Both the position numbers and the translations under genes were made by a program. Shown in pieces: positions 1 to 64,000 of a stretch of DNA of 64,000 nucleotides (positions within the stretch are counted from its first letter, which is position 1; every line of letters starts with the position of its first letter). The stretch spans positions 69,631 through 133,630 of the forward strand of contig JACRHV010000003.1 in assembly GCA_016211945.1 (NCBI GenBank), written 5' to 3'. The notes under the pieces were generated by a model. That model worked only from the letters and a program-made list of their open reading frames with translations, was not told where the DNA came from and did not search any database. The stretch comes from Minisyncoccota bacterium. Its GTDB lineage: Bacteria; Patescibacteriota; Microgenomatia; UBA1400; UBA12028.

Positions 1-491
1 TCAAGAAAATGTTTTAACCCATTCGTCGCTTTATTCATTGCCTCGACCGCCGGCATCTCATTTTTCTTCGTCTCCCCACTCGTTGGCTGCACCCAAATCT
101 GTACGCCATATATGGTACCGAGATATATGGGTTCACCCATTGCGAGTGACCCATCTCCGTTTGTTACGTATTGCGCGAACCATTTGTACAGTGGAACTTC
201 ACGTGTTTGTGGAAAAAGATCGCTAAAATCATCGACCCCTTTATATTGAGCATTGCTTAAAAATTCTATAAGCGATGCGAGCATCATTGCTTTCCGCGTA
301 CTACTTGAGCAGAAAATGAGTGCTTTAGGTGGTTTTTTGTCGCCCCAAAACTCATCTTTTGCGCCGGCTTCTTCAGTCAGTTGGAGTAGTGCCTCATCAT
401 TTCCCTCAATTCCCACGTAATACTTCAAATATGTGGCAAGCGCTCCCCGCCCATCTAAACTTGGATCTATTTCTAATGGTTTTTTTGACAT
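1..491 (-). CDS. hypothetical protein, partial (start codon at 489..491 on minus strand; 3' end runs off window start)
   Basis: Minus-strand frame is open from ATG at 491 to position 1 with no stop (MSKKPLEIDPSLDGRGALATYLKYY...). Not in ORF track because it has no stop inside the window. No recognisable motif. Confidence 0.35.
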   Translation of the reverse strand, partial: MSKKPLEIDPSLDGRGALATYLKYYVGIEGNDEALLQLTEEAGAKDEFWGDKKPPKALIFCSSSTRKAMMLASLIEFLSNAQYKGVDDFSDLFPQTREVPLYKWFAQYVTNGDGSLAMGEPIYLGTIYGVQIWVQPTSGETKKNEMPAVEAMNKATNGLKHFL

Positions 492-665
492 AGGAGTAAT
501 GCGTATCTGTGCTTTATGTATCAAACTTTATCGTTCATTTTTTTTCGTATCAACCCCCACTTTCTGTATCAAAACACTACATCTAGTGTTTCTTTGTCGA
601 GCGAAACACTAAATCTAGAAAATTCCTGAAGTTTTTGCGGGAATAGATTGAATAATCAAAGTAAC

Positions 666-2294
666 TTATGCGGGATCCTGGGTATACTCAAGACCTTTAC
701 GAATCGACTCCTCTGCCTTCTGCAGTTCAAGTCCTACATACATCATGTGACCCGGTTCGAGCATATAGTTCCAGTCGGTAATCTGCCATGCAACTTCCTG
801 TGCGGTTCTTCCCTCAAAAATCTTAATTGCAGGACCACCGTCCGGCTCAAACAATGTTGCACGGATCAATTTTCCATGTTTTTTGGGCATGGTTGGCAGT
901 GTTTTTGCAACTGCGTATGGAATTGACTGCGTTTCATACCGTTGTGAAAACATCGGCCACACATACGCCTCCTCCTCCCGAATCACCTCCACGATCACGT
1001 TGCCCCGCTTGTCGAATCCAAAATGGACGGCTGGAGAATATCCCAACTCAGACTCGTAATGCTCCATCAGTAAGTTGTCCACTAATCCAAAATCGTCTGC
1101 GTACATATGTGCGGAGTGTGTAATCATGGTGAGCGGCCCCATCTCCATTCCTGCAGAGTCGGCGATATCTTTCTGAAGCTTGCGCAATGCGAATGTGTTG
1201 CGAGGCCATCCATGTACCATATCCTGTGAACGGAAATGTGCAGTAAAGAAAAATTTATTATCTTGTACCGAGCCAAGCACCATCACTAAACACGGGGTAT
1301 CCCCTTTGTTCACCTCGTTCCAATCGCGCTTGGGATCCATGGTGGTCGCCACCATCTTCTTACTGTCCGGCCGATTTTTTAATAAATCCTTCATTGCAGC
1401 GATCTGATCCACACCCAAGTCCACCCGCATCCGTTTCCCATAGTTATACGCAACTCCCGGAATTTGGCGGCTGGTCAAAATCTCTGCGTAATACGCCTCC
1501 AGTTCCACCCGAGTAAACGGTAGATATTCCGGAAAATAAATGTCGTCGGGATTTTCATCCGTGATCACCGCAGTTAAGTTCAAAATTTCTTTGAGTGAGT
1601 TGTCTTTGCTGTACCGCGTGTGTTTTGGTCGGCCATATTTCTGAATTTCATTGAGTAGTTTCAGCCATGTTTTTGCTACCTTTGGCGCGGAAACACGGAA
1701 GCCTGTTTGTTCGGATGGCATCGTTCGCACCGTCACTTCCGACTGCGGAAACGTCCGTGTTTTTGCTGAGAAAGGTTCCATTGGGGTTGCGCTGAGTTCT
1801 CGAACCTTCTCTACAAAATCTGTTGCTTTCCTCCCGCGCATATCCACCACATCCACAACCTTGCGAAATTCTTCAACCACATCGTTTGACAACTCTTTTT
1901 CAATCTCTCCGCGTGCCGCAACAATTTTTCTTGTCTCTCCCTCGACCCCTTTCATCTTCAGCATCAACAACGAGTGGCCGGAAAGCGACATCTCCGCACC
2001 CCATATCACAATCACGCGAATGTGGGGATTCGCAAAAATATTGCGAATCATTGCATTGATTCCCTGCGCGCTATACAGATTTCCAATCGTGTTGTAGTCC
2101 ACATTTTTGAGTAGCGTTTCTACAACTTGCCGTTCTGTCCACAAACAGCACACCGCAACGTGATGTCGCGGGTTTTTCACTTTAAGAATATCTTTATAAA
2201 AAAGAGGCCAATGAGAGAGATCAATCGAGGTATTTTTGTTCGATGTCTTCACTTGGTTGAGTGATTTCTTTGCTTTTGGCATAGGAACGAGCAT
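666..2294 (-). CDS. thymidylate synthase (ThyA / dCMP-hydroxymethylase fold) family protein with ~250-aa N-terminal extension of unknown function
   Basis: C-terminal third carries ThyA-family signatures: TPCL (catalytic Cys region, PCH in ThyA), FRSQD..G.P.N (QRS.D..LG.PFN in ThyA), HSAHMY (GDAHIY in ThyA). N-terminal ~250 aa has no resemblance to DHFR or ThyA. Confidence 0.6.
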   Translation of the reverse strand: MLVPMPKAKKSLNQVKTSNKNTSIDLSHWPLFYKDILKVKNPRHHVAVCCLWTERQVVETLLKNVDYNTIGNLYSAQGINAMIRNIFANPHIRVIVIWGAEMSLSGHSLLMLKMKGVEGETRKIVAARGEIEKELSNDVVEEFRKVVDVVDMRGRKATDFVEKVRELSATPMEPFSAKTRTFPQSEVTVRTMPSEQTGFRVSAPKVAKTWLKLLNEIQKYGRPKHTRYSKDNSLKEILNLTAVITDENPDDIYFPEYLPFTRVELEAYYAEILTSRQIPGVAYNYGKRMRVDLGVDQIAAMKDLLKNRPDSKKMVATTMDPKRDWNEVNKGDTPCLVMVLGSVQDNKFFFTAHFRSQDMVHGWPRNTFALRKLQKDIADSAGMEMGPLTMITHSAHMYADDFGLVDNLLMEHYESELGYSPAVHFGFDKRGNVIVEVIREEEAYVWPMFSQRYETQSIPYAVAKTLPTMPKKHGKLIRATLFEPDGGPAIKIFEGRTAQEVAWQITDWNYMLEPGHMMYVGLELQKAEESIRKGLEYTQDPA

Positions 2295-2326
2295 ACCCGA
2301 ACACTACATAATGATCAAGTGGATCG

Positions 2327-2881
2327 TTACTCAAAATCTTTCCAGATGCGCGACGGCGTTGGAGGTTCCTGATCCTGATATTTGTTCACCAACTTGGAGT
2401 AGTCCATCTCGACCGGAGAGCTCATCTGCAAGAATGCAAGCTGCGCCACACGCATATCTGCATAGATTTGAATCGGCATATTACTAATGTTGCTCATCTC
2501 AAACGTGAGATATCCAGAAAATCCCGGCTGCACAAAACTCGCGGTTGCGTGAACGATAAGACCGATACGACCTAATGAGGAGCGACCTTCCAACAACCCA
2601 ATAAGATCTGGCGGGAGCGTCACAATTTCCTTTGTAGATCCGAGAATAAACTCACGCGGATGAATCACAATCGATCCATCCTTTTTTGCTTTTACGAGTT
2701 CCGTCACATCAAATTCTTTTTTTACATCAATGTGTGTATGCGCATTGTTGCGGAATACGCGAAAGTTTTCATGCAATCGAAGATCGATCGCCGCAGGGCG
2801 AATTTGTGCGGGATCCAGCGGCTCAATAATAATTTTCTTCTGTTCAATGTACTTGCGAATATCTTTATCTGAAAGAACCAT
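2327..2881 (-). CDS. dcd: dCTP deaminase
   Basis: Start taken at the internal Met (MVLSDKDIRKYIEQ). Motifs IRPAAIDLRL and GRSSLGRIGL.VH.TA.F.QPGFSG are typical of Dcd. Confidence 0.8.
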   Translation of the reverse strand: MVLSDKDIRKYIEQKKIIIEPLDPAQIRPAAIDLRLHENFRVFRNNAHTHIDVKKEFDVTELVKAKKDGSIVIHPREFILGSTKEIVTLPPDLIGLLEGRSSLGRIGLIVHATASFVQPGFSGYLTFEMSNISNMPIQIYADMRVAQLAFLQMSSPVEMDYSKLVNKYQDQEPPTPSRIWKDFE

Positions 2882-2894
2882 AGCGATTATCCTA

Positions 2895-4874
2895 TCATGT
2901 TGTTCCTGGTTTTTTCCAACTCGCAAAATTGCAGGCTGGATACCGAGAACATCCAAAGAAATTGCGTCCACGTTTTGTTCGTTTTATCACAACGTCACCC
3001 TCTCCACAGTCCGGACATTTCATACCGTCCACTTTTTCAACAAGTTTGGCGGTATATTTGCAGTCCGGAAATCGTGCGCAACTGATAAACCGACCAAATC
3101 TTCCCGATCGAATCACAAGTTTTCCTTCTTTGCAGTCCGGACACATCTCACCTGTTTCTTCAACCGGAACTTTCGCACGATCCGCGTCTTTTGTTACCGC
3201 AGCGACGGTTTTCTCAAATGGCTCAAAGAATGATTTGATGACGTTTTTCCATTTTTTCTCACCCCGTGCTATGGAGTCAAGGTCATCCTCCATCTCAGCA
3301 GTGAATTGATAATCCAGTTCTTTCGGAAAATATTTCACAAGGAAATCGGAGACCGTTTCCCCTATGGGAGTTGCCATGAACGCTTTTTCCTTGCGTTCGA
3401 CATATCCGCGATCCAAAATAACACTGATGATACTTGCGTAGGTACTCGGTCTTCCGATACCCAATTTTTCTAGTGTTTTAATAAGTGACGCGTCATTGTA
3501 TCGCGCGGGAGGTTGAGTAAATTTTTGATTCGATTCAACTGTATTTAACTGAAGATTCTCTCCTTCAATAATCGCAGGAAGTATGATGTCCCCTTGATTT
3601 GGAAAGAGTTTCATCCACCCGTCAAACCGCAACACCGATCCCGCAGTCTTTAATGTATACCCATCTTTTTCTACCTGTGCAGTCACGACAAGTGATGTTT
3701 GGTCGTATGTTGCGGACTCCATTTGACTTGCTATGAATCTGCGCCAAATGAGATCATACAGTTTTGCACGTCTTGGATTGCCATCACTCGTATCCTCTAA
3801 AGATCGGAGGCCTGCGTTGGTCACACGAATCGCTTCATGTGCTTCTTGTGCGTTTTTGCTTGAGGTTTTGAAAAGGCGGGGAGTTTGCGGGAGATATGAT
3901 TGGCCATATGTTAAAACAATCAGTGAACGAGCGGCATCAATGGCCTGTGAAGAAAGCGCAACAGAGTCTGTACGGTGGTAGGTGATGTACCCCTCTTCAT
4001 ATAATTCTTGCGCAACACTCATGGTTTGTTTTGCGCTCCATCCCAATCGATTTGCCGCAGACTGTTGGAGCGTTGAGGTGGTAAATGGCGGCAAACTTAC
4101 GCGTGTCCGTTCTGTTTTTTGTACGGATTTCACTGCGTATGTGGCGTGACGAAGCGCTTGAACCGCTACATCAACATCTTGCTGAGTTTTTGGCTCAAAT
4201 ACGTCACTATTTTTCTCAAAAAGACGAACGATGAGGTCTTCTTGTTTTGGTGTGTACAGATGCGCGTCAATTTCCCAATATGCTTCTGGAATAAAAACAT
4301 TAATTTCTTTTTCACGCTCCACAATGAGGCGTAGCGCAACGGACTGTACACGTCCAGCAGAGAGACCGCGACGCACTTTTTTCCACAACACCGGTGAGAG
4401 GTAATATCCCACTAAACGATCAAGTACCCGCCGAGCCTGCTGTGCATCAACAAGTTCCGCACGAACAACCCCTGGGTGTGCGAGAGCATCAAGTACCGCA
4501 TCCTGAGTTATTTCATGAAACGTTGCTCTATCAAAATGTACTGTCGTATCGCTTTTCTTCTTTTTTGCGGTCGCCGTCTTTTCATTTAACAGATATGCAA
4601 GATGCCACGCAATTGCTTCTCCTTCGCGATCGGGATCTGTTGCGAGAATGACTTTCTCCGCAGACTGCGCAAGCTTTTTCAGTTTTGTTACCGTTGTTTT
4701 TTTCCCATCGACAATCTCATATTCCGGTTCAAAATCATGATCGATATCAACACCCAATTTCGCTTTTGGAAGGTCGCGCACATGCCCCATGCTTGCCTCC
4801 ACAATAAAGTCCTTTCCCAAAAATTGAGAAAGTTTTCGTGCTTTGGTTGGAGACTCAACAAGGACTAATTGCAT
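2895..4874 (-). CDS. topA: DNA topoisomerase I
   Basis: N-terminus MQLVLVESPTKARK, TOPRIM DPDREGE and C-terminal C4 zinc ribbons (CPDCKEG...CPDCGEG...). Start set at MQLV rather than the upstream in-frame Met. Confidence 0.9.
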   Translation of the reverse strand: MQLVLVESPTKARKLSQFLGKDFIVEASMGHVRDLPKAKLGVDIDHDFEPEYEIVDGKKTTVTKLKKLAQSAEKVILATDPDREGEAIAWHLAYLLNEKTATAKKKKSDTTVHFDRATFHEITQDAVLDALAHPGVVRAELVDAQQARRVLDRLVGYYLSPVLWKKVRRGLSAGRVQSVALRLIVEREKEINVFIPEAYWEIDAHLYTPKQEDLIVRLFEKNSDVFEPKTQQDVDVAVQALRHATYAVKSVQKTERTRVSLPPFTTSTLQQSAANRLGWSAKQTMSVAQELYEEGYITYHRTDSVALSSQAIDAARSLIVLTYGQSYLPQTPRLFKTSSKNAQEAHEAIRVTNAGLRSLEDTSDGNPRRAKLYDLIWRRFIASQMESATYDQTSLVVTAQVEKDGYTLKTAGSVLRFDGWMKLFPNQGDIILPAIIEGENLQLNTVESNQKFTQPPARYNDASLIKTLEKLGIGRPSTYASIISVILDRGYVERKEKAFMATPIGETVSDFLVKYFPKELDYQFTAEMEDDLDSIARGEKKWKNVIKSFFEPFEKTVAAVTKDADRAKVPVEETGEMCPDCKEGKLVIRSGRFGRFISCARFPDCKYTAKLVEKVDGMKCPDCGEGDVVIKRTKRGRNFFGCSRYPACNFASWKKPGTT

Positions 4875-4887
4875 AGGCCTTAGTGTA

Positions 4888-5766
4888 TCACGTGAGCTGA
4901 AACCGCCCAAACTTCTGTTGTATTTTCCCTTGAATTTCCAGATGTGTAATCTCTTCTTGCATACGAGAAAGCGACATCGTTATGTTTGATTGGAGTTCAG
5001 GAAGCGTTGCGGGGCCGTGGTGCGAAAGATACGATTCTATCTCACTCGTTTGCTGTTTCTGCACTGGTGCCATTGTTTCAATATTCAATGCATCGAGAAC
5101 ATCTTGCGCTGATGTAATAAGCGTTGCGCCTTCATTTACGACACGCTTTATTCCTTCTGTCATCGGACTGGTTGCGGGACCAGAAACCGCAAATACCGGT
5201 CGCCCATACTCCGCGGCCGCGTATGCAGTCAACTGCGTCCCCGATTGTTCACCCGCCTCAATGAGTACAACGGCCAAGCTCATCCCCGCAATGATTCTAT
5301 TTCTATCTCTAAAGTGATATTTTCTTACAATGGTTCCTTGCGAATATTCCGAGTATAGCGCTCCGCCAGACTGCACAATATCTTCCGCAAGGTGGCGATG
5401 TTCAAGCGGCGCAATGACGTCCAGCCCGCAAGGCAAAACAGCAATTGTTTTTCCACCATACTTAAGTGCCGATCGATGCGCTTCACCATCAATCCCCAGT
5501 GCGAGACCGGAAATAATTGTGCAGCCCACAATTACGAGGTCACGCACAATAGTATTTGTCATAAACTTTCCATACGAGGTCATGGTGCGTGTTCCCACAA
5601 CGGCAACTGGAGATGACTGCGCGGAAAGATGATGTCCGCGAACATGTAATACTTTCGGCCGATCAGACAATGGCAATAATAATTGCGGATAGTTTGGATC
5701 GCGCGGTGATATCTGTTGAATTGATGTATACGGATGGAGGATGAGTCCCATCTCGCAAGTGTACAC
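4888..5766 (-). CDS. dprA: DNA processing protein DprA (Smf)
   Basis: Rossmann-like core VAVVGTR..SYG...SGLALGID..AH..ALKYGGKTIAVLPCGLD...RNRIIAG plus C-terminal winged-helix-like tail. Confidence 0.8.
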   Translation of the reverse strand: MYTCEMGLILHPYTSIQQISPRDPNYPQLLLPLSDRPKVLHVRGHHLSAQSSPVAVVGTRTMTSYGKFMTNTIVRDLVIVGCTIISGLALGIDGEAHRSALKYGGKTIAVLPCGLDVIAPLEHRHLAEDIVQSGGALYSEYSQGTIVRKYHFRDRNRIIAGMSLAVVLIEAGEQSGTQLTAYAAAEYGRPVFAVSGPATSPMTEGIKRVVNEGATLITSAQDVLDALNIETMAPVQKQQTSEIESYLSHHGPATLPELQSNITMSLSRMQEEITHLEIQGKIQQKFGRFQLT

Positions 5767-5811
5767 ACCGATTCTTACAATAACCTTACAAAAAGAGAAG
5801 TGCTCAATACC

Positions 5812-6048
5812 TCATGGTGCCTCAGCATAGCCTAATGATTTTCTCGCCCAGTTTAACTCATCTTCTTTAAAAACGGCACGCAAAAGTTTATCAAGTTCTA
5901 ATCCGGATCGGACATACTCATCTACATACATTTTTGCTTGAGATGGCGTATTTTTATTTGCAATAAGCGTGATGTATGCGTTGTACTTCACAACAGCATC
6001 TTTATCACTTTGATCTGGCGGTTTCATTGAAAATTCTGCTTCTGACAT
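5812..6048 (-). CDS. hypothetical small protein (78 aa)
   Basis: ORF only, between dprA and the mrdA-mre operon. No motif recognised. Confidence 0.3.
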   Translation of the reverse strand: MSEAEFSMKPPDQSDKDAVVKYNAYITLIANKNTPSQAKMYVDEYVRSGLELDKLLRAVFKEDELNWARKSLGYAEAP

Positions 6049-6057
6049 ATTTCTGTT

Positions 6058-7662
6058 TTACTTCCCCTCAAACCATCGTGTCAAGAGTTTTTTTGCGATT
6101 GGAGCGGCGTCGCTTGATCCTTCCACAAATTTTTTCTCCTCGTCACCCTCAATAAGTACGGTCATTACGATGGTTGGTCGGTCTGCTGGAGCTATGACGG
6201 TGAACCATCCATGCGTTTTTCTTCTTCCCTTGGCGTCTGCAGGTCCAAACTCAGCTGTACCTGTTTTGCATGCGGTGATTGCAGGTTTTCCATCAAAAAA
6301 AGGAAAGGCTGTTCCTCCGGAGGCGCACGCTGCCTTCATTCCATCCAGGACAATGCGAAGGTGTTCTTCAGAAATTCCAATCTCTTCACATCGGATTTTC
6401 GTATCCTGTTTTATGTGCGGTTCACACCAAACGCCCTTGTTTGCAATCGCAGCAGTCATTTGATTGAGCTGAAGTGGAGTTACAAGAACATCTCCCTGTC
6501 CAATCCCCATGTGATAGGTGTCACCCAAGTACCACTGTTCGCCAATAACTCTTTGTTTCCATTCGGGATCAGGAACGACTCCATCAACCTCCCCGGACAA
6601 CTCAATGTTTGTCGATTTCCCAAAGTGAAATGTTCGCGCAAACGATGCTAATACTTCCGGTCCTATCCATTCCGCAGCTTTATAAAAAAAGATGTCGTTG
6701 CTACGCTGCAGGGCGCGGACAATCCCAATCTCCCCCTCCGTCTTCCCATGTTGGGTAAATAGCCAGTTACGAAAGGTAAACTCTCCTATATCGATTTTTC
6801 CTTCATCTTTCACTGTAGTATCTTTGGTGATAACTCCACGTTTTAGTCCGGCAAGTGCGGTAATAATCTTAAATGTCGATCCGGGAGGATACAGTCCACC
6901 AATCGACCTATTGAGAAATGGAGCGTTTTTGTCCAGTAATGCCGCAGCGATAGCGTGTGGATCATACGACGGACTACTTACCAATGCATATACTTCCCCC
7001 GTACTTGGGTTTGAAGCGATAACACTTCCTTTCCGTCCACCCAATAATTCATATGCATACGCGGAAAATGACGCATCAATGGTGAGATGGATATCCGTTC
7101 CCGGAATAGGGTTTTCTTTGAGTACAGATCGCAAAAGTTTTCCTGTCGCATGCATTTCAAACACCTCTTTGCCTGTTGTACCAACCAATGCATCCTGCAA
7201 TACCTTTTCAAGTCCCGCCTTCCCAACGCTTTCTCCTATATATAACCTAGAGTTCTTCTTTATCTCATCTACCGTAACCTCGCCGATGTATCCCAAAACC
7301 GAGCTTAGTGCGGGACCAAAAGAATACCGTCGTTGCTGATCGATAAAAATGTTCTTTTCGTCACGCGCGAGAAGTGTGATGGCTTCTTCCGAAGTAATTT
7401 CAACAAACATAGGATAGGCAGCGTTCTCTGTTTCCACTGTTGTTTTTTTGTACAACGGAACATTACGGACAAGCATAACGCCGTGCCGGTCATAAAATAT
7501 TCCACGCGGTGCGGGTATATATCGTGTAAATAATCGATTGCGGTCCGCTTGTTCTCGATATTCCTTCCCGGAAATGATCTGTAATTGAATGACACGAACG
7601 AAACCGAGCACCGTGGATATGACGATCAACAGAATGAGCCAATATGTTCGAGAATATTGCAT
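6058..7662 (-). CDS. mrdA: penicillin-binding protein 2 / peptidoglycan D,D-transpeptidase
   Basis: N-terminal TM, transpeptidase motifs STFK (PGSTFKIITALAG), SPSYDP and KTGTAE. Located downstream of mreBCD. Confidence 0.8.
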   Translation of the reverse strand: MQYSRTYWLILLIVISTVLGFVRVIQLQIISGKEYREQADRNRLFTRYIPAPRGIFYDRHGVMLVRNVPLYKKTTVETENAAYPMFVEITSEEAITLLARDEKNIFIDQQRRYSFGPALSSVLGYIGEVTVDEIKKNSRLYIGESVGKAGLEKVLQDALVGTTGKEVFEMHATGKLLRSVLKENPIPGTDIHLTIDASFSAYAYELLGGRKGSVIASNPSTGEVYALVSSPSYDPHAIAAALLDKNAPFLNRSIGGLYPPGSTFKIITALAGLKRGVITKDTTVKDEGKIDIGEFTFRNWLFTQHGKTEGEIGIVRALQRSNDIFFYKAAEWIGPEVLASFARTFHFGKSTNIELSGEVDGVVPDPEWKQRVIGEQWYLGDTYHMGIGQGDVLVTPLQLNQMTAAIANKGVWCEPHIKQDTKIRCEEIGISEEHLRIVLDGMKAACASGGTAFPFFDGKPAITACKTGTAEFGPADAKGRRKTHGWFTVIAPADRPTIVMTVLIEGDEEKKFVEGSSDAAPIAKKLLTRWFEGK

Positions 7663-7667
7663 GGTAT

Positions 7668-8093
7668 TTATTGCACCATAATATCTCTATTTCCGGCGTA
7701 CGACGTCCACATTTTCATTGCGATCCAACCCGTGCAATACACGAAAAATGACATGAGGAGATGACCGCGCAACGGGACAAAAACATATGATGAGAACATA
7801 CCCAACAGAAGATATACGACCACCCGCCATCTACTCCAAACACGAACACCAACCCATACAAAGAAAATCGTTCCATACACCAACGCAGATTGCCCGAATG
7901 CACGGAAAAAAAGAAGGTCATTGATATATGCTGTAAACAAAAATACGACAAAGAATATCCAAGAAGTGTGTTTGTTTTGCGATAACACCCAAATACACGA
8001 CACAAAAAATGCTCCGTACAGTCCGACAATAGACTCAAGAAAAAATCCACACAGCACCGTAAAGTTTATGACAATCCAATCCGTGTATTTCAT
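7668..8093 (-). CDS. mreD: putative rod shape-determining protein MreD (polytopic membrane protein)
   Basis: 141-aa multi-TM protein between mreC and mrdA, the usual mreD position. Assigned on synteny and size only. Confidence 0.45.
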   Translation of the reverse strand: MKYTDWIVINFTVLCGFFLESIVGLYGAFFVSCIWVLSQNKHTSWIFFVVFLFTAYINDLLFFRAFGQSALVYGTIFFVWVGVRVWSRWRVVVYLLLGMFSSYVFVPLRGHLLMSFFVYCTGWIAMKMWTSYAGNRDIMVQ

Positions 8094-8848
8094 CGATCTT
8101 CCTCTCCAATCGGCAGTACTGCCACCGGAAGTCCCTGTTCGGCGTGGATAAACACTTCTATTTCTACAGACTGCGATGTTTCTCCCTGCGTACGAATGAT
8201 TTTTGTTACTTTTCCAATCGGTATATTTGGAAGGATTCCCGTTTCATCACCCCCTGTAACAACTGTTTGTCCATTTTCAATCGGTGTGTTTATATCAATA
8301 TGGTCTACACGCAATCCTTGCTTTCCCAAAGAAAGAACACCGAACGTTCGTGTTCCGCTTAAACGAACTTGTAGTTTTCTTGTAAAATGTTCTATCACTT
8401 CTATCTGGGAGAATTGCATACCCGACTGGATAACAATCCCCAACGCATTTCCCTCTGCAAGGACTAGCGATCCTGGACGTACACCTTGAAGCGTCCCGAG
8501 TGGAATAACAACTCGATCACTTACAATGAGCTGTGTTGGAATGTATCGATCATCAATGTTTTTTGTTTTTTTGTATGCCTCCCACTCTTGCATATCCGTC
8601 TTCCATTGTTCTTTTTCGGCAACAAGTTTTGCATACTGATGTTGAAGTGTTGTGTACTCATCACGCTGTGCCTGCATATCTCGGAGTATTTGCCAAGGTC
8701 TTTCCTCAAGTTGGCGAACCAATGACTGTGTAACCATAAGTGAGGTTATTCCCCGTTCCATCTTTTCTCGAACCGCTTGAAGTATCCCAAATTTTTCTGC
8801 CAAAAGTGTGATTGCCGCGCACATCATGATGATGAAAAAACCACGCAT
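8090..8848 (-). CDS. mreC: rod shape-determining protein MreC
   Basis: N-terminal TM, coiled-coil region, C-terminal beta domain with VVTGGDETGILP..IPIGKV. Start set at the internal Met so it abuts the mreB stop at 8850. Confidence 0.7.
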   Translation of the reverse strand: MRGFFIIMMCAAITLLAEKFGILQAVREKMERGITSLMVTQSLVRQLEERPWQILRDMQAQRDEYTTLQHQYAKLVAEKEQWKTDMQEWEAYKKTKNIDDRYIPTQLIVSDRVVIPLGTLQGVRPGSLVLAEGNALGIVIQSGMQFSQIEVIEHFTRKLQVRLSGTRTFGVLSLGKQGLRVDHIDINTPIENGQTVVTGGDETGILPNIPIGKVTKIIRTQGETSQSVEIEVFIHAEQGLPVAVLPIGEEDR

Positions 8849-8849
8849 A

Positions 8850-9950
8850 CTATCTCCACCGTACACCACGTACGATTCCTGTTTTCTTCAGTAAAAGAGG
8901 ATTTGCAAGAACATCCGCACATCCGCGTACTACAGCCAAATGTGGTTCGTGCGTCACCCACACCGGCATGGTTGTTGCTTCAGCAATGCACTGTTCCAAC
9001 CCACGGAGTTGTGAACTGCCACCGGCCAGTACGATGCCGTGTTTCATAATATCCGACACAAGTTCCGGCGGTGTTTCCTCCAGCGTTTCTGTCACTGCAC
9101 TGATAATCTGCTGGACAATAGGCATGAGTGCTTCCCGAAGCTCCACACTGTTCACTCTGACTGATTTCGGCAGCCCTGATTCCACATCCCGGCCACGAAT
9201 AACATACTGACTTGCATGTTTTTTATCTGTTTTTTCTTCAAACGGCGATGCACTCCCTATCGCAATCTTTGTCTGTTCTGCGGTAGACTCACCAATGAGC
9301 AGTCCATATCGCATTCGCGCAAACGAGATTACCGCTTCGTCAAACTCATCACCTGCCGTACGTAGTGAACGGTTGATCACAATCCCCCCAAGTGAGATGA
9401 TCGCAATCTCTGTTGTTCCCCCACCAATGTCCACGATCATCCGACCCTCTGGATCCTCAACCTTCAATCCTGCACCGATTGCAGCGGCCATAGGTTCCTC
9501 AATCAAATACGCTTGTGTCGCACCGGAACTCAAGGCTGCCGACTGTACTGCGCGACGTTCAACATCTGTCACACCGGATGGAATACCGATAACAACACGA
9601 GGTCTTCTTAAAAAAGAAAATGATGACTCGCCAACCACACGATGAATGTAGTGATCTAACATCGCCTCAGCCGCATCAAAGTCGGCAATCACCCCGTCGC
9701 GGAGCGGGCGCACTGCTTCAATATGCTTTGGTGTTTTCCCCACCATACGTTTTGCTTCCATACCAATCGCCATAATCTCCTTGGTGATGGTGTTCCGAGC
9801 AACAACAGAGGGTTCCTGAATCACAATACCTTTTCCTCGAACATGTATCACGGTATTTGCGGTTCCCAAATCAATACCAATATCCTGAGAAAACACAGAA
9901 AATAACAAGTGTGTCTCAAAAAAACCGGAGAGTAAACTGCTCTTTTGCAT
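8850..9950 (-). CDS. mreB: rod shape-determining protein MreB
   Basis: IGIDLGTANTVIHVRGKGIVIQEPSVVA closely matches the E. coli MreB N-terminus. Actin-like ATPase motifs run throughout. Confidence 0.85.
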   Translation of the reverse strand: MQKSSLLSGFFETHLLFSVFSQDIGIDLGTANTVIHVRGKGIVIQEPSVVARNTITKEIMAIGMEAKRMVGKTPKHIEAVRPLRDGVIADFDAAEAMLDHYIHRVVGESSFSFLRRPRVVIGIPSGVTDVERRAVQSAALSSGATQAYLIEEPMAAAIGAGLKVEDPEGRMIVDIGGGTTEIAIISLGGIVINRSLRTAGDEFDEAVISFARMRYGLLIGESTAEQTKIAIGSASPFEEKTDKKHASQYVIRGRDVESGLPKSVRVNSVELREALMPIVQQIISAVTETLEETPPELVSDIMKHGIVLAGGSSQLRGLEQCIAEATTMPVWVTHEPHLAVVRGCADVLANPLLLKKTGIVRGVRWR

Positions 9951-11985
9951 GTGGTACTATGGTACCATGATTCGGAAGTTCACCGTCTTTTTTTTCCACG
10001 CACTTTTTCTCACTGTTCCGCTTTTTTTTACCTCAATTAATGATGAGTTGTTCGAGTTTAACAAGATCGTTCTGACGTACGCGTATACGACGATTATCGT
10101 GGGATTATGGGTAACGCGCATGATCGTTGAAAAAAAAGTGCTATGGAAAAAAACACCATTTGATATCCCTCTTGCGTTGTTTTTTATCTCACAACTCCTC
10201 TCAACTATCACCTCGATCCACCCTCATACCTCAATTTTTGGATACTATTCTCGATTCAATGGCGGGCTATTGTCCGTCATGAGTTACATTGCCCTGTACT
10301 ATGCCTTCGTGAATACCGTTGAGAAAAAGGAGGTTGGTTCGTTCATAAAAACGCTTTTGTACGCAGGCATGCTTTCAGCGTTCTACGCGTTCATTGAACA
10401 CTTTGGTCATTCTCCAAGTTGCTTCTTCATCACGGGAAAGTTCGATGTTGGGTGTTGGATTCAGGATGTGCAGACGCGTGTGTTCGGGACATTTGGACAG
10501 CCAAACTGGCTCGCGGCGTACCTCATTATGCTCATCCCGCTCGCGGTTTCAGAAACGATTCGCGCGTTTGAGATAAAAAAATCGTGGTACGCTTGGTTTC
10601 TTTTTGGCGTCGTAGGCCTTTTCTTCTCTACGCTTCTTTTCACACAGTCCAGATCTGGATTATTGGGCCTTGCGATGGGCAGCTTTGTATATGGAGTGCT
10701 CTTGATAAAACAGTGGTTCACTGACATTCAAACACGGTCATCTTTTCGACCGCTTCTTTTTCTTGGTCTCTGCTGTGCTTTTCTCGTTTTTCTTTTTGGA
10801 TCACCACTTACTCCTTCAGCAAAACAAATGCTTCAAAAGTTTCGTGCAAAACCGGCAACTGCAACGCCTTCGGCTCCTTCTCAACAACCCGCCGGAACGC
10901 AGTTGGAGGTTGGAGGAACAGAGTCCGGCGCTATTCGCGCTATTGTATGGAAGGGGGCGCTTGCGGTGTGGAAACGATATCCATTGCTTGGGTCTGGTGT
11001 TGAAACGTTTGCATACAGCTATTACAAAGACAGACCCATTGAGCACAACCTCGTGTCTGAGTGGGATTTTCTGTATAACAAGGCACACAACGAGTTTTTG
11101 AACTATTTAGCTACAACGGGAGCGGTGGGGTTAGGTACCTATCTTCTTTTGATTGGATGGGTCTATTGGTGGACGCTTCGTCACTCCGCCGATTCCCCAT
11201 ATTCCATAGCTGCATGGCTTGCGGGATACACCGCTCTTCACATCTCAAACTTCTTTGGTTTCTCTACCGTTGTGGTATCAACATTGTTTTTTCTCGTTCC
11301 AGCATTTGTCTCTGTAGAGTTCTCCATTTCTGATGCTCTGTCATCATTACCCCCATGGGAACGAAAGAAAAAGATACGGGCAAAACAAGAGCCTGTTTCC
11401 CTCTATCAGTGGAGTGTTGTTGGTCTTGTGAGCATTGGTGTGCTGTGGACGCTTCTTATTGTTGTGAACATGTGGCGAGCTGACTACGCGTTTGCGCAGG
11501 GAAAACAACTCCGCACGGCCAAACAAGGAGAGCAAGCGATAGAAAAATTGAAGGAGGCGATTAATCTTGGACCAAACGAGGCAGTATTTCACGAGGAACT
11601 CTCGCTTACCGCTTCTGAACTTTCCGCAGCCGCATATGCACAACAACAGGCAACGCCTGCTGCGGACTTAGGAGAGTTGGCGATTCGTGAATCGGATAAA
11701 ATGTTGGAATTGAACTCGCGTCATTTGAATTTTTATAAGTCCCGCGCACGTATGCTCATCACACTCTCTCAAATTGCGCCAGAGTTGATGGGTGAGGCTT
11801 TACGTGTTCTGGATCGGGCACAAGCACTTGCCCCTACCGACGCAAAACTCACATATAATAGGGCGTTGCTGACCGAGCAAGGCGGGAAAAAAGACGAGGC
11901 TATTACGTTGATGAAACAAGCCATTGATATGAAGCCCAACTACGAAGTTGCAAAGGAACAACTAAAGAGAATTGAGGGAAGGTAA
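9949..11985 (+). CDS. O-antigen ligase (Wzy_C) family polytopic membrane protein with C-terminal TPR repeats
   Basis: About 12 TM segments. O-antigen-ligase signature NKAHNEFLNYLATTGAVGLG. C-terminal ~170 aa are TPR-like (AIEKLKEAINLGPNEAVF...MKQAIDMKPNYEVAKEQL). Confidence 0.6.
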   Translation: MWYYGTMIRKFTVFFFHALFLTVPLFFTSINDELFEFNKIVLTYAYTTIIVGLWVTRMIVEKKVLWKKTPFDIPLALFFISQLLSTITSIHPHTSIFGYYSRFNGGLLSVMSYIALYYAFVNTVEKKEVGSFIKTLLYAGMLSAFYAFIEHFGHSPSCFFITGKFDVGCWIQDVQTRVFGTFGQPNWLAAYLIMLIPLAVSETIRAFEIKKSWYAWFLFGVVGLFFSTLLFTQSRSGLLGLAMGSFVYGVLLIKQWFTDIQTRSSFRPLLFLGLCCAFLVFLFGSPLTPSAKQMLQKFRAKPATATPSAPSQQPAGTQLEVGGTESGAIRAIVWKGALAVWKRYPLLGSGVETFAYSYYKDRPIEHNLVSEWDFLYNKAHNEFLNYLATTGAVGLGTYLLLIGWVYWWTLRHSADSPYSIAAWLAGYTALHISNFFGFSTVVVSTLFFLVPAFVSVEFSISDALSSLPPWERKKKIRAKQEPVSLYQWSVVGLVSIGVLWTLLIVVNMWRADYAFAQGKQLRTAKQGEQAIEKLKEAINLGPNEAVFHEELSLTASELSAAAYAQQQATPAADLGELAIRESDKMLELNSRHLNFYKSRARMLITLSQIAPELMGEALRVLDRAQALAPTDAKLTYNRALLTEQGGKKDEAITLMKQAIDMKPNYEVAKEQLKRIEGR

Positions 11986-11992
11986 AATCGCC

Positions 11993-12598
11993 ATGAAAAA
12001 ACCCATTCTTACTGTCCCCAACCCCATGTTACGTACAAAAAGTGTTGATCTGGACCTCAAAAAAGACTTGCCTCTCATTCAGTCATACATCAAGGATCTT
12101 GAAGAAACACTCGGAAAAAAGGCCAACCCCAAAGGCGTGGGCCTTTCCGCACCGCAAATCGGGAAAAATCTGCGGATGTTTTCGTCCTTCCTCCCCCCCT
12201 CCAGCAACGCCAAGGATCAGGATCGTCCAACAGAGGAAGAAAAAGACGAGGCCGTACTTGCAACCTACCTCAATCCCGTCATCGTAAACACTTCTAAAGA
12301 CAAAACATTCGGACCCAATCCGGAAGATCCTATCTTGGAAGGCTGCCTATCTATCCCACAACTCTACGGCCCCGTTCCTCGATTCTCATGGGTTACATTG
12401 CACTTTTGGACACCAAAACTTGAGGAAAAAGAAGTTGTGTTTCATGGTTTTTTTGCTCGAGTTATTCAACACGAGTTCGACCACCTTGAGGGAATCTTGT
12501 TCGTTGATTATATTCGCGAACTCAACCTCCCTCTCTTTGAACAGCAAAACAAGAAAATGATCGAGATCGATCCTACTATTATTAACGCGCTAGGTTAA
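11993..12598 (+). CDS. def: peptide deformylase
   Basis: Motifs GVGLSAPQIG, EGCLSIP and HEFDHLEG. Contains a low-complexity insertion. ATG at 11993 is preferred over the TTG at 11972; an RBS GAGGGAAGG lies upstream. Confidence 0.85.
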   Translation: MKKPILTVPNPMLRTKSVDLDLKKDLPLIQSYIKDLEETLGKKANPKGVGLSAPQIGKNLRMFSSFLPPSSNAKDQDRPTEEEKDEAVLATYLNPVIVNTSKDKTFGPNPEDPILEGCLSIPQLYGPVPRFSWVTLHFWTPKLEEKEVVFHGFFARVIQHEFDHLEGILFVDYIRELNLPLFEQQNKKMIEIDPTIINALG

Positions 12599-12602
12599 CG
12601 AT

Positions 12603-13511
12603 ATGCAGATACTTCTTGCTGGAACACCCTCCACTACCGTCGCCGTTGCACGCACACTTGTTTCAGCAAACCATACTATTATAGGTGTCCTCTGCCCCTT
12701 CCCGAAGCCTATTGGGCGTAAGCAGATTGTGACACCGTGTGCGCTGGAAATGTGGGCTCGGAATTTTTCTGTTCCGATTTTTCATGTTGATTCGAGTGTG
12801 TTGGCAGATCACAAGAACTTGGCCGAGGTGCCGAAGGCCGATGTTTTCATTGTCGCTGATTTTGGTTTCCTCATTCCACCTTGGCTTCTCTCGTATTGCC
12901 AGCATGGTGCACTTAACCTCCACCCCTCCTTGTTGCCGAGGTGGCGCGGCGCGACTCCGGTACCGTTTACGCTCTTGTTTGGCGACCGCGAAACCGGCAT
13001 CAGTATTATCCAGATGAATGAAAAGTTTGATATGGGCGCCGTCGTCGCACAACGGAAGGTTGAAATTCTTGAGGATGATACGACACCAACGCTTTTGGAT
13101 CGATGTTTTAGCGTTGGAGCACAGCTGCTTCTCGAGGTTTTGCTCGAATATGTTGGGGGAGCGTTGAAGCCTATTCCCCAACCCATATCCTCGCCAACTC
13201 CCATGACACGAAAGTTCACAAAGGAAGACGGATGTGTGCCATATGAGGCCTTGGTAGCCGCGAGACAAGGATTATCATTCGATTCCTCGCCGATCAAGAT
13301 TTTAGCCGAGTACGGCCTTCCCCAAATCCCGGTTGGGATATACCAGATGTGCCGCGGGTTGGCCCCGTGGCCTGGTGTGTGGGCTACCCTACCGAATGGC
13401 AAGCGGCTAAAGGTGTTGTCAAGTACCTTTGATGGAAAACGATGCACTCCCAATCTCGTTCAACTCGAGGGAAAAACGGCGGAAAAATACATGGGTTTTG
13501 ATAGGCTATAA
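12603..13511 (+). CDS. fmt: methionyl-tRNA formyltransferase
   Basis: N-terminal formyltransferase fold with NLHPSLLPRWRGATP. Sits directly after def, the conserved def-fmt pair. Confidence 0.85.
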   Translation: MQILLAGTPSTTVAVARTLVSANHTIIGVLCPFPKPIGRKQIVTPCALEMWARNFSVPIFHVDSSVLADHKNLAEVPKADVFIVADFGFLIPPWLLSYCQHGALNLHPSLLPRWRGATPVPFTLLFGDRETGISIIQMNEKFDMGAVVAQRKVEILEDDTTPTLLDRCFSVGAQLLLEVLLEYVGGALKPIPQPISSPTPMTRKFTKEDGCVPYEALVAARQGLSFDSSPIKILAEYGLPQIPVGIYQMCRGLAPWPGVWATLPNGKRLKVLSSTFDGKRCTPNLVQLEGKTAEKYMGFDRL

Positions 13512-13518
13512 TTGACGT

Positions 13519-14805
13519 ATTGCCTCACGTAATAATGTAACGGAACTCCATATTCGTTGCCTCATCATTTTTGTAACGATGCGTATGCATAAGTTTTGTT
13601 TGAAGTGCATGGATATTTCTTTGAAGATCCATAGGATTTAATCCTTCATAAACATGACGAAGTGTCTGCTGTTGATTTGGCTTGAGCATATCAGACTCTC
13701 GAAGTCTTTGGTATGGGGTTCGTGCTTGATCATAGGTCTTCATCACTTTTGATCCTACACGTACTTTCTTCAGCAGTTTCTGTGAGGGTTGAAAGAAGTT
13801 CACATACACCTCCACACACTTTAAAAGCTCTTGAATGATCTTAAGTTGTTCCTCTGTTTCATATCTGCCATATCCAACAAAGTTGCGTAGGACGGTGTAG
13901 TTTTTTTGCTCCACGTAGCAGTTTTCATTCTTTCTTCCTGCTCTGATTCTGGTAAATGTAATATGATTGTTTTCACAAAACCTCAGCATAATATCGTTGA
14001 TGAACTCACTCCCATTGTCTGAATCAATTCCAAGGATGGGGAAAGGGAGTCGTGTTTGGATTCTTTGTACTGCTTCATGGATTCCAAACTGTCCTTTTCC
14101 CATCACTGCTTCAAGCCCAATCCACTGGAGACAGACGTCTGTAAAGTTGAGTCCATATACATAGTGTCCTTGAGGATTTTCACCACAAAATGCGACTCCA
14201 TCAATCTCAAAGAATCCTGGTTTCTTGTCTTCCCAATCCGCAAAAGTTCTGATCTGAATCTGATTTTTTAACAAGGTTCCTGGCTTCGTCGTTGATCTTC
14301 CTTTCAACGCATAGCGCTTCTTTGTTGCAGCAAGCATACGATCAATCGTGGAGCGGCTCATGGTGAGTAGCTTTCTTCGTATGGGGGCAGTGAGTTTGAG
14401 TTCTTTGTTCTTTTCAAGGATGGGAATGAGCTCGGGGAGAAAAGGGTGGAGCCTCTTCCCACAAATCCATCCTGCTGCCAACCAACATGTCCGTAAAGGA
14501 AGAAAGACTGCGTAATCATACTGATGTGTACGCACTTGCGTTCTTTTCTTTTTCCTTCCATCACACGTGGGGTGTATTTGACCCAATACACGTCGTGCGT
14601 AACTTCTGTTGTATCCACAACTTTCAACAAACTCATCAAGTATGATCGTTTTCTCTGTCTTAGATGCGCGATGATATCGCATGCGTATGGTTGTTGTGAG
14701 TGATGCTTTTTCTCTCATAGTTAACATATGTACCCCTTATGTTTTTGGAGTACATTTTCCTATGAGGCAACGAATCGTGTTCCGTTACATTTCTGATGAG
14801 GCAAT
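13519..14805. mobile_element. insertion sequence (~1.29 kb) with ~44-47 bp imperfect terminal inverted repeats
   Basis: Left end 13519..13565 ATTGCCTCACGTAATAATGTAACGGAACTCCATATTCGTTGCCTCAT. Reverse complement of right end 14762..14805 is ATTGCCTCATCAGAAATGTAACGGAACACGATTCGTTGCCTCAT. Encloses the single transposase ORF. No clear target-site duplication seen. Confidence 0.6.
13525..14727 (-). CDS. DDE-type (rve/integrase-core) transposase
   Basis: N-terminal HTH-like region, then a D..D..E triad: FEIDGV, GIDSDNGSEF, YVEQKN. Family (IS481-like versus ISNCY-like) cannot be decided by eye. Confidence 0.75.
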   Translation of the reverse strand: MLTMREKASLTTTIRMRYHRASKTEKTIILDEFVESCGYNRSYARRVLGQIHPTCDGRKKKRTQVRTHQYDYAVFLPLRTCWLAAGWICGKRLHPFLPELIPILEKNKELKLTAPIRRKLLTMSRSTIDRMLAATKKRYALKGRSTTKPGTLLKNQIQIRTFADWEDKKPGFFEIDGVAFCGENPQGHYVYGLNFTDVCLQWIGLEAVMGKGQFGIHEAVQRIQTRLPFPILGIDSDNGSEFINDIMLRFCENNHITFTRIRAGRKNENCYVEQKNYTVLRNFVGYGRYETEEQLKIIQELLKCVEVYVNFFQPSQKLLKKVRVGSKVMKTYDQARTPYQRLRESDMLKPNQQQTLRHVYEGLNPMDLQRNIHALQTKLMHTHRYKNDEATNMEFRYIIT

Positions 14806-14852
14806 GCGATTGGTTGATTTTAATGTTATAGGGTATATAATAGTCACTTAAG

Positions 14853-15656
14853 ATGCCAAAACAACAATCTCTCGAGTCCATGTATGCTGAGAGGCAGGCT
14901 AACAATCGTTTCCATAGAAATGACGGCATTCCTCGTCAGGAATTATTACAACAAGTTCCTCAAACATTTGTTCTTACTTGTTCCAAGGCTAGTGGAAATG
15001 AAGTGTGTGCAGTTCGTTTTGCTTCTACAAAAACATTCAAAGAATTTCAATCTTCTTTCTCTGGAAAAGGGTTTAATTTTGGACCAATATATGATCGGCT
15101 TGTTGCGCAAGGATTAGTAAAGTCAAATTGTTCAAAACAAATAGCAGACGCAAACCCTCGTTTGATTACACAAAATCCTGGGGCTGAAAAATTTTGGGGA
15201 TGGGGTGATGGATTTACTCTTGAGATTATTGAAAACACATTTATTACTGTCCCCAAAGAGTGTGTTGCGCAAGGAAATACGAGCAATGCGCAAACTGTTG
15301 ATAAAACAGTTGCTCCCACTCCCGCTAAATTAGATACCGTTGCGACACAGCCTTCACATGTGGATCCTATTGTCGTTACTGCAAAAACAAATGAAGTATC
15401 GATTCCAGATTATATTACCGCTGGTATTATAGGGGGAGCTGCGATAGTTGGTGTTGCCGGAGCGATTGCAAAAAATAGTCTGGACAGACGGGCTCGTCGT
15501 CAAAAAGAATTTCAAGAAATAACTCAACAACAACTTAAGAGACAGGCAGAGACATCTGCGCGATTAAATGCTGAAGCCGTTGAAAGAGAAAGGGTTGCTG
15601 AAGAAAAAAGAAAGAAACAAGAAAAGAGGGATGAAGAGTTAAGAAAAAAAAAATAA
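14853..15656 (+). CDS. hypothetical membrane-anchored protein, probably the 5' part of a frameshifted gene
   Basis: Globular N-domain, one TM (YITAGIIGGAAIVGVAGAIA), charged coiled-coil tail. ORF ends ...EELRKKK* inside an A10 run. Confidence 0.45.
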   Translation: MPKQQSLESMYAERQANNRFHRNDGIPRQELLQQVPQTFVLTCSKASGNEVCAVRFASTKTFKEFQSSFSGKGFNFGPIYDRLVAQGLVKSNCSKQIADANPRLITQNPGAEKFWGWGDGFTLEIIENTFITVPKECVAQGNTSNAQTVDKTVAPTPAKLDTVATQPSHVDPIVVTAKTNEVSIPDYITAGIIGGAAIVGVAGAIAKNSLDRRARRQKEFQEITQQQLKRQAETSARLNAEAVERERVAEEKRKKQEKRDEELRKKK

Positions 15657-16075
15657 AGACTGGGAAAAGAGTTTCTGGTAACGTTGTAGAACATATTCTC
15701 CGTCAAGATCCTATAATAGATAAAGCTTTTGAAGATTTAAAGGCTGTTGGACTCGACCCTAAAAAAGTTTCAAGGAAAGTTTTGTTCGAGGCGTTAAACA
15801 ATGCTAGTGCTCGTCAATCTAAGGAAAATAAAGAAGAAGCGCTTATATTGGCAGAACGGAGTGGATTTATAACGGAAGAGGAACTTCTTAATCGTCTCAG
15901 TGAAAAAGGCAAGGCATTGTTCGAGACGATAAAAAATATTATTCCTCACGAAAAACCAATGTCTTCCTCTAAAAAAGGCGGGAGTTCTACATCCGTGGCT
16001 GACGGATCCGTTTCTTCAGACCCTATAGATGGTAAAGTTTTAACAGACCTTTTCAAAGGTGATTCTAATCAATAG
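15635..16075 (+). pseudogene. downstream continuation of 14853..15656 in the other frame (the annotated 97-aa ORF 15782..16075 is its tail)
   Basis: Frame is open from 15635 with a protein-like sequence (GKRVSGNVVEHILRQDPIIDKAFEDLKAVGLDPKKVSRKVLFEALNN...) before the first ATG at 15782. A +1 A in the A10 run would fuse the two into one ~407-aa protein. Confidence 0.4.
15644..15653. repeat. A10 homopolymer at the junction of two reading frames
   Basis: Ten consecutive A at 15644..15653, immediately before the TAA of the 14853..15656 ORF. The +2 frame is open from 15635 through 16075. Confidence 0.9.
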
Positions 16076-16097
16076 AAAGATTTCGCAGTTTTTCTTT

Positions 16098-17113
16098 AGA
16101 CTTGTAGCGAAATAAGATTCGTCATTCCTCTTACCCATAGACCACATCATCTCGTAAAGTTGTAGAGTGCAGCAAGGGTCACGAATGGTGTATGTGCAGA
16201 AGCAATGGTGTTTCTGTAGGTGTGCGCATGGATATTGAAGTGTTTCAACGAGGCAAACACATGTTCCACTCGGACACGGATCTGTGCAATGGTTCTGTTG
16301 GTCTTCTTTTGTCTGGACGTCAACGCTTTCCCTTTTGGTTTGCGCGTGGGATAAACCAAGGCAATAGTGGAATTAATCCGCTCTCCTCCTTGGTAGCCAT
16401 TGTCACTCATGCCGAAAGCTCCGGGTGGGGCACGGAGGAGCATGCCATCATCTTCGGCAAGTTTCTTGTCATGCCGTTTCCCCTCCACAGTCTTGGACAC
16501 GGCAAGGATCTTCATGGTTCTGGGGTTGACGAGAATCTGGTTCTTGACCGTATGCATCTTTTTCTTCCCAGAATAGTAGAACTGTTGGATGTCTGTGTTT
16601 TCGGGACGCTGAATCCGTCGTTCGGTCGCATCGACAAGAAACTCTTGCAAGTCGGGACACACGGTCAAGAGCTGTCCCATATGGGTGACCTTGCGTATGG
16701 GGAGCACAAGCGCGTGGTGGAGGGCCTGCTGAAGGATGGGCTTCATAAACTCCACCCATCGCCAGACATTCATCTTGTCCAATCCAAAGAGCACTTGGGC
16801 AAGCCGAAACGTGGGATACACCTTATAGTACAAGAGAATAAGCAAGACCAAGGATGCATCTGTTCCAAAGACACGTTTCCGTCCACCTCCAGCAGTACGC
16901 CATCTTCCTGGATGGATCGCTCGTGTTTTAAACACACAAAACAAGATGGGATGGACTGTGGCAACCACACGGTCAAACTGCTCTTTGGAAATCCCCAGCA
17001 CAGCTGGAAAACATTCTGGATGTTTGAGAAGATACTGGTACATAGGCAGGACTCCTTGATACGGGTACTGCCTATGATTGTATCCAGAAGCATGCTTATT
17101 TCGCTACAAGTCT
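16098..17113. mobile_element. IS4/IS5-family-like insertion sequence (~1.0 kb) with perfect 19-bp terminal inverted repeats
   Basis: Left IR 16098..16116 is AGACTTGTAGCGAAATAAG. Right IR 17095..17113 is CTTATTTCGCTACAAGTCT, its exact reverse complement. TTT immediately flanks both ends and is a possible 3-bp target duplication. Confidence 0.65.
16147..17043 (-). CDS. IS4/IS5-family DDE transposase (DDE_Tnp_1-like)
   Basis: 298 aa. DATERRIQRP (D), MSDNGYQGG (D), RIRVEHVFASLKHF (E in the Y..R...E....K context typical of IS5-family transposases). Confidence 0.75.
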   Translation of the reverse strand: MYQYLLKHPECFPAVLGISKEQFDRVVATVHPILFCVFKTRAIHPGRWRTAGGGRKRVFGTDASLVLLILLYYKVYPTFRLAQVLFGLDKMNVWRWVEFMKPILQQALHHALVLPIRKVTHMGQLLTVCPDLQEFLVDATERRIQRPENTDIQQFYYSGKKKMHTVKNQILVNPRTMKILAVSKTVEGKRHDKKLAEDDGMLLRAPPGAFGMSDNGYQGGERINSTIALVYPTRKPKGKALTSRQKKTNRTIAQIRVRVEHVFASLKHFNIHAHTYRNTIASAHTPFVTLAALYNFTR

Positions 17114-17388
17114 TTTGGTTACTTCGTCTCTGCCTTCACCGTTCTTATGCACGTTGTACACAACTTCACTTTGCGTTTCGCACCATCAATAAGAATATGG
17201 GCGTTATGAAGATTCGGTTTACGCAAATGACGCACGCGATTCTTCGCGTGTGACACAAGGTGTCCGATATCTGGTCCTTTGAAGCAAACTGCACAGTGTG
17301 ACATAGGGATGTATGGTATCACAGCGGTCAAAACCAGGCAAGCGGGAAATCTACACTCAAAAACTACACGCAATGCTACAATACCCTC

Positions 17389-18006
17389 ATGCTCGGCCTC
17401 CTCTTCTCCAACCCCTTCCTTTTTGCCCTTGAGGCAGTGTCGCTCATTGCCGCCCTCACTATCCATGAGTATGCTCACGCATGGATGGCGGACCGCCTCG
17501 GCGACCCAACCCCCCGCGCTCAAGGCCGCCTGAGCCTCGATCCCCGCCGCCACCTCGATCCCCTCGGCACAGTTCTCCTTCTTTTTATCGGCTTTGGCTG
17601 GGGAAAACCAGTGGAGTTTGATCCATATAATCTCCAACATCCACGCCGCGACTCTGCCCTCATCGCACTCGCCGGCCCCGCAAGCAACATCATCATCGCC
17701 GTTCTTCTCTCGTTCGCACTCCACCTACTCCCCCTCCCGGGGATCCTCGCTGCTCTTCTTGTCTTTACCATCCACATCAGCCTCGTCCTCGCTATATTTA
17801 ATCTCATCCCCATTCACCCGCTTGACGGCGGAAAAATCCTGATTGGCTTTTTGCCCAAAGAAATCGCAATGGAGTGGGATGATATGCTTCATAAATACGG
17901 CATGATTATTCTTCTTTTCCTCATCTTCCCGTTCGGGAATAGTCAATCACCTGTCAGCTATCTTGTCTCACCCATCGTTGAGGGATTATTAAAGTTACTC
18001 ATATGA
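17389..18006 (+). CDS. M50-family (site-2-protease-like) membrane zinc metalloprotease
   Basis: HEYAHAW (HExxH) within a TM helix. Second metal-binding region LDGG (IPIHPLDGGKIL). Polytopic. Confidence 0.65.
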   Translation: MLGLLFSNPFLFALEAVSLIAALTIHEYAHAWMADRLGDPTPRAQGRLSLDPRRHLDPLGTVLLLFIGFGWGKPVEFDPYNLQHPRRDSALIALAGPASNIIIAVLLSFALHLLPLPGILAALLVFTIHISLVLAIFNLIPIHPLDGGKILIGFLPKEIAMEWDDMLHKYGMIILLFLIFPFGNSQSPVSYLVSPIVEGLLKLLI

Positions 18007-18824
18007 ACCGGCCTCCGCTTCAACACAAAACTTCTTGGCAACCGGTAAGCTCGTGGTACAACAAGGCGGTCGGAGAAAGTGGACACTATTTCCACCAGCA
18101 CGTCGTTATTCCAACAACCCTGCGATTACTCGATCTTCACCCACACGACTCGCTCTTAGACTTGGCGTGCGGTCAAGGTGTTTTGGAGCGTCACATTCCA
18201 AAAGATATCGAGTATGTTGGCGTAGATGTTGCTCCATCGCTTGTAAAATTCGCGCAGGAGCATGCGGAACCAGGACATCGATTCATTACTGGAGATATCA
18301 CCCAACCACTTCCTATACAAAAACGCGACTTTACACACGCAGTAGTACTTTTAGCACTCCAAAATATCGAACATCCTCACCTTGCCCTCACTCAAGCCAC
18401 CGATCATCTCCGCCAAAACGGCAAACTCTTGCTCATCATCAATCATCCGTGTTTTCGCATTCCGCGTCAGTCAAGTTGGGGTATTGATGAGCGAAACAAA
18501 ACACAATACCGCCGAGTAGACCGATATCTTTCTCCACTGAGCATCCCCATTGCTGCAACCCCCAGCAAAGGTCAACGATCCGCGGTTACCTGGTCGTATC
18601 ACCTCCCCATTTCCGCATATGCTGAACTTTTGCGAAAAGCCGGTTTTGTGATCGAGATCATTGAGGAACTCGGATCAGACAAGGTAAGTGTTGGAACCGC
18701 AGCCAAAATGGAAAACAGAAGCTGCGCGGAGTTCCCCATGTTTATGGCGATTGTGGCGAGAAAGATAGGACCGCCGCACCCCGAGCATCTGTATAATGCA
18801 TCGGCAATGCCTGTGTCCAGATAA
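18003..18824 (+). CDS. class I SAM-dependent methyltransferase
   Basis: Motif I LLDLACGQGVL, followed by an acidic loop and motif II-like VVLLALQNIEHP. Confidence 0.6.
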   Translation: MNRPPLQHKTSWQPVSSWYNKAVGESGHYFHQHVVIPTTLRLLDLHPHDSLLDLACGQGVLERHIPKDIEYVGVDVAPSLVKFAQEHAEPGHRFITGDITQPLPIQKRDFTHAVVLLALQNIEHPHLALTQATDHLRQNGKLLLIINHPCFRIPRQSSWGIDERNKTQYRRVDRYLSPLSIPIAATPSKGQRSAVTWSYHLPISAYAELLRKAGFVIEIIEELGSDKVSVGTAAKMENRSCAEFPMFMAIVARKIGPPHPEHLYNASAMPVSR

Positions 18825-19572
18825 AATCAAAAAGTTGTTTCTGCATTGCTGCAAGTTGGTCGTTGTAGATTTCAACACAAAAAATCTGATCGTTTTTGTA
18901 CGTGTACGTTGCGTAAACATCGTTATAGATAAGAACCTCAAACATGATCTTCAATTTTTTTGGGTCAATGTATCGATATTCAGAATAGTGTTCAATCATT
19001 TCCTTCACATCCGTAAATCCAGGGAAAGATGTTTTATTTGTCAAATCCTTTGTGTGGATACCATGTTCTACAAGTTCGTTCCGGATGTGTTCAGAAAAAT
19101 TCATAGGGAGAAAATCGGAAAGATGTTCCATTTCAAAGACACGAAGTTCCCCTTTTGCTCGAGTGATGTTATAACTTACCTGCTTCAATCCTTCTATACC
19201 TTCATAGTAGAGCACCTTTGATCTCTCACGCTCTTGATGAGAAAGTGTTTGGAGTTGGGTGAGGAGATCCGGAAATGATGCTTTCAGTTCATGCAACTCC
19301 CCTTCTTTTTCAGCAATAATTCGCTGAAAACGAGTTGGTTGGACCGCACCAAACTGCATGCCACGGTCATCCACACGAAACTCCACAAATTCCTTCTTTT
19401 TCAAAATATCGAGAATTCTGTATACCTTTGTTCTCCCCATATGCAACTCTCTACTCATGCGCAGCGCCGTTGAAAATCCTTTATGTAAAAGAAAGAGGTA
19501 TGCTCTGCCCTCATGAGAGGACAACCCGTAGTTCATTACCTGAGATAATAATATGTCTGTTTGATCGGACAT
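18742..19572 (-). CDS. TrmB-family transcriptional regulator
   Basis: N-terminal winged HTH (GLSSHEGRAYLFLLHKGFSTALRMSRELHMGRTKVYRILDILKKKEFV) plus a TrmB-like C-terminal domain. Start set at internal MSDQ. Convergent 83-bp overlap with the methyltransferase gene. Confidence 0.55.
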   Translation of the reverse strand: MSDQTDILLSQVMNYGLSSHEGRAYLFLLHKGFSTALRMSRELHMGRTKVYRILDILKKKEFVEFRVDDRGMQFGAVQPTRFQRIIAEKEGELHELKASFPDLLTQLQTLSHQERERSKVLYYEGIEGLKQVSYNITRAKGELRVFEMEHLSDFLPMNFSEHIRNELVEHGIHTKDLTNKTSFPGFTDVKEMIEHYSEYRYIDPKKLKIMFEVLIYNDVYATYTYKNDQIFCVEIYNDQLAAMQKQLFDFIWTQALPMHYTDARGAAVLSFSPQSP

Positions 19573-20535
19573 CACGTTGTATCTTACTGTATTGCTGCGT
19601 ATGATGCAACACATATGAATCAAAAAAACCTTGTTGCTCGCAGTTCGTTATGCGTTATTGCCTCCGCAATATTTTTTTCAACATATGGAGTGTGGTCAAA
19701 AATCATGATGGGTTATTTTGGAGAGTTCAGCCAAGCGTGGACACGCGCACTTTTATTGCTCATTATTCTCGTTCCGATTGGAATAATGCGAAAAAGTTTT
19801 CAAACTATACGAAAACAAGACATTCCCTGGTTTCTTATTATCTCGCTTTCTGGAGGTTTGAATCAAGCACCATACTTCTACGGTTTTGAACATCTGTCAG
19901 TTGGGACTGCAACACTCTTGTTCTATCTTATGTTGACCATTGGGACGTTTATCATTGGTGCGTTATTTTTTCATGAAAAATTTACATCAGAAAAATACAT
20001 ATCACTTGGGCTATCTGTTGTTGGACTCGGTATTCTCTACAAATTCTCTCTGTCTCCTTCTCAAATCCTCCCTGCAATTAGCACGATGGCGGCGGGGTTC
20101 ATGGGGGCGTCTGGCGTTGTTTTTTCAAAAAAACTCTCATCGCGATACTCAGAAACACAAATTCTTACTTCTCTTTTCATTGTCATGCTTCTCAGTAATG
20201 GGATATTGAGTATACTATTCAAAGAACAGGTGCCATTACTCACTTTTACCGCCCCGTGGTTTGCGCAGTTCGGGTATACTGGTGCTTTGGTCATCGCAAA
20301 CTCATTTGCCATTCTTGGATTTAAGTACCTCGAACCAAGCGTTGGTGGAATCCTTGGGTTACTCGAGGTCGTGTTTGCCGCCGTGCTTGGCGTTGTGCTC
20401 TTTCAAGAGAATGTAACACCGCAATTATTTTTGGGAAGTATATGCATCATTTTTGCCGCGGCGTATGTTGATCTTTCCTCTTTTATAAAACATACGTTTG
20501 ACAGAGAATACCCTCCCGACTACACTCATATCTAG
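19561..20535 (+). CDS. DMT-superfamily (EamA-like) transporter
   Basis: About ten TM helices in two EamA-like halves. Divergently placed next to the TrmB-like regulator. True start may be the internal Met near 19615. Confidence 0.55.
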   Translation: MIGHHVVSYCIAAYDATHMNQKNLVARSSLCVIASAIFFSTYGVWSKIMMGYFGEFSQAWTRALLLLIILVPIGIMRKSFQTIRKQDIPWFLIISLSGGLNQAPYFYGFEHLSVGTATLLFYLMLTIGTFIIGALFFHEKFTSEKYISLGLSVVGLGILYKFSLSPSQILPAISTMAAGFMGASGVVFSKKLSSRYSETQILTSLFIVMLLSNGILSILFKEQVPLLTFTAPWFAQFGYTGALVIANSFAILGFKYLEPSVGGILGLLEVVFAAVLGVVLFQENVTPQLFLGSICIIFAAAYVDLSSFIKHTFDREYPPDYTHI

Positions 20536-21469
20536 AGTGAAAAAAGTATTCGATATTATCACGTGGTCTGTTCTCTCTTTTCTTCTTATTCCCAGTGGCT
20601 TGGTTTTGGCCTCGTGGAACAGCGTTCCGGGAGAACCACTTTATGCAGTGAAACTCGGGTTAGAAAGATCCTTACTCGCTGTTGTACCATCGTCCGCACT
20701 CCAAAGTTCTCTTCAGGTGAAATATACGGAACGTCGTTTTGACGAAGCATCGCAGACTTTAGATACAACTTTTGCAACAGAAGCGCTCACGAATTTTGAT
20801 CAACAACTTGTTGCAACCACACTGACGATCAGCCAAGTGAAAAATGCTCAGGATCAATCACAGTTGGCAGATTCATACATTCAAACACTCACGAAGGTGA
20901 GCGCAAAACTCGAAGAAAGAAAACAGACTATCGCACTTTCAACGCCAACGGCTCCTGGAGCACAAACCGTGCAAACTCCGCAAACACTCGAGACAATCCA
21001 ACCCACACCGCAATCACAACCAGTACAGCAAGTAACCCAACAAACACCAACGCCAGCCGTCATCCAGCAACCTGCCACCGTAGGCACCGAACAACCACAA
21101 CCTGTTGCAGTACAAATTCCCACAAAAGAGCAAAAATCGACACCTACAACAATACAGACGCAACCACAAGAAACTCTAAAGAAAACACCGGTCCCCTTGC
21201 TCATCACCACTCCAACATCACAACCAAAAACTCAAAACTCACCGGTTTTCACTCCAAGTCCCACAAAGGCGCCCGTGATACGTCAAGCTGAGGTTGCCGC
21301 GCAAATAGTGGAGACGCAGCACAAGATTATTGAGGAAATAAAGCGTGTTGAAGAAATTAAACGCGAGGCAAATAAACATCGTGAAGAAAAAAACAACGAG
21401 GAAAAAAGGGGTGAGAAGAAAAACAGAGAAGAAGAATCAGATAAAAAGAAAGAGAAAGTAAAAGAATAA
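20498..21469 (+). CDS. membrane-anchored hypothetical protein with P/T/Q-rich low-complexity linker and K/E-rich C-terminus
   Basis: One N-terminal TM (ITWSVLSFLLIPSGLVLASW). About 100 aa of PTPQ/TPT repeats (20960..21270). The tail is REEKNNEEKRGEKKNREEESDKKKEK. An in-frame GTG at 20537 directly after the upstream stop is an alternative start. Confidence 0.5.
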   Translation: MTENTLPTTLISRVKKVFDIITWSVLSFLLIPSGLVLASWNSVPGEPLYAVKLGLERSLLAVVPSSALQSSLQVKYTERRFDEASQTLDTTFATEALTNFDQQLVATTLTISQVKNAQDQSQLADSYIQTLTKVSAKLEERKQTIALSTPTAPGAQTVQTPQTLETIQPTPQSQPVQQVTQQTPTPAVIQQPATVGTEQPQPVAVQIPTKEQKSTPTTIQTQPQETLKKTPVPLLITTPTSQPKTQNSPVFTPSPTKAPVIRQAEVAAQIVETQHKIIEEIKRVEEIKREANKHREEKNNEEKRGEKKNREEESDKKKEKVKE

Positions 21470-21497
21470 TAAATAGATCAATTTTACGGATATGTTG

Positions 21498-21568
21498 CGG
21501 GGGTGAAAGGAATCGGACCTATGTTCGCGGTTTTGGAGACCGCTGTTCTACCACTAAACTACACCCCC
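21498..21568 (-). tRNA. tRNA-Trp (anticodon CCA)
   Basis: RNA: GGGGGTG TA GTTT AGTGGTA GAAC A GCGGT CTCCAAA ACCGC ... CACCCCC G. Anticodon loop CTCCAAA. T-loop is TCCGATT with a U-U mismatch in the T-stem. Confidence 0.7.
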
Positions 21569-21683
21569 ATTTTCACTAAAATTTCTCTAGTATTGTATCG
21601 TTTCTTGGGATAAAAGCCAATTCACCATTCTTTCGCATCCTTTTCGTATACCAGAGACAACTGTAATCTGCTACAGTGGTGAT

Positions 21684-23057
21684 ATGCCCAACCACCTCCT
21701 TGACTCCCAACTCACCACTCTTCTCCAAAGCGACAAAACGTTGTTGGAAAAAACACGTTTTCCCATCGTGACTGTTTCATCTACCTTCCGTGAAGATCTT
21801 AAGCAATTTCACGGGATGGATCATGACCCGTTTATGCGCGACATTGTATTTTCCCGCGCACATTTTTCCATGGCATTTGCTGTTGCCGTTCATACATGGA
21901 TGTCTTCCGGTGCAGATCAAGAATGTCCACTGTCAGAAAAAATCACCGCCCCATGTGATGCCAAAACTGCGTGGCTTGTTGACCCCACAAATTACGTTCG
22001 ATCAGAAGATTGGTCAAAAATCCAGTCAACCGAGTATATTGGTAGAAAACTCGCGCGCAACGCATTTCTCAAATGGGTGAAGGACCAAATCGATACCTTT
22101 GCGCGTAATCGCCTTCCCATCACCACCGCCATCACTCCTCCGCTTCTCCATCTTTTTGAACATGTGGAGAAACCGATTATTTCCATGCATTACGAGGCCG
22201 GAAATATCTTGGGTGGAATTGGAAAACGCGTTGTGCAGGTCGTCACTGATCCTCATGTCCGCGACCAATACCTCACCCTTTCTCATCTCAAAAATATGAG
22301 GTACTGCGTCATGGACGAGAAAACAAAACAAGATTTTCTTGAAAAAGCCGCGATATTTGGAAAAGATGTTGATCCGAATCGAATCATTGTCACCGGACCT
22401 CCCATAGATCCGCGCGTTGTTGCGGCTCGCCAAAAGAAAAATGCGTTTTCGCTCAAAAAACGGCCTCTTCGCTTGTGTATTACAACCGGAGGACTCGGCA
22501 CCAACAAAGAGGAAATTCGTGAGATGCTCTCTTTGCTTTTTGATTTACTAAGAAAACGCCCCGCGCACATTCAAGTACTTTGCTACGGAGGAACAAACCA
22601 CGACTTCACTACTATGATTCAAGATGTCGCACGTGATGAACGCGTTGCAATTTCTCCTCTAGAGGATGACTCGGCCCCGTTCCGTCTTATCCACGGAAAA
22701 CACATTGTTGGATTAAATGAACAACTCATCACCTACGGATTCGCTTGGGCAGATGGATTCATTTCTAAACCTTCTGGTGATATGGCGTACGATGCTGCGG
22801 CGGCCGGATGCTTCCTTCTCTTTCTTGCTCCTTGGGGTGAGTGGGAGCGGAATATTCAAGAGGTGTTTGAGCAACGCGGGATTGGACGGCGCGCACAAGT
22901 GCAGCACATCAAAGAACAGATAGAACTTTTAGCCTCTCCGCTGACCCAACATCATGAAAGTTGGTTTGCAAAAGCACAACAAAATGCATTGGATCTTCCG
23001 CCTTTATTTCTCAATGGAGCAAAGAAAATACTCACTGTCGCCAAAGAGTGGAAATAG
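21684..23057 (+). CDS. hypothetical protein; C-terminal half resembles the nucleotide-sugar-binding domain of GT-B glycosyltransferases (MurG / MGDG-synthase-like)
   Basis: CITTGGLGTNKEE...YGGTNHD...ISKPSGDMAYDAAAAG pattern resembles the Glyco_tran_28_C region. Weak; by-eye only. Confidence 0.35.
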   Translation: MPNHLLDSQLTTLLQSDKTLLEKTRFPIVTVSSTFREDLKQFHGMDHDPFMRDIVFSRAHFSMAFAVAVHTWMSSGADQECPLSEKITAPCDAKTAWLVDPTNYVRSEDWSKIQSTEYIGRKLARNAFLKWVKDQIDTFARNRLPITTAITPPLLHLFEHVEKPIISMHYEAGNILGGIGKRVVQVVTDPHVRDQYLTLSHLKNMRYCVMDEKTKQDFLEKAAIFGKDVDPNRIIVTGPPIDPRVVAARQKKNAFSLKKRPLRLCITTGGLGTNKEEIREMLSLLFDLLRKRPAHIQVLCYGGTNHDFTTMIQDVARDERVAISPLEDDSAPFRLIHGKHIVGLNEQLITYGFAWADGFISKPSGDMAYDAAAAGCFLLFLAPWGEWERNIQEVFEQRGIGRRAQVQHIKEQIELLASPLTQHHESWFAKAQQNALDLPPLFLNGAKKILTVAKEWK

Positions 23058-23083
23058 AAAAGACACCCGAAAAAAGAGAGAAA

Positions 23084-23263
23084 CTACTTCAATTTACTTG
23101 ATTCTTTGTGTTCTGTTGGCTTCCTGCATGTTTTGCAGTATTTGCGCAACTTGAGTTTTTCTGGCGTGTTAATTTTATTCCGCTGTGTAATATAGTTAAA
23201 CATACCGCACACTGAGCATTTCAAACCAAATGCTTGTCGTGGACCTTTTTTACCTTTTGCCAT
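23084..23263 (-). CDS. rpmG: 50S ribosomal protein L33
   Basis: Not in ORF track (59 aa). Translation MAKGKKGPRQAFGLKCSVCGMFNYITQRNKINTPEKLKLRKYCKTCRKPTEHKESSKLK has the L33 MAKG start, CxxC...CxxC zinc ribbon and the KNK..PEKL.L.KY motif. Confidence 0.8.
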   Translation of the reverse strand: MAKGKKGPRQAFGLKCSVCGMFNYITQRNKINTPEKLKLRKYCKTCRKPTEHKESSKLK

Positions 23264-23292
23264 ACATTCCTTCCATTGTTACTGAAATACTG

Positions 23293-23364
23293 AGCCATCT
23301 CAGGGATTCGGACCCTGGACCTGCTGTTTACAAAACAGCTGCTCTACCACTGAGCTAAGATGGC
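23293..23364 (-). tRNA. tRNA-Thr (anticodon TGT)
   Basis: RNA: GCCATCT TA GCTC AGTGGTA GAGC A GCTGT TTTGTAA ACAGC AGGTC CAGGG TCCGAAT CCCTG AGATGGC T. Canonical cloverleaf. Confidence 0.8.
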
Positions 23365-23424
23365 GAAATTATAGCACACCAGATTCGTATTGTATCAGAG
23401 GAAACCGCGGGATCAAAGATGGAT

Positions 23425-24432
23425 TTATCTCTTCGTTTTCCCAAATCTTCTCAGACAGGATTGAACAATTCCCCAGATATAGTCCTCAAACGACATTCCC
23501 ACCGCGTGATGTGCAATAGGGATTGCCGACTCATCGTCATCCCCTAACCCAGGGTTACAGTTTGCCTCCAATACAAAGACCCTATCCCTCCGCACACGTA
23601 TATCAGCACGCATATAGTCACGATAATCGAGTTCTGCAAAAATTTTTGTACACACATCCTCTATTCCTTTTCTTAATTGTTTCGACATGTTCTTTGGTAA
23701 ACCAATGTCCGACATTTGATAGTCAGGATGCTTCTCATCCCACCGGCTCTCAAAGGTCAAATATGAATCTTTGCCCCTATATTTAAACAGTATTTCTACG
23801 GGAGGTAACACAACGGGTTTTCCATCCTTTTCTATCACTGCTACCTGAAACTCGCGACCCTCAATAAATTCTTCGGCAAAAACCGGCTCATCAAACCGTC
23901 GCATTTGTTCACGAACTTGTTTCTGCAATGCGCGAGCAGAATCAACAACCATGTCCCGTGATAAACCAATACTGCAATGCTGCAAACTTGGTTTTATGAT
24001 AATAGGATATTTAAAATCTTTTCGAATTGGTTCGTTGCCACGTATAAATGTTTGCCATCGCGGTGTTGGGATCTTTGCGCGATCAAATGCTCGCTTCATT
24101 AATACTTTGTCGGAAATCAAATGAAAATTGTGCGTTGTCGCTCCTGTAAATGGGATGCCAGATTGTTCAATGAGTAAACATGCAAACAATGCATACGGCA
24201 AATCCTTTCCCGTCCACTCGATGAGATTAAAAATGCAATCTGCTTGAATGTTTCGAATAATTTTTTCGATATGCTGCGCGTCAACGGGAACGAAAAATGG
24301 CCGTGTTTTTTTCTTTTTCAATGCATTGAAAATTTCAATCGCTGAATCTTTTGTGGTGTCATCCGTTATTGAAAACGATGTTTTTGCATAATTGTGCGTT
24401 GTTTTGCTATAAACGATCGCAATATTCAACAT
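23425..24432 (-). CDS. D-alanine--D-alanine ligase family ATP-grasp protein
   Basis: Ddl-like N-domain (MLNIAIVYS start), ATP-grasp fold with IIKPSLQHCSIGLS, EEFIEGREFQVAV and LEANCNPGL. Start set at the internal Met. Confidence 0.65.
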   Translation of the reverse strand: MLNIAIVYSKTTHNYAKTSFSITDDTTKDSAIEIFNALKKKKTRPFFVPVDAQHIEKIIRNIQADCIFNLIEWTGKDLPYALFACLLIEQSGIPFTGATTHNFHLISDKVLMKRAFDRAKIPTPRWQTFIRGNEPIRKDFKYPIIIKPSLQHCSIGLSRDMVVDSARALQKQVREQMRRFDEPVFAEEFIEGREFQVAVIEKDGKPVVLPPVEILFKYRGKDSYLTFESRWDEKHPDYQMSDIGLPKNMSKQLRKGIEDVCTKIFAELDYRDYMRADIRVRRDRVFVLEANCNPGLGDDDESAIPIAHHAVGMSFEDYIWGIVQSCLRRFGKTKR

Positions 24433-24582
24433 ATAAAATATTTCCATTTTCCAGATCAAAATTTTTCTTTTTTATATATACATATTGACATTTTTTTTAT
24501 TTCCTATTCTATTAGTATAGAGAAAGAAAAAAAGAAAATGAATAGATCAATGCATTTGAGGATATTTTTCTTCACATAATAC

Positions 24583-25602
24583 TTGCCCATGAACACTTCA
24601 CATTCGTTACAAATCACCGTTATTTACAATCCCGAGGACAAAACACAAGCTGAAGAAATTGCTGTGACCGATGAGGGAATTGAACAAACTGCGGAAACAA
24701 TTGCCGACTCACTTCGTCTGTGTGGCTATGAAACACAGACATACGCCGTTTCTGAAAAGAATCTCTACTATTTGAAGCATAAGAAAACAGATGCTTTTTT
24801 TAATGTCTGTGAGGGCGCAGACATCCAAATGAAGGTTATTAAGCAACTAGAAAAATACGGCAAGGTTTTTACAGGTCCCGGTCCGCAAGTAATGAAGTTA
24901 ACCACGAATAAAATTGCATCAAAGAAAGTTTTTGAGAATATAGGAATTTCAACGCCTAAGTGGCAATTTTTTGTCACAGGAAAAGAAAAAATCGATCCCG
25001 ACCTCCACTTCCCACTCATTGTAAAACCGACAAACGAAGATTGTAGTATCGGAATCACGCAAGGTTCGATTGCGCTAAACGAAGAATCATTGTATGAACA
25101 AATTCAGCGCGTGTGCGAAACATATAAACACGGTGCGCTTGTTGAAGAGTTTATTTTGGGTAGAGAACTTCACTGCACCGTTGTTGGAAATGGTGATGAG
25201 GCTGTCGCGTTGCCGCTCGCAGAACTTCAGTTTACTGATGGACATACCGACGACCAGTTTATTTTTGATTACGAAGCAAAATGGATAGAAAGTTCGCCGC
25301 GAAATAACTATACGTTCATCTCACCCGCTCCAAGTGTTGACGACTCTATTACGCGCATTATCCAAAGCGAAGCAAAGCGCGCGTTTTTGGCCTTGAACAT
25401 GAAAGACTATGCACGATTCGATATTCGGTACAATATAGAGTCGAAGATGTGGTATTTTTTGGAAGCAAATGCAAATCCTTCTATTCAAAACGCCACAAAT
25501 GAAGCAACGACCATTTCTGCGAATGCGTCCGGTATGCGATATCATGAGTTCATTCAATCTATTGTGGAATCATGTACACAGCGTCATTTGTGCCAGGTGT
25601 AA
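24583..25602 (+). CDS. D-alanine--D-alanine ligase family ATP-grasp protein (paralog of 23425..24432)
   Basis: Same architecture: LIVKPTNEDCSIGIT, EEFILGRELHCTV, LEANANPS. Transcribed divergently from its paralog across a 150-bp AT-rich spacer. Confidence 0.65.
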   Translation: MPMNTSHSLQITVIYNPEDKTQAEEIAVTDEGIEQTAETIADSLRLCGYETQTYAVSEKNLYYLKHKKTDAFFNVCEGADIQMKVIKQLEKYGKVFTGPGPQVMKLTTNKIASKKVFENIGISTPKWQFFVTGKEKIDPDLHFPLIVKPTNEDCSIGITQGSIALNEESLYEQIQRVCETYKHGALVEEFILGRELHCTVVGNGDEAVALPLAELQFTDGHTDDQFIFDYEAKWIESSPRNNYTFISPAPSVDDSITRIIQSEAKRAFLALNMKDYARFDIRYNIESKMWYFLEANANPSIQNATNEATTISANASGMRYHEFIQSIVESCTQRHLCQV

Positions 25603-25638
25603 TTGTACAGTAATGTTATATTGAATGAGAAAAATCGT

Positions 25639-25890
25639 TTAGATTTCTAAAAGTGTTTTAAAGCTTTTGAGTTGCCGCGAAAGATCTACTACGGTAGGAT
25701 CTGACATATCTGGTATCAACCCCGTTTCTAGTTCAATAAGTCTCAGATTAAAATGAATTACCAGACTTTCAAAAACGACATACGCAAACTCACCCTCACC
25801 CCAATCAACTTTGGGGTTTTCTTTTTTCAAATCTGCTACAACTTGTTTTACAAGTTCTTCTTTTAATTCTATTGTATTTTCTACACCCAT
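25639..25890 (-). CDS. hypothetical small protein (83 aa)
   Basis: ORF only; acidic with no recognisable motif. Confidence 0.3.
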   Translation of the reverse strand: MGVENTIELKEELVKQVVADLKKENPKVDWGEGEFAYVVFESLVIHFNLRLIELETGLIPDMSDPTVVDLSRQLKSFKTLLEI

Positions 25891-25914
25891 ATATCCTCTT
25901 TATTTACTTTGTTG

Positions 25915-25997
25915 TGCCAGGTGTAGGATTCGAACCTACGGAGACCGAAGCCAACAGATTTACAGTCTGTCCTCGTTGACCGCTTGAGTAACCTGGC
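25915..25997 (-). tRNA. tRNA-Tyr (anticodon GTA), type II with long variable arm
   Basis: Anticodon arm CAGACTGTAAATCTG matches bacterial tRNA-Tyr. Long variable arm TTGGCTTCGGTCTCCG; T-arm TAGGTTCGAATCCTA; acceptor GCCAGGT/ACCTGGC. Confidence 0.85.
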
Positions 25998-26083
25998 AAT
26001 GTTCTGCATTGTATCATTCTAGAAAAAGATTTGGTAGAATTTGTCGTCTCTGCCAAGTAAAATGAAGTATGCGAAGATGACGT

Positions 26084-26158
26084 GCCTGGGTAGTTTAGTG
26101 GTAAAACAAACCCTTGGTAAGGGTTAGACCGTGAGTCCGATTCTCACTCCAGGCTCCA
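26084..26158 (+). tRNA. tRNA-Thr (anticodon GGT), CCA encoded
   Basis: GCCTGGG TA GTTT AGTGGTA AAAC A AACCC TTGGTAA GGGTT AGAC CGTGAG TCCGATT CTCAC TCCAGGC T CCA. Confidence 0.8.
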
Positions 26159-26519
26159 TTACTCTCCAGAGAGAATTTGTTGGGCTTGAACAAGAAAGTC
26201 TCGAACCTCTTCTACTGTAGCCTGACCGCCCCCCCCAATAGCACCATCTTTTTGCATACTTGCTAAGTTTTTGATCGAGGTTTTGGATTTCGTTAGAAAA
26301 ATTACTCGCGTGAAATCCCCATGTCAAAAATATCGCTAATCGACTATTTCTCGTTACGTGTTTCGGTAGAGCGTGATGAAGGAGAATAAAAAGATCTTTA
26401 TCATTCTTTGCAATCTCTATAATTTTTAGCGTAAATGCTATGCAATCAGCGTCGCTGTTTCTTGCTTGTATATCTTGCATCTCATTGATGTATGGAGAGA
26501 TATCAACACGTCGAGGCAT
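26124..26519 (-). CDS. hypothetical protein (doubtful)
   Basis: 131-aa ORF whose last 35 nt overlap tRNA-Thr(GGT) on the opposite strand. No motif. Possibly spurious or shorter. Confidence 0.25.
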   Translation of the reverse strand: MPRRVDISPYINEMQDIQARNSDADCIAFTLKIIEIAKNDKDLFILLHHALPKHVTRNSRLAIFLTWGFHASNFSNEIQNLDQKLSKYAKRWCYWGGRSGYSRRGSRLSCSSPTNSLWRVMEPGVRIGLTV

Positions 26520-26892
26520 ATCTGGTATTCTACCATGACAAAAATAAACCCCTGTAAACAGCTTGCGCTCTCACAGGGGGATTTAGGCTTTATAGAACCA
26601 CGGACTCATAAGAAAAGCCCCAAAACGGAAAGCGAGTTGAGGGTGGTTCCCCGGAAATCCAGGGTGGTAGGGGCGCTGCTTATTCCTCGGAATAAACGGA
26701 CAACCCGAACCGTACAAGTTAAAACTTGTAGAGGAAAAAGCTCCTCAGTTTGCTTTGCCGTTTCAGGGCACCTTCACTATGACAAACGCACAAATTCATG
26801 TCAATGGAAAAGAGACGAGAGTTGTTCTATACACCCTTGAGAGACTCCAGTGAGAATCGAGAGGTCTCGCGCCACACAGGATTTTTGCTCAT
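26520..26892. ncRNA. hairpin-rich ~370-bp noncoding gap; candidate structured RNA or long leader, family unassigned
   Basis: Several near-perfect stem-loops on the plus strand: CCCCTGT..(18 nt)..ACAGGGG near 26551..26582; TTATTCC-tc-GGAATAA near 26681..26696; TACAAGT-taaa-ACTTGTA near 26712..26729. GC-rich patches in an otherwise AT-rich spacer. Confidence 0.2.
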
Positions 26893-27789
26893 TTATATTT
26901 GAGGAACCGAGAACTCAGTGACCCATTCCGCTATCTTTTTTCCGTATTTCTCGTGTTCCATGACAAATTTAAGATGAGCCATAAAGTAATTCTCAGGATC
27001 GCCCGTTGTCATCCATTCGCCCTGCGTATGCTCGACTAACACCTGCTGTGTCTTAGCGATCTGTGTAATGGCATCCACCGTCCAAAGCTCACCGTCTTTC
27101 CCAACATTTTGTGGATTCAAATACTCAAACACGCTCGGCTTTAAGAGATACCGACCATATGACGCCAACAATGACGGCTGTTTACCCTTTTCCGGTTTCT
27201 CGATAATGTTATCGAGTTGATTTGTTGTCCCTTGTTTAAAACTAATGATGCCGTATTTATCCACAACTTCCTCAGACACTTCCTGTGCCATAATGATTCC
27301 CGCAACGCTGGGGTTCGCCTCATACATATCCACCATCACCTTGGCATCACCAACTTGACCGAACACCACATCATCACTATAGAGGACGAGAAACGCCTCC
27401 TCGGCTTCCACGTATTTTTGCGCCGAGGTTACCGGCGAACCATTGCCATACGGCAAACTGGGATCTTGTACGATCACGGTTATTTTTGGAAAGTTCAAAA
27501 CCTGCTGAACCGACTCGTATCGCTCTTCCTTGCCTTGCGCCACAAGTTGTTTACGAATACGGTTCACATTGTTATTAAAATAATCTTCATAAATCGGTTT
27601 CCCCTCCGGCGTTGCCACGATCACAATCTCCTCAATGCCAGCCTGCTGACATTCCTCAACAACAAACTGTATGATCGGACGATTGCCGAGCGGAAGCATT
27701 GCTTTTGGAACAGTTTTTGTGATGGGAAGATACCGGCTTGCAAATCCAGCGTCTGTGATAATTGCCTTTTTGACTCGAGCAGATGCCAT
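26893..27789 (-). CDS. galU: UTP--glucose-1-phosphate uridylyltransferase
   Basis: N-terminus KKAIITDAGFASRYLPITKTVPKAMLPLGNRPIIQFVVEE is the GalU nucleotidyltransferase signature. Confidence 0.8.
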   Translation of the reverse strand: MASARVKKAIITDAGFASRYLPITKTVPKAMLPLGNRPIIQFVVEECQQAGIEEIVIVATPEGKPIYEDYFNNNVNRIRKQLVAQGKEERYESVQQVLNFPKITVIVQDPSLPYGNGSPVTSAQKYVEAEEAFLVLYSDDVVFGQVGDAKVMVDMYEANPSVAGIIMAQEVSEEVVDKYGIISFKQGTTNQLDNIIEKPEKGKQPSLLASYGRYLLKPSVFEYLNPQNVGKDGELWTVDAITQIAKTQQVLVEHTQGEWMTTGDPENYFMAHLKFVMEHEKYGKKIAEWVTEFSVPQI

Positions 27790-27886
27790 AGCAAACCCCT
27801 TTCAACCACGAGGGGGCTTGTCACCCCCAGATTGTTGTATGTAGTGGATATGGTAATACGGAGGCGGTTGGGTGTCAAACGACAGA

Positions 27887-27920
27887 AGGAGAGAGGTCGG
27901 ACCTAGGTCGGATCTCTCTC
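27887..27920. promoter_or_regulatory. imperfect 16-bp inverted repeat in the galU/secE divergent intergenic region
   Basis: GGAGAGAGGTCGGACC ta GGTCGGATCTCTCTCC (14 of 16 complementary). Possible operator or RNA hairpin. Confidence 0.25.
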
Positions 27921-27991
27921 CTTTCTCCCCCCTTCCCTTTCCACTTTTTGCCTGCTACAATTCTCGTTCTTGATCTGTTACAATCTCGGGT

Positions 27992-28174
27992 GTGAATCCG
28001 ATAACGTTCATTCATCAAGTCCGTGAAGAACTGGCCAAGGTCACTTGGCCGAGCAGAAAAGAAACGCTGAACATGACTCTGATCGTCTTAGGTGTCAGCG
28101 TTGCGGTAGGACTGTACGTCGGGGGGTTGGATGCAGTATTCACCAGCCTCTTTGACTACATTATTAAACGATAG
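27992..28174 (+). CDS. secE: preprotein translocase subunit SecE
   Basis: 60 aa: amphipathic N-terminus (EELAKVTWPSRKE) and a single C-terminal TM. Immediately upstream of nusG. Confidence 0.65.
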   Translation: MNPITFIHQVREELAKVTWPSRKETLNMTLIVLGVSVAVGLYVGGLDAVFTSLFDYIIKR

Positions 28175-28191
28175 ACGAAACAAAGGAATCT

Positions 28192-28818
28192 ATGACTGAA
28201 GACGCGCAAGTGCAACAGGTTCCGGAAGTACCAGAGGTCCAGACCGTCACCACCTCGACACCGAACCACGCGATCATCACCTTGTCGGAAGACAAGCGTG
28301 CCAAGTGGTACGTTGTGCACACCTATTCCGGGCATGAAAATAAGGTCGCGGAAACGCTGAAACAACGCACGCTTAATATGGGCCTCGAGAAATTTATCCT
28401 CGAGATGCTCATCCCTACTCAAGAAAAAATTCAGATTAAACGCGGTAAGAAACAGACCGTCAAGGAAAAAATCTTCCCTGGCTACATGCTTGTGAAAATG
28501 ATCTTGACCGATGAGTCTTGGCTCGCGGTTCGCACCACACAGGGTGTGACTGGATTTGTTGGTGTTGGCAATAAACCAACTCCCCTTCCATTAGAAGAGG
28601 TCAAAACAATTCAGAAGTACATGGCACAGGGTGCGCCAACATACAAAGCGAACTTCACTCCTGGTCAAGCAGTCAAAATTGTGGAAGGACCATTCGTGGA
28701 CTTCCTCGGTTCTATTGATTCTATTGACGAGGAAAAGGGTAAGGTTACGGTGCTCGTTTCTATCTTTGGTCGAGAAACACCGGTCGAGCTCGACTTCTTA
28801 CAGGTCGTCAAAATTTAA
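28192..28818 (+). CDS. nusG: transcription termination/antitermination factor NusG
   Basis: NGN domain KWYVVHTYSGHENKV and C-terminal KOW (GQAVKIVEGPFVDFLGSI). Has a ~30-aa N-terminal extension. Confidence 0.85.
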   Translation: MTEDAQVQQVPEVPEVQTVTTSTPNHAIITLSEDKRAKWYVVHTYSGHENKVAETLKQRTLNMGLEKFILEMLIPTQEKIQIKRGKKQTVKEKIFPGYMLVKMILTDESWLAVRTTQGVTGFVGVGNKPTPLPLEEVKTIQKYMAQGAPTYKANFTPGQAVKIVEGPFVDFLGSIDSIDEEKGKVTVLVSIFGRETPVELDFLQVVKI

Positions 28819-28845
28819 TCGTCTATTCAACTCTATAGAGGTACT

Positions 28846-29271
28846 ATGGCAAAAAAAATTAAAACAGTTCTCAAATTAAACCTCCAAGCAGGCGCAGCAA
28901 ATCCCGCACCTCCCGTTGGTCCTATCCTCGGCCAGCAAGGTATTAATATCATGGAATTTTGTAAGCAATACAACGAGAAAACGAAAGACAAACGTGGCCA
29001 AGTGATTCCGGCGGAAATTACGGTTTTCGAGGATCGCTCTTTTACTTTTATCTTAAAACTCCCCCCCGTATCAGCATTGATTAAGCAAGAGCTCAAGTTG
29101 CAAAGCGGTGCAAAAACACCAAGTAAGGAAGTGGTGGGAACATTGACACAGGCACAAGTAAGAAAGATTGCAGAAATGAAACTTCCGGATATGAATACCA
29201 CAAGTGTGGAGTCTGCAATGAACACCATCAAAGGAACCGCTCGAAGTATGGGCGTACAAGTCGCTGGCTAA
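28846..29271 (+). CDS. rplK: 50S ribosomal protein L11
   Basis: [43 protein letters not shown] is the canonical L11 N-terminus. Confidence 0.9.
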
Positions 29272-29291
29272 TTCGCATATCAAGGAGTCTT

Positions 29292-30074
29292 ATGGCAAAG
29301 AAAGTAACATCAACAGAACCAAAAGAAGTGAAAGAAAAAACAGCAAAAGTGGCCAAAATCGAAAAAGTCGCAAAAAACGCAAAAAAAAAGACGAAAAAAG
29401 TCGAGGAAGTTGCGATTGTTGAGACACAGGGAGTCCCGGTTAATCCTCAGACCGGAGAACAAAAAGAGGAAAAAGCAAAAATTATTAAAATTCGCGGTAA
29501 AAAATACGTGACCGCCCGATCATTTATCGATCGAACCCGCCAGTATGGCGCAGATGAAGCTGTTGCGCTCGCAAAAAAAACACATTATGCAAAGTTTGCC
29601 GGTTCACTTGAGGCCAACCTCGTACTCCGTGGTGAAGGGGTTGATGTCGACATCGCCTTCCCCTATGCAACAGGTCGAACCGTTTCTGTGGCTATTGCAA
29701 CGGACGGGCTTCTCGCACAAGTTGAAAAAGGCGTGATCACCTTTACCACCTTGGTTGCACATCCTTCTATGATGCCGAAATTATCGAAACTCGCCCGTAT
29801 TCTTGGTCCAAAAGGACTCATGCCAAACCCAAAGAACGGAACGCTTTCTCCAGATCCAGAGAAGCGCAAAAAAGAATTAGAGAACGGCGCAGTAACGGTG
29901 AAGGCAGAGAAAAAGGCCCCACTTGTGCATCTTGTTATTGGAAAGTTGAAACAGCCTGAATCTGAACTTGTTGCCAATCTTAAGGCTCTTATGAAGGCTT
30001 ACCCTGCCGGCAAACTGGTGAAGTGCACTATTTCTGCAACCATGGGGCCTGGAATCAAGGTGAGGGTGGAATAA
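29292..30074 (+). CDS. rplA: 50S ribosomal protein L1 (with Lys-rich N-terminal extension)
   Basis: L1 core from KKYVTARSFIDRTRQYGADEAVALAKK onward. The first ~60 aa are a K/E-rich extension. Confidence 0.85.
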   Translation: MAKKVTSTEPKEVKEKTAKVAKIEKVAKNAKKKTKKVEEVAIVETQGVPVNPQTGEQKEEKAKIIKIRGKKYVTARSFIDRTRQYGADEAVALAKKTHYAKFAGSLEANLVLRGEGVDVDIAFPYATGRTVSVAIATDGLLAQVEKGVITFTTLVAHPSMMPKLSKLARILGPKGLMPNPKNGTLSPDPEKRKKELENGAVTVKAEKKAPLVHLVIGKLKQPESELVANLKALMKAYPAGKLVKCTISATMGPGIKVRVE

Positions 30075-30175
30075 AGCTCGCTCCTCACATATTGAAAAAT
30101 CTGCTCCCACTATCTCTCTATTGATATCAAAAAAGTTTGATGTATCATCTAATATAAATAAAAAGAGGAGCAAAT

Positions 30176-30490
30176 ATGGCAGATGAAAAAAAGAGACAGG
30201 GGTTAGAAGTATTAGAAAATAAATTAATGGAAGCGAAAATTCCTGATGGAGTGCAAAGGCTTATTCTGGCAGAACTTGCCAAATGGCCCATAGAAGATCG
30301 GGGTCGAATATTTGCTACTGTAGAAACATATGTCCACACAGCTCCAGAGGCTCGTGAACAAGTTGTTCGAGATCTCTATGATAACAAGGGGTTGCGGACT
30401 TTGCTTGTGGCTAGTGGAGTAAATCAAGAATTTCGTAAACAGGTAATAATGGCCTTCTTAGGAACTGAAACCATCGAACAATCAAAGTAG
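30176..30490 (+). CDS. hypothetical protein inserted between rplA and rplJ
   Basis: 104-aa ORF with a strong RBS (AAAGAGGAGCAAAT-ATG). Protein-like composition, no motif. Confidence 0.45.
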   Translation: MADEKKRQGLEVLENKLMEAKIPDGVQRLILAELAKWPIEDRGRIFATVETYVHTAPEAREQVVRDLYDNKGLRTLLVASGVNQEFRKQVIMAFLGTETIEQSK

Positions 30491-30700
30491 TTTGTGTAAC
30501 TCGCAAAGCTAGACTTCTCCATTTTTCGTGCTATACTTATACTGTTCAAGTCCAAAGACAGCGCGCGCCTTTTTCGAGAACGAAAAAGCATAAGACACGC
30601 CGAGGAATATACCAGCATCACATGATGCTTCTCTATCACCTCGCTTTGGCGAGGTTTTTGTTTTTTTAATGCGTTATAGATCAACAAATAAAGGAGTCTT
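30491..30700 (+). promoter_or_regulatory. candidate rplJ (L10) leader with attenuator-like hairpins
   Basis: AGCATCA-ca-TGATGCT hairpin at 30614..30630. CCTCGC-tttg-GCGAGG followed by a T-run at 30639..30667, 34 nt upstream of the rplJ start. Confidence 0.35.
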
Positions 30701-31210
30701 ATGCCAAGTGCAAAAAATGTATCACAACTCCAAACACTCGAGGAAAAAGCAAAGCGAGCAAAATCGACCATCTTAACCAACTATGCAGGTCTTACCCTCG
30801 CACAGCAAACAAAGCTCCGAGCAGAACTCAGGTCAGCTGGTGGTGAGCTCGTCGTTGCAAAAAATACATTGCTGAGCAGAGTATTGAACAAGCCAGAACT
30901 CACCTCTCAACTCCATGGCCAAACTGGCGTTGTGTTCTCGTACGATGACGAGGTTGGCGGCATAAAAAAACTCGTTGAATTTGTAAAAAACGCCGAAAAA
31001 CCGGAAATTAAAGTCGGTTTTATGGGAAAAACCATGCTCACCTTGGCCGAGATTAAGGAACTTGCAAAACTTCCAGGCAAGATGGAGCTCATGAGTATGT
31101 TGATTAGCCGACTTCAAGGTCCGGCATATGGTTTAGTGAACACGTTAAGTGCGACGGCAAGAAATTTGGTGTATGCGGTAAAAGCGATCGAAAAAAAGAA
31201 AGCTCAGTAA
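30701..31210 (+). CDS. rplJ: 50S ribosomal protein L10
   Basis: Typical L10 N-terminal domain ([34 protein letters not shown]). Upstream of rplL. Confidence 0.85.
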
Positions 31211-31238
31211 ATACAAGAAAAATAATAAGGAGGAACCT

Positions 31239-31622
31239 ATGGCATCAGCCAACGTTCAAACATTAGTCGATGCAGTCGAGAAACTCTCACTGCTTGAAGT
31301 ATCCGAGCTTGTGAAGGCTTTGGAAGAGAAATTCGGCGTCTCAGCCGCCGCCCCAGTCATGATGGGTGCTATGCCAGGTGCAGCAGCGGCTGCTCCAGCA
31401 GAAGAGAAAACTGAGTTCACGGTTGTTATCGCAACTGCCGGCGCAAACAAGATCGGCGTCATCAAGGCTGTTCGTGAAATCAAGCCAGAGCTTGGTTTGG
31501 CAGAAGCAAAGGCGTTTGTTGAGTCCGCCCCAAAGGCTCTTCTCGAGAATGTGAAGAAAGAAGTTGCTGAAGAGGCAAAGAAAAAACTCGAAGCAGCTGG
31601 CGCAACAGTTGAGTTGAAGTAA
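31239..31622 (+). CDS. rplL: 50S ribosomal protein L7/L12
   Basis: N-terminal dimerisation helix, Ala/Pro hinge ([21 protein letters not shown]), C-terminal domain [22 protein letters not shown]...AKAFVE. Confidence 0.9.
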
Positions 31623-31645
31623 TTCAACATTTAATTGTCATAGAA

Positions 31646-31668
31646 GCCCCGGGAAACCGGGGCTTTTT
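31646..31668 (+). terminator. rho-independent terminator after rplL
   Basis: GCCCCGG-gaaa-CCGGGGC followed by TTTTT. Confidence 0.7.
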
Positions 31669-31701
31669 GGTATTGAATTCACTCTTTTTGGAATTGGGTC
31701 A

Positions 31702-31731
31702 TTGACATACTTTCATCCACTCTGTTATGTT
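31702..31731 (+). promoter_or_regulatory. sigma70-like promoter candidate upstream of 31814 gene
   Basis: TTGACA (31702..31707), 18-nt spacer, TATGTT (31726..31731). Confidence 0.3.
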
Positions 31732-31813
31732 GAATTATAATCAATTACTAGTAATATCTTGTACGATCCCATGAAAGGAGTACTAAATATATCAGAGTAT
31801 TTAGAAATACAAC

Positions 31814-32122
31814 ATGACAACGCTTACACCACCCCAACCACCAACCGATGTCACTCTTCCAACAGAAAAATCGGCGAATCAAATAACAGTGGCAGTTGCC
31901 GAAAAGGCAAAACGGAGCGTAAAAACAGCACCCAAGGTCGATCTTCAGAACCTTCCAGATCTCCTTACCATCAGCGAGGTTAGTGGGCTTCTCCGCGTTT
32001 CTCCACTCACAATTAAGCGCTGGGGAAAACGTGGAAAACTTCCGGCAATTCGTATCAATTCCAGAGGTGATAGAAGATACAAAAAACAGGCTGTGTTGTG
32101 GATGCTTGGTATGACTGAGTAG
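31814..32122 (+). CDS. excisionase/MerR-type helix-turn-helix DNA-binding protein
   Basis: LTISEVSGLLRVSPLTIKRWGKRGKLPAIRINSRGDRRYKKQAV matches the Xis/HTH_17 pattern. Confidence 0.55.
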   Translation: MTTLTPPQPPTDVTLPTEKSANQITVAVAEKAKRSVKTAPKVDLQNLPDLLTISEVSGLLRVSPLTIKRWGKRGKLPAIRINSRGDRRYKKQAVLWMLGMTE

Positions 32123-32160
32123 TAACATAACGAGACGACATGTTGTTCCGTTCGTAAAAA

Positions 32161-32958
32161 CTATTTCTTTTTTTCTTTGCTTATAAGGTGAACAAATTGC
32201 AAAAGTGCCAGCTGCCTCTTCCAACGCCACGGCTGTTGTATAAGTCTCCATAACCATTCAAATCCCAGAGAAGCAATGAGGCGCGAGGGTTGTCGCACAA
32301 CACCGGCAACTCCGTCAAGCGTTCCACCAACCACCATCGCCACCCGTACGCCACCTCGGTCCAAAAAGGCACGATTGTTCAAAAGCCATTGTTCCTGATG
32401 TGGCGCACCGTATGCTATGCAGACAACGTCTGGGCGAAATGTGGAGATATGTGAGAGAACACGATCATGCTCTTCTCGTGACTCGTGTGTAATATCAAAA
32501 GCTCCTCCGTCACTTGAAAAAACTGCGTGAGGATATTGTTTTTGTAATCGGTTCATCGCCAAATCCGCAACTCCTTTTTTTCCACCAATCAACAACACAC
32601 GGTATTTCTGTTGCTCTGCTCGTGCCATAAGGAAAAAAAACATCTCACGACCAGAAATTCTCTCTTTTATGCGTTGTACGGTTGGATGGAGGAATCGACT
32701 CGCCCACACAACGCCAATACCATCCGGAAGATTACAATCAGACATCTGCAAAAGATTGAAAAAAGATACATTGCGATGTGCCAACATGAGTTGCTCCGGA
32801 TTTGGTGTAAAAACAAGTCGAGCGCGGTGTTTCCACGCTGGATCGGTTGCTTCGAGCCATCGAGAAAACAGTGATTCACATGTAGCCAAAGAGTCGGCAA
32901 AAAAAGGAACGCCTAAAACCTTGGTTGTTCGAATCATGAAATCTCTACGTTCCATCAT
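32161..32958 (-). CDS. WecB/TagA/CpsF-family glycosyltransferase (N-acetylmannosaminyltransferase-like)
   Basis: Family motifs VLGVPF, LVFTPNPEQL, DGIGVVWAS, VLLIGG, GVGAPHQEQW-like. Confidence 0.7.
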   Translation of the reverse strand: MMERRDFMIRTTKVLGVPFFADSLATCESLFSRWLEATDPAWKHRARLVFTPNPEQLMLAHRNVSFFNLLQMSDCNLPDGIGVVWASRFLHPTVQRIKERISGREMFFFLMARAEQQKYRVLLIGGKKGVADLAMNRLQKQYPHAVFSSDGGAFDITHESREEHDRVLSHISTFRPDVVCIAYGAPHQEQWLLNNRAFLDRGGVRVAMVVGGTLDGVAGVVRQPSRLIASLGFEWLWRLIQQPWRWKRQLALLQFVHLISKEKKK

Positions 32959-32970
32959 AAACTTCCTTTT

Positions 32971-33990
32971 TCATCGTTCGCGTAATGCGTGTCTATATGT
33001 TTCTAGATCATCAAGCATCACACCAATTCCCTTTATGACACACTGTAATGGATCTTCAGCAAGAGAAACAGGAATGCCGATCTCCTTCGATAAAAATGTA
33101 TCGAGGTGAGACAGCAAAACCGATCCCCCAGTCATCATTAACCCTTTATCGATAATATCACTCGCCAACTCCGGTGGAACTTCCTCCAACACTTTTTTTA
33201 CCATCTCGAGAATGAGTGCAAGCGGCCGTTGCATCGCCTCCCAAGCATCTTGGCTCGTCAATTGTATTTCCCGAGGTAAACCTTGAACAGTATCACGTCC
33301 TTTTACCTGAATTGTTTTCTCTTTCGATGATGGTTCCGTAGGCAGCGCCGACCCCACCGTCACCTTCACCATCTCCGCCGTGGAGTCGCCGATCATGACG
33401 CCATATTTTTTGCGCACATACTTCTGGATCGCCTCGTCAAAGGTGTTTCCGCCAACGCGAATGCCTTTACTTGCGACCACTCCGCCAAGGGAAACAACAG
33501 CGGCCTCGGCGGCGCCACCGCCAATGTTCAAGATCATGTTGCCACTTGCTTCGCCAATCGGAATTCCTGCGCCAATCATCGCGGCCAGCGGCTCATCAAC
33601 TAAATATGCGACTCGCGCACCTGCTGATAGTGTTGCATCCAGCACTGCACGCCGCTCCACCTGCGTACTCCCCGCCGGGACGGAGACCATAACTTCTGGT
33701 TTGAAAAGAAAACCACGACCCATCACTTTTTGAAGAAAATACCGCAACATTGCCTCGGTTACTGGATAGTCTGCAATCACTCCACTCCTCAGAGGCTTGG
33801 ATGCCACAATGGTTCCGGGTGTTCTGCCCAACATGTTCTTTGCCACGGTTCCCACCGCAACCACACGCTTATCCCGCAATGCCACCGCAACCACAGACGG
33901 CTCGTTGACCACCACACCTCTCCCCTGGACCCATACAAGTGAGTTTACCGTCCCTAGATCAACACCAATGCGACGGGAAAAAGCAATCAT
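32971..33990 (-). CDS. MreB/Mbl actin-like protein (second paralog in window)
   Basis: RIGVDLGTVNSLVWVQGRGVVVNEPSVVA plus the full actin-fold motif set. Distinct from the mreB at 8850..9950. Confidence 0.8.
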   Translation of the reverse strand: MIAFSRRIGVDLGTVNSLVWVQGRGVVVNEPSVVAVALRDKRVVAVGTVAKNMLGRTPGTIVASKPLRSGVIADYPVTEAMLRYFLQKVMGRGFLFKPEVMVSVPAGSTQVERRAVLDATLSAGARVAYLVDEPLAAMIGAGIPIGEASGNMILNIGGGAAEAAVVSLGGVVASKGIRVGGNTFDEAIQKYVRKKYGVMIGDSTAEMVKVTVGSALPTEPSSKEKTIQVKGRDTVQGLPREIQLTSQDAWEAMQRPLALILEMVKKVLEEVPPELASDIIDKGLMMTGGSVLLSHLDTFLSKEIGIPVSLAEDPLQCVIKGIGVMLDDLETYRHALRER

Positions 33991-34085
33991 CCCTCCATCA
34001 TACCATCTGGTGAGCTGTGTGCGTAACGAATATCTTCGCCATAACTGCTCCCCCGAAAAACGCGAAATTCTGGTAAAATACGCTC

Positions 34086-35501
34086 ATGTTTTCCCGCATC
34101 TTCACGAACAGACTTTTTATCACCATCTGTTCTGCGTCAATTATCCTTGTTGGCACCTATGTTGCCATACAATTCGCAAAGGGGTATCGCCCCACAAAAA
34201 ATGGGAATATTACTTCTACTGGTCTCCTGTCCGCAAACTCGTTTCCAAACGGTGCGCAGATGTATTTAAACGGAAAACTTGCAACTGCCACAGACACGAC
34301 GCTGAATCTTGAGCCTGGAAGCTACACCGTTGAGATTAAAAAAGACGGCTATACACCTTGGAAAAAACAACTGACTATTACAAAAGAGCTCGTCACGCAA
34401 ACAAACGCATTCCTCTTCCCAACAGCCCCAAGTCTCACCCCTATCACCTACACTGGAGCGTCCAATGTTACTCCATCTCCAGACGGCCAAAAAATTGTGT
34501 ACTACACCGCATCGGCATCTTCGCAAGTGAAGAATGGACTCTATGTTGTTGAGCTTAGCGACAACGTCTTCTCTTTACAAAAAGGAACACGGCAGATTTC
34601 ACAGGAAGTAAGGGGGTTTGATCTTTCAAAAGCAAAGCTCCTTTGGTCTCCAGACGCATCACAAATTCTCGTTTCATACGACGGGAAAAACGTTATCGTC
34701 GATCCGACAAAAATGAATCCCCTCAACGAACTCCCCGATGTGAGTTATAAACTTCCACAAACATTCAGTGAATGGGAAGAGGATTTGTACAAACGTGAAC
34801 GCGCACGCCTCGCAAAATTCCCGGAAGAGATTCAGCGCATTGCAACAGAGAGCGCGCAGAATGTCTATTTCTCGCCTGATGATGAGCGTGTGTTGTATAC
34901 CGCAACACAAAGTGCTTTCTTGCCAGATGCAATCGTTCCAGAAGTTCCCGCAGCAAGTACGCAACCACAGGAACGAACACTTGTTCCTGGGGGCATCTAC
35001 GTGTATGACCACAAAGAGGATCGAAACTTCCGTATTGGGACCGAAAATATCGTATTACTCCCTACTCCAGTTCAAAAAAACACAAAGAAAAAATCGACAG
35101 TAAAAACACCCACTCAATTTTCTTATCCACGGGGGAAAATATCTCTCGCCGTAGACCTCTACACATCAAAGGTGAAAACGCTCGTGACATCCCCTCTCGA
35201 ATTTAAAAAACTTCAAGCAAATATGTACGCCGAAACCATCGAAAATTTCCACAAATATTATTCTGGTGTATACACACACGGTCTTCAGTGGCTTCCCGAT
35301 TCTAAACATCTTCTTGGCATTCGAGATGATATCGCTTTTGTGAAAGAGTACGATGGGATGAACGAGACAGTATTGTATTCTGGATCTTTGAGCGAGCAAT
35401 TCGTGTACCCCTGGCCAAACGGATCAAAGTTGATCATCTTGACGCGTATCAATCAGGCCTCAGACAATCCAACGAATTTGTATGCGATTTCGTTGAAATA
35501 G
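34086..35501 (+). CDS. PEGA-domain protein with N-terminal TM and beta-propeller-like C-terminal region
   Basis: TM (ITICSASIILVGTYVAIQF), PEGA-like beta-sandwich (SFPNGAQMYLNGKL...PGSYTVEIKKDGYTPWKKQLTI), then ~350 aa of beta-rich repeats. Confidence 0.5.
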   Translation: MFSRIFTNRLFITICSASIILVGTYVAIQFAKGYRPTKNGNITSTGLLSANSFPNGAQMYLNGKLATATDTTLNLEPGSYTVEIKKDGYTPWKKQLTITKELVTQTNAFLFPTAPSLTPITYTGASNVTPSPDGQKIVYYTASASSQVKNGLYVVELSDNVFSLQKGTRQISQEVRGFDLSKAKLLWSPDASQILVSYDGKNVIVDPTKMNPLNELPDVSYKLPQTFSEWEEDLYKRERARLAKFPEEIQRIATESAQNVYFSPDDERVLYTATQSAFLPDAIVPEVPAASTQPQERTLVPGGIYVYDHKEDRNFRIGTENIVLLPTPVQKNTKKKSTVKTPTQFSYPRGKISLAVDLYTSKVKTLVTSPLEFKKLQANMYAETIENFHKYYSGVYTHGLQWLPDSKHLLGIRDDIAFVKEYDGMNETVLYSGSLSEQFVYPWPNGSKLIILTRINQASDNPTNLYAISLK

Positions 35502-35524
35502 TGAAATAGAGAGGAAAAATTATT

Positions 35525-35662
35525 ATGACAGGACAACTTGAAGGCAAATCCCTCAGAGAGCTTAATGCAATCATTGAGGAAGCTAATCTGGAACGATCTA
35601 AGCTCATTCAAAAGGAAAAGGATGCTGAAATCATCAACCTACTTGTTGATAGTCTTCATTGA
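35525..35662 (+). CDS. small ORF, 45 aa (helical, charged)
   Basis: ATG preceded by AGAGAGGAAAAATTATT. Sequence MTGQLEGKSLRELNAIIEEANLERSKLIQKEKDAEIINLLVDSLH. Below ORF-track size cutoff. Confidence 0.3.
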   Translation: MTGQLEGKSLRELNAIIEEANLERSKLIQKEKDAEIINLLVDSLH

Positions 35663-35810
35663 ACTATCAAGGGGACACGATGACGCTGAAAGTCCTCGGG
35701 GGAGGGAACATTTTCAGATGTGGGTTGAAATAGACAAATCGGGTGTTGGTGACCAAGTTAGCAGACTCCTTCATCCGGAAATGTATGATTATTGAATAAA
35801 AGTTCCCTGC

Positions 35811-36722
35811 ATGAGACATACCGTCGAACATCCTCCAACACCTGATGAACAAAAAAATATCATATGCAAGGTGTTCGAGTTTTTCTCTATTGGAACGCCA
35901 AAAGATTTTCTTGCTCTTACTGGAGGAATCGCCAATATCAATTGGCTTGTCACAAATAAAGTTGGGGATAAATTTGTTGTAAAATTTTTAGTTGTACAAA
36001 AAAAAGAACTTCTCGTAAACGACATTGCAATTCAGGAACAACTCGCGCATGCAGGGATAAAGACTGTTGAATATCTCCGCTCTCACTCGGGAGAATATAC
36101 CTATGATGCCGATGGTATCACTGTTGTGATTTCGAAAAATATCGAAGGCGTTCATATTGAAAAAATCACACGAGAATTTTGTGAAAATATCGGAAAAATC
36201 TTGGCAATATTCCATACATCAGTAAAAAAACTCCCTGTTTCACATCGAGGTTGGCTCAATGCACAAACGGCGAAAGAATATGTTCGTCGTACTGATTCTT
36301 CTCTCTTGGCGAAAGCCGCAACACACCTTGTTCAGGAAAACATAGGTATATTCGACATGAGCATAGAAAACGGAATTATTCACGGTGATGTATTTGAGTC
36401 GAATGTGCTTGCAAAAAGTCAAACCGATCCTACTATTGTCGCGCTCATGGATTTTGAAGAATCTGAAGAAAACCTGTACATCGTTGACCTCGCAAGAGCA
36501 ATGATTGGTGTTTGTGTGAATGCGAACACAGCGCGACTAGATCCCGAACTTATTCTTGCTGTGATACAAGGATATGAATCTGTGAGAAAACTCACTTTTA
36601 TCGAGAAGAAAAATTTGCGCCGAGCAATACAATACACTGCGGGAGCGGGCGCTCTTTGGCTTCACGCACATGGATTTGATGAGTATGCGCAGGCATATAT
36701 TGAAAGGGTTCGGGATGTGTAA
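35811..36722 (+). CDS. aminoglycoside/choline-kinase-like phosphotransferase (APH family)
   Basis: Catalytic loop IIHGDVFESNVL (HGD..N) and DFEES metal-binding motif. About 300 aa, typical of APH/ChoK/HSK-II kinases. Confidence 0.65.
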   Translation: MRHTVEHPPTPDEQKNIICKVFEFFSIGTPKDFLALTGGIANINWLVTNKVGDKFVVKFLVVQKKELLVNDIAIQEQLAHAGIKTVEYLRSHSGEYTYDADGITVVISKNIEGVHIEKITREFCENIGKILAIFHTSVKKLPVSHRGWLNAQTAKEYVRRTDSSLLAKAATHLVQENIGIFDMSIENGIIHGDVFESNVLAKSQTDPTIVALMDFEESEENLYIVDLARAMIGVCVNANTARLDPELILAVIQGYESVRKLTFIEKKNLRRAIQYTAGAGALWLHAHGFDEYAQAYIERVRDV

Positions 36723-36899
36723 AAGTATTAATCCCACTTTTGAGTTTTCTTCCAGTCCTGATAAAGATATTGAAAAACAAACCTAGATATATCCCCGCTG
36801 GTTGAGATTTGGAATCAAATACTTGGTGATTTAGAACATAGAACAATTGTTTTTAGATTTTTTAGATAAAAATAGATTTGGATCACACACTCTATTCAA

Positions 36900-38147
36900 G
36901 TGCCGAAATCTAATGGTGTAGAATATTGGGTTATGATTACTTTTGATATCTTTCGTAACATTGCTCAACATACATACGACAAGTCTATTGTTAGACCTTT
37001 GACACGTCATATGTATTGGAATCAAAGAAGATTGAGCCATCTTGCTTGGAAAAGAAGTTTTCCTCGATCTATTCGTATCCCAGAAAGTGATCAACAAGGA
37101 AATACCATCATAGGGCGTGGTGGATTAACACCCATGGAATGGGTTGAATTAACATATCTCCAAAGTATTTCAGAAATAAAGAGAGTTCATGGTAGTGAAC
37201 CATTCGGCCCATACCCTCAACGTTTTCTTGAAGAAGGTAGAGATGGGACTATAAATCACCCCCATAGACCATCTCCCGGTCATGACATATGTGATGCATT
37301 GCCCGGATTGTTGCGTCTGGTAGCAGAGAGTCAAAACGGCATTTATGTCGATCCAGCACACGCACGCGGATATGATCCTTTAATCCTCATTACTCCAGAC
37401 TTTCAATTCATCGCAGTAACAAATAAAGGTCCTGGTTCTATGACGTTGTTATCATTTATATTTCGAGAAGCTTTGGCACATCCTCATTTAATGCGTCGAC
37501 GTTCAGCGGGAAGATTTGATGAAACTATTCAATGGTACAAGCAACATGCTAAACAGTATGCCGAAGCAATTTCTGGGGCGGTATCAGAAGATCAAATCAA
37601 TGCATTTGCAGAACACCTCTCCACTGGTTCAAACATACTGGATGTGGGAGCAAATGGAGGGAGAGATGAAAAACAGTTTACTGATCGCGGTTATCATGTA
37701 ACTGGATTAGACTTAGCATATGAATCACTTGAAATTGCCAAAGATGGAAATCCTGGAAACTTGCAGGTGAATTGCAATATGCTCGCCACACCGTTTCCGA
37801 ATAATTCCTTTGATGGTGTTTGGACACATGCCTCATTGCACCACTTAAACAGTCTCGGTGATTTCAGAGCAGCTATTGATGAACAAAAACGTGTATTACG
37901 TCCGGGTGGGATACTACACATCGCAACACAAGCAAAAATTGATCAATTACGTACAGCAATCGTTGTGGATGAACTCACACGAGAACCAAGACAGTATCTC
38001 TACGTTACCAGCAAGGAATTGACTGCAATATTACAGCAAAAAGGTTTTTCTATCATTGATTTGAAAGAACATGGAGAGGTGGATGATCAGCATGGAACGA
38101 AACGAAAAGCTGTCCGTTGGTTAGTTGCTTTAGCAAGAAAGAATTGA
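36900..38147 (+). CDS. two-domain protein: unknown ~230-aa N-terminal domain fused to a C-terminal class I SAM-dependent methyltransferase
   Basis: C-terminal ILDVGANGGRDEKQF (motif I), GLDLAYESLEIAK, FDGVWTHASLHHL, VLRPGGILHI. N-terminal domain has a His-rich patch (INHPHRPSPGHD) and no recognised family. Confidence 0.55.
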   Translation: MPKSNGVEYWVMITFDIFRNIAQHTYDKSIVRPLTRHMYWNQRRLSHLAWKRSFPRSIRIPESDQQGNTIIGRGGLTPMEWVELTYLQSISEIKRVHGSEPFGPYPQRFLEEGRDGTINHPHRPSPGHDICDALPGLLRLVAESQNGIYVDPAHARGYDPLILITPDFQFIAVTNKGPGSMTLLSFIFREALAHPHLMRRRSAGRFDETIQWYKQHAKQYAEAISGAVSEDQINAFAEHLSTGSNILDVGANGGRDEKQFTDRGYHVTGLDLAYESLEIAKDGNPGNLQVNCNMLATPFPNNSFDGVWTHASLHHLNSLGDFRAAIDEQKRVLRPGGILHIATQAKIDQLRTAIVVDELTREPRQYLYVTSKELTAILQQKGFSIIDLKEHGEVDDQHGTKRKAVRWLVALARKN

Positions 38148-38163
38148 TTTATCAATCTTTTTG

Positions 38164-38235
38164 TGTCCCCGCCGGGAATCGAACCTGGATTTAAGGTTTA
38201 GGAAACCTCCGTTCTGTCCGTTGAACTACGGGGAC
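38164..38235 (-). tRNA. tRNA-Arg (anticodon CCT)
   Basis: GTCCCCG TA GTTC AACGGACA GAAC G GAGGT TTCCTAA ACCTT ... TTCGATT ... CGGGGAC A. The T-stem has an A-C mismatch. Confidence 0.7.
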
Positions 38236-38261
38236 CTTCGCGTATTATACCGCCATATTAC

Positions 38262-38822
38262 TCACGCTTGGGACTGAATATATCTGTCGTACAAGAACAA
38301 TGCAGACAATGTCCAATTATCACAAATCTCACCTTTGACGATGAGATTTTCTATTTCTTTTCGAGAAAATTTCCCTTTCTGAATATCTTCCACTTCGCCG
38401 TTTTCGCTTGTATGAACACCCGTCACTTCCGATAGTCCTCGAGCAATATACGGCCTATATTTTTGATCAAGGCCACCAGGATCGGGGAAAAATTCGCCCA
38501 AGTCGATATATTCCTTTGCAACAAGTCCTAACTCTTCTTTTAGTCCACGTTCCGCTGCGTCCCTCCAAGATTCTCCTATATACTTCCCTTCAACGGGAAA
38601 CTGCCACACAACTCGTCGTATCGGGTGACGGTATAGTTGAACCAACCAAAGCGATTTATTCTCATTTTCTGGAATAATAAGTGGGCCCTCATCGATTCTA
38701 CGAGTGTAGGTATACACAATGTTCTTCCCATGTGATACGCAAGTATCCTCGATCAATTGTATCCACGGGGTGTTGTGGATAATACGTGTAGAGCGCACAT
38801 CCCAGGGGTTTTTACTTGACAT
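38262..38822 (-). CDS. NUDIX hydrolase
   Basis: Nudix box GESWRDAAERGLKEELGL (Gx5Ex7REUxEExGU). Confidence 0.7.
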   Translation of the reverse strand: MSSKNPWDVRSTRIIHNTPWIQLIEDTCVSHGKNIVYTYTRRIDEGPLIIPENENKSLWLVQLYRHPIRRVVWQFPVEGKYIGESWRDAAERGLKEELGLVAKEYIDLGEFFPDPGGLDQKYRPYIARGLSEVTGVHTSENGEVEDIQKGKFSRKEIENLIVKGEICDNWTLSALFLYDRYIQSQA

Positions 38823-38857
38823 ATCTTTTGTACTTTATGTTTTTTCCTCAAATCTTG

Positions 38858-38930
38858 TCGGGGTGCCCGGACTCGAACCGGGGGCCTCATCGTCCCGAAC
38901 GATGCGCGCTACCAACTGCGCTACACCCCG
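38858..38930 (-). tRNA. tRNA-Pro (anticodon CGG)
   Basis: CGGGGTG TA GCGC AGTTGGTA GCGC G CATCG TTCGGGA CGATG AGGCC CCCGG TTCGAGT CCGGG CACCCCG A. The C1-G72 pair is typical of tRNA-Pro. Confidence 0.85.
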
Positions 38931-38965
38931 CTTTGGTGGGGCGCTATCCCCATCTCTATCTCAAG

Positions 38966-39436
38966 TTATTTCTGGCCACGCTCCTCGTTGGAATACACAA
39001 GACAATCAACACCACTCTCGTAACTAAATATCTCGTCCTTGCCAAAAAGCAACTTCAACTCTTTCTCAGCATTCTCTACTGAGTCAGACGCGTGGATCAA
39101 GTTATTCGACTGACTCATCGCAAAGTCGCCGCGAATCGAACCCGCCTCAGCCGCTCTACCCTTCGTCACACCAACAAGCTTACGGATAGTGTCGGCGGCA
39201 TCAAGTCCTTCCCACACCATAGCAACAATCGGTGTCTGCATCATAAATGCTTTTAACCCCGTAAAAAACGGTTTCTCTTTGTGATGTGCGTACCACTCAT
39301 CCAAAACCTCGTGGCTCAACTTGGTCATCTTCAAAGCGACAAGTTTGAGTCCTTTACGCTCAAAACGAGTAACAATCTCTCCGATTAATCCTCGTTGCAG
39401 GCCATCTGGTTTTACTAACACAACTGATCTTTGCAT
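38966..39436 (-). CDS. ndk: nucleoside diphosphate kinase
   Basis: Ndk signatures: RSVVLVKPDGLQRGLIGEIVTRFERKGLKLVALKM...GSIRGDFA...NLIHASDS. Confidence 0.85.
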   Translation of the reverse strand: MQRSVVLVKPDGLQRGLIGEIVTRFERKGLKLVALKMTKLSHEVLDEWYAHHKEKPFFTGLKAFMMQTPIVAMVWEGLDAADTIRKLVGVTKGRAAEAGSIRGDFAMSQSNNLIHASDSVENAEKELKLLFGKDEIFSYESGVDCLVYSNEERGQK

Positions 39437-39561
39437 GGTGTACTCCTTTTCTCTCTTTTTTCGATCAATACATCGCTATTGTACCAGAGACTTCATTGGG
39501 CTGTTTTTTGCAGTTCACATTTTGTAAGGTTGTTGTAAGATTCGCATGATATTCTGCCAAC

Positions 39562-39747
39562 ATGCGTACAAAACACCTTCTCGCAAATTATCTCTATGAC
39601 CTCAGTAAAATCACCTTTACTTCTTTCGTGGTTGGAGGGATACTGAACTACACGAGAGGCGGAACTGTTTTTGTTGTTATGGGAATAATATGTACTTTTA
39701 TGGCAGCGATATTTGGATATTACGTCTCTAAAAATGGAAAGGAATAA
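39562..39747 (+). CDS. small hypothetical membrane protein (61 aa)
   Basis: Two predicted TM helices. ORF only. Confidence 0.3.
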   Translation: MRTKHLLANYLYDLSKITFTSFVVGGILNYTRGGTVFVVMGIICTFMAAIFGYYVSKNGKE

Positions 39748-39749
39748 GT

Positions 39750-39923
39750 ATGTTTATCTCATTTTTCCAAAGATATCTTTTAGAACTTCAAGATAATTTT
39801 CTTATACAAGTCTATACTGTTGTCACAATTGTTCTCGGTTCCCTCTTGATTTGTAACTACATTACAGACAAAATCACGGCGTATAAACGCAAACACAAAC
39901 TCAACAAAAAACGCTTAACCTAA
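39750..39923 (+). CDS. small hypothetical membrane protein (57 aa)
   Basis: ATG 3 nt after the previous stop; one TM, basic tail. Below ORF-track cutoff. Confidence 0.25.
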   Translation: MFISFFQRYLLELQDNFLIQVYTVVTIVLGSLLICNYITDKITAYKRKHKLNKKRLT

Positions 39924-41222
39924 AATAATCTTCTCAAATCTCTCTTGATCCTTAAACGGCCCGATCATCGCAAAGTACAATTTCTTCTCATCCAACAATT
40001 TTTGTGCAATCGCATGAACATCTTCTAACGTAACCGCCTCCACTTTATCCAAGACCTCCTGTTGTGTTGTCACTTTCCCCTCAAGAAGCTGCTTGCTCCC
40101 GTAGTAATTCGCCAAACTTTCGCTGTCCTCAAAATCCAGCACTGTTTTCCCAATCACATAGTCCTTTGCGCGCCGAATCTCTTTCTCTGTTAAGGCACGC
40201 GAACCACGTGTATCTAATAACCCAAACACCTCGTCTTTCACCACCTTCACCGCCTCATCAACACGCGCAGGATCAACTCCAGCGGACGCGCCAAAGTTGC
40301 CAGCATCATGGTAGTAATCCAAGTCTGATCGCACGTAGTAACACAACCCCCGCTTTTCTCGAACCTCGGTGAATAATCGCGAGCTCATATTTCCACCAAG
40401 CACCACAGACAATACTCCCAAGGCATATTTTTCCGGACTCTTACGCATCAACCCCGGAACCGCCATCACAAAATGCGCCTGCTCTGTTTTTTTATACTCC
40501 ACACGCACACGAGGACCATTCGACAACACATCACCAAACTGCCGTTTTCCGCCATTTTCGCGGTCCGAGGTGTCGCTTGTTTTACTGAATACGCGTTCAA
40601 TTTCGGCCAACACATGTTTTGAGGACAGCGCTTCAGCGTCGCCCGCGATTGTTACTACCATGTTCCCCAATCCATACCACTGCTTCATGTACTCGACAAA
40701 ATGAGTTCTGTTCAAACCATTGACCGTTTCTTTTGTCCCAATAATGTCCCGACCCAAATCGCTCCCCGCATACATGAGCTGCTCAAACACATCGCCAATG
40801 TGCCGCGCCGGCGTGTCCGCGTACATGTTCATTTCTTCAATGATCACGCCTTTTTCTCTCTGGAGATCATCCTCAAGTAGCGCAGGAGTGAGTAGCATGT
40901 CAGACACTACGTCTAGCGCAAGTCCAATGTGCGCGCTCGCGGACTTGACGTAATATCCCGTGTATTCTTTTGAGGTAAAGGCGTTAAACTCCGCACCAAC
41001 AGCATCAACCGCTTCTGCGAGAATCTTGGGTGTTGGATATTTCGCAGTCCCCTTAAACACCATGTGCTCCAAAAAATGCGAGATTCCTCCCCATGTTGCT
41101 GGCTCGTATCGCGAGCCCGTGTTCACATACGCAAGCACCGTTGCGGATCGAACCCCCTTCATTGGAATCAACAACACCGTAAGGCCGTTGGATAACACGT
41201 GCTTGGAGTAATCTTGTTTCAT
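39915..41222 (-). CDS. M16-family (pitrilysin/insulinase-like) zinc peptidase
   Basis: Inverted zinc motif HFLEHMVFKGT (HxxEH) near the N-terminus and the two-domain M16 architecture. Start set at internal MKQDYS rather than the TTG at 41366. Confidence 0.75.
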   Translation of the reverse strand: MKQDYSKHVLSNGLTVLLIPMKGVRSATVLAYVNTGSRYEPATWGGISHFLEHMVFKGTAKYPTPKILAEAVDAVGAEFNAFTSKEYTGYYVKSASAHIGLALDVVSDMLLTPALLEDDLQREKGVIIEEMNMYADTPARHIGDVFEQLMYAGSDLGRDIIGTKETVNGLNRTHFVEYMKQWYGLGNMVVTIAGDAEALSSKHVLAEIERVFSKTSDTSDRENGGKRQFGDVLSNGPRVRVEYKKTEQAHFVMAVPGLMRKSPEKYALGVLSVVLGGNMSSRLFTEVREKRGLCYYVRSDLDYYHDAGNFGASAGVDPARVDEAVKVVKDEVFGLLDTRGSRALTEKEIRRAKDYVIGKTVLDFEDSESLANYYGSKQLLEGKVTTQQEVLDKVEAVTLEDVHAIAQKLLDEKKLYFAMIGPFKDQERFEKIILG

Positions 41223-41223
41223 T

Positions 41224-42546
41224 ATGGAATGGATTGTAGCATACGAGAATATGAAGTTTTTGAAACGAGTGATGTCCCTGCTTCCAACCTGCGGCATCGC
41301 GTTCATCGCGTTTCTTATTCCAACGAATCTTTTTCTGAAATACGTGTATGACGGTGCGTTTGTCAACGGAACATTGGTTGATTATCTCCTCCCCAAATTT
41401 TATCTGTCCGATATTCCAATTATGATCCTGCTGGCTCTCTGGATTCCAAAAATTTCAAGTTCCGCAAAAAAACTCATGTTTTTATTTGTGGCCTTTGCAG
41501 GTGTTCATCTACTATTTTTGACCAACAACGTGGAGGCACAGTATTCCATGCTTTCCACCGTGTGGTTTCTCGCCAAACTCGGAGAGATGCTTTGGTTTAG
41601 CTTATGGTGTGTCGGACATGCCTCACACCAGTGGTTTCGAAAAGGCATTGTCATTGGATTGTGCCTTGCGATCGGGGTGCAGGTGGCGGTTGGAACATAC
41701 CAGTATGTTGAACAGCGATCTTTCCTTGGATATCGTTTTCTTGGAGAGCCACTCCTTGAACAGTCACCGATGATCGCGAAAAGTAAAAGCGTTGGAGAAG
41801 TTCGTATACTTGCGTACGGAACCACACCACATCCCAACGTCCTCGCCGGATTCACATCTCTTTCTACATTACTCATTTTTTCATTGATCAATCGAGAAAA
41901 AATAAAACATAAAAAAATATTGATTTTCTTCTTGGGGACAACACTTGCTCTTGTGTTGTTCATTACACAATCACTCTCGGCTCTTTTTGGGTTGATTTTC
42001 GGTGTCATCACGTTGGTCTTCACATCTCACACAAAACAACAATCGCATAAGAAAATGAGCCTACTTGTGGTCTTAGGGGTGAGTATTCTTGTCCTTATGC
42101 CTATTGTGTTGTTCGGCATTAGATATATGCAGCAAATAAAAATATACGATGATCAAAACACCTCGGTTTTGCGAAGAACGCAACTTCAAACAATCGCAAC
42201 ACGCGCTTTTCTCCAAAGTCCGCTCACTGGAATTGGACTGAACCAGTTCACGACTCGTGTCGAGGAGTTCGGAATGGTTTCTGCAACCACACGTTTTCTT
42301 CAACCGGTCCACAATGTACTACTTCTTTGGCTTGCAGAAACGGGAATTTTAGGGATTCTTTTTTTGATCCTTTTTATATATTTTGGAAACAGATATTACT
42401 CACTGAATTTTTCATATATTTCAGTTTTTTTTATTCCATTATCGATCATTTTATCTCTGGATCATTACCTCTTTATGCTCCAACATGGACAACTCTTGTC
42501 TGCGATTTTAATAGGGTTTTTGATAATAAAAAAGATTCATCGATAA
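41224..42546 (+). CDS. O-antigen ligase (Wzy_C) family polytopic membrane protein
   Basis: About 12 TM. Signature QPVHNVLLLWLAETGILGILF (H-N...E.G motif of WaaL/Wzy_C). Confidence 0.6.
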   Translation: MEWIVAYENMKFLKRVMSLLPTCGIAFIAFLIPTNLFLKYVYDGAFVNGTLVDYLLPKFYLSDIPIMILLALWIPKISSSAKKLMFLFVAFAGVHLLFLTNNVEAQYSMLSTVWFLAKLGEMLWFSLWCVGHASHQWFRKGIVIGLCLAIGVQVAVGTYQYVEQRSFLGYRFLGEPLLEQSPMIAKSKSVGEVRILAYGTTPHPNVLAGFTSLSTLLIFSLINREKIKHKKILIFFLGTTLALVLFITQSLSALFGLIFGVITLVFTSHTKQQSHKKMSLLVVLGVSILVLMPIVLFGIRYMQQIKIYDDQNTSVLRRTQLQTIATRAFLQSPLTGIGLNQFTTRVEEFGMVSATTRFLQPVHNVLLLWLAETGILGILFLILFIYFGNRYYSLNFSYISVFFIPLSIILSLDHYLFMLQHGQLLSAILIGFLIIKKIHR

Positions 42547-42600
42547 TTTTATTCGAGTAGTGTAGTCCTTCACTACGAGAAGAAAAATATCGATGAATCT

Positions 42601-44289
42601 CTACATAACCTCGGGAGCCTGCATTCCAAGAAGTGTTAATCCATTTTTCAATACCTGTGCAACCGCTGAAGTGAGAAGAAGTCTGTATCCGGCAAGATCT
42701 CCTCCACTGAGAATGGGATGATCTGCATAGTACGCATTAAACGCCTGAGCAAGGTCAAAAAGATACGTACAGACATGATGTGGTGCATACTCTGTTGCGG
42801 CGCGTTCAACAACTTCAGGAAACTGCTCCAACAGGTGTTCTACTTGCGTGATCTCAAGATCCTGTAAACGGTCGTATTTCTCGGAGATACTCAGTTCTTT
42901 TTCCTTTGCTTTCTTCAAGACGGAAGTTGCGCGTGCATACGTGTATTGAATATACGGTCCGGAATTTCCTTTCAGGTTCAACACATCATCCCATACAAAC
43001 ACGACATCTTTGGACGACTCACGCTTGAGGTCGTTATACTTCAGCGCCCCAATGCCGACTTCCTTGGCAACCTTTGGATTAAACGATGACGCACGCTGGA
43101 TTGCCTCCTGAAGCACGTCCTCCAGCCATATCGTGTTCCCTTTTCGCGTGCTCATTTTCCCATCTTTGAATCGAAGCATACCGTGGCCTACATGCACCCG
43201 TTGCGACTTCTTCACATATCCCAATTTCTCCTCCACCTCGAACAATTGACGGAAATACAAGGTTTGTTCTGCTCCTACCTCGTTCACGATCAAGACATCT
43301 TTCCCCCAAGTCTGCACTCTGTACCGATCAGTTGCGAGATCGCGCGTGGAGTATAACGTTGCGCCATCCTTCTTTCGCACCATAAACGGCGGATACTTCT
43401 CGTTCTCGAAAAACACGAGGAGTGCCCCCTCACTCTCCTTCGCCAACCCCTTATTCTGAAGTTCCTGCAAAACCTCGCCCATTTTGTCCTCGAAGAAACT
43501 TTCGCCCAACATCATGTCGAATGACACATGAAGCAGTTCATAGAGCTTTGCAAACTGCGCCATCGACCAATCTACGCACATCTTCCAAATTCGTTTTGCC
43601 TCGGGATCGCCCTGCTCTAGTCGGACAAACCAGGCGCGAGCCTGATCTTCAAGCGTTGGATCCTTCTCTGCTTCCGCGTGAAACTTTACGTAGAGATCAA
43701 CAAGGTACTTTACCGGATTCTCACTCTTTGCCAACGCATCTTCGTCACCCCAAAGTTTGAGCGCGACAATCTGCTTGCCAAACTGCGTCCCCCAGTCGCC
43801 AAGATGGTTGTCACGCAAAACAGAATAGCCGGAAAACGAGAGAAGTCGTGCGATCGCGTCTCCAATAATGGTCGACCGCAAATGACCGATCGTAAAGGGT
43901 TTTGCGATGTTTGGTGACGAGAACTCGACAATCGCGGTTCTCCCCTTCCCTATGTGTGATTTCCCATACGATTCGCCTTCTTTTCGTATTGTGGATACTC
44001 TGTCTACAAAATACTTTTTTGATAGGAAAAAATTGATAAAACCAGGACCAGCTATTTCAACTTTATCAAGTAATTCATGTTTTTTTTCTAAAATTGAATG
44101 AACAATTTTTGTCGCCAATTCATGAGGATTTTGATTTTTTTGCTGTGCCGCGATCATCGCTGCGTTTGTCGCAAAATCACCATGTGCGTGCTGGGTTGGA
44201 TGTTCAAGAGTAAACGAAACAAGATCGCATTCTTGTTTTGCAAGAGCCTCGTGGAGTATTGCGGTAAGTTGGTCTCGTGCGGATTTCAT
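42601..44289 (-). CDS. argS: arginine--tRNA ligase
   Basis: Class I motifs PFTIGHLRS (HIGH-type) and KMSTRKG (KMSKS-type), plus the ArgRS N-terminal additional domain and a DALR-type C-terminus. Confidence 0.9.
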   Translation of the reverse strand: MKSARDQLTAILHEALAKQECDLVSFTLEHPTQHAHGDFATNAAMIAAQQKNQNPHELATKIVHSILEKKHELLDKVEIAGPGFINFFLSKKYFVDRVSTIRKEGESYGKSHIGKGRTAIVEFSSPNIAKPFTIGHLRSTIIGDAIARLLSFSGYSVLRDNHLGDWGTQFGKQIVALKLWGDEDALAKSENPVKYLVDLYVKFHAEAEKDPTLEDQARAWFVRLEQGDPEAKRIWKMCVDWSMAQFAKLYELLHVSFDMMLGESFFEDKMGEVLQELQNKGLAKESEGALLVFFENEKYPPFMVRKKDGATLYSTRDLATDRYRVQTWGKDVLIVNEVGAEQTLYFRQLFEVEEKLGYVKKSQRVHVGHGMLRFKDGKMSTRKGNTIWLEDVLQEAIQRASSFNPKVAKEVGIGALKYNDLKRESSKDVVFVWDDVLNLKGNSGPYIQYTYARATSVLKKAKEKELSISEKYDRLQDLEITQVEHLLEQFPEVVERAATEYAPHHVCTYLFDLAQAFNAYYADHPILSGGDLAGYRLLLTSAVAQVLKNGLTLLGMQAPEVM

Positions 44290-44296
44290 GCGATTA

Positions 44297-45181
44297 TCAT
44301 ATCACACGCCAGGTTTTCCATACCGTCTTGCCATCCGTCTCCAGTTCGATTTCACCATCGATATCTGTACGAAAGGTTTGGATGTGATATTTCTCGAGTA
44401 ATTGAAGTACTCTCCTTGAGGGGTGGCCGTACCCGTTTCTTTTTCCGACTCCAAGAAGTGCGATATGCGGACGTAACTTCTCGAGGAAATCTTCGGATGT
44501 TGAGTTGTTTGATCCATGATGGCCGATTTTTAGTACCGTCACAGGAAGCAGTTTTCCAGAGGAAATGAGCTCTTTTTCCTGCGGAATCTCAAGGTCTCCA
44601 GTAAACAAGGCGCTAAAACCCCCAAATTCCAGCCGTAATGTCAGCGAGTTGGCGTTTGTACTCTCTTTTTTTGCTGATCTCTTACTTGAATTTTTATCCT
44701 GTACATCATACTTTTCTTCGTTTTTCTCATATGTCCATATTGTGGTCCATGTAAGTGGTCCCCCGAGAAAAACCTCATCTTTTTTTGGATGAAAAACTGG
44801 GATTTTTTGCTTCGAATACGTCTCAGCAAGCGTTTTATACGTTTGTGTCTCGCTGTTCTGTCCATTTGTTATGATTTGATCTATTTTGTATGTGTTCATC
44901 ACATGAATAAGCCCGCCAATATGGTCTTTATCGGGATGTGTTGCGACAATGACCTCGAGTGTTCTGTCAAAGAATGGCATGTTTCTCGATAAGCACTCGA
45001 GGACTTTCTCTGATGATCCTCCGTCAATGAGCACCTCGTACATCTTGTATCGCAAAAGATAGGCATCTCCTTGTCCAACATCACACGCAATGACATGAAG
45101 AGTTGGTGAAATCACTGTTTCAACGGCAAACCAGGCCAATAGCACGAATGTTACCCATATAAAAAGATATTTTTTGTTCAT
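44297..45181 (-). CDS. ComEC/Rec2-type metallo-beta-lactamase-fold protein (C-terminal ComEC domain as a separate ORF)
   Basis: Own signal/TM (MNKKYLFIWVTFVLLAWFAV). MBL motifs HVIACDVGQGDAYLL, VATHPDKDHIGG, LKIGHHGSNNSTS. Confidence 0.7.
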   Translation of the reverse strand: MNKKYLFIWVTFVLLAWFAVETVISPTLHVIACDVGQGDAYLLRYKMYEVLIDGGSSEKVLECLSRNMPFFDRTLEVIVATHPDKDHIGGLIHVMNTYKIDQIITNGQNSETQTYKTLAETYSKQKIPVFHPKKDEVFLGGPLTWTTIWTYEKNEEKYDVQDKNSSKRSAKKESTNANSLTLRLEFGGFSALFTGDLEIPQEKELISSGKLLPVTVLKIGHHGSNNSTSEDFLEKLRPHIALLGVGKRNGYGHPSRRVLQLLEKYHIQTFRTDIDGEIELETDGKTVWKTWRVI

Positions 45182-45226
45182 ATTTCAACTCTTTTTATCT
45201 TCATTCAAACATAGCACTCACCTGCG

Positions 45227-46510
45227 CTATATGCTAATCAAGAGTACTCGAGAGAAAAATCGATATTTTTTTGCGATGATTATAGAGATCAGAACGATAT
45301 GAAAGAGGACAAACCAGATCATCGCGATTATTTCTGCATAAGATGCAAAACTCCACTCAGTATACGGGATTCGAGCAAATATCTCAATTCCCCGCATAAA
45401 TATGTCGAGTATATACCACAAGATTACATTGATAAGTCGAGCTATTTCTGGTGAGATATATGAAACAAGAAATGATGCTATTCCAGTTAAAGTCATTGGA
45501 GGCAGCATCCAGAGGAGAAACGCGTTTGCAATAATGCCGATGACGTTAATTTTATGGAAATACCAGAGGAAAATTGAGCCAGACTCCATAAAAATACTTA
45601 TCCCATAGAGAAAAGGTAAAAACCACGCGTATTTCCATCGAATTACTCGAGGAAAAAGAGGTGGGATGCCGTAAATACCAAAAAGCGCACATGTAGAAAG
45701 TTGGAACGACATGTCGTGTATCAGGAGAGGTTGACAGAGTAAAACGATCATTGTCGCCTGGAAAAAGAACCACAATGTCATGTTTTCTTTGCCAAGAAAC
45801 CGTGCAGTCAACCGAAAAATAACGAGAAGATATGAGCGAATAACCAGAGGTGAGATGCCCAAAAGCAGGATGAAACATGACTCACCAAAAAGAAAAAGGA
45901 GAAAATATGCCGTTGTATGCCTCCACCTCGAGAAAAAGAACTGAAAAATATAGTCAAAAAGGAGCAGATTGTATCCAGAAACGGTCATGATATGAATCAA
46001 GCCCGATTGAATGAGATTCTCATGTGTGGTAAAACTTGTATCTAGAGAATAGCCCAACAGCACCCCGAGAAATACGCGGGCATGGATAAAAGGCAAAGAA
46101 TATACGAAATAATTGATCAGTTTCTCTCGAGTTTTTCCGATATTCCACACTATTTTTTGAATTGAATATTTACCCGAATCTCTACCTCTTAGAATAAAAT
46201 GATGAGAGCTTACTATCAATCTTTTTTTATATGACAATCGATCTGGCACACGACTATATATAGTGCCAGGTTCTGCACGAATAAATACTAGATCTCCCAT
46301 CTCTATCTGGTTTTCCTCTGGTAGGATATACCGAATATGACCCGTATCGAAGACGTAAGAATACCGAATATATTGTGGTGCACTATAGATAAGGAGTGTT
46401 TTTTCAGAAAACGACGTCTTGTTCTCTCGTTGTTCTATTCCATATTCATGCAAATATCGCAATATTATTAATAGTATTAAAGATAGCGTAAGAATATAAA
46501 ATCGAATCAT
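45227..46510 (-). CDS. ComEC/Rec2 N-terminal polytopic membrane (competence channel) domain protein
   Basis: About 10 TM, DUF4131-plus-Competence-like topology. Located directly between comEA and the MBL-domain ORF. Confidence 0.6.
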   Translation of the reverse strand: MIRFYILTLSLILLIILRYLHEYGIEQRENKTSFSEKTLLIYSAPQYIRYSYVFDTGHIRYILPEENQIEMGDLVFIRAEPGTIYSRVPDRLSYKKRLIVSSHHFILRGRDSGKYSIQKIVWNIGKTREKLINYFVYSLPFIHARVFLGVLLGYSLDTSFTTHENLIQSGLIHIMTVSGYNLLLFDYIFQFFFSRWRHTTAYFLLFLFGESCFILLLGISPLVIRSYLLVIFRLTARFLGKENMTLWFFFQATMIVLLCQPLLIHDMSFQLSTCALFGIYGIPPLFPRVIRWKYAWFLPFLYGISIFMESGSIFLWYFHKINVIGIIANAFLLWMLPPMTLTGIASFLVSYISPEIARLINVILWYILDIFMRGIEIFARIPYTEWSFASYAEIIAMIWFVLFHIVLISIIIAKKYRFFSRVLLISI

Positions 46511-46540
46511 ATTGGTTGATTTTTACCACAAAAAATGTTT

Positions 46541-47167
46541 TCACAATTCTTCCTCAGTGGAAAATGTAATGCGTGATTTCGATGTTTCTAGTACTGATTT
46601 CGGCAATTCCGATCGTTTAGCAAAATCGTCAAAAGAAAGATAAGGCCTGTGTTCGATGACTGTTTTTGCTCTCGTCTCACCCACCTCTAATACTTGCTGG
46701 AGTTCCATGAGTGTCGCGGTATTTACAGGTACCTTGCGCGCTCTGCATATCTGCGCAAGTATCTGTGCCTCGTCTTTTGCTGGTACGTAAACGTGAAGCT
46801 CATGCGTGAGACGCTCAGAAAGATTGAAGGACCGTGCAAGATAGTACGGATCTGCCATTTTGGAGAATCCACCCGCCCTCTCTACCCCATCCTGAATGAG
46901 AGATCCTTCGTCAAACATATAGACTCCTGGCTTTTGGACAGCTCCAGAGATATACGTCGCAATTTGTTTTGGTCGTACGGACACGGTAGCTTCCTCTACC
47001 TGGGAAATACAATGTAGTTGTGGTGGATCCTGACGTGGACCTGCAAAATACAGGTAGAGTCCAATGCCAAAAGAAAATATCCCAATGAATGTAGAAATGA
47101 ACGGGAAAATTCGAGCAACGATTGTGTGGTGACCATCGGAAAAGCCGAGCATACGCAGAGCATACAA
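46541..47167 (-). CDS. comEA: competence protein ComEA (DNA receptor, helix-hairpin-helix)
   Basis: N-terminal TM, SLBB-like domain (ATYISGAVQKPGVYMF) and C-terminal tandem HhH (VNTATLMELQQVLEVGETRAKTVIEHRP). Confidence 0.7.
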   Translation of the reverse strand: MYALRMLGFSDGHHTIVARIFPFISTFIGIFSFGIGLYLYFAGPRQDPPQLHCISQVEEATVSVRPKQIATYISGAVQKPGVYMFDEGSLIQDGVERAGGFSKMADPYYLARSFNLSERLTHELHVYVPAKDEAQILAQICRARKVPVNTATLMELQQVLEVGETRAKTVIEHRPYLSFDDFAKRSELPKSVLETSKSRITFSTEEEL

Positions 47168-47218
47168 CTCGATTCTTACAATTAGCTTACAAAAAGGTAA
47201 CTCGTTTTCTTGAGGGCG

Positions 47219-49690
47219 TTATGCACAGACAATGTTCACCAGTTTGCCTGGAACGACGATGATGTTCTTGATCGACATTGTAGAGAGAATCCGGGCAATT
47301 TTTTCCTCTTTTTGCGCGTTGTGTTCAAGAAGTGCTTTGTCCTTTGCATCACTTGACTGTACAGCCATTTTTCCGCGGAACTTGCCATTTATTTGAATAG
47401 CAATCTCAACCATATCATCAAGAGTGAGCGATTCTTCATATGCGGGCCAGTGTAAGGTGTGAATCGAGGAAAATGGTGTTGTTTTCGGTTGAAAAAGCGT
47501 TTGGTAGAGTTCTTCGGTCATATATGGCGCAAACGGAGCTAAAAGGCAGAGAAACTTGAGTGCGTCATCCTTTCCCATCATCTCGCCCTCACTCAGCCAA
47601 AGGTTTGTACACTCCATCATCGCGGCAATGCAGGTGTTGTACTTGAAGTCAGCCATGTCTGTGGTGCATTTTTTGATTGTTTTATGGAGTTTTGTTTGAA
47701 GTTTAGGTGACGTTTTTTGTGAACCGGTAACGAGTTTCTCATGGAAAAGCCGCCAAACCTTCTGCATCCATCGCTCCATACCGGCAATTCCGGTATCTCG
47801 GAAATCGCCCCCTTGATTGTATGGCCCCAAGAACATGAGGTATGTTCTGAGTGTGTCTACTCCAAATTTTTCAATGTATTCATCCGGATTGACAACATTT
47901 CCTTTGGACTTGCTCATCTTGGAACCATCTTTAATGATGAGACCGTGGCCAAAGAGGAACGGAAACGGTTCTTCAAACTCGAGGTATCCCCAATCTTTCA
48001 GCGCCATTGTGACGAATCTTGAATATAGTAGGTGGAGGACTGCGTGTTCTGCCCCACCGATGTAGGTGGTCACAGGAAGCCATTTCTTCGTGATTGCCGG
48101 ATCAAAGGGTTGGGTTGCGGCAGAGGCGGCAAAAAGTGAGGGGTAGCGGAGAAAGTACCAGCTTGAGTCGAGAAAAGTATCAGAGACGTCAGTCTCGCGC
48201 TTGGCTTTTGCCCCGCAGGTTGGACACGCGGTATAGAGCCAAGTTTTTGGTGCTTTCTCTAAAGGAGACTTGCCATCGCCGGTTGGTTTGTAGTCTTGAA
48301 TAAACGGAAGTTCTACTGAAAGTTGGTCCTCTGGGACCGCCTGCCAACCGCACTTCTTGCACTCGACCATGGGGATAGGCGGTCCCCAAAATCGTTGTCT
48401 TGAGATAAGCCAGTCGCGGAGGTGGTAGGAAATAACACGTTTCCCCCATCCATGTTCTTCAAAATAATCCATAGTTTTTTCCATCGCATCGTGGAATTCC
48501 ATGCCGTCCAAAAATTCTGAGTTCACCATCGTTCCACCATCGGTAACAACCTGTTTGAGTGAAGTTATCGCACCATCAAATCCATCTTTTCCTATGACTA
48601 CCCTCGGGATTGGAATCTCAAATTTCTTCGCAAACTCAAAATCGCGCTCATCATGACCAGGACAACCTTGAACAGCGCCCGTTCCCACAGTTCCTAGTAC
48701 AAAATCAGAAATCCAAACAGGAATTTCTTTCTTTGTAACATGATTTAACACATATAAACCCGTGAATACTCCTGTTTTCTTTTTTTCTTCAATTTTCCTT
48801 TGTTGATCGGATTTGTTCAAAGCCTCTTGCGTATATTTTTTTACTTGCTCAAGATTTTTCTTTGGAACTTTAATGATTTCATCAATAATATTGCGAACTA
48901 GTTCATGTTCCGGTGCCAAAACGAGAAATGTTGCGCCAAAGTTCACAGGTTTTGTGGTAAAACAAATGATTGTTGCTGTGCTACCAACCACTTGATAAAC
49001 AATGTTTATTCCTGCCTTTTTCCCAATCCACTGCCGCTGTGCAATCCGAATCTTCTCTGGCCACTTCAAGCCCTCAATATTCGTTAACAGTCGATCTGCA
49101 TAGTCCGTAATTTTGAAGAACCACTGTTTTGCTTCCTTGCGTTCAACTTCTGATTTACATCGTTCACATTTCCCATCCTCAACTTGCTCATCAGCGAGAA
49201 CCGTTTTGCATGAAGGACACCAGTTCACTTGCGAGCTTGCCTTATACGCCAAACCATGTTTGAACATTTGAACGAACAGCCACTGTGTCCATTTGTAATA
49301 CTCAGGATCATATGTTTCCAAACGCTCATTCCACGCGAAACCGTTGCCAATAGTACTGAGTTGGCGATAGAAATTTTTCTCCGAAACCTTTGCTTGCTCC
49401 GCCGGGTGTTTTCCAATCTTGATGGCGTAGTTCTCCGAGTGAATACCAAAACCATCAAGGCCGATCGGCTCAAACACATCATGTCCCAACATTCGTTGAT
49501 ATCGTCCATAAATATCCGCACCTGAGAAAGCGTACATATTTCCAACATGCAAACCTTCAGCCGAGGGATATGGAAACATCATGAGGTTGTAATACGGTTT
49601 TTTTGCGGTTGAAAGATTGGGTTCATACACCGCATGATCCTGCCACATTTTGGACCATTTTTTGCTTGCGGTTTGATGATCATACGCCAT
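47219..49690 (-). CDS. leuS: leucine--tRNA ligase
   Basis: HIGH-type P-Y-P-S...LHVGN, editing (CP1) domain and KMSKSKGN. Start set at MAYDHQTASKKWSKMW rather than the upstream Met at 49840. Confidence 0.9.
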   Translation of the reverse strand: MAYDHQTASKKWSKMWQDHAVYEPNLSTAKKPYYNLMMFPYPSAEGLHVGNMYAFSGADIYGRYQRMLGHDVFEPIGLDGFGIHSENYAIKIGKHPAEQAKVSEKNFYRQLSTIGNGFAWNERLETYDPEYYKWTQWLFVQMFKHGLAYKASSQVNWCPSCKTVLADEQVEDGKCERCKSEVERKEAKQWFFKITDYADRLLTNIEGLKWPEKIRIAQRQWIGKKAGINIVYQVVGSTATIICFTTKPVNFGATFLVLAPEHELVRNIIDEIIKVPKKNLEQVKKYTQEALNKSDQQRKIEEKKKTGVFTGLYVLNHVTKKEIPVWISDFVLGTVGTGAVQGCPGHDERDFEFAKKFEIPIPRVVIGKDGFDGAITSLKQVVTDGGTMVNSEFLDGMEFHDAMEKTMDYFEEHGWGKRVISYHLRDWLISRQRFWGPPIPMVECKKCGWQAVPEDQLSVELPFIQDYKPTGDGKSPLEKAPKTWLYTACPTCGAKAKRETDVSDTFLDSSWYFLRYPSLFAASAATQPFDPAITKKWLPVTTYIGGAEHAVLHLLYSRFVTMALKDWGYLEFEEPFPFLFGHGLIIKDGSKMSKSKGNVVNPDEYIEKFGVDTLRTYLMFLGPYNQGGDFRDTGIAGMERWMQKVWRLFHEKLVTGSQKTSPKLQTKLHKTIKKCTTDMADFKYNTCIAAMMECTNLWLSEGEMMGKDDALKFLCLLAPFAPYMTEELYQTLFQPKTTPFSSIHTLHWPAYEESLTLDDMVEIAIQINGKFRGKMAVQSSDAKDKALLEHNAQKEEKIARILSTMSIKNIIVVPGKLVNIVCA

Positions 49691-50044
49691 AACTTGGGGT
49701 ATTGTAGCATAAAAAAACTCAATAATTTTTTTGCAGTGAACGACTACACTACAAAAAAGATTATTTTCGTTTTTTTCCTTATTCTCACAATGAAGGACTA
49801 CATTGTTCGAAAGGATGATCGACATTTTTATTCTGTTCATCTGTTCAAAAGATTATCTTCGTTTTTATGTCTTCTTACTATTCACCCGCGTATCATTTAT
49901 GTGTGTCTTCCGTATCGTAATGATACGTGAGAATCAAGAACTCTATTACAAAAATGTAGAAAAAACGAGGACAATCTTTTCGAATGATGTAGTCGTTCAT
50001 CATGAGAAAAGTATTGTCGAGTTTTTCCATGTTATGATGAAACT

Positions 50045-50695
50045 ATGTTCACTGCCCAATCATTCGCCGTTGTTGGAGCTATCCTCATAAGTTATATCTG
50101 GGTTCGCACTCCAGAACTTGCGCCATATTCACTTCAGCTTACCGCAGGCCTCGTCCTTGCGTACATCATGATGAAGCGTGTAGCAAAAACACATATCTTT
50201 CATATCGCTCCGTCATCTACTACAGCTGAGGTGGGTGTGTTTACTACCGCATTGTTTATGCTCATTGGGTATACAGGCGGCGTCACCTCAATATTCCTTC
50301 CACTGCTCTATCTCCTCCTCTTTATCGGCGTCCTCTCACTCCACACCACAACCATTATTCTCTTTGAGTTTTGCATTCCACTGTACTTGTGGGCACTCGG
50401 ACCGGTGCCAATGACACAACATCAACTCGCAACACTTCTTTCCTTCCCCATTCTTCTCCCCCTCTTGGTGTTTGCGCGTAAGCAATACACAACCGCACAA
50501 CAAGAGAAAAAAGTAGAGGAAAAACTCGCAGATCAAACATTCTCTGCCGCACTGTTTCTTTCAACATTTCTGAAACCAAAACTTCAGCATATTCTTGAAC
50601 TTTCTAACTATCCTGACCACAATAAACGAGGCATTCAGAAACAGCTTTCCCTAACGATAGAGGAACTCGACGATGTTCTCAAAGAAACAGAGTAA
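50045..50695 (+). CDS. hypothetical membrane protein
   Basis: About 6 TM N-terminal half, soluble C-terminal tail. Overlaps the start of the surface-protein cluster. Confidence 0.4.
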   Translation: MFTAQSFAVVGAILISYIWVRTPELAPYSLQLTAGLVLAYIMMKRVAKTHIFHIAPSSTTAEVGVFTTALFMLIGYTGGVTSIFLPLLYLLLFIGVLSLHTTTIILFEFCIPLYLWALGPVPMTQHQLATLLSFPILLPLLVFARKQYTTAQQEKKVEEKLADQTFSAALFLSTFLKPKLQHILELSNYPDHNKRGIQKQLSLTIEELDDVLKETE

Positions 50696-51425
50696 TCGAA
50701 CGGTGGTTGGTCGAGGGATCGGCATTGTACTCGGTCTCATCTTTTTTGTTTTCTTTCTCCCCAAGGCATCCGCAAACATGTCATCGAACAGTTTTATTAT
50801 TCAGTTCAACAATCTCAACATGACATCCGGATCAAAAACAAGTAGTTCGTATAAGGTGACCGATACTGTCGGCCAAAACGCACCGGGAAAGTACGGAACG
50901 ACGGGGTACATTGTGAAAGCGGGGTTCCAGTACATCTATACCATCGGTAATTTTTCATTTTCTATTTCAAATACGATGATTAATTTTGGATTGCTCACGC
51001 CAAACACCTTTGCCACCGGCACAACAACACTCACTGTTTCCGCAAAAGGCGCCGGAGGATATACCGTAACCACTTATGAAAACTACCCGCTCAAAAAAAT
51101 CGGAACCTCGGCGACAATCGCGGATACGACATGCAACGCGGGGACATGCACAGAGGGCACTGCCGGAGTATGGACCGACGCAACAAAACCAGGATTTGGA
51201 TACAACATGACCGGATCAGACATCCCTGCCGCCTTTGTCGACGCAACATACTTCAAGCAGTTTGCGAACTATTCGCAAAACGAGCCCCCGCAAACTATCA
51301 TGAGTAACGCCGGAGTTGTAAAAAATCGACAAGCGACGGTGACGTATAAAGTCGCGGTGTCCGGAAATCAAACGGCGGGAAACTACGAGAACAACATTAC
51401 ATACATTGCAACACCGGGATACTAG
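50673..51425 (+). CDS. secreted beta-rich surface protein (WxL-like domain candidate), paralogous to C-terminus of 52438..53871
   Basis: Signal peptide ...LPKASA. S/T/G-rich beta sequence. Shared C-terminal block YENYPLKKIGTSATIA...GFGYNMTG...SQNEPPQTI...GNYENNITYIATPGY, versus YELKKMGTSTTIA...GFGYGLNY...SNSEPAQTI...GDYENNITYTATATF in the larger paralog. Confidence 0.5.
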   Translation: MFSKKQSNRTVVGRGIGIVLGLIFFVFFLPKASANMSSNSFIIQFNNLNMTSGSKTSSSYKVTDTVGQNAPGKYGTTGYIVKAGFQYIYTIGNFSFSISNTMINFGLLTPNTFATGTTTLTVSAKGAGGYTVTTYENYPLKKIGTSATIADTTCNAGTCTEGTAGVWTDATKPGFGYNMTGSDIPAAFVDATYFKQFANYSQNEPPQTIMSNAGVVKNRQATVTYKVAVSGNQTAGNYENNITYIATPGY

Positions 51426-51428
51426 CGT

Positions 51429-52418
51429 ATGAAAAAAATAATGTTTTTTACCCTAGTCGTATCTATACTCCTTTTTCCAAAGTCTTTGTCTGCGCAAGAC
51501 CAACAAAAAACATCCCTTTCTATTTCACCACCGCTTTCCGAGATCGTGATTCAACCGGGGAAGTCGGTAACGCAGGCGTTTAACATCACCAATGAGGGGT
51601 CTGTTAATCTTGAGGTCATTCCAACGGTAGTCCCGTTTGCGCCGCATCCGGAAACTGGTGAGCCTGTTCTTTTGCTCAATTCCACACGGTTTCCCTTTGC
51701 GACACTGCAAAATCTGGATAAAGCATTAGATAAGCCGTTTCTTCTGAAAGCAAAGCAGTCCGACCAACTCGTGCTCCGCATCGCCATTCCTGAAAAAGAA
51801 AAAGAGAAAGATTATTACGTCACACTCCTTCTTCAGACAAAACCGTCAGGCCTCACACAACTCAACGAAACGGGTTCTATTTCACAAGCGTATCTTGGTG
51901 TCCATCTCCTTGTCTCGGTTTCAAAATCCGGTGAGGATAAAGGAAATCTCACAATACACCAGTTTAAGTCGGCAAAGTTCCTTGATACGTTCTCGGATAT
52001 CTCTCCAAAACTTTTCGTCAAGAACAACGGAACGACATTCACGAAAGCACACGGTGAAATCAAGATCATTTCGCTGACCGGAGAGATCATAAAACTGTTT
52101 CCCATTCTCCCGGAAAATGTGTTGTCCGGCGGAGTGCGCGAACTCCACACCTCGCTTCCAGATCCGGAGGACGCAAAAAGTGCTATACCCGCACCTTTCA
52201 CATACAAACCTCTATTTCTTCTTGGATCATACACCGTAACGGCACGCGTGTTTGCGGAAAACCAAATAGCGGAAGAGGTGACTATTCAAGTATTTGCGTT
52301 TCCGTTTTCTTTGGTAGCGTTTATTATTTCACTCTACTTTACGCGACATGTTATTGTGTCTGTGAGAGAAAAACGCGAAACGAAGGCGAAAGTTGTTGAC
52401 AGAATATCAAAAGAATGA
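51429..52418 (+). CDS. CscA/DUF916-like cell-surface protein with C-terminal TM anchor
   Basis: Signal peptide (MKKIMFFTLVVSILLFPKSLSA), beta-sandwich start SISPPLSEIVIQPGKSVTQAFNITNEG, C-terminal TM plus basic tail (LVAFIISLYFTRHVIVSVREKRETKAK). Confidence 0.5.
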   Translation: MKKIMFFTLVVSILLFPKSLSAQDQQKTSLSISPPLSEIVIQPGKSVTQAFNITNEGSVNLEVIPTVVPFAPHPETGEPVLLLNSTRFPFATLQNLDKALDKPFLLKAKQSDQLVLRIAIPEKEKEKDYYVTLLLQTKPSGLTQLNETGSISQAYLGVHLLVSVSKSGEDKGNLTIHQFKSAKFLDTFSDISPKLFVKNNGTTFTKAHGEIKIISLTGEIIKLFPILPENVLSGGVRELHTSLPDPEDAKSAIPAPFTYKPLFLLGSYTVTARVFAENQIAEEVTIQVFAFPFSLVAFIISLYFTRHVIVSVREKRETKAKVVDRISKE

Positions 52419-52437
52419 CCTAAATAGCGATGAACAT

Positions 52438-53871
52438 ATGAAAAACCGATGGGTGGTGAAGTTTTTTTTGCTTGCGTGCTTTGTCGTGTTTCTTGTGGTG
52501 CCCGCTCATCTTCAACAAACGCGTTCGGCAAACCTCACTTCCGTATCCGACACGCTTTCAAGCTCCCACCTCTCCTTCTATGGATTGATGGGATCCGGGA
52601 ATACCGTTGGTGAAACACTCATTCTCATCAACACCACAACCGCCCCCTCAACCAGCTCAAGCCAGCTCGCATCGCCATCTGCCGGAACGGTAAAGATCGG
52701 AAGTAATATTTATAACTTGAGTGGCACCATGCCAAATAATGATCAGAGTAAATTTAGTATCTCCAGTGGTCTAACCTCTGGTGATCAAACCGCGGGTAAT
52801 GCAATCATCGCAACACAGTCAGCCAGTCATACCGTTCGCTTCTCTACTGCAACCGCCGTTCCAAGTGGTTCGTTCCGCGTCCTCATTCAGGCAACAACAA
52901 ACTCAGGAAGTTCGAATGACGGTATTCCAGACGGTGACGGATTTGATTTTGGCGCATCTGCACCAACCGTAACCTGTCCAACCGACAACTCGTATTACGA
53001 CTTTGTGACAGGGACAGCAACGGCGCAGGCGGTCACGATAAACTCGGTAAAGTATCACGTGTTTGAGTGCCGCTACTCCGGAACAGGCCAGGCAAGCGCG
53101 AGCTTCGCCTCCAACCCTATTACTGTCACCTCACTCATCAACCCTGCGCCAAAAAGCGGCCATGCTGTTGGGACAAACGACGCCTACAACATCATCGTGC
53201 AGAACATGGACTACACCTACACCATGGTTGATCAAACCGCTCTGCAGGTTGGAGTCATCGAGTCTGTCCGTGTGTCCGCTACCGTAGCGCCGCAAATTAC
53301 CTTCCGTATTGCCGGTCTTCCCTCAGGAAATACCTCCGCCTGCGGGACCGCAACAGACGTGACCACAACCCCAACCACGGTTCCTTTTGGCCAAGTGTCC
53401 ATCACCGCGTTTATGCATGCGGGCCAGGCACTTGATGTTTCTACCAACGCTATTGGCGGGTATGCGGTAACAACACAGGCAAACTACGAACTGAAAAAAA
53501 TGGGAACTTCCACTACTATAGCAGGTGCGACTGGAAACGGTGGAAATGTGACCTACGGCGCAAAGGGGCGATGGGACTCCACAACGTATAAAGGGTTTGG
53601 GTATGGGTTGAACTACATCAGTGCAATTTCCGGATCAGGAACTGCGGCATTTGACTACGCAGATACCGATGGGAACTGTTCCGGCGGAACATTCTGTGCA
53701 AAACAATTCCCAGACCTTTCAAACAGCGAGCCCGCGCAAACCATCTTTTCATCCTCCACGGTTGCAGACACAGAGAACGTCAATGTGTGTTACAAGATCG
53801 TCATCAGCAATGTGCAGGCCGCCGGCGACTACGAAAATAACATTACCTATACCGCGACAGCGACGTTTTAA
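52438..53871 (+). CDS. large secreted beta-rich surface protein (WxL-like candidate)
   Basis: Signal peptide MKNRWVVKFFLLACFVVFLVVPAHL. Long S/T/G/N-rich region. C-terminal ~200 aa homologous to the 250-aa protein upstream. Confidence 0.5.
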   Translation: MKNRWVVKFFLLACFVVFLVVPAHLQQTRSANLTSVSDTLSSSHLSFYGLMGSGNTVGETLILINTTTAPSTSSSQLASPSAGTVKIGSNIYNLSGTMPNNDQSKFSISSGLTSGDQTAGNAIIATQSASHTVRFSTATAVPSGSFRVLIQATTNSGSSNDGIPDGDGFDFGASAPTVTCPTDNSYYDFVTGTATAQAVTINSVKYHVFECRYSGTGQASASFASNPITVTSLINPAPKSGHAVGTNDAYNIIVQNMDYTYTMVDQTALQVGVIESVRVSATVAPQITFRIAGLPSGNTSACGTATDVTTTPTTVPFGQVSITAFMHAGQALDVSTNAIGGYAVTTQANYELKKMGTSTTIAGATGNGGNVTYGAKGRWDSTTYKGFGYGLNYISAISGSGTAAFDYADTDGNCSGGTFCAKQFPDLSNSEPAQTIFSSSTVADTENVNVCYKIVISNVQAAGDYENNITYTATATF

Positions 53872-53882
53872 GGAGTTGTGAT

Positions 53883-54938
53883 ATGAAATGCCACCTGCCC
53901 CATTTTTTCCGCGTACTCGGTGCGTGTGTTGTGTTTGTCAGTCTTGCCGTGATTCCTGTTTTCGCGGTTCAATCGAGCACACCTGAAGAAATACTCGGAT
54001 CACTTGACTCGCTTGCCTTCACCGCAGTTCCCCCTCGAACCGAGGTTATCGAGGTAAAACCCGGAGACACCTATCAGACAAATATCAAGTTCCGCAATCT
54101 CACAAAACAGTCACAAGCAATCTCGACAGAAACGCTAGACTTTGTGATTGATAAGGACGGAAAGACGCCCATCCCTGTTACACAAACCGAGGCCGCTCCG
54201 CTCCGGTGGAGTCTCGCCTCGTGGATCACGGTTTCCCCTTCACAACGTGCCGTTACACCAAACGAACTCGCAACATATGACGTGGTGATCCAGGTGCCAA
54301 AGGACGCACTCCCCGGTGGACACTATGCAATGGTGGTTCACACGCCCGTTGCGATGAGTGCACTCCAGAACAAACCGCAGGAGAAAAATGCACAGTCCGC
54401 CTCTGCAGTCAATCCAAAGCTCGGAACACTCTTTTACGTAAAGGTCGCAGGAAACGTCCACGAGGAGGCCTTTATCCGATCCTTCATCGCTCCGTCATGG
54501 GTCGAGTTTGGACCGGTCAACTTTTCATATAGTGTCGAAAACTTGTCCGACGTCCATATCACTCCGCAGTCCTCGATTGTGGTCAAGGACATGATCGGTA
54601 GAACAGTGGACACGATTGTTGTTGAACCACTGAATATTTTTCCATATTCCACTCGAACGTTTACGGCGATGTTGGATAAGATTTGGGGAGTTGGCCCGTA
54701 CACTGCGCGCCTGTCCGTTCCGTACGGAACCGGAGGTAAGGTGCTCACCACAACGCTCGTGTTCTGGATGTTTCCGTACCGCATTGTGCTTGCAGTCCTC
54801 GTCATACTCATGACGCTTTTGGCGATTGTGATTGTGGTTCGCCGCCACTTGGAACACCGATACGACATGAAGGCAAAACAGATCGAGATACTCGAGGATC
54901 GTATTCGAGAACTGGAAAAGCGTTCGAGAGAACAGTAG
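53883..54938 (+). CDS. second CscA/DUF916-like surface protein with C-terminal TM anchor
   Basis: Signal peptide. TAVPPRTEVIEVKPGDTYQTNIKFRN parallels SISPPLSEIVIQPGKSVTQAFNITN of 51429..52418. C-terminal TM (IVLAVLVILMTLLAIVIVV) plus coiled-coil tail. Confidence 0.5.
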   Translation: MKCHLPHFFRVLGACVVFVSLAVIPVFAVQSSTPEEILGSLDSLAFTAVPPRTEVIEVKPGDTYQTNIKFRNLTKQSQAISTETLDFVIDKDGKTPIPVTQTEAAPLRWSLASWITVSPSQRAVTPNELATYDVVIQVPKDALPGGHYAMVVHTPVAMSALQNKPQEKNAQSASAVNPKLGTLFYVKVAGNVHEEAFIRSFIAPSWVEFGPVNFSYSVENLSDVHITPQSSIVVKDMIGRTVDTIVVEPLNIFPYSTRTFTAMLDKIWGVGPYTARLSVPYGTGGKVLTTTLVFWMFPYRIVLAVLVILMTLLAIVIVVRRHLEHRYDMKAKQIEILEDRIRELEKRSREQ

Positions 54939-54988
54939 AGGTATTCTCTACCCTGCTTTTGTGGCGTTTCTGATACACTGGATGTGGT

Positions 54989-56683
54989 ATGTTTTTCTCT
55001 GCCCGAACTGCTACGCGGATTCTTTTGATTGTCTTTGGGATAGGTGTCCTTTTTTTCTCAAGTCGTGTTTTTTCCGCCATTAACGACACTGGTGTGGACA
55101 CCGAGAATGGTGAGAACCTCGCCACCAATCCTAAAACGCGTACCACAGCCGTAAGCGCAACCGTTGTTGATATCTATCCTCCAACCGCCCCCATTCTCGT
55201 CGCACCGGACAATAACGGAAAGATTCGCACACAACTCGTCACCTTCACCTGGAAATCGAGCGTGGACGAGGAGGGTGGTACCGCAAAATACCAACTGTAT
55301 CTTGACGGGAGCTTGCTGTATGACAGCATTACCACGCCGACAAAAAACGCACCGGACTATACTTATACCGATCGTAATACGGTTTCCAATTTAGTCATGA
55401 AAAACGCGCTCGCCGAAGGATCGCACACCTGGAAAATTCGAGGATTTGATACCAATGGGAACTATGCAGACTCGGCAACATGGAGCTTTACCATCGACAC
55501 CATTGCGCCCGTCCTTTTGGTCAAACAGATCGGCGACCAAACCGTTTCTATCTCTGCACAAGATGTCACCACCATTCCTACTTCTCCCGTCATCACAACC
55601 ACCAACCCGCCAACAGTCTCCGGAACAACCGAGGCAAGCGTGACGGTCAAACTCACCATGACACTTCCCAACGGCCAGGTTACGCAACTGACAACCACAT
55701 CCGGAACCGACGGAACATTTTCCTTCACCCTCCCCACATTGTCGCTCAACATCATTGCGAAACTGCAGATTAGTGCAAACGACAGCGTGGGAAATACCTC
55801 TTTGCTTGATAATATTCCCGTTCAGGTGATTCGAAAAACATTGAAACTCCCCGCACCACTCGATAAAGTCATTCCGGAAATTCCCATTATCCCGCCGGAA
55901 GAAATTAAGCATGAGATCGCGGAAAGATTCATTCGACCATATGTACCCGAACCTGTTGTTGATATTGTGGACACCGTTGCGCCGATCGGAAACTCGGCCA
56001 TTGGGTTTGTGTTGCCGCTTGCTCGTTTGCTTGCTGTTTTGTGGATCACCGGAACGTCATTGTGGAGTATGAGTGTTGGTCTCTTGGCAAAGGCCGCGCA
56101 TACGATCGGCCTTATTCCATTGTGGCTTTTCCCGCCCGTCGATCACATCCATGGCCTCGTGTTCGACAGTCAGACGAAAGACCCCATCCCCTTTGCGCTT
56201 CTCACTATTGTGCAGATGAAGGATCGAGGACCCACCGTTGTTGATCAAGTCGTCGCCGATCAGCATGGTGAATATGAAACCATTGCGCTCGACCTCGCAG
56301 GAAGGTATGAAATTGTTCCAACACATCGCGATTACCTCTTCATGGAAGAGGAAGCGAAACGCAAATTTTCCGGGATTGCGGAGGTGTACACCGGCCAGCC
56401 TATAACGACTGAACTGTGTGATGTTACGCCGTCGATTGGCGATGATGAGCGCGGACTTGAATGTCATGAAGACAAACTCTTGGTGCATTACTATGTGCCG
56501 ATGGAACAGAGGAAAAAATCATCGTTTATTGCACGTGTTATTGAGAAGACTGCGGAACTTCCCTCGAGTGGTCTTGCGGGCGCGGTTGTTTTGATGATCG
56601 GTATCGCCTTCTTCTACCCGACGCCATGGAACATAGGCATGTGCGTTGCGTATATCGCGGTTGCGGTGCATCGGTCGTTTTAA
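54989..56683 (+). CDS. large surface/membrane protein with Ig/FN3-like repeats, CarboxypepD_reg-like domain and C-terminal TM segments
   Basis: Signal peptide. Ig-like repeats (TFTWKSSVDEEGG...HTWKIRGFDTNGN). GLVFDSQTKDPIPFALLTIVQ...DQHGEYE resembles the carboxypeptidase-regulatory-like fold. Three or more TM segments near the C-terminus. Confidence 0.45.
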   Translation: MFFSARTATRILLIVFGIGVLFFSSRVFSAINDTGVDTENGENLATNPKTRTTAVSATVVDIYPPTAPILVAPDNNGKIRTQLVTFTWKSSVDEEGGTAKYQLYLDGSLLYDSITTPTKNAPDYTYTDRNTVSNLVMKNALAEGSHTWKIRGFDTNGNYADSATWSFTIDTIAPVLLVKQIGDQTVSISAQDVTTIPTSPVITTTNPPTVSGTTEASVTVKLTMTLPNGQVTQLTTTSGTDGTFSFTLPTLSLNIIAKLQISANDSVGNTSLLDNIPVQVIRKTLKLPAPLDKVIPEIPIIPPEEIKHEIAERFIRPYVPEPVVDIVDTVAPIGNSAIGFVLPLARLLAVLWITGTSLWSMSVGLLAKAAHTIGLIPLWLFPPVDHIHGLVFDSQTKDPIPFALLTIVQMKDRGPTVVDQVVADQHGEYETIALDLAGRYEIVPTHRDYLFMEEEAKRKFSGIAEVYTGQPITTELCDVTPSIGDDERGLECHEDKLLVHYYVPMEQRKKSSFIARVIEKTAELPSSGLAGAVVLMIGIAFFYPTPWNIGMCVAYIAVAVHRSF

Positions 56684-56751
56684 CGGAAAAACAAAGATAT
56701 CACAGATTGATTGTTTGACAATCGACTAATAATCGACTATTATTTGACTGT

Positions 56752-57783
56752 ATGTTTACTCCTCAATATACAATCACCAATCACCTTCTCTCGAATATTA
56801 TCCGCATTCATGGTCTTGTCAAAGATCTTAACGATCGAAGATTTGCAAAAGTTGTGTTTGTGGAATTTGAAAAAATCGCACGTGAAGTCTCGTCTTATGC
56901 TTCAACCAGTATTGAAGGCAATCCCCTCTCACTTACAGAAGTCAAAAGAGTGTTGAAGTCAAAACCAGAACACATCCGAGATAGTGAAAAAGAAGTCCTG
57001 AATTACAATCAAGCACTTGAACACTTGAACCAATTACTTCAATCCGAAAAACTTGAACTCTCCCTCAAGCTTATCCTGAATATTCATAAACACATAACAA
57101 GAGGACTACTTCTTCGTGATGAATCCGGGAGACTGCGCAAAAATCATGTCGTGGTCCATGATCCAAGAACGGGTGAAATAGTCTACCTTCCTCCTGATGT
57201 AAATCAGGTACGCGGATTGGTGAACGACCTCATCGCTTTCGTTCAGAAAAATAGTAAGAAGATTGATCCCTTGATTCTTGCTGGTATTTTTCATAAACAC
57301 ATGGTGATTATCCATCCGTTCATGGACGGCAACGGCAGAACAACCAGACTTGTAACCAAGGTACTTTTAGCAAACATGGGATTGAACACCTTTAACCTCT
57401 TTAGTTTCGAGAATTATTACAACAAAAATGTTACAAAATACTTTCAAGCAGTTGGAGAATATGGGGACTATAATGAAGTAGCACATTCGATCAACTACAC
57501 GCTTTGGCTCGAGTATTTCACCGATGGGTTAATCGATGAATTGTTACGCGTACAAAAATTGTTACCAACATTTGGCAATACACCAGATACAACACTGGAA
57601 ATACATCATCGTAAAATGCTTGAATACATAAAACAGCATGGATTTATCCGTGATCGAGATTACGCGAAGCTCACCGAGAGGGCCAAGGCAACACGTACCA
57701 AAGACTTCCAAAAACTTCTGGACTTAGGACTCATTGAGCGTAAGGGGAAAGGAAGATCGGTCTATTACACTCAAAAAGTCTAA
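56752..57783 (+). CDS. Fic/Doc family protein (putative AMPylator)
   Basis: Canonical Fic motif HPFMDGNGRTTRL, with a helical N-domain and C-terminal winged-helix-like region. Confidence 0.8.
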   Translation: MFTPQYTITNHLLSNIIRIHGLVKDLNDRRFAKVVFVEFEKIAREVSSYASTSIEGNPLSLTEVKRVLKSKPEHIRDSEKEVLNYNQALEHLNQLLQSEKLELSLKLILNIHKHITRGLLLRDESGRLRKNHVVVHDPRTGEIVYLPPDVNQVRGLVNDLIAFVQKNSKKIDPLILAGIFHKHMVIIHPFMDGNGRTTRLVTKVLLANMGLNTFNLFSFENYYNKNVTKYFQAVGEYGDYNEVAHSINYTLWLEYFTDGLIDELLRVQKLLPTFGNTPDTTLEIHHRKMLEYIKQHGFIRDRDYAKLTERAKATRTKDFQKLLDLGLIERKGKGRSVYYTQKV

Positions 57784-57999
57784 TAAGTGGTATTGTATTT
57801 TCTCCGCAATATAGTTGCATACATTATTTCTAGTTCATTTGAAGATCATTCAGCATCATTTTTGCGGGAATAAAGGAAGAAGTTTGGGACTCATCTACTC
57901 ACCGGCACCTTCCTTTTCACTTATCGTTTTATTTCCGCATAACATGCGTGCATCATTCCAGGCTTGTTTTAGAAGAAGATTAAATGAAATCAAAGTATA

Positions 58000-58824
58000 T
58001 CAGTGTGATCGATCGAGTGAAAAGACGACAGTGGATAAACGGAGGTATTCCTGAACACATGCCACGTGGGGAAACTGCGCGCCTAACACCTGGGTTGGGA
58101 GGTCCGGATCTCGAGCAAGAAGGCTGAAAAGATCACTTGAAAGGCGAGAATATTGATGTTTTCGTCCGTCGTTCAATGCTTTTTCTTTCTGCACAACGCT
58201 TAGCAGACTTGTTGTTAATTTGCTAAGCTTCGTGTAGTCTTTGGCTCGTTCATCCAGATTCCACACCGAGCGACAGAACTCCCGTTCATCCCCAATGAGA
58301 AATCGTTTGGATTCAAGAAAAACAAAAAGGCCCATGACCTTTGCGCGCATAAGCTCGTTCTTTAACTTTTCGCCGATTGGATACGGCGAGATATAAACCG
58401 CACGCTCCAATGAGACAAATCCATGCGTTCTCAGGAGATTCCGAAGGGTCCTGTAGGCGTACAACGACTCCGGCGCATACCGAACATTTGAAAAAATGGC
58501 TAGGCGCCACGCGGCATCCCACTTTTTTTTCTTAAATACTGTTTCCGGCAAAGAAGAAAAGAGATGTTCTCTTCCGGCGGCGGTCATGCGGATAAAGATT
58601 TTTCCGGCTTGCTGGACAGTGACAACCAAACCCTGCTGCTGCATTGTGGAGACAGCACTGCGTATTGAGTTCGGGCTAAAATCGAAGAGCCTCCACTGAA
58701 GCTCTGGATAGGTGAGCAGACGTTGCGCCGCTGAGGAGAAAACGTCTGAAGGATGTTGAACCGATTCATTCTCTGGAATACTGAAAGCGAGCGAGAAAAG
58801 GAGATGCGATTTAAGATCGAGCAT
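58000..58824 (-). CDS. PaaX-family transcriptional regulator
   Basis: N-terminal wHTH-like segment and PaaX C-terminal-domain pattern KKWDAAWRLAIFSNV (W.G.W.LV.F signature). Confidence 0.5.
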   Translation of the reverse strand: MLDLKSHLLFSLAFSIPENESVQHPSDVFSSAAQRLLTYPELQWRLFDFSPNSIRSAVSTMQQQGLVVTVQQAGKIFIRMTAAGREHLFSSLPETVFKKKKWDAAWRLAIFSNVRYAPESLYAYRTLRNLLRTHGFVSLERAVYISPYPIGEKLKNELMRAKVMGLFVFLESKRFLIGDEREFCRSVWNLDERAKDYTKLSKLTTSLLSVVQKEKALNDGRKHQYSRLSSDLFSLLARDPDLPTQVLGAQFPHVACVQEYLRLSTVVFSLDRSH

Positions 58825-59320
58825 GAAACTATCATAGCAGATGGTGCGGAATGACCGGGAGAGTTCCGACCTAGTTCCGATTTCTTTTTCCTCTCTTTTC
58901 TATTTCCGCACCATTAATAATGGTTTTCACGATAAAATGATACTCCTTATCTTCGTCTTTCTTGCATTCGGTATTCCTTTTCTTCGTATTATTTTTCATT
59001 TCTCGGTAAAAATGTTGATAAATCTCAAGTGATTTTTTTCTGTTGTAAATACGTTAAACAAGAGACTAATATATTCATCAATTCACAGTATCAAAAATAT
59101 GGGGAAAAACGGCAAAAAACACAAAAAACATGATCTTCATCGTGCATATTCTGATATATTTGTATGCAAATGAAAAGAAATTGTGAAATATAACACTCTC
59201 ACCGTTTTTCTCTCTTCTGTAGTCTTGATATTCCCTCTTGACCTCAACCTCTGGTCGCGCCTACAGTGACGTTCATGCGCGGAAGCTTGATTGTCTAATC
59301 TCGTCTAACGCCAGAGGAAA

Positions 59321-62300
59321 ATGAGCAAAGAAGAATCTGTCCAAACCATCCAACGCTCAGAGGCATTGCTCCGGCAATTCGCCGATTTTTTGGCAGCACA
59401 ACAGCTCACTGAAAAGTCGATCCGCAACTATGTTTCAGATACACGCAAGTTTTTCGATTGGCTCGGGGGGCAAAAACCCAACGGTCAGGAAGATTGGGAC
59501 TGGATCGCTTCTATCCCCCAATCTGTTCGCGCATATCGCGCCTTTCTTCTTTCCCAGGCTGCACCTCTGGCCACCATTAACCGCCATCTCTCCTCTCTCC
59601 GCCAGTTTGGCGCTTTTTTAAACACCGTTCACCAGCTTCACCTCAAGTTGGATCACCTTCAAAACGTCTCTGTCCACGTCGAGCATGAGCAAGAAGTGTC
59701 GCATGTCCTCAACCACCAGGCTATTCACGCATTCGGTTTAGCACTTGAACATGAGCAGTGCTCACAGTCCACATGCGAAAATTACCTTGGTGATATCCGC
59801 CAATTTGCCGATTTTCTTGGAACAGAGTCGCTCTTTTCTGACCGAATAAAACCCCTTGCCGTGGAGTTTACGGGAAATTTGGCAAAAAATGGGGTCGCAG
59901 AAGCAACGATTCGACGCAAAATGGTGACCCTGAAGCGATTTTATGCGTGGGCAACCAAGTCTCACTACATCAAAACAAATGTTTTTGAATCATTCGGGGA
60001 GAAAGTCGGGCGAGTTGTTGGTGAGACTGCACAAAAATTTGTGCCGTTGGCGTTTTTTGAGAGAAATCGAGAAAACCAACAAAAAACCTCATCTTCCGAT
60101 GAGGTTTATGTCTGTGAAGAGTTACGTCTCCACGCGCTTGATAACCGTAACGAACAGTCTACCAGTCAAACAGGGATCTTGTCAAGACTGTGGCGGAGGG
60201 ATAGGGATTCGAACCCTAACCCCGCTCACGCGGAGTCACATCAGGTATCAACTGAGTTCCCAACCGTTGGGATTACCCCTCCAATTGGAATGTTTGGACC
60301 GACCACCACAGAATCGTCATACTCTCAAATTGCAGATGAAAAATCAACAACATCTTACTCTATCACCAACAAAAAACCCTCTGTTTCCAGAGGGTTTTTC
60401 AATGTAGAGTTTTCTCCCTACACAGTTGATACCTGTAACGTCAAGTCTACCAAACTTCCCCATCCCCTGTCAAGGCTCTACTCCGCCTACACCCGCTGGC
60501 CAGTGAGTTCCTATCTCCATCTTGCCGTTCTCGTTCTTTTTGTCTCGATGCTTGGGATTTTTGGCTATCAACAGTTTTTCCGTGATGCCGAGCAGAAGCT
60601 CGCTTTCCCCACCTCTCTCACCAGACCAAATCGCATTCTCTCCTTCCAGGGTCGCCTCACAGACACTGCCGGCACTCCACTCACTGTTGCAACCAACTTT
60701 ACCTTCAAACTGTATGACGCACTTACCAGTGGCAATCAGCTCTGGACATCTGGGACGTGTTCAATCACTCCGGATCAAGATGGCATCTTCTCTACTTTGC
60801 TTGGGAGTAGTTGCGGAAGCGAGATAGCCTCTGGTGTGTTTAGTGAAAATCAAAATGTATATCTCGAGGTAACAGTTGCGGCGGAGACGCTCACACCAAG
60901 ACAACAGATTGCCACGGTTGGATATGCGCTGAATGCCGAAACGCTCCAAGGCTACCCCGCTTCTGCGAGTGCGGTGGAAAATACGGTCCTTGTGATGAAC
61001 AACTCTGGTCAAGTGTTATTAGGCAACGCCTCGCCCACACTCCGTTCTACTTCTGGTACATTCGCGGTTCAGGGCAATGCGCTCAATGTGTCCACTAATA
61101 CCGGCACCGGAGGAAATATTACGCTTGCTCCGGATGGCGCTGGACAAGTGAGTTTGATTGGCGGCACCACAACACAGGATTTCATCGATATTACAAACGC
61201 GAACCTCACGACGGGAAAGTTGATGAAGGGGACGGTCGGAAATAACAATACTGGGTACAAATTTTTATCATTTGTTGGCGGCTCAACTCCCTCTGAAAAG
61301 TTCTATGTCAATGCCCTTGGAGGGGTGTATGCAGGCAACTCACTTTTTGCTCCAGTGGCGACCATTAGTGCAACGAATACGAGCGCTACACCGCTCATTA
61401 TCAACGGAACTGGAGGACAAATTTTCTCAATCGCAAATGGTGGGAACATTGTGGGTGCCGGAACCTTGACTGGATTAACAGGACTAACCTCGAGTGGAAC
61501 CATCACATTCTCAGGATTAAATACCGCAGGTGCGGTTGCGTATACACAGTCTGGTGGAGTTTTAGGAGTGACGGCACAGGGCGTGTCTGGGTACTTGTTA
61601 GGATCTGGTGGAGCTGGCACACCCACATGGATTGACCCCGCAACGGTTGGAAGCAACTATTGGCAGCTTACGAACAAGGTGATTTCGCCGGGAAACTCGA
61701 CGCATGACTTAGCGGTAGGAGGAAACGCGACAAGTTCTGCGTTGTTCCAGGTTTTTGGAAACACTGGGAATGCGACAACCGCAGGAACACTGACGTTTAA
61801 TGGGGCGGCATACTCGAATAACGTGATTGCGGCAACAAAGATGTCTGGGTTACAGATTGGAAATAGTAGCACGGGGAATATTATTTTTAATGGGGGGAAA
61901 ATAGGAGTTGGAACCGCAAACCCTCAAGGAACTCTTCATGTTGCTAGTAGTGCCAATATTGATGATCTTGTTGTTAATACCGAAGCCACAACGAATAACA
62001 TTGTTGATTCTAGTTTTGAGACTGGATTGGGGGGTTGGTACGCTACTTCAGTCAATGCCACTATTACACAATCAACTACTCAATCATATGTTGGTTCTAA
62101 AAGTTTAAAAAACGTAGCCACTGCAACAAATGAAGGCGCTTATATTACCATGTCTAGTGGATTTACTGCAGGAGTTTTAAATACTTTTTCTTCCTATGGA
62201 TATTTGGAATCAGGAACAGGTTGGCATTTGGTTTTCTTCTATTACGATGGCTCCTGGCATGCAGTTAACTCGCCTACAATAACTACTGTTGGCTCTTGGG

Positions 62301-64000
62301 TCAAGACAAGTGTTACTGTTAGTTTGCCTGCTGGAACAACCCAAATTCAACCGAGATTAGTAAGTGATGGTACGGCAACAATATATTTTGATGGCGTACA
62401 ATTAGAGGCAAAAGACCATGCCAGTCCTTATGCTGATGGTTCATTAGGATCTGGTTATAGTTGGACAGGAACTCCACATGCTTCAACTTCTATACGAAGA
62501 GCTGGGACAGTTTATGCTTATCAAGCAATTAACAGCGCTGGTGGAATAGGTGCCACTTCAGGAAGTTTATATCCAACATTACAAATTGATCAAGCTGGAA
62601 CAGGTGCTCTTTTTGTTGCCTCTGTTTCTGGAACACAAAAATTTATTATTGATAACACGGGCAATGTGGGGGTTGGGACGACAAATCCGTTGAATAAATT
62701 AAATGTTGTCGCGGACACTAACGTCTATACTAGTGCTCAATCTCTGGCCGGTTTAAGAGTTGATGATGGAACAAGTGATACGGCTTTATTATTAGGTGTA
62801 AACGCAGCTGGAGATGCGACTTACATTCAAGGTGTTCAACCACTAATATCTTGGACAAATCGTCCAATTTTATTACAGCCAAATGGTGGTAACGTCGGCA
62901 TCGGCAACACATCCCCTACCTACAAACTTGACGTCACCGGCTCTGCTTCGGTCTCTGCCAACCTCATGGCCGGTGGTCAAGTCCAACTCGGAAGATTCGG
63001 CGCAAATCCAACCGGCATTGGCGCGGGCGCGCTCTACTTCAACACCACAGACAGCAAGATTTACTACTACGACGGATCGAGTTGGTCACAAGTTGGATCG
63101 GGCGCAGGAGGAAACAATAGCCCATGGGATGAGTTAAACGGCACAATTGTCCCCAAAAACTCGACAGAAGATGTGTTGATTGGTGGTCAAGCAACAACCT
63201 CGGCAAAATTTGCGTTCTTAAATGTAAACACCGGCACACCGGTCGCAAGTTTCTCTGGAAACCTCACACTTACTCCTGCAACTTCTGCCATCATCCAAAC
63301 CACCAACATGATTCCATTGGTCATTGGCTCGGCATCAACCGGATCTATCCAGCTCTCGCCAAAAGCATCCACCGGCTTGTTCATCAACGGTTCTGGAAAC
63401 GTGGGCATCGGCAACACCGCACCAACGGTGGCACTCGACGTGACCGGCCAAGGCAAGTTCTCGTCGCTCGTTACCGCATCAAACGCACTCACTGTGACCA
63501 CCGGCCTTACGCAAGCGCTTGGTGGTCTCACGGTCTCCGGCAACAGCGTGGCGGCATCAGGACAAAACTTTGAGGCGTTTGTCACCTCTGGAACAGCGTA
63601 TGTTCAAGGGTATGATCGAGGCGGATCGGCATACATCCCACTCAACATTGCCGGTTCATACACCAAGTTCTCCAACGGAAGCGTTGGGATTGGTACCTCT
63701 GGTGCACCGGCAGAAAAACTCGAGATCAATGCTGGTGCGGCCGCAGGAGGGATTCGATTAAACGCAGATACCGGTGTTGATACGCGTTTGGTGTTCTATG
63801 AAAATGCCGTCTTAAAGGCAGGCCTCACCTACACCACAAGCGACGCAACCTTCCGCCTCTCCAATGCTGGAAGCGATATTGTGACACTCACGAGCGCGGG
63901 AAAAGTCGGCGTTGGAAACACCGCACCAGACGGTAAATTCCAAGTCACGGGTGCGGCAGTTGGAAAAGCGCTCGCCATCTTGAACGAAACTGGCGACCAA
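59321..64000 (+). CDS. giant open reading frame, 3'-truncated by the window end. Contents: N-terminal tandem integrase core-binding (SAM-like) domains; an embedded antisense tRNA-like element; a TM helix; tail-fibre/beta-helix-like repeats with a CBM4/9-like module
   Basis: Checked codon by codon: ATG at 59321 (RBS CCAGAGGAAA; in-frame TAA at 59306) to 64000 with no stop (1560 codons). The ORF track does not list it, consistent with omitting ORFs that lack a stop. Alternative model: a decayed integrase-N-terminal ORF plus a separate giant gene starting at ATG 60290 just past the tRNA-like element. TM helix VSSYLHLAVLVLFVSMLGIFGY at ~60500..60570. Confidence 0.6.
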   Translation, partial: MSKEESVQTIQRSEALLRQFADFLAAQQLTEKSIRNYVSDTRKFFDWLGGQKPNGQEDWDWIASIPQSVRAYRAFLLSQAAPLATINRHLSSLRQFGAFLNTVHQLHLKLDHLQNVSVHVEHEQEVSHVLNHQAIHAFGLALEHEQCSQSTCENYLGDIRQFADFLGTESLFSDRIKPLAVEFTGNLAKNGVAEATIRRKMVTLKRFYAWATKSHYIKTNVFESFGEKVGRVVGETAQKFVPLAFFERNRENQQKTSSSDEVYVCEELRLHALDNRNEQSTSQTGILSRLWRRDRDSNPNPAHAESHQVSTEFPTVGITPPIGMFGPTTTESSYSQIADEKSTTSYSITNKKPSVSRGFFNVEFSPYTVDTCNVKSTKLPHPLSRLYSAYTRWPVSSYLHLAVLVLFVSMLGIFGYQQFFRDAEQKLAFPTSLTRPNRILSFQGRLTDTAGTPLTVATNFTFKLYDALTSGNQLWTSGTCSITPDQDGIFSTLLGSSCGSEIASGVFSENQNVYLEVTVAAETLTPRQQIATVGYALNAETLQGYPASASAVENTVLVMNNSGQVLLGNASPTLRSTSGTFAVQGNALNVSTNTGTGGNITLAPDGAGQVSLIGGTTTQDFIDITNANLTTGKLMKGTVGNNNTGYKFLSFVGGSTPSEKFYVNALGGVYAGNSLFAPVATISATNTSATPLIINGTGGQIFSIANGGNIVGAGTLTGLTGLTSSGTITFSGLNTAGAVAYTQSGGVLGVTAQGVSGYLLGSGGAGTPTWIDPATVGSNYWQLTNKVISPGNSTHDLAVGGNATSSALFQVFGNTGNATTAGTLTFNGAAYSNNVIAATKMSGLQIGNSSTGNIIFNGGKIGVGTANPQGTLHVASSANIDDLVVNTEATTNNIVDSSFETGLGGWYATSVNATITQSTTQSYVGSKSLKNVATATNEGAYITMSSGFTAGVLNTFSSYGYLESGTGWHLVFFYYDGSWHAVNSPTITTVGSWVKTSVTVSLPAGTTQIQPRLVSDGTATIYFDGVQLEAKDHASPYADGSLGSGYSWTGTPHASTSIRRAGTVYAYQAINSAGGIGATSGSLYPTLQIDQAGTGALFVASVSGTQKFIIDNTGNVGVGTTNPLNKLNVVADTNVYTSAQSLAGLRVDDGTSDTALLLGVNAAGDATYIQGVQPLISWTNRPILLQPNGGNVGIGNTSPTYKLDVTGSASVSANLMAGGQVQLGRFGANPTGIGAGALYFNTTDSKIYYYDGSSWSQVGSGAGGNNSPWDELNGTIVPKNSTEDVLIGGQATTSAKFAFLNVNTGTPVASFSGNLTLTPATSAIIQTTNMIPLVIGSASTGSIQLSPKASTGLFINGSGNVGIGNTAPTVALDVTGQGKFSSLVTASNALTVTTGLTQALGGLTVSGNSVAASGQNFEAFVTSGTAYVQGYDRGGSAYIPLNIAGSYTKFSNGSVGIGTSGAPAEKLEINAGAAAGGIRLNADTGVDTRLVFYENAVLKAGLTYTTSDATFRLSNAGSDIVTLTSAGKVGVGNTAPDGKFQVTGAAVGKALAILNETGDQ
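60191..60282 (-). tRNA. tRNA-like element (type-II-like, CCA encoded) with anomalous anticodon arm, embedded antisense in the giant ORF
   Basis: Perfect T-arm TAGGG-TTCGAAT-CCCTA. 7-bp acceptor GGAGGGG/TCCCTCC (one G-U) plus G-CCA. D-arm TCCC-AACGGTT-GGGA. 7-bp extra-arm hairpin ACTCCGC-GTGA-GCGGGGT. The only foldable anticodon arm reads loop TTGATAC (GAT, Ile-like) with a C-U mismatch, which is abnormal for a long-variable-arm tRNA. Confidence 0.5.
61895..63952 (+). repeat. recurrent tail-fibre-like motif G-(N/K)-(V/I)-G-(V/I)-G-(T/N)-(T/A)-x-P-x-x-(K/A/T)-L-x-V-x-G in the giant ORF
   Basis: Copies at 61895..61950 (GKIGVGTANPQGTLHVAS), 62660..62707 (GNVGVGTTNPLNKLNV), 62888..62941 (GNVGIGNTSPTYKLDVTG), 63395..63449 (GNVGIGNTAPTVALDVTG), 63899..63952 (GKVGVGNTAPDGKFQVTG). 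Confidence 0.6.

What the first reader, a model, noticed from the sequence alone, without database searches (positions are those of the whole stretch)
59321..64000. Giant (>1560-codon) stop-free reading frame joining integrase-N-terminal domains, a TM helix and tail-fibre-like repeats
One frame is open from 59321 to the end of the window. It joins four parts: (i) two tandem copies of the phage-integrase N-terminal core-binding fold; (ii) a low-complexity stretch that is antisense to a tRNA-like element; (iii) a single TM helix near codon 395; (iv) at least 1150 codons of G-N-V-G-I-G-N-T...KLDV-T-G repeats, typical of phage tail fibres and beta-helix adhesins, with an embedded CBM-like module. 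A cytoplasmic DNA-binding-type domain fused through a TM to a huge extracellular fibre is not a described architecture. Alternatively it is a decayed integrase plus tRNA att-site remnant followed by a separate giant adhesin starting at ATG 60290. Either reading marks an integrated-element scar next to a host- or surface-binding fibre gene.
Basis: partly seen in the sequence, partly recalled or inferred. Interest (0 to 1): 0.85.

Follow-up and report, generated by a model that had tools for sequence, protein, structure and literature searches.

The report
Giant surface-fibre gene hosting a tRNA
The long open frame is one real gene for a giant membrane-anchored, tail-fibre-like surface protein common in a group of tiny symbiotic bacteria. 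In this genome alone, an odd tRNA gene has been inserted backwards into it without breaking the reading frame.

Summary
Observation confirmed: 59321..64000 (+) has no stop for 1,559 codons. It holds two Phage_int_SAM domains, an antisense tRNA (60191..60282, minus strand), one TM helix (aa 395-417) and a tail-fibre-like region.

The fusion is real and conserved.
- 43 of 60 pre-TM regions (the window plus 59 relatives' loci, mostly Microgenomates/Patescibacteria MAGs) carry a SAM-like domain in the same ORF as the TM helix and fibre.
- A full HMMER scan finds 755 cluster representatives at E<=1e-30, up to 6,346 aa.
- Public records call them 'site-specific integrase, partial'. No catalytic domain is detected, so that name looks wrong.
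- The gene lies downstream of Pam-pilus-like genes in 33-37 of 57 genome loci.

The 'decayed integrase plus att-site remnant' reading is not supported. The closest relatives (L004, L005) have one continuous ORF with a 28-40 aa linker and no tRNA.

The window's 144-aa linker holds an in-frame insertion of about 288 nt. It consists of the tRNA, an 82-nt spacer and a duplicated ~110-nt unit.

The tRNA has a Ser-type acceptor stem and T arm, G73, a long variable arm, a long D stem and an Ile GAU anticodon. Its one homologue found (L061) clearly favours a 9/3 'allo-tRNA' fold.

Whether translation still runs through the insert, and what the cytoplasmic recombinase-type domains do, is inferred, not shown.

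The parts
59238..59267 (+). promoter-like site (TTGACC-18-TACAGT) upstream of the giant gene
   Evidence: consensus scan only. It lies in an AT-rich intergenic stretch.
59321..64000 (+). 5' 4.7 kb of the giant gene (at least 1,559 codons; the 3' end lies outside the window)
   Evidence: stop-free frame. The N-terminus aligns with the start of the L004 ORF. Complete relatives are 1,700-2,400 aa, and library members reach 6,346 aa.
59372..59618 (+). SAM-like (recombinase core-binding) domain 1, aa 18-100
   Evidence: PF02899 E 4.3e-12. AF2 helices H3-104.
59732..59990 (+). SAM-like domain 2, aa 138-224
   Evidence: PF02899, PF13495 and PF13102 match. NCBIfam XerC/XerD N-terminal region, 3e-19. 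Foldseek matches recombinase core-binding domains.
59993..60502 (+). cytoplasmic linker. It measures 144 aa between FFER and WPVSSYLH, against 40 aa in L004 and 28 aa in L005.
60075..60185 (.). repeat unit U1, a duplicate of the native linker unit that ends in LSRLW. It holds hairpin 60084-60107 and a minus-strand promoter-like site at 60185..60156.
   Evidence: direct repeats D2 and D5 at spacings of 288 and 290 nt. The U1/U2 alignment is 78% identical. Promoter and terminator scan. The minus-strand RNA folds with z = -3.6.
60191..60282 (-). tRNA-Sec-like / allo-tRNA-like gene. Anticodon GAU, G73, encoded CCA, long variable arm, 5-6 bp D stem, and a Ser-type acceptor stem and T arm.
60283..60364 (.). 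82-nt spacer, which is the 5' leader side of the tRNA. Part of the insertion.
   Evidence: absent from L004 and L005. No similarity elsewhere in the sequences held.
60365..60473 (.). repeat unit U2, whose native 3' end encodes ...PLSRLY. It holds hairpin 60372-60399, a minus-strand promoter-like site at 60473..60444, and a 16-nt plus-sense copy of the tRNA anticodon arm at 60420-60435.
   Evidence: (I4, I8)
60503..60571 (+). single transmembrane helix (aa 395-417), preceded by the family motif SRLY..WP
   Evidence: hydropathy scan. A TM helix sits at the same place in all 59 relatives' loci examined.
60629..60916 (+). first extracellular domain, a predicted Ig-like beta-sandwich and the family hallmark
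   Evidence: AF2 pLDDT above 90 for residues 20-115 of the model. Foldseek gives only weak beta-sandwich matches. It is 44-76% identical across most of the 57 genome loci. Weak Bdello_MAT_N hit.
61982..62431 (+). beta-sandwich module of the GTA head-spike-fibre / CBM-like type
   Evidence: NF048003 at 39.3 bits against a cut-off of 36. phrog_14138 minor tail protein, 1e-8.
61895..64000 (+). fibre region with 6 copies of GxVG[IV]G..P..L.V, starting at nt 61895, 62660, 62888, 63395, 63677 and 63899
   Evidence: motif scan. phrog_9942 (1e-12) and phrog_18345 (4e-7), both tail fibre families.

Best explanation
59321..64000 is the first 4.7 kb of a single gene for a giant, N-in/C-out membrane-anchored, tail-fibre-like surface protein of a Microgenomates (CPR/Patescibacteria) bacterium.

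Family plan:
- one or two cytoplasmic tyrosine-recombinase core-binding (SAM-like) four-helix bundles, with no catalytic domain detected;
- a short disordered linker;
- an (S/P)RLY..WP juxtamembrane motif and one TM helix;
- an Ig-like domain;
- a long Gly/Thr/Asn-rich fibre with tail-fibre motifs and a spike-fibre/CBM-like module. Some relatives also carry an endosialidase-type chaperone domain.

The gene sits downstream of the Pam pilus operon. It most likely forms a host- or surface-binding fibre.

The cytoplasmic bundles most likely act as a docking or DNA-binding module. Many relatives split the last bundle between a soluble upstream protein and the fibre protein, which suggests the bundle can assemble from two chains.

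In this genome only, the linker has taken up an in-frame, stop-free insertion of about 288 nt. It consists of a minus-strand tRNA-Sec-like/allo-tRNA-like gene (Ser-type identity elements, Ile anticodon GAU), 82 nt of leader, and a duplicate of the ~110-nt linker unit.

I infer that the protein is still made as one chain with 96 extra residues in a disordered cytoplasmic linker.

Shown: the architecture, its conservation, the synteny, the insertion and the tRNA features.
Inferred: membrane topology, adhesion role, role of the bundles, read-through translation, and tRNA activity.
For: - The ORF is open, and both domains and the tRNA are confirmed.
- 43 of 60 pre-TM regions contain PF02899 in the same ORF as the TM helix and fibre.
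- 755 library representatives score E<=1e-30, and in most of the top 150 the best-scoring stretch runs from the SAM part of the profile to the N-domain.
- L004 and L005 have a continuous ORF with a 28-40 aa linker and no tRNA.
- dN/dS against L004 is 0.25-0.40 in the SAM domains and 0.09-0.11 in the TM helix and fibre.
- Tail-fibre and spike-fibre family hits. Relatives carry Peptidase_S74 and YadA_head.
- Pam-like pilin genes lie upstream in 33-37 of 57 genome loci. A preprint notes a tail fibre-like protein co-localising with pam operons.
- The insertion is a multiple of 3 (spacing 288), with 0 in-frame stops against 13 in plus frame 3 and 7-8 in the minus frames.
- 17 loci split the last SAM domain at the same helix 2 | helix 3 point.
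Against: - There are no expression data.
- Hairpin 60372-60399 is followed by TTTTTC on the plus strand. It could terminate the mRNA inside the ORF.
- Convergent tRNA transcription could interfere with the gene.
- Plus frame 2 is also nearly open (1 stop), so base composition explains part of the openness.
- The window ends before the 3' end, so intactness of the whole gene is unproven.
- No independent assembly of the insertion was found. The Logan contig of this organism stops at about 59225, and a protein search across the junction found nothing.
- The fibre N-domain has no significant PDB match.
- DNA binding by the bundles is untested.
Confidence: 0.62

Rival explanations
1. The insertion has functionally split the gene. 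The hairpins act as terminators for plus-strand transcription. The upstream part then gives a SAM1-SAM2 protein from a non-stop or truncated mRNA. The fibre is expressed separately from an internal start (ATG 60290 or GTG 60503). This would mimic the naturally split or SAM-less relatives.
For: - Two GC-containing hairpins with T-runs flank the tRNA.
- Such hairpins are absent from the linkers of 37 fused relatives. Only 3 of them have AT-only hairpins.
- Split variants (17 loci) and SAM-less variants (L025, L057, L058) exist in nature.
Against: - The upstream part has no stop codon, so it would give a non-stop mRNA.
- ATG 60290 has no spaced Shine-Dalgarno motif.
- GTG 60503 would remove the conserved SRLY..WP motif.
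- The T-runs are better on the minus strand than on the plus strand.
- The frame stays open over 161 linker codons.
Confidence: 0.25
2. One reading: a decayed phage integrase and a tRNA att-site remnant from an integrated element, followed by an unrelated giant adhesin gene.
For: The SAM-like domains are of integrase type. The tRNA's 3' half is identical to tRNA-Ser 3' ends, which serve as prophage att sites in viral contigs, for example L065.
Against: - The SAM-TM-fibre fusion is conserved in 43 of 60 pre-TM regions and in hundreds of library proteins, none of which showed a catalytic domain in the scans run.
- The closest relatives lack the tRNA.
- The tRNA is complete, not a 3' fragment.
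- The SAM domains have dN/dS below 1 against L004.
Confidence: 0.03
3. Assembly artefact: the tRNA-bearing segment was joined into the gene by misassembly.
For: No independent contig covers the junction. Public family members are nearly all partial at contig ends.
Against: - The flanking repeats are only 72-78% identical, too diverged to mislead an assembler.
- The insert is exactly in frame and free of stops.
- Both junctions lie in unique sequence.
Confidence: 0.05

Closest known systems
Core-binding (N-terminal SAM-like) domain of tyrosine recombinases (XerC/XerD, Cre, lambda Int; Pfam PF02899, PF13495, PF13102)
   Same: Same four-helix-bundle fold and sequence family.
   Different: Two tandem copies and no catalytic domain. 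The domains are tethered to the membrane as the cytoplasmic tail of a giant surface protein. In 17 relatives the last domain is split between two polypeptides.
Phage tail fibres and endosialidase-type trimeric fibres with an intramolecular chaperone; Bdellovibrio mosaic adhesive trimer fibres; RcGTA head-spike fibre
   Same: GxVGIG..P..L.V motifs, PHROG tail-fibre hits, a GTA_spike_fiber-type module and a weak Bdello_MAT_N match. Relatives carry Peptidase_S74.
   Different: This is a cellular, chromosomal, membrane-anchored protein next to a pilus operon, not a virion part. No Pfam fibre family matches the window's own sequence. Trimer formation is untested.
allo-tRNAs (Mukai et al. 2017, PMC5389517)
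   Same: Long variable arm, long D stem with a small loop, G73 and a non-serine anticodon. A 12-bp acceptor branch can be drawn as 9/3. The homologue L061 favours 9/3 and is picked up by the tRNA-Sec model, which is how allo-tRNAs were first found.
   Different: - A GAU anticodon is not among those listed for 9/3 species in the parts of the paper read (Arg, Leu, UAA).
- The host is a CPR bacterium, not Clostridia, Proteobacteria or Acidobacteria.
- The window copy has only a 4-bp anticodon stem.
- The window copy can also be drawn as an ordinary 7/5 cloverleaf.
Rickettsia palindromic elements and other MITEs that insert in frame into ORFs (review PMC10969869)
   Same: A small structured DNA segment lies inside a protein-coding gene and keeps the frame open.
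   Different: The cargo here is a complete tRNA gene on the opposite strand. It is flanked by a ~110-nt duplication rather than short target-site duplications. No other copies occur in the window or the fetched loci.
ToxR/CadC-type membrane-bound DNA-binding proteins (from general knowledge)
   Same: Topology: an N-terminal cytoplasmic nucleic-acid-binding-type domain, one TM helix, and an extracytoplasmic domain.
   Different: The DNA-binding fold differs (recombinase core-binding, not winged helix). The external part is a fibre of over 1,100 aa. No regulatory role has been tested.

Membership tests
Tyrosine recombinase / phage integrase | N-terminal core-binding (SAM-like) domain | tested here: met
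   PF02899 E 7.7e-20; both copies match individually. Fold match to the Cre, XerA and lambda Int core-binding domains.
Tyrosine recombinase / phage integrase | C-terminal catalytic domain (Pfam Phage_integrase, R-K-H-R-H-Y active site) | tested here: not met
   No catalytic-domain hit in aa 1-290, in the linker or in aa 324-1560, nor in complete relatives. SAM2 is followed directly by the linker and TM helix. It is therefore not an integrase, despite the public names.
Tail-fibre-like trimeric fibre proteins | sequence similarity to tail-fibre families | tested here: met
   phrog_9942 1.1e-12, phrog_18345 3.6e-7, phrog_14138 1.1e-8. NF048003 scores above its cut-off.
Tail-fibre-like trimeric fibre proteins | C-terminal intramolecular chaperone (Peptidase_S74) and trimeric assembly | not testable with these tools
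   The 3' end lies outside the window. Peptidase_S74 is present in relatives L031 and L058. No multimer prediction was available.
CPR SAM-TM-fibre family (defined here) | SAM-like domain(s), TM helix and the conserved Ig-like N-domain in one ORF | tested here: met
CPR SAM-TM-fibre family (defined here) | position downstream of Pam-pilus-like genes | tested here: met
   Window genes 50673-54938 have homologues upstream of the fibre gene in 33-37 of 57 genome loci.
allo-tRNA (Mukai 2017) | 12-bp acceptor branch arranged 8/4 or 9/3 instead of 7/5 | tested here: inconclusive
   Window tRNA: 9/3 -41.7, 8/4 -40.6, 7/5 -38.9 kcal/mol, all without mismatches. L061: 9/3 -36.1 against 7/5 -27.8 with a U-C mismatch. 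Pairs 8 and 9 covary between the two (U-A, A-U against C-G, G-C). Only two sequences are available.
allo-tRNA (Mukai 2017) | long variable arm and G73/U73 discriminator (SerRS identity) | tested here: met
   Variable-arm stem of 7-9 bp, G73, and an acceptor stem and T arm identical to bacterial tRNA-Ser.
allo-tRNA (Mukai 2017) | tRNA-Sec-like long D stem with a small loop | tested here: met
   Window: 5-6 bp stem with a 3-5 nt loop. L061: 5 bp stem with a tetraloop.
allo-tRNA (Mukai 2017) | anticodon stem longer than the canonical 5 bp (6 bp in L061) | tested here: not met
   The window copy has 4 bp flanked by mismatches. L061 has 6 bp. The window copy may be a decaying member.
Canonical bacterial tRNA-Ile(GAU) | class I structure (short variable loop) | tested here: not met
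   92 nt with a long variable arm. The discriminator is G, not the A73 of E. coli tRNA-Ile (from general knowledge).
In-frame selfish insertions (RPE/MITE type) | multiple dispersed copies of the element in the genome | tested here: not met
   No other copy of U1/U2, the spacer or the tRNA occurs in the 64-kb window or in the 509 kb of the first 60 fetched loci. The whole genome was not available.

The most novel reading that the evidence does not exclude
The insert may be a small mobile or addiction-type RNA cassette. It would pair a potentially toxic serine-accepting tRNA that reads Ile codons (allo-tRNA(GAU), the first in a CPR bacterium) with two copies of a ~75-nt minus-strand sRNA unit.

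Each sRNA unit keeps its own promoter and terminator. One unit is complementary to the tRNA anticodon arm at 15 of 16 positions.

The cassette would have landed in, and now be co-expressed antisense to, a giant host-attachment fibre gene. In parallel, the fibre family itself could be a contact-sensing device that couples an external fibre to cytoplasmic DNA-binding recombinase domains.
Probability: 0.12. Interest if true: 0.85.

Novelty: new variant of a known kind. Interest (0 to 1): 0.6.

Why it matters
Three points.

1. A large family of giant CPR surface fibres, next to the newly described Pam pilus, is hidden in databases under the name 'site-specific integrase'.
- Recognising it corrects annotation and mobile-element counts in Patescibacteria.
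- It also gives a candidate host-attachment protein for these episymbionts.

2. A recombinase core-binding domain used as the cytoplasmic tail of a surface fibre is an unexplained domain use.
- In many lineages that domain is split between two proteins.
- The hypotheses are testable: DNA tethering, signalling or docking.

3. A complete tRNA gene nested antisense and in frame inside a conserved bacterial gene is rare.
- This tRNA combines serine identity elements with an isoleucine anticodon.
- If it is charged and used it would mistranslate Ile codons.
- If it is not used, it adds to the evidence that allo-tRNA-like genes travel with selfish elements.

Tried and rejected
- Alternative genetic code: it would not create an open frame, and the neighbouring genes read normally in table 11.
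- Extending the contig: the only Logan contig carrying the neighbouring gene ends at about 59225.
- Protein search across the linker junction found nothing.
- PDB sequence search with the SAM region found nothing.
- Pfam on the fibre segments gave nothing.
- Foldseek with the extracellular N-domain gave only weak beta-sandwich matches.
- Viral-contig scan for the GAU/long-arm tRNA pattern gave 0 hits.
- A scan for the T-arm plus acceptor pattern gave 75 hits. All those recognised as tRNA genes were ordinary tRNA-Ser, apart from one ARAGORN Leu call with the same UGA anticodon loop. This shows only that the 3' half is Ser-type.
- Phage BLAST gave T-arm matches only.
- Group I/II intron or another known RNA in the gaps of the split variants: no Rfam hit.
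- Programmed frameshift in L002/L003: rejected because real stops, fresh ATG starts and variable gaps are present.
- A kissing-loop between a U2 sRNA hairpin and the tRNA anticodon loop: the minimum-energy fold does not place that sequence in a hairpin loop.
Full report
**Observation**

The frame starting at ATG 59321 is open to the end of the window, 1,559 codons. The nearest in-frame upstream stop ends at 59308, and an AGAGGA motif precedes the ATG.
- Residues 1-230 contain two Phage_int_SAM domains. PF02899 scores E 7.7e-20 overall and 4.3e-12 for the first copy alone.
- An AlphaFold model of aa 1-244 (pLDDT 86) shows two four-helix bundles. Its best PDB matches are the core-binding domains of Cre, XerA, lambda Int, Tn1549 Int and XerD.
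- No catalytic integrase domain is found anywhere in the ORF.
- ARAGORN finds a 92-nt tRNA on the minus strand at 60191..60282. In a local scan it scores 37.8 bits against the Rfam tRNA model, whose gathering score is 29.
- Hydropathy gives one TM helix, aa 395-417.
- The fibre part has no Pfam match. It does match PHROG tail-fibre families (phrog_9942, 1e-12). Its 'CBM-like' module matches NCBIfam GTA_spike_fiber above the cut-off.
- The GxVG[IV]G..P..L.V motif occurs six times, between aa 859 and 1527, not throughout.

**Organism and neighbourhood**

Upstream genes include weak matches to CPR Pam pilin and PamT, a Big_13-type protein, a Fic protein and a PaaX-like regulator. The related loci come almost entirely from Microgenomates/Patescibacteria MAGs.

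**The fusion is the family norm**

A pattern scan of species-representative genomes returned 57 loci that encode the conserved extracellular N-domain.
- All of them place a TM helix just before that domain.
- Of 60 pre-TM N-terminal regions taken from the same ORF (the window, the 57 genome loci, and L002 and L003), 43 match Phage_int_SAM_1.
- Complete members are 1,700-2,400 aa. They carry SAM domains at the N-terminus, and some carry Peptidase_S74 or YadA_head.
- A full HMMER scan of 1.84 billion representatives used a profile spanning the SAM part, the TM helix and the N-domain. It found 755 proteins at E<=1e-30.
- In most of the top 150, up to 6,346 aa long, the best-scoring stretch starts within the first 15 profile positions.
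- Public sources call these proteins 'site-specific integrase, partial', 'site-specific recombinase XerD' or hypothetical.
- I found no paper describing the architecture.
- A 2026 preprint on the CPR Pam pilus notes a 'tail fibre-like protein' that co-localises with pam operons.
- Homologues of the window's Pam-like genes lie upstream of the fibre gene in 33-37 of the 57 genome loci.

**The tRNA is an insertion**

The two closest relatives are L004 (about 76-79% identical in the N-domain) and L005. Each has one continuous ORF: SAM1, SAM2, linker, TM helix, fibre.
- Between the shared landmarks FFER and WPVSSYLH, the relatives' linkers are 40 and 28 aa. The window's is 144 aa.
- No tRNA is found in any of the 57 genome loci, nor in L002 or L003. 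The first 60 fetched loci total 509 kb.
- The extra DNA is the tRNA (92 nt), an 82-nt spacer, and a second copy of a ~110-nt unit (U1 60075-60185, U2 60365-60473).
- The two units are 72-78% identical and spaced 288-290 nt apart.
- U2 ends in ...PLSRLY, the family's juxtamembrane motif. U1 ends in ...ILSRLW, and its edge abuts the CCA end of the tRNA.
- The 288-nt spacing keeps the frame. In the 483-nt linker the ORF frame has 0 stops. The other plus frames have 1 and 13, and the minus frames have 7-8. P(no stop in 96 codons) is about 0.006.
- dN/dS against L004 is below 1 in SAM1 (0.25), SAM2 (0.40), the TM region (0.11) and the fibre (0.09). dS is saturated.

Together this supports one gene whose disordered cytoplasmic linker tolerated an in-frame insertion. 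It does not support a decayed integrase next to an att remnant.

**The tRNA itself**

- Its acceptor stem, T arm, G73 and CCA are those of bacterial tRNA-Ser. All 75 viral-contig matches to the T-arm plus acceptor pattern lie at Ser-type 3' ends. Those recognised as tRNA genes were tRNA-Ser, apart from one ARAGORN Leu call with the same UGA anticodon loop.
- It has a long variable arm.
- Its D arm is unlike tRNA-Ser: a 5-6 bp stem with a small loop. Its anticodon is GAU.
- One homologue was found in metagenomes (L061). It shares acceptor pairs 1-7, G73 and CCA, none of which the search pattern required. The anticodon-arm core and GAU that it also shares were part of the pattern.
- L061 folds with a 9-bp acceptor stem, a 3-bp T stem, a 5-bp D stem with a tetraloop, and a 6-bp anticodon stem.
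- Its best Rfam match is tRNA-Sec, at 34.3 bits, below the gathering score.
- For L061 the 7/5 alternative costs 8 kcal/mol and needs a U-C mismatch.
- For the window copy, the 9/3, 8/4 and 7/5 folds are all possible, at -41.7, -40.6 and -38.9 kcal/mol.
- Positions 8 and 9 and their 3' partners covary between the two sequences (U-A, A-U against C-G, G-C).

These are the features of allo-tRNAs (PMC5389517). In the sections read, 9/3 forms are listed only with Arg, Leu and UAA anticodons, and the hosts are Clostridia, Proteobacteria and Acidobacteria.

The window copy has only a 4-bp anticodon stem, so it may be decaying. It also differs from the genome's own tRNAs. Five of those six lack an encoded CCA. 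The four with a recognisable GATACAAT or TATAAT box carry it 6-20 nt upstream, a box the insert's tRNA lacks.

**Unexplained features of the repeat units**

On the minus strand, both U copies keep an identical TTGACA-18-TGnTAGACT site while the spacer between the hexamers has diverged.
- Both keep a first hairpin that relies on G-U pairs. On the plus strand those pairs would be A-C mismatches.
- Both keep a terminator hairpin whose stem differs by compensatory changes and is followed by a conserved TTTTTTGTTGG.
- The predicted ~75-nt minus-strand RNAs fold with z = -5.8 and -3.6.
- U2 also carries a 15/16 plus-sense copy of the tRNA anticodon arm (I4).
- GC-containing terminator-like hairpins are absent from the linkers of 37 fused relatives.

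This hints at small antisense RNA units linked to the tRNA. I could not test that.

**Mechanism, with confidence**

Most likely (about 0.6): one protein is still made. It would be N-in/C-out, with a fibre that binds host or surface alongside the Pam pilus, and cytoplasmic bundles that bind DNA or a partner. The tRNA insert would be a tolerated passenger in the linker.

The main rival (about 0.25): the hairpins and convergent transcription now split expression in two. That would resemble the natural split variants. Assembly artefact and the att-remnant reading are unlikely.

**Side finding**

In 17 of the relatives' loci the last SAM-like domain is cut at the same helix 2 | helix 3 point into two ORFs. 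The gaps range from a 20-nt overlap to 794 nt. The longer gaps hold 23S_rRNA_IVP four-helix-bundle ORFs, a NYN-domain ORF, and a small conserved ORF. No known RNA family is found there. The cytoplasmic end of this gene family seems to be a repeated landing site for small elements.

Noticed in passing
L002, L003, L013, L018, L022, L024, L028, L030, L032, L036, L038, L043-L046, L048, L054 (junction just upstream of each giant ORF start): In 17 related loci the last SAM-like domain is split between helix 2 and helix 3 into two ORFs. The upstream ORF ends '...TIKNYLSDLRHFLSWL*', and the giant ORF begins with the helix 3-4 half. The gaps range from a 20-nt overlap to 794 nt. This suggests a naturally split domain that may reassemble from two chains.
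   Followed up: partly
L038:1532-2241, L048:5187-5839, L045:580-1278, L018:5169-5698, L013:2057-2852, L044:5217-5431: The long gaps in the split variants carry 23S_rRNA_IVP four-helix-bundle ORFs (E 2e-20 and 6e-8), a NYN-domain ORF (1.5e-19) and a small conserved ORF with the motif W..DPA.EGNPY. No Rfam family matches there.
   Followed up: partly
window 50045-56683: A Pam-pilus-like gene set (weak CPR_Pam_pilin_C and PamT matches) plus a Big_13/Ca_tandemer-type protein. Homologues lie upstream of the giant fibre gene in 33-37 of 57 related loci. This matches a preprint remark that a tail fibre-like protein co-localises with pam operons.
   Followed up: partly
window 56752-57783 (+) and 58000-58824 (-): A Fic-domain protein, found only in this genome's locus, and a PaaX-like regulator conserved just upstream of the fibre gene in 14 related loci.
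   Followed up: partly
window tRNAs at 21497-21568, 23292-23364, 25914-25997, 26084-26158, 38163-38235, 38857-38930: Five of the six ordinary tRNA genes lack an encoded CCA. Four of them (Trp, Thr 23292, Tyr, Arg) sit 6-20 nt downstream of a GATACAAT or TATAAT box. The inserted tRNA differs on both counts.
   Followed up: partly
window 60420-60435 (+) against 60242-60257: A 16-nt plus-sense copy (15/16) of the tRNA anticodon arm lies inside repeat unit U2. A minus-strand transcript of U2 would therefore be complementary to the tRNA anticodon stem-loop. The matching part of U1 is degraded.
   Followed up: partly
window 59943-60407 (+, frame 2): A second plus-strand frame is open for 154 codons across the same region, including the antisense tRNA. 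Base composition therefore contributes to the lack of stops.
   Followed up: no
L061:1-2133 (Ga0194113_10129914): The only homologous GAU/long-arm tRNA sits at the end of a GC-rich contig with no convincing ORFs. The contig also has a weak mraW-RNA-like match at 842-934. Organism and context are unknown.
   Followed up: no
P0003-P0070: Nearly all public family members returned by that search are partial proteins at contig ends. Many of those that carry a source name are called 'site-specific integrase', which looks like a systematic misannotation. These repetitive giant genes also appear to break assemblies often.
   Followed up: partly
L001 (Logan SRR12113407 contig), end at about window 59225: An independent assembly of the same organism breaks in the AT-rich intergenic region just before the giant gene. 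It therefore gives no check on the insertion.
   Followed up: yes

What the first reader, a model, noticed from the sequence alone, without database searches (positions are those of the whole stretch)
60191..60282. Near-perfect tRNA-like element antisense inside the giant ORF, with an Ile-like anticodon loop on a long-variable-arm scaffold
The minus strand encodes a canonical T-arm (GGTTCGAATCC), a 7-bp acceptor stem, discriminator plus CCA, a D-arm, and a 7-bp extra-arm hairpin. This is far too much structure for chance. Yet the only possible anticodon arm reads GAT with a mismatch, which no standard type-II tRNA has. It sits right after integrase-N-terminal-like domains, the classical position of a tRNA attachment site for an integrative element. 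It could be a functional odd tRNA, a tRNA pseudogene used as an att site, or a tRNA-like regulatory structure.
Basis: seen in the sequence. Interest (0 to 1): 0.7.

Follow-up and report, generated by a model that had tools for sequence, protein, structure and literature searches.

The report
Serine-type tRNA with isoleucine anticodon
An intact, oddly shaped tRNA gene that should carry serine but reads isoleucine codons lies backwards inside a giant surface-protein gene of an uncultivated (CPR) bacterium without breaking that gene, next to a small RNA that exactly matches its anticodon loop.

Summary
Window 60191-60282 (-) is a 92-nt cloverleaf: ARAGORN calls tRNA-Ile(GAT), and Rfam tRNA gives 37.8 bits in a sensitive scan only.

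It does lie antisense inside a real giant ORF. Orthologues in 80+ Microgenomates (CPR) genomes fuse the same two integrase-SAM-like domains, a TM helix and a huge surface protein. None of them carries the tRNA. The window has about 312-342 extra, frame-preserving nucleotides, stop-free in the host frame (8/5000 shuffles).

The att-site idea is not supported. The SAM domains belong to the surface protein, no integrase catalytic domain was found, and no second copy of the 3' half exists in the window.

The tRNA matches the published allo-tRNA class: long D-stem with a small GG loop, 7-9-bp variable arm, G1-C72, G2-C71, G73, and a 12-bp acceptor/T branch foldable as 8/4 or 9/3. Models built only from published allo-tRNAs score it 47.8 and 45.8 bits, like E. 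coli tRNA-Sec and 12-17 bits above canonical tRNA-Ser. It should be serylated and read AUC/AUU as Ser.

Two paralogous promoter-sRNA-terminator units flank it. One has a hairpin 13/13 complementary to the anticodon stem-loop.

No relative was found, so function is inferred.

The parts
60191..60282 (-). 92-nt allo-tRNA-like tRNA gene. Anticodon GAU lies at 60249-60247. Discriminator is G and CCA is encoded. The 12-bp acceptor/T branch can be drawn as 7/5, 8/4 or 9/3.
   Evidence: ARAGORN. Rfam tRNA 37.8 bits. MFE is the 9/3 cloverleaf at -41.7 kcal/mol. Allo-tRNA covariance models give 47.8 and 45.8 bits, the top hit in the window.
60242..60254 (-). Anticodon stem-loop core, tRNA nt 29-41, CAGUUGAUACCUG. 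It is the exact complement of the sRNA-A hairpin.
60441..60475 (-). Promoter A: TTGACA, 18-nt spacer, TAGACT, with a TG extension.
   Evidence: 10 of 12 match. It is one of only four TG-extended sites with at least 10/12 matches in 128 kb scanned.
60365..60437 (-). Predicted small RNA A, about 70 nt. It has a 5' hairpin ACAG-GUAUCAA-CUGU (60422-60436), a middle hairpin (60402-60423), and an intrinsic terminator plus U6 tract (60371-60399).
   Evidence: Sequence. Fold. 13/13 complementarity to the tRNA, reached by 0 of 2000 shuffles. Coordinates.
60283..60370 (-). 88-nt spacer between terminator A and the tRNA 5' end. It has no recognisable promoter. In the host frame it encodes a Ser/Thr-rich linker.
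60153..60187 (-). Promoter B, with the same hexamers and spacing as promoter A. It starts 4 nt after the tRNA's CCA end.
60075..60149 (-). Predicted small RNA B, a paralogue of A. It keeps UAUCAA (within 60135-60147), a middle hairpin (60114-60133), and a terminator plus U6 tract (60081-60107).
   Evidence: Repeats D3 and D6, spacing 288-290. Alignment. Pair counts show 4 compensatory pairs in the terminator.
60062..60484 (+). Segment of the giant ORF with no counterpart in any orthologue. It forms the extra linker and contains all the parts listed above. It is stop-free in the host frame.
   Evidence: Window linker is 481 nt against 169 nt in L002. No blastn similarity in 84 loci. 8 of 5000 shuffles are stop-free. 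Linker-like codon periodicity.
59321..64000 (+). Host gene, running off the window end. It comprises 2x Phage_int_SAM domains (59321 to about 60043), a linker, a TM helix (about 60500-60580), and a giant repetitive surface protein.

Best explanation
SHOWN. A structurally intact tRNA gene of the allo-tRNA / tRNA-Sec-like shape class sits on the minus strand inside a lineage-specific segment of about 420 bp. That segment also holds two paralogous promoter-small RNA-terminator units. The segment lies in the cytoplasmic linker of a conserved giant surface-protein gene of a Microgenomates (CPR/Patescibacteria) bacterium. It keeps that gene's reading frame open, so both strands carry information.

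INFERRED MECHANISM. The tRNA is made from the minus strand, probably by read-through from promoter A, since it has no promoter of its own. It is then processed and charged by seryl-tRNA synthetase, which reads the long variable arm, G1-C72, G2-C71 and G73 and ignores the anticodon. With anticodon GAU it would insert Ser at AUC/AUU (Ile) codons, making it a natural missense tRNA like the published allo-tRNAs.

FURTHER INFERRED. Its dose or activity is held down in two ways. The strong terminator upstream limits transcription. Small RNA A (and more weakly B) has a 5' hairpin loop, GUAUCAA, that can pair with the anticodon loop UUGAUAC and up to 13 contiguous bases, masking the anticodon.
For: The tRNA is real and intact. 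T-loop UUCGAAU, G18G19, U33, A37, G53-C61 and CCA are all present. The single stem mismatch is at 27.43, a position often unpaired in functional bacterial tRNAs (PMC13092985).

Allo-tRNA likeness comes from an element-by-element comparison with 16 published sequences. Covariance models built only from those sequences score it 47.8 bits (9/3 model) and 45.8 bits (8/4 model), top of the window. Ordinary tRNAs score 10-32 bits. Controls: E. coli tRNA-Sec 44.2/51.1 and canonical tRNA-Ser 30.5/33.9.

Ser identity elements follow PMC9976931. Allo-tRNAs are shown to insert Ser at non-Ser codons in PMC5389517.

Host gene and insertion. Flanking units. Anticodon complementarity.
Against: No relative of the tRNA or of the units was found in genome, metagenome, viral, phage or plasmid collections. 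There is therefore no covariation, no sign of conservation, and no test of whether the sRNA loop co-varies with the anticodon.

Unlike every published allo-tRNA, this one can also be drawn as a canonical 7/5 cloverleaf. The three registers differ by less than 3 kcal/mol.

Its D-loop has 3 or 5 nt, not 4, and its anticodon stem is short, not long. It has no promoter of its own and sits behind a strong terminator.

Unit B keeps only 6 nt of complementarity, which is not significant alone. There are no expression data. The rest of the genome is unseen, so the normal tRNA-Ile and tRNA-Ser genes, SerRS and any further copies are unknown.
Confidence: 0.5

Rival explanations
1. It is a non-translational tRNA-like RNA. 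It is made and perhaps charged, but it acts as a regulatory or addiction-module RNA rather than as a decoder. This matches what was proposed for the inactive allo-tRNA(UAU) group.
For: PMC5389517 reports allo-tRNA(UAU) species that fail in translation and are linked to transposons or toxin-antitoxin loci, one of them overlapping an ORF. Here there is an orphan cassette, flanking sRNAs complementary to the anticodon arm, no promoter of its own, and a Fic/DOC gene about 2.4 kb away.
Against: The cloverleaf is nearly perfect and all elements needed for translation are present. The inactive published species had several disrupted pairs or five-way junctions.
Confidence: 0.22
2. It is a passenger or decaying relic. 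A tRNA-Ser/allo-tRNA-derived sequence was captured in a variable linker and now matters only as linker-coding sequence.
For: It is absent from all 84 orthologous loci. The region has linker-like codon periodicity and is translated in frame. No expression evidence exists.
Against: A 92-nt cloverleaf with one mismatch and all invariant loop bases would erode quickly if only a disordered linker were under selection. The two flanking units keep near-consensus promoters and terminator hairpins through four compensatory changes, which argues for selection on the minus-strand RNAs.
Confidence: 0.15
3. It is a genuine isoleucine tRNA of unusual shape, charged by IleRS through its GAU anticodon.
For: The anticodon G34-A35-U36 with A37 and C29-G41 are IleRS determinants in E. 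coli (PMC9976931).
Against: The discriminator is G, whereas E. coli tRNA-Ile has A73 (own knowledge), and the review lists the discriminator as a strong Ile determinant. C4-G69 and the 12-23 determinant pair (written U12-G23 in the review) are absent. The long variable arm with G73, G1-C72 and G2-C71 is the SerRS signature. Orthologous genomes manage without a tRNA at this locus.
Confidence: 0.07
4. It is a tRNA pseudogene marking the attachment site of an integrative element.
For: SAM-like integrase domains lie upstream. The last 29 nt equal the 3' end of a tRNA-Ser(UGA) fragment at a viral contig (L086), which shows that such 3' halves are used as att sites elsewhere.
Against: The SAM domains belong to a conserved surface protein without a catalytic domain. 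No duplicated 3' half exists in the window. The tRNA is complete and is itself the inserted material. The direct repeats flanking it are the sRNA units, not tRNA fragments.
Confidence: 0.04
5. It is an assembly chimera joining unrelated DNA inside the giant gene.
For: Contigs of relatives often break inside this repetitive gene.
Against: Both junctions are in frame. The extra DNA is a multiple of three and stop-free. It shows host-like linker periodicity.
Confidence: 0.02

Closest known systems
allo-tRNAs (8/4 and 9/3 tRNAs; Mukai et al., Nucleic Acids Res 2017, PMC5389517)
   Same: GGAG...CUCC-G-CCA acceptor end. Long tRNA-Sec-like D-stem with a small GG loop. Long variable arm. G73. 12-bp acceptor/T branch that folds as 8/4 or 9/3. 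Non-serine anticodon on a serine-identity body. Overlap with an ORF has a precedent (Edaphobacter allo-tRNA-UAU pseudogene). Scores like a family member with models built from published sequences.
   Different: It can also be drawn 7/5. The D-loop is 3 or 5 nt, not 4. The anticodon stem is 4 bp rather than lengthened. The phylum is CPR/Microgenomates; published ones come from Clostridia, Proteobacteria and Acidobacteria, and the paper's text mentions neither CPR nor a GAU anticodon. It is embedded in frame in a conserved gene and is flanked by sRNA units complementary to its anticodon arm.
Bacterial tRNA-Sec (selC)
   Same: Long D-stem, long variable arm and G73. Similar scores with the allo-tRNA models.
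   Different: tRNA-Sec has a 13-bp branch (8/5), a 6-bp anticodon stem and a UCA anticodon. This tRNA has 12 bp, a 4-bp stem and GAU.
Canonical bacterial tRNA-Ser
   Same: Acceptor stem, discriminator, T-arm and a long variable arm. The last 29 nt are identical to a tRNA-Ser(UGA) 3' fragment (L086).
   Different: The D-arm is a long stem with a small loop, not a short stem with a large loop. There is an extra nucleotide in the 8-9 connector if drawn 7/5. The anticodon is Ile. It scores 12-17 bits above E. coli tRNA-Ser with the allo models.
Loop-loop ('kissing') antisense control, e.g. ColE1 RNAI/RNAII, and T-box specifier-anticodon pairing (own knowledge)
   Same: A 7-nt hairpin loop is fully complementary to another 7-nt loop. 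As in T-box leaders, a codon (AUC) followed by A is presented to an anticodon, upstream of a terminator.
   Different: No T-box sequence, Stem I platform or antiterminator is present, and Rfam gives no T-box hit at E<=10. The RNAI hit (23.7 bits against a gathering score of 47) rests on the terminator. The partner here is a tRNA encoded 140 nt downstream.
Rickettsia palindromic elements: selfish DNA inserted in frame in protein genes (Ogata et al. 2000; own knowledge)
   Same: Extra DNA inside a conserved ORF that preserves the frame and is translated as a tolerated peptide segment.
   Different: RPEs are multicopy and encode no RNA genes. Here there is a single copy carrying a tRNA and two sRNA units on the opposite strand.

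Membership tests
allo-tRNA (Mukai 2017) | 12-bp acceptor/T branch arranged 8/4 or 9/3 instead of 7/5 | tested here: inconclusive
   All 12 pairs form in the 8/4 and 9/3 registers, and 9/3 is the MFE. A 7/5 register also pairs fully (5/5 T-stem), unlike all 16 published sequences (3-4 of 5). Connector counts favour 8/4: 2 nt to the D-stem and one nt 48. There are no homologues for covariation.
allo-tRNA (Mukai 2017) | Long tRNA-Sec-like D-stem with a small (tetra)loop containing GG | tested here: met
   UCCCAA-CGG-UUGGGA gives 6 bp and a 3-nt loop, or 5 bp and ACGGU. Published sequences have 4-7 bp and a 4-nt YGGN loop. The loop length is off by one.
allo-tRNA (Mukai 2017) | Long variable arm | tested here: met
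   7-9-bp stem with a GUGA loop. Published sequences have 5-8 bp.
allo-tRNA (Mukai 2017) | Discriminator G73 (or U73), giving Ser identity independent of the anticodon | tested here: met
   G73, G1-C72 and G2-C71 are present. Identity rules come from PMC9976931. Actual charging was not tested.
allo-tRNA (Mukai 2017) | Lengthened anticodon stem | tested here: not met
   4 bp plus a C27.U43 mismatch. One published 9/3 member (S055) also parses with 4 bp, so the feature is not universal.
allo-tRNA (Mukai 2017) | Overall sequence and structure similarity to family members | tested here: met
   Models built without this sequence score it 47.8 bits (9/3) and 45.8 bits (8/4), end to end and top of the window. 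Canonical tRNA-Ser scores 30.5/33.9 and tRNA-Sec 44.2/51.1. The models do not separate it from tRNA-Sec.
allo-tRNA (Mukai 2017) | Inserts Ser (or Ala) at the codon read by its anticodon | not testable with these tools
   Needs a reporter assay or aminoacylation assay.
Bacterial tRNA-Sec | 13-bp branch (8/5), UCA (or other) anticodon used with SelA/SelB | tested here: not met
   Only 12 pairs are available, because A81 is shared between the 8th acceptor pair and the 5th T pair. The anticodon is GAU.
T-box riboswitch | Stem I with specifier loop, plus a T-box antiterminator pairing with NCCA | tested here: not met
   No Rfam T-box match at E<=10 in 59800-60700. No UGGC bulge or antiterminator alternative is seen in the sequence.
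tRNA attachment site of an integrative element | Tyrosine integrase with catalytic domain adjacent, and a duplicated tRNA 3' segment at the other end | tested here: not met
   Only SAM-like domains are present, as part of a surface protein. No second copy exists within 64 kb at up to 3 mismatches.

The most novel reading that the evidence does not exclude
The cassette is an RNA-only addiction or control module. A stable missense tRNA (Ser at Ile codons) acts as the toxic component. Short-lived small RNAs, whose 7-nt hairpin loop is the exact complement of its anticodon loop, mask it. The whole module is written on the antisense strand of a giant gene, in a form that the gene can translate through. 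This would be the first tRNA-toxin/sRNA-antitoxin pair, and it would explain the reported association of allo-tRNAs with toxin-antitoxin loci.
Probability: 0.12. Interest if true: 0.85.

Novelty: new variant of a known kind. Interest (0 to 1): 0.62.

Why it matters
Natural tRNAs whose amino-acid identity contradicts their anticodon challenge the assumption that each sense codon has a single meaning. Allo-tRNAs are the main bacterial example, and their biology is still unknown.

This case would extend them to the CPR/Patescibacteria, organisms with minimal translation machinery. It also gives a concrete and testable control idea: an adjacent small RNA complementary to the anticodon loop.

It is also a clean example of two-strand coding, with a complete tRNA and two sRNA units read one way and a tolerated protein linker read the other way.

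On the practical side, fragments of this surface-protein family are named 'site-specific integrase, partial' in public records.

Tried and rejected
1. Genome collection scan with a tRNA-anchored degenerate pattern: 0 hits, although the pattern is valid on the window.
2. Metagenome scan with the D-hairpin plus T-loop: 7 hits, all chance hairpins upstream of ordinary tRNA-Thr or tRNA-Pro genes.
3. Viral scans with the D-arm, the unit pattern and the D-hairpin plus T-loop: 0 hits. The 3'-half pattern hit only a tRNA-Ser fragment.
4. blastn of the cassette against phages and plasmids: nothing meaningful.
5. A concatenate of published allo-tRNAs against plasmids and phages, to find natural loci and test for flanking anti-anticodon hairpins: no match.
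6. ARAGORN and the allo-tRNA model over 84 orthologous loci: no tRNA.
7. Orthologues with long linkers, checked for other insertions: only low-complexity linkers.
8. The protein search of the N-terminal 460 aa, which includes the cassette-encoded peptide, returned only six homologues (query coverage 14-70%) and no separate protein matching the cassette-encoded segment.
9. My first reading of five compensatory pairs in the units' middle hairpin was wrong. The two copies pair in registers shifted by two columns. In the homologous register that helix has only one-sided changes.
10. Thermodynamics cannot choose between the 7/5, 8/4 and 9/3 registers.
11. The Logan contig carrying the neighbouring gene ends before the giant gene, so there is no independent assembly of the cassette.
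12. The terminator scan missed terminator A because it extends the stem into the U-tract. I identified it by eye and by folding.
Full report
**1. The observation**

The minus strand of 60191-60282 reads GGAGGGGUAAUCCCAACGGUUGGGAACUCAGUUGAUACCUGAUGUGACUCCGCGUGAGCGGGGUUAGGGUUCGAAUCCCUAUCCCUCCGCCA. ARAGORN calls a 92-nt tRNA-Ile(gat) at exactly these coordinates. The Rfam tRNA model misses it in the default gathering scan of the window. In a sensitive scan it scores 37.8 bits against a gathering score of 29, E=3e-6. The six ordinary tRNAs of the window score 56-70 bits.

- a 7-bp acceptor with one G-U pair;
- discriminator G and an encoded CCA;
- T-loop UUCGAAU;
- a D-loop with GG;
- a long extra arm closed by GUGA;
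- an anticodon loop UUGAUAC on a stem with a C27.U43 mismatch.

The fold is more stable than shuffles (z=-2.95). A 27.43 mismatch is reported as common in functional bacterial tRNAs (PMC13092985).

**2. The giant ORF is real and the tRNA lies inside it**

A stop-free frame runs from 59309 to the window end. It starts with two Phage_int_SAM domains (E=3e-20). After about 160 odd-looking codons it continues with a TM helix and a large repetitive protein that has no Pfam match.

I first suspected an accidental fusion of two genes. Homologues say otherwise. All six proteins found with the N-terminal 460 aa carry SAM domains, a linker, the same TM helix (..YLHLAVLVL..GYQQFF) and the motif AFPTSLTRPNRxLSFQGRLTD in one ORF. 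A scan of one genome per species found 362 relatives. The 80 best are mostly Microgenomates, Woesebacteria and Collierbacteria, and the closest is 85% identical. In 83 loci the region before SFQGRL has a median of about 320 aa. The nearest relatives have 340-361 aa and the window has 444. Other genes in the window (TopA, PBP2, ArgRS, LeuRS) show that this is a bacterial chromosome.

**3. The tRNA is part of extra DNA that keeps the frame**

The window's linker is 481 nt against 169 nt in the syntenic locus L002. The 312-nt difference is exactly 104 codons. No orthologous locus shares any DNA similarity with 60000-60488. None has a tRNA by ARAGORN or by an allo-tRNA covariance model.

The 423-nt non-homologous segment is stop-free in the host frame. 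Only 8 of 5000 dinucleotide-preserving shuffles achieve that. In that frame the second codon position is C-rich, 0.35 overall and 0.50 in the 88-nt stretch between terminator A and the tRNA. That is a Ser/Thr/Pro-rich linker signature. The giant gene therefore appears to be translated through the cassette, and the segment is not a raw recent insertion.

A second plus frame is also almost stop-free (1 stop). I cannot explain that.

**4. What flanks the tRNA**

On the tRNA's strand there are two paralogous units 288-290 nt apart (repeats D3 and D6). Each unit has:
- TTGACA, an 18-nt spacer, and TAGACT with a TG extension (10/12 match). These are two of only four TG-extended sites of that quality in 128 kb scanned.
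- About 70 nt of transcript beginning CGUUAC.G.UAUCAA.
- A middle hairpin.
- An intrinsic terminator hairpin followed by U6.

The terminator stems differ at four of seven pairs, all by compensatory double changes. Overall 93.8% of cells pair, with 5 double changes, against 0-1 in slid controls. My first impression of many compensatory changes in the middle hairpin was an artefact of a 2-column register shift and I withdraw it.

The order on the minus strand is: promoter A, sRNA A, terminator A, 88 nt, tRNA, 4 nt, promoter B, sRNA B, terminator B (coordinates).

The tRNA has no promoter of its own. The ordinary tRNAs have TGnTAYAAT 5-26 nt upstream. Five of the six lack an encoded CCA, which the odd tRNA has.

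**5. The anti-anticodon hairpin**

sRNA A contains CAGGUAUCAACUG (60435-60423). This is the exact reverse complement of tRNA nucleotides 29-41, which are three stem pairs plus the whole anticodon loop. None of 2000 shuffles of the unit reaches 13 nt.

The identity stops sharply at both ends, so it is not the remnant of a longer inverted duplication. In sRNA A it forms the first hairpin, ACAG-GUAUCAA-CUGU, whose 7-nt loop shows the Ile codon AUC followed by A.

The 13-mer duplex is worth -19.8 kcal/mol. The 5' 22 nt of sRNA A pair with the odd tRNA at -24.7 kcal/mol, against -7 to -19 for the six ordinary tRNAs. Unit B keeps UAUCAA only, which is not significant alone.

**6. What kind of tRNA it is**

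The MFE is not the canonical cloverleaf. It has a 9-bp acceptor, a 3-bp T-stem, a 6-bp D-stem and a 9-bp variable arm. That pointed to allo-tRNAs (PMC5389517): tRNA-Sec-like tRNAs with an 8/4 or 9/3 branch, a long D-stem, a long V-arm, G73 or U73 and mostly non-Ser anticodons. Several have been shown to insert Ser at Leu or stop codons in E. coli, they are toxic when induced, and they are often found near toxin-antitoxin genes. One pseudogene overlaps an ORF.

I took 16 natural allo-tRNA chassis (nine 9/3, seven 8/4, anticodons engineered to CUA) from a supplement (PMC7590224) and parsed them element by element. All have D-stems of 4-7 bp with a 4-nt GG loop, V-stems of 5-8 bp, G73 and mostly GGAG starts. 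The window's tRNA matches: for example S012 is GGAGGGGAA...GGGUUCGAUUCCC-UUCCCCUCC-G-CCA.

It differs in three respects. Its D-loop is one nucleotide off. Its anticodon stem is short. It alone can also be drawn 7/5. Energies are -38.9 (7/5), -39.2 (8/4) and -41.7 (9/3) kcal/mol, which is too close to decide. Connector lengths favour 8/4.

Covariance models built from the published sequences only, with anticodons masked, gave these scores:

| tRNA | 9/3 model (bits) | 8/4 model (bits) |
|---|---|---|
| Window's odd tRNA | 47.8 | 45.8 |
| Ordinary tRNAs of the window | 10-32 | 11-28 |
| E. coli tRNA-Sec | 44.2 | 51.1 |
| E. coli tRNA-Ser (canonical) | 30.5 | 33.9 |

The tRNA therefore belongs to the tRNA-Sec-like/allo shape class, not to canonical tRNA-Ser. 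It is not tRNA-Sec, because only 12 branch pairs are available, not 13. Its last 29 nt equal the 3' end of a tRNA-Ser(UGA) fragment on a viral contig, which ties the acceptor and T-arm to tRNA-Ser ancestry.

**7. Likely amino-acid identity**

[quoted passage not shown] G1-C72 and G2-C71 are conserved in bacterial tRNA-Ser. [quoted passage not shown] All of these are present here.

Isoleucine identity needs the anticodon and the discriminator. E. coli tRNA-Ile has A73 (own knowledge), and here it is G. The minor determinant C29-G41 is present, while C4-G69 and the 12-23 determinant pair are not.

Serylation, and therefore Ser at AUC/AUU codons, is the most likely outcome. Some Ile charging cannot be excluded.

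**8. Mechanism and rivals**

Best reading (confidence about 0.5): a missense allo-tRNA-like gene in a small RNA cassette. It is expressed at low level by read-through of terminator A, and sRNA A can mask its anticodon.

Rivals:
- a non-decoding tRNA-like RNA (0.22);
- a passenger relic (0.15);
- a true tRNA-Ile (0.07);
- an att-site relic (0.04);
- an assembly artefact (0.02).

The att-site idea fails because the SAM domains belong to the surface protein, no catalytic domain or second tRNA half was found, and the tRNA is the inserted material.

**9. Limits**

No relative of the tRNA or the units was found in any collection. There is therefore no covariation and no test of anticodon/loop co-variation. 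There are no expression data, and the rest of the genome is unseen. Function is inferred from anatomy and from what published allo-tRNAs do.

**10. Verdict**

This is a real, intact, unusual tRNA gene and a new variant of the allo-tRNA kind. What is new is the phylum (the paper's text mentions neither CPR nor a GAU anticodon), the in-frame antisense residence in a conserved giant gene, and a neighbouring small RNA complementary to the anticodon stem-loop. Interest is 0.62.

Noticed in passing
window 59321-64000 (+); loci L002-L085: There is a large protein family with two integrase-type SAM-like domains at the cytoplasmic N-terminus, a TM helix and a huge repetitive extracellular part. The window shows 507-nt repeats at 62887, 63394 and 63898 with the motif GNVGIGNTxP..KLDVTG. 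The family is widespread in Microgenomates (362 species representatives). Public records name fragments 'site-specific integrase, partial', although no catalytic domain is seen.
   Followed up: partly
window 21497-21568, 23292-23364, 26084-26158: Three ordinary tRNAs (Trp, Thr-UGU, Thr-GGU) have the T-loop GGUCCGA. That puts C at position 55, where U (pseudouridine) is almost universal. Two published 8/4 allo-tRNAs share UCCGA.
   Followed up: no
window 59934-60404 (+), a second frame: A second plus-strand frame across the cassette is also nearly stop-free (1 stop), while the third has 11 and all three minus frames have 8. None of 5000 shuffles gave two stop-free frames. This is unexplained.
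   Followed up: partly
L086 311-about 370 (IMGVR_UViG_2921754585_000005): This is the 3' part of a tRNA-Ser(UGA), from the anticodon loop to CCA, without a matching 5' half. It is probably a prophage attachment-site remnant. Its last 29 nt are identical to the window's odd tRNA.
   Followed up: partly
window 60179-60193 and 60467-60490 (+): The antisense -35 box CTTGACA of both units encodes 'LSR' of the host motif L[ST]RLY, which is conserved in orthologues. This suggests that the duplication which produced the two units included host coding sequence.
   Followed up: partly
window 669-2303 (-): One ORF combines MtrA-like, thymidylate synthase and pterin-binding (DUF4346) domains. This is an unusual fusion.
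   Followed up: no
window 56752-58824: A Fic/DOC protein with a C-terminal HTH, and a PaaX-like regulator, lie just upstream of the giant gene. The PaaX-like gene is syntenic in relatives. Fic was not listed in the L003 locus.
   Followed up: no
window 25914-26158: tRNA-Tyr (-) and tRNA-Thr-GGU (+) are divergently arranged around an 86-nt spacer, with facing TGnTACAAT-type -10 boxes. Thr-GGU is the only ordinary tRNA here with an encoded CCA.
   Followed up: no

Follow-up and report, generated by a model that had tools for sequence, protein, structure and literature searches.

A divergent CBM_4_9-type module in a membrane-anchored giant fibre of Ca. Pacebacteria and its probable role in glycan-directed adhesion

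Does the long open frame at the end of this locus encode a genuine carbohydrate-binding module, and what would such a module do on a tail-fibre-like protein? The window, the whole stretch of 64,000 nucleotides analysed here, ends within a giant fibre gene (59,321 to 64,000, plus strand) that forms a single open frame from the ATG at 59,321 and continues beyond the window end. The frame is open from 59,309 onward, with the nearest upstream stop at 59,306 to 59,308. In NCBI, the protein is recorded as MBI5151099.1 (2,491 aa, Ca. Pacebacteria), modelled with its start at the ATG at 60,290 and its end ~3.8 kb past the window, the remainder being known as protein sequence. This source record, from the Patescibacteria lineage, agrees with the guess of an earlier note that the DNA came from an epibiotic or small-genome bacterium, and the organism is tiny and probably host attached. 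The same note had proposed a CBM4/9-like module in the fibre. Its placement at codons ~890 to 1040 was correct, but the nucleotide interval given, 62,004 to 62,417, was one base off and 10 bases too long; literal translation of that interval contains stops because it is one base out of frame. The peptide concerned runs from VDSSFETG, starting at 62,003, to FDGVQLE, ending at 62,407, in the frame of base 58,802 (open-frame positions 899 to 1033; 0-based slice 898-1033).

The module is a real but divergent CBM_4_9 (CenC-like; CBM4/16/22-type) beta-sandwich. Its core, as delimited by the structural model and conservation, extends from EATTNNIVDSSFETGLGGW to IYFDGVQLE (61,982 to 62,407, plus strand) and is followed by a conserved trailing motif, AKDHASPYADGSLGSGYSWT (62,408 to 62,467, plus strand; subfamily consensus K-x-YAT-x-YCDGSLGxGYxW). 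Relatives were sought with the 175-aa stretch encoded at 61,943 to 62,467. An exhaustive phmmer search of 1.84 billion representative proteins returned 646 matches at E <= 1e-3, including 76 at E <= 1e-10 and some down to 1e-30, and among the matches listed nearly all spanned almost the whole stretch; a word-indexed search for homologues, run with nothing but the domain, had returned 0 matches. A Pfam scan of the 175-aa stretch and of the 1,165-aa protein at E <= 10 did not recover CBM_4_9. The module sequence did not reach the gathering threshold of PF02018 (25.9 bits), nor was there a match at E <= 0.01, and the best and sole Pfam match of the module itself was Mann_GBD_bact (PF21253; E = 0.064). 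However, PF02018 was matched by 52 of 64 aligned relatives that are 26 to 38% identical to the module sequence (best E, 8.7e-14), with full-length relatives scoring 30.7 to 137 bits against the 25.9-bit cut-off. The Pfam check proposed in the earlier note thus failed for the module sequence itself but succeeded for its relatives and for the family profile.

The family profile matched solved CBM22, CBM4, and CBM16 chains at E values of 5e-12 to 4.5e-7 (5e-12 for CBM22 4xup, 8.7e-9 for CBM4 1gui, and 1.9e-7 for CBM16 2zew), as well as the head spike fibre of RcGTA (6tb9; 2.3e-5). Used alone in phmmer, the module sequence matched the N-terminal CBM22 (CBM22-1) of Clostridium thermocellum Xyn10B over the full module (residues 19 to 160; E = 0.004), with differing loop regions in this one direct alignment. 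As the profile scores for the three families overlap, the sequence comparison would not place the module in any single CAZy family (CBM22, CBM4, or CBM16), and its identity to characterised CBMs is 13 to 22%.

Conservation within the subfamily is limited to core or structural positions and the trailing linker. The module here retains 22 of the 26 positions that are at least 80% conserved, among them Y163, D165, G166, S167, L168, G169, G171, and W174. Likewise, the terminal-strand signature, F-E...G-W near the N terminus and h-D-x-V-x-h-E at the C terminus, is present as F25, E26, W32, D150, Q153, and E155, each at least 92% conserved in the subfamily. In related CBMs, the structural metal site is formed by these residues; the corresponding site here is putative. 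Variability is highest at the positions where the binding face is expected, and candidate residues for a binding cleft or platform lie within WHLVFFYYDGSWH and SSYGYLESG. Model confidence is low over the trailing motif, which probably serves as a linker or else opens the following element; the motif is also found elsewhere next to no detectable full CBM.

An AlphaFold (AF2) model built with the 64-sequence alignment was an all-beta sandwich with a pLDDT of 91.8 and a pTM of 0.86 (a single-sequence run gave a pLDDT of 42). The top Foldseek matches in the PDB were CBM22, CBM16, and CBM4 structures (probability, 1.0; target TM, 0.72 to 0.80), and most single-domain matches superposed over ~150 columns with an rmsd of 2.2 to 3.6 Å. 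Among viral models, the top match was the minor tail protein of Arthrobacter phage Molivia (29% identity; TM, 0.79), which was also the best superposition of the model overall; tblastn placed Molivia gp23 at 33% identity (E, 1e-8). The beta-sandwich that the earlier note had predicted is therefore what the model shows, with both the CBM4/16/22 domains and a phage minor tail protein superposing on it. Neither outcome that the note had named as refuting its proposal, a lack of any CBM or jelly-roll match or a model other than a beta-sandwich, was observed. That note's motif pattern was loose and the sequence itself draws no CBM match from Pfam, so a chance resemblance with no real domain behind it had to be considered. 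This reading is refuted by the 646 relatives, the high-confidence model, and the concordant profile and Foldseek matches, which leave it next to no probability.

The best solved match is CBM22 of GH10 xylanases (Xyn10B/XynY 2w5f, 2wys, and 1dyo; Paenibacillus barcinonensis Xyn10C 4xup and 4xuo), with a profile E value of 5e-12, a Foldseek E value of ~6e-9, and a target TM of 0.75. The two share the beta-sandwich fold, an N-terminal F-E-x-x-x-G-W strand, and a C-terminal h-D-x-V-Q-h-E strand. However, identity is only 20 to 22%, the module has the extra conserved trailing motif Y-x-DGSLGxGYxW, and it is located in a fibre with no enzyme attached rather than in a plant-cell-wall-degrading protein. 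CBM16 (Caldanaerobius polysaccharolyticus ManA 2zew, 2zex, and 3oea) and CBM4 (Thermotoga maritima Lam16A 1gui; Rhodothermus marinus Xyn10A CBM4-2 1k42 and 2y64) belong to the same PF02018 family and have the same fold (profile E, 1e-7 to 1e-9; Foldseek target TM up to 0.80), but at 13 to 17% identity their ligands (beta-glucans, mannan, and xylan) are not transferable to the module.

The closest relatives of the module are tail proteins of phages and, in Patescibacteria and Chloroflexota, giant proteins with multiple lectin domains. The module matched phrog_14138 (E, 1.9e-5; residues 13 to 157) and, trailing motif included, belongs to a phage-tail CenC-like CBM subfamily of this type, represented by phrog_14138, Molivia gp23, Thermoanaerobacterium phage THSA-485A, and the RcGTA spike 6tb9. 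Members of this closest subfamily are 28 to 33% identical over the whole module, include the best structural match (TM, 0.79), and share the trailing motif. Signatures found on relatives include phrog_14138 minor tail, Tail_P2_I, and Dit, and LamG often adjoins the CBM. The carrier differs in that phage-tail CBMs are parts of virion proteins, whereas the protein here is cellular, with an N-terminal membrane anchor and cytoplasmic SAM-like domains. In addition, the module is present in a single copy here, while in some relatives it is repeated in tandem as many as 15 times.

The module was gained as an in-frame, swappable cassette flanked by copies of the motif that is repeated in the shaft itself. 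Within this cassette (61,805 to 62,938, plus strand; ~378 aa), a lead-in precedes the CBM module, and the trailing motif is followed by ~150 aa of fibre-like sequence. P0001, the nearest ortholog compared, lacks the cassette, and the BLAST pieces q113-828 and q1207-1559 adjoin each other there. One copy of the repeat motif, GGKIGVGTANPQGTLHV, lies directly 5' of the module (61,895 to 61,954, plus strand), and another, GGNVGIGNTSPTYKLDV, forms the right edge of the cassette (62,888 to 62,938, plus strand). Homologue coverage drops at aa 880 to 1080 of the fibre, and the module is absent from the best 120 fibre homologues (profile in --max mode; best E, 0.77). It was found in fibres of Gottesmanbacteria and Levyibacteriota, and the post-CBM part of the cassette is common to giant proteins of Gottesmanbacteria (L003), Levyibacteriota (L005), and a further locus (L009); the related-locus search for the module used an 11-sequence subset of the alignment. 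The distribution of the module is thus cassette-like and patchy, which shows that Patescibacteria fibres and phage tail proteins use one pool of receptor-binding modules. Internal duplication was rejected as the cassette's origin, since nothing but short repeat motifs recurs. In the carrier protein (P0121), jackhmmer recovered no second CBM copy, the one significant match being at aa 552 to 726.

The carrier itself belongs to an unnamed family of Microgenomates fibres (here, SAM-TM-fibre family) with N-terminal SAM-like domains, one transmembrane (TM) helix, a tail-fibre-like shaft, and variable lectin ends. Tandem integrase-type SAM-like domains, which are presumably cytoplasmic and share the reading frame of the fibre, occupy 59,321 to 60,190 (plus strand; PF02899, 7.7e-20; PF13495, 5.6e-12; PF13102, 4.8e-10), and they are fused to the fibre in one open frame in most homologues. 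A single hydrophobic TM helix read from the sequence, VSSYLHLAVLVLFVSMLGIFGY (60,503 to 60,568, plus strand), is the membrane anchor and is conserved in the family; this region and its flanks align in dozens of homologues with the signature Y-x-x-Y...YLHLAILVLF...AFP. The first extracellular region, aa 420 to 590, is conserved and covered by 114 of 120 homologues. All three family features are thus present in the carrier. Matches to tail-fibre and minor-tail PHROGs, together with the Peptidase_S74, collagen, C1q, and Hint ends of fibre homologues, are in line with the tail-fibre-like repeat setting described in the earlier note. Topology logic and the domains of homologues suggest that the fibre is trimeric and surface exposed. 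Pfam assigned only a C-terminal Laminin_G_3 domain in the 2,491-aa protein and no family in the 1,165 residues within the window, so that most of the protein is without a family assignment. Literature searches turned up nothing specific on the SAM-TM-fibre family.

The kinship of the module with phage tail proteins, along with integrase-like domains and a tRNA at the 5' end that superficially resemble an island border, could point to a tail-fibre gene of prophage or tailocin origin, with the module as a virion's receptor-binding part. However, the apparent integrase consists of SAM-like domains only, and these are joined to the fibre through the conserved TM helix in most of the 120 Microgenomates homologues. 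The upstream neighbourhood is cellular (LeuRS and ComEC), with no capsid, terminase, or tail genes found within 14 kb upstream, and the orthologous locus (L001) keeps synteny with these cellular genes. The tRNA, moreover, is a lineage-specific insertion and not an attachment site common with the ortholog. A prophage origin was therefore rejected on the basis of the cellular neighbourhood and conserved synteny, and we consider it very improbable.

The module most likely functions in glycan-directed adhesion, and we infer carbohydrate binding, a glycan ligand, and a host-adhesion purpose from its homology, fold, and setting. In the 2,500- to 2,800-aa Ca. Pacebacteria fibre, the order is cytoplasmic SAM-like domains, TM helix, repeat shaft, module, further shaft, and C-terminal LamG, which places the module ~500 residues outside the membrane anchor. 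The module and the LamG end most likely act as a lectin knob that would bind polysaccharide of the envelope or matrix of a partner (host) cell and so let the small cell adhere. We regard this whole account, a phage-type CBM_4_9 cassette in an anchored Pacebacteria fibre serving as a lectin knob for host adhesion, as reasonably probable. It plausibly fits current thinking on Patescibacteria. Indeed, a cultivated patescibacterium cannot grow epibiotically without envelope proteins that carry glycan-binding domains, and host glycans were proposed as their targets (PMC10633639). The Southlakia epibionticum proteins SEML1_0891 (VCBS), SEML1_0315 (dockerin), and SEML1_0890 (FnIII) are, like the fibre here, large envelope proteins with polysaccharide-binding domains, and the role proposed for them, host-surface contact, is the same (PMC10633639). 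They differ in their domain types and in belonging to Saccharibacteria rather than Microgenomates-type Pacebacteria.

The main competing explanation accepts the CBM fold but not a lectin function: the module would serve instead as a structural knob or spacer in the shaft or bind a proteinaceous receptor. The missing direct Pfam match and the lack of conservation of the putative binding face, with conservation confined to the core and trailing linker, are compatible with this, as is the purely structural use of jelly-rolls of this superfamily in virions (Cry toxin domains and a virus turret were among the fold matches). However, most characterised members of the fold group bind saccharides, including the phage and GTA examples matched here, a variable binding face is usual for receptor-binding modules, and the carrier ends in another lectin-type domain, LamG. 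A non-lectin role is thus unlikely. In the classical cases, CBM4/16/22 modules are attached to glycoside hydrolases, so the module could also be an accessory to a polysaccharide-degrading activity, undetected in the same protein, that acts on host envelope or matrix glycans. Most of the 2,491 residues carry no family assignment, and the authors of the Cell 2023 study left adhesion versus degradation undecided (PMC10633639). Nevertheless, Pfam identified Laminin_G_3 only, the shaft consists of tail-fibre-like repeats, and the relatives are tail proteins and not enzymes, making degradation improbable compared with the glycan-directed adhesion favoured here.

As a known kind of domain, the module on a fibre would be a sensible but unsurprising adhesion device. 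If it does bind a host-envelope glycan, it would provide a ~170-residue expressible handle for finding partners of an uncultivated Pacebacteria lineage and a route to testing how such cells attach. The common module pool also bears on the evolution of host range in both Patescibacteria and phages. Standard Pfam annotation misses the subfamily, and the public record gives only the LamG domain.

The SAM-TM-fibre family may represent a membrane-spanning contact device that is unique to Microgenomates-type Patescibacteria. In such a device, an extracellular shaft like a phage tail fibre, with exchangeable lectin cassettes (CBM, LamG, C1q, collagen, and S74-chaperoned tips), would be joined through the single TM helix to cytoplasmic DNA-binding SAM-like domains in tandem. 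Binding of host glycans would then be coupled directly to DNA binding, which could allow ToxR-like signalling or DNA tethering at the attachment site. We offer this as a doubtful, speculative extension.

The tRNA is a separate observation. It is a Ser-type tRNA with an Ile anticodon (GAU), nested antisense within the fibre open frame, in the cytoplasmic linker and without breaking the frame, and equipped with its own promoter- and terminator-like elements; relative to the ortholog, it is a lineage-specific insertion. Pattern scans recovered neither a class-II GAU tRNA in GTDB representative genomes nor its promoter-unit motif in metagenomes. Overall, this antisense tRNA and the SAM-TM-fibre architecture are more curious than the module itself.

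The peptide quoted in the earlier note for the putative CBM_4_9-type module was matched exactly in the frame of base 58802, with VDSSFETG running from 62003 and FDGVQLE ending at 62407. The interval proposed there (62004 to 62417) covers the right region but is off by one base and needs a 1-base shift; its literal translation contains stops for that reason. The suggested place in the ORF (codons ~890 to 1040) was correct, as the peptide occupies open-frame positions 899 to 1033 (0-based slice 898-1033). The open frame itself starts after a stop at 59306-59308 and continues past the window end. G+C content across the window was 0.38 to 0.50, and composition showed no break at the module site.

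A Pfam scan of the 1165-aa in-window protein gave zero family matches, and a scan of the 175-aa stretch around the module (61943-62467) gave no CBM match, with only Mann_GBD_bact at an E value of 0.064. Likewise, a word-indexed homologue search with the domain alone returned 0 matches. Weak PHROGs matches were obtained for the stretch (phrog_14138 minor tail protein, E = 1.9e-5) and for the shaft (phrog_9942 tail fibre, E = 2.5e-5). A phmmer search of PDB sequences aligned the N-terminal CBM22 of Clostridium thermocellum Xyn10B to stretch residues 19 to 160 (E = 0.004). Exhaustive HMMER searching of 1.84 billion representatives recovered 646 relatives at E ≤ 1e-3, of which 76 reached E ≤ 1e-10; among those listed, nearly all cover almost the full stretch at 27 to 44% identity. 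Many relatives carry tandem copies of the module, up to 15 by jackhmmer. The exhaustive search settled that a real domain is present, against the rival view of a chance resemblance.

The window stretch was aligned with the 63 best copies (64 members). PF02018 (CBM_4_9) was matched by 52 of the 64 members, with a best E value of 8.7e-14; the window member was among those that did not match. The alignment profile matched solved CBM22 structures (4xup at 5e-12, also 2w5f and 1dyo), as well as CBM4 (1gui, 1k42), CBM16 (2zew), the porphyran-binding CBM 8xmz and 6tb9, the head spike fibre of the Rhodobacter gene transfer agent. Of 26 positions that are ≥80% conserved in the subfamily, the window sequence retains 22, including the N-terminal T-T-N...S-F-E...G-W, then G51, T81, W119 and D150-x-x-Q-x-E (stretch numbering) and the trailing Y-x-DGSLGxGYxW. 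The module is a CBM_4_9 homologue by profile and fold, yet it falls below the direct Pfam threshold, and it cannot be placed in one single CAZy family. The last strand and trailing motif (residues ~146-175, IYFDGVQLE...YADGSLGSGYSWT) showed 57 to 80% identity to giant proteins at ten loci (L013, L015, L017, L019, L022, L024, L028, L029, L032 and L036), where the rest of the module was weak or partial. At the sequence level, the trailing motif seems to be conserved independently of the full module.

A single-sequence AlphaFold model of the stretch reached a pLDDT of only 42. With the 64-member alignment, pLDDT rose to 91.8 (pTM 0.86), and an eight-strand all-beta domain was predicted for residues ~14-155; the last 20 residues were of low confidence. 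Foldseek matched this model to CBM22, CBM16 and CBM4 modules in the PDB (probability 1.0, target TM 0.72 to 0.80). Among viral models, a minor tail protein from Arthrobacter phage Molivia ranked first (29% identity, TM 0.79), ahead of numerous 'CBM-cenC' and 'CenC-like' tail proteins. Against isolated phages, tblastn identified Molivia gp23 (33%, E = 1e-8) along with a Thermoanaerobacterium phage. Overall, the assignment to a CBM4/9-like beta-sandwich made in the earlier note is supported, with both CBM matches and the predicted fold in agreement. The closest solved structures are CBM22, CBM16 and CBM4, and the closest counterparts in working mode are the CenC-like modules of phage tail proteins.

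The exact carrier is MBI5151099.1, 'LamG domain-containing protein, partial [Candidatus Pacebacteria bacterium]', of 2491 aa on a 137-kb contig. Its sole Pfam domain is Laminin_G_3 (residues 2270-2415), which speaks against the unlikely alternative that the module is a CBM serving an undetected enzyme. The NCBI model starts at ATG 60290, and the open frame reaches upstream to ATG 59321. The additional 290 codons (59321-60190, + strand) encode tandem integrase-type SAM-like domains (PF02899 at 7.7e-20, PF13495, PF13102); no catalytic integrase domain accompanies them, and they form one ORF with the fibre via a conserved TM helix. Of 139 homologues found with the in-window protein, the 120 listed belong for the most part to Woese-, Collier-, Shapiro- and Roizmanbacteria and further Patescibacteria, Microgenomates-type lineages among them. 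Most of those listed have the N-terminal SAM-like domains in one ORF, all have the TM helix (consensus YLHLAILVLF...) and a conserved first extracellular region, and 114 of the 120 cover aa 420-590. Because SAM-like domains are fused to the fibre in homologues, public names often read 'site-specific integrase, partial'. This SAM-TM-fibre architecture is conserved, and no description of it was found in the literature searched. The distal ends differ among homologues (Peptidase_S74, collagen triple helix, C1q, Hint, LamG). In trimeric spikes and fibres of phages, Peptidase_S74 serves as an intramolecular chaperone. The shaft is probably trimeric, given S74 and collagen in homologues. The carrier does resemble a tail fibre, as the earlier note had claimed, in the phrog_9942 match and in the distal ends of its homologues.

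This resemblance raises the question of whether the carrier is a prophage fibre. The neighbouring genes are cellular (LeuRS, ComEC, a Big_13 protein, Fic, PaaX-like), and at the orthologous locus, that of the closest homologue, Big_13, PaaX-like and fibre genes follow one another in the same order. A prophage gene was therefore rejected, and the carrier is better regarded as a cell-encoded, N-terminally anchored giant protein. A Fic/DOC-family gene (56752-57783, + strand) lies between the Big_13 and PaaX-like genes; it is a lineage-specific insertion adjoining the fibre gene, since the orthologous locus has only ~260 nt at that place. Upstream of the Big_13 gene, five successive ORFs (50045-54938, + strand; 216, 250, 329, 492 and 351 aa) had no Pfam match at E ≤ 1e-4.

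The module was absent from the best 120 of the 139 fibre homologues (phmmer, BLAST; unfiltered alignment profile, best E = 0.77). Homologue coverage falls from dozens to 3 to 4 exactly over open-frame aa 880-1080, and the two flanking alignments abut in the closest ortholog compared, P0001, so that the window protein has ~378 extra residues (nt ~61805-62938). A shaft motif, GG(K/N)(I/V)G(V/I)G...P...L.V, occurs at aa 859 with the module beginning directly after it; another copy at aa 1190 marks the end of the extra segment, and more lie beyond. No second module copy was found inside the window's protein, where only short motifs recur. A scan with two peptide patterns and tblastn, limited to one genome per species, found the subfamily at 73 loci, a sample biased by the two patterns and possibly including phage contigs in MAG bins. 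Patescibacteria account for 24 of these (Gottesman-, Levyi-, Roizman-, Shapiro-, Dojka-, Wirth- and Saccharibacteria, WWE3), many in open frames of 2000 to 3000 codons; Chloroflexota contribute 22, gammaproteobacterial MAGs 10, archaea 3 and Actinomycetota 3, with others besides. A Levyibacteriota carrier (L005) shares the anchor-proximal region with the window protein, and ~150 residues after the module are common to both and to a Gottesmanbacteria carrier (L003; order collagen, CBM, post-CBM, Hint). Other carriers are giant multi-lectin proteins, in which LamG domains number up to eight. Among the top metagenomic relatives, phage tail proteins (phrog_14138, Tail_P2_I, Dit) predominated, and LamG often adjoined the CBM. 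The picture from these comparisons is of a receptor-binding module that phage tail proteins have in common with giant surface proteins, no direction of transfer being implied, and that has moved in frame between shaft repeats.

Taking the carrier architecture, cassette distribution, and family and fold of the module as established, a function can be proposed. The SAM-like domains and single TM helix precede everything else, which would place the module outside the cell, ~500 residues from the membrane. Variable subfamily positions lie in the sheets and in loops between the conserved terminal strands, and such variability is typical of receptor-binding modules. A less likely alternative is that the module is structural and not a lectin. 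By analogy with its fold group, most characterised members of which bind saccharides, the phage and gene transfer agent examples included, the module would do the same. The favoured interpretation is that of a lectin knob: the module, together with the distal LamG, would fasten the cell to glycans on a partner cell or in a matrix. Genetic work on a cultivated patescibacterium is in line with this, as envelope proteins with polysaccharide-binding domains were essential there and proposed to target host glycans (PMC10633639); so are the large membrane proteins with adhesion domains inventoried in another epibiont (PMC13059738). As glycan-binding adhesins in Patescibacteria are an established idea and the module failed the Pfam threshold, it represents a new divergent member of a familiar type, one that public annotation overlooks.

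The cytoplasmic linker, which separates the SAM-like domains from the TM helix, contains an in-frame insertion of ~140 codons (~60050-60480), as measured against the three closest orthologs (P0001 to P0003) and the orthologous locus. The 173 codons across it (59978-60496) are stop-free (P ~1.5e-4 by shuffling), and the other forward frames contain 1 and 14 stops. Antisense within this open frame lies a 92-nt tRNA (60191-60282, - strand) called by ARAGORN as tRNA-Ile(GAU), with an 18-nt variable arm and encoded CCA (Rfam, 37.8 bits). The anticodon loop carries GAU (Ile), though the body is Ser-type. Its exact 23-nt 3' end occurred at 80 metagenome loci, where all 70 ARAGORN calls were tRNA-Ser (UGA, GGA, CGA), and its best identity was 78%, to a tRNA-Ser(UGA). 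Judged from sequence, it is a tRNA-Ser that has decayed or else a Ser-type tRNA reading Ile codons. The N-terminal region of a Collierbacteria homologue (P0034, locus L002) contains YRDSNPSRPG, the type of peptide made by antisense translation of a tRNA T-arm; ARAGORN found no tRNA in that locus, whose translation is not exactly equal to P0034. In the window, the tRNA is flanked on the same strand by two paralogous ~115-nt units (60075-60189 and 60365-60477, 72% identical), with no further copies elsewhere in the window and no match to their motif in metagenome contigs. Each has a strong promoter-like site (TTGACA-15 nt-TGgTAGACT, 10/12 promoter match) followed by ~50 nt with a hairpin, a terminator hairpin and then TTTTTTGTTGGT. 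The two terminator stems differ wholly and both pair (CCTCATC/GATGAGG versus CCCTCTG/CAGAGGG), and unit B includes a 16-nt segment with 94% complementarity to the anticodon arm of the tRNA.
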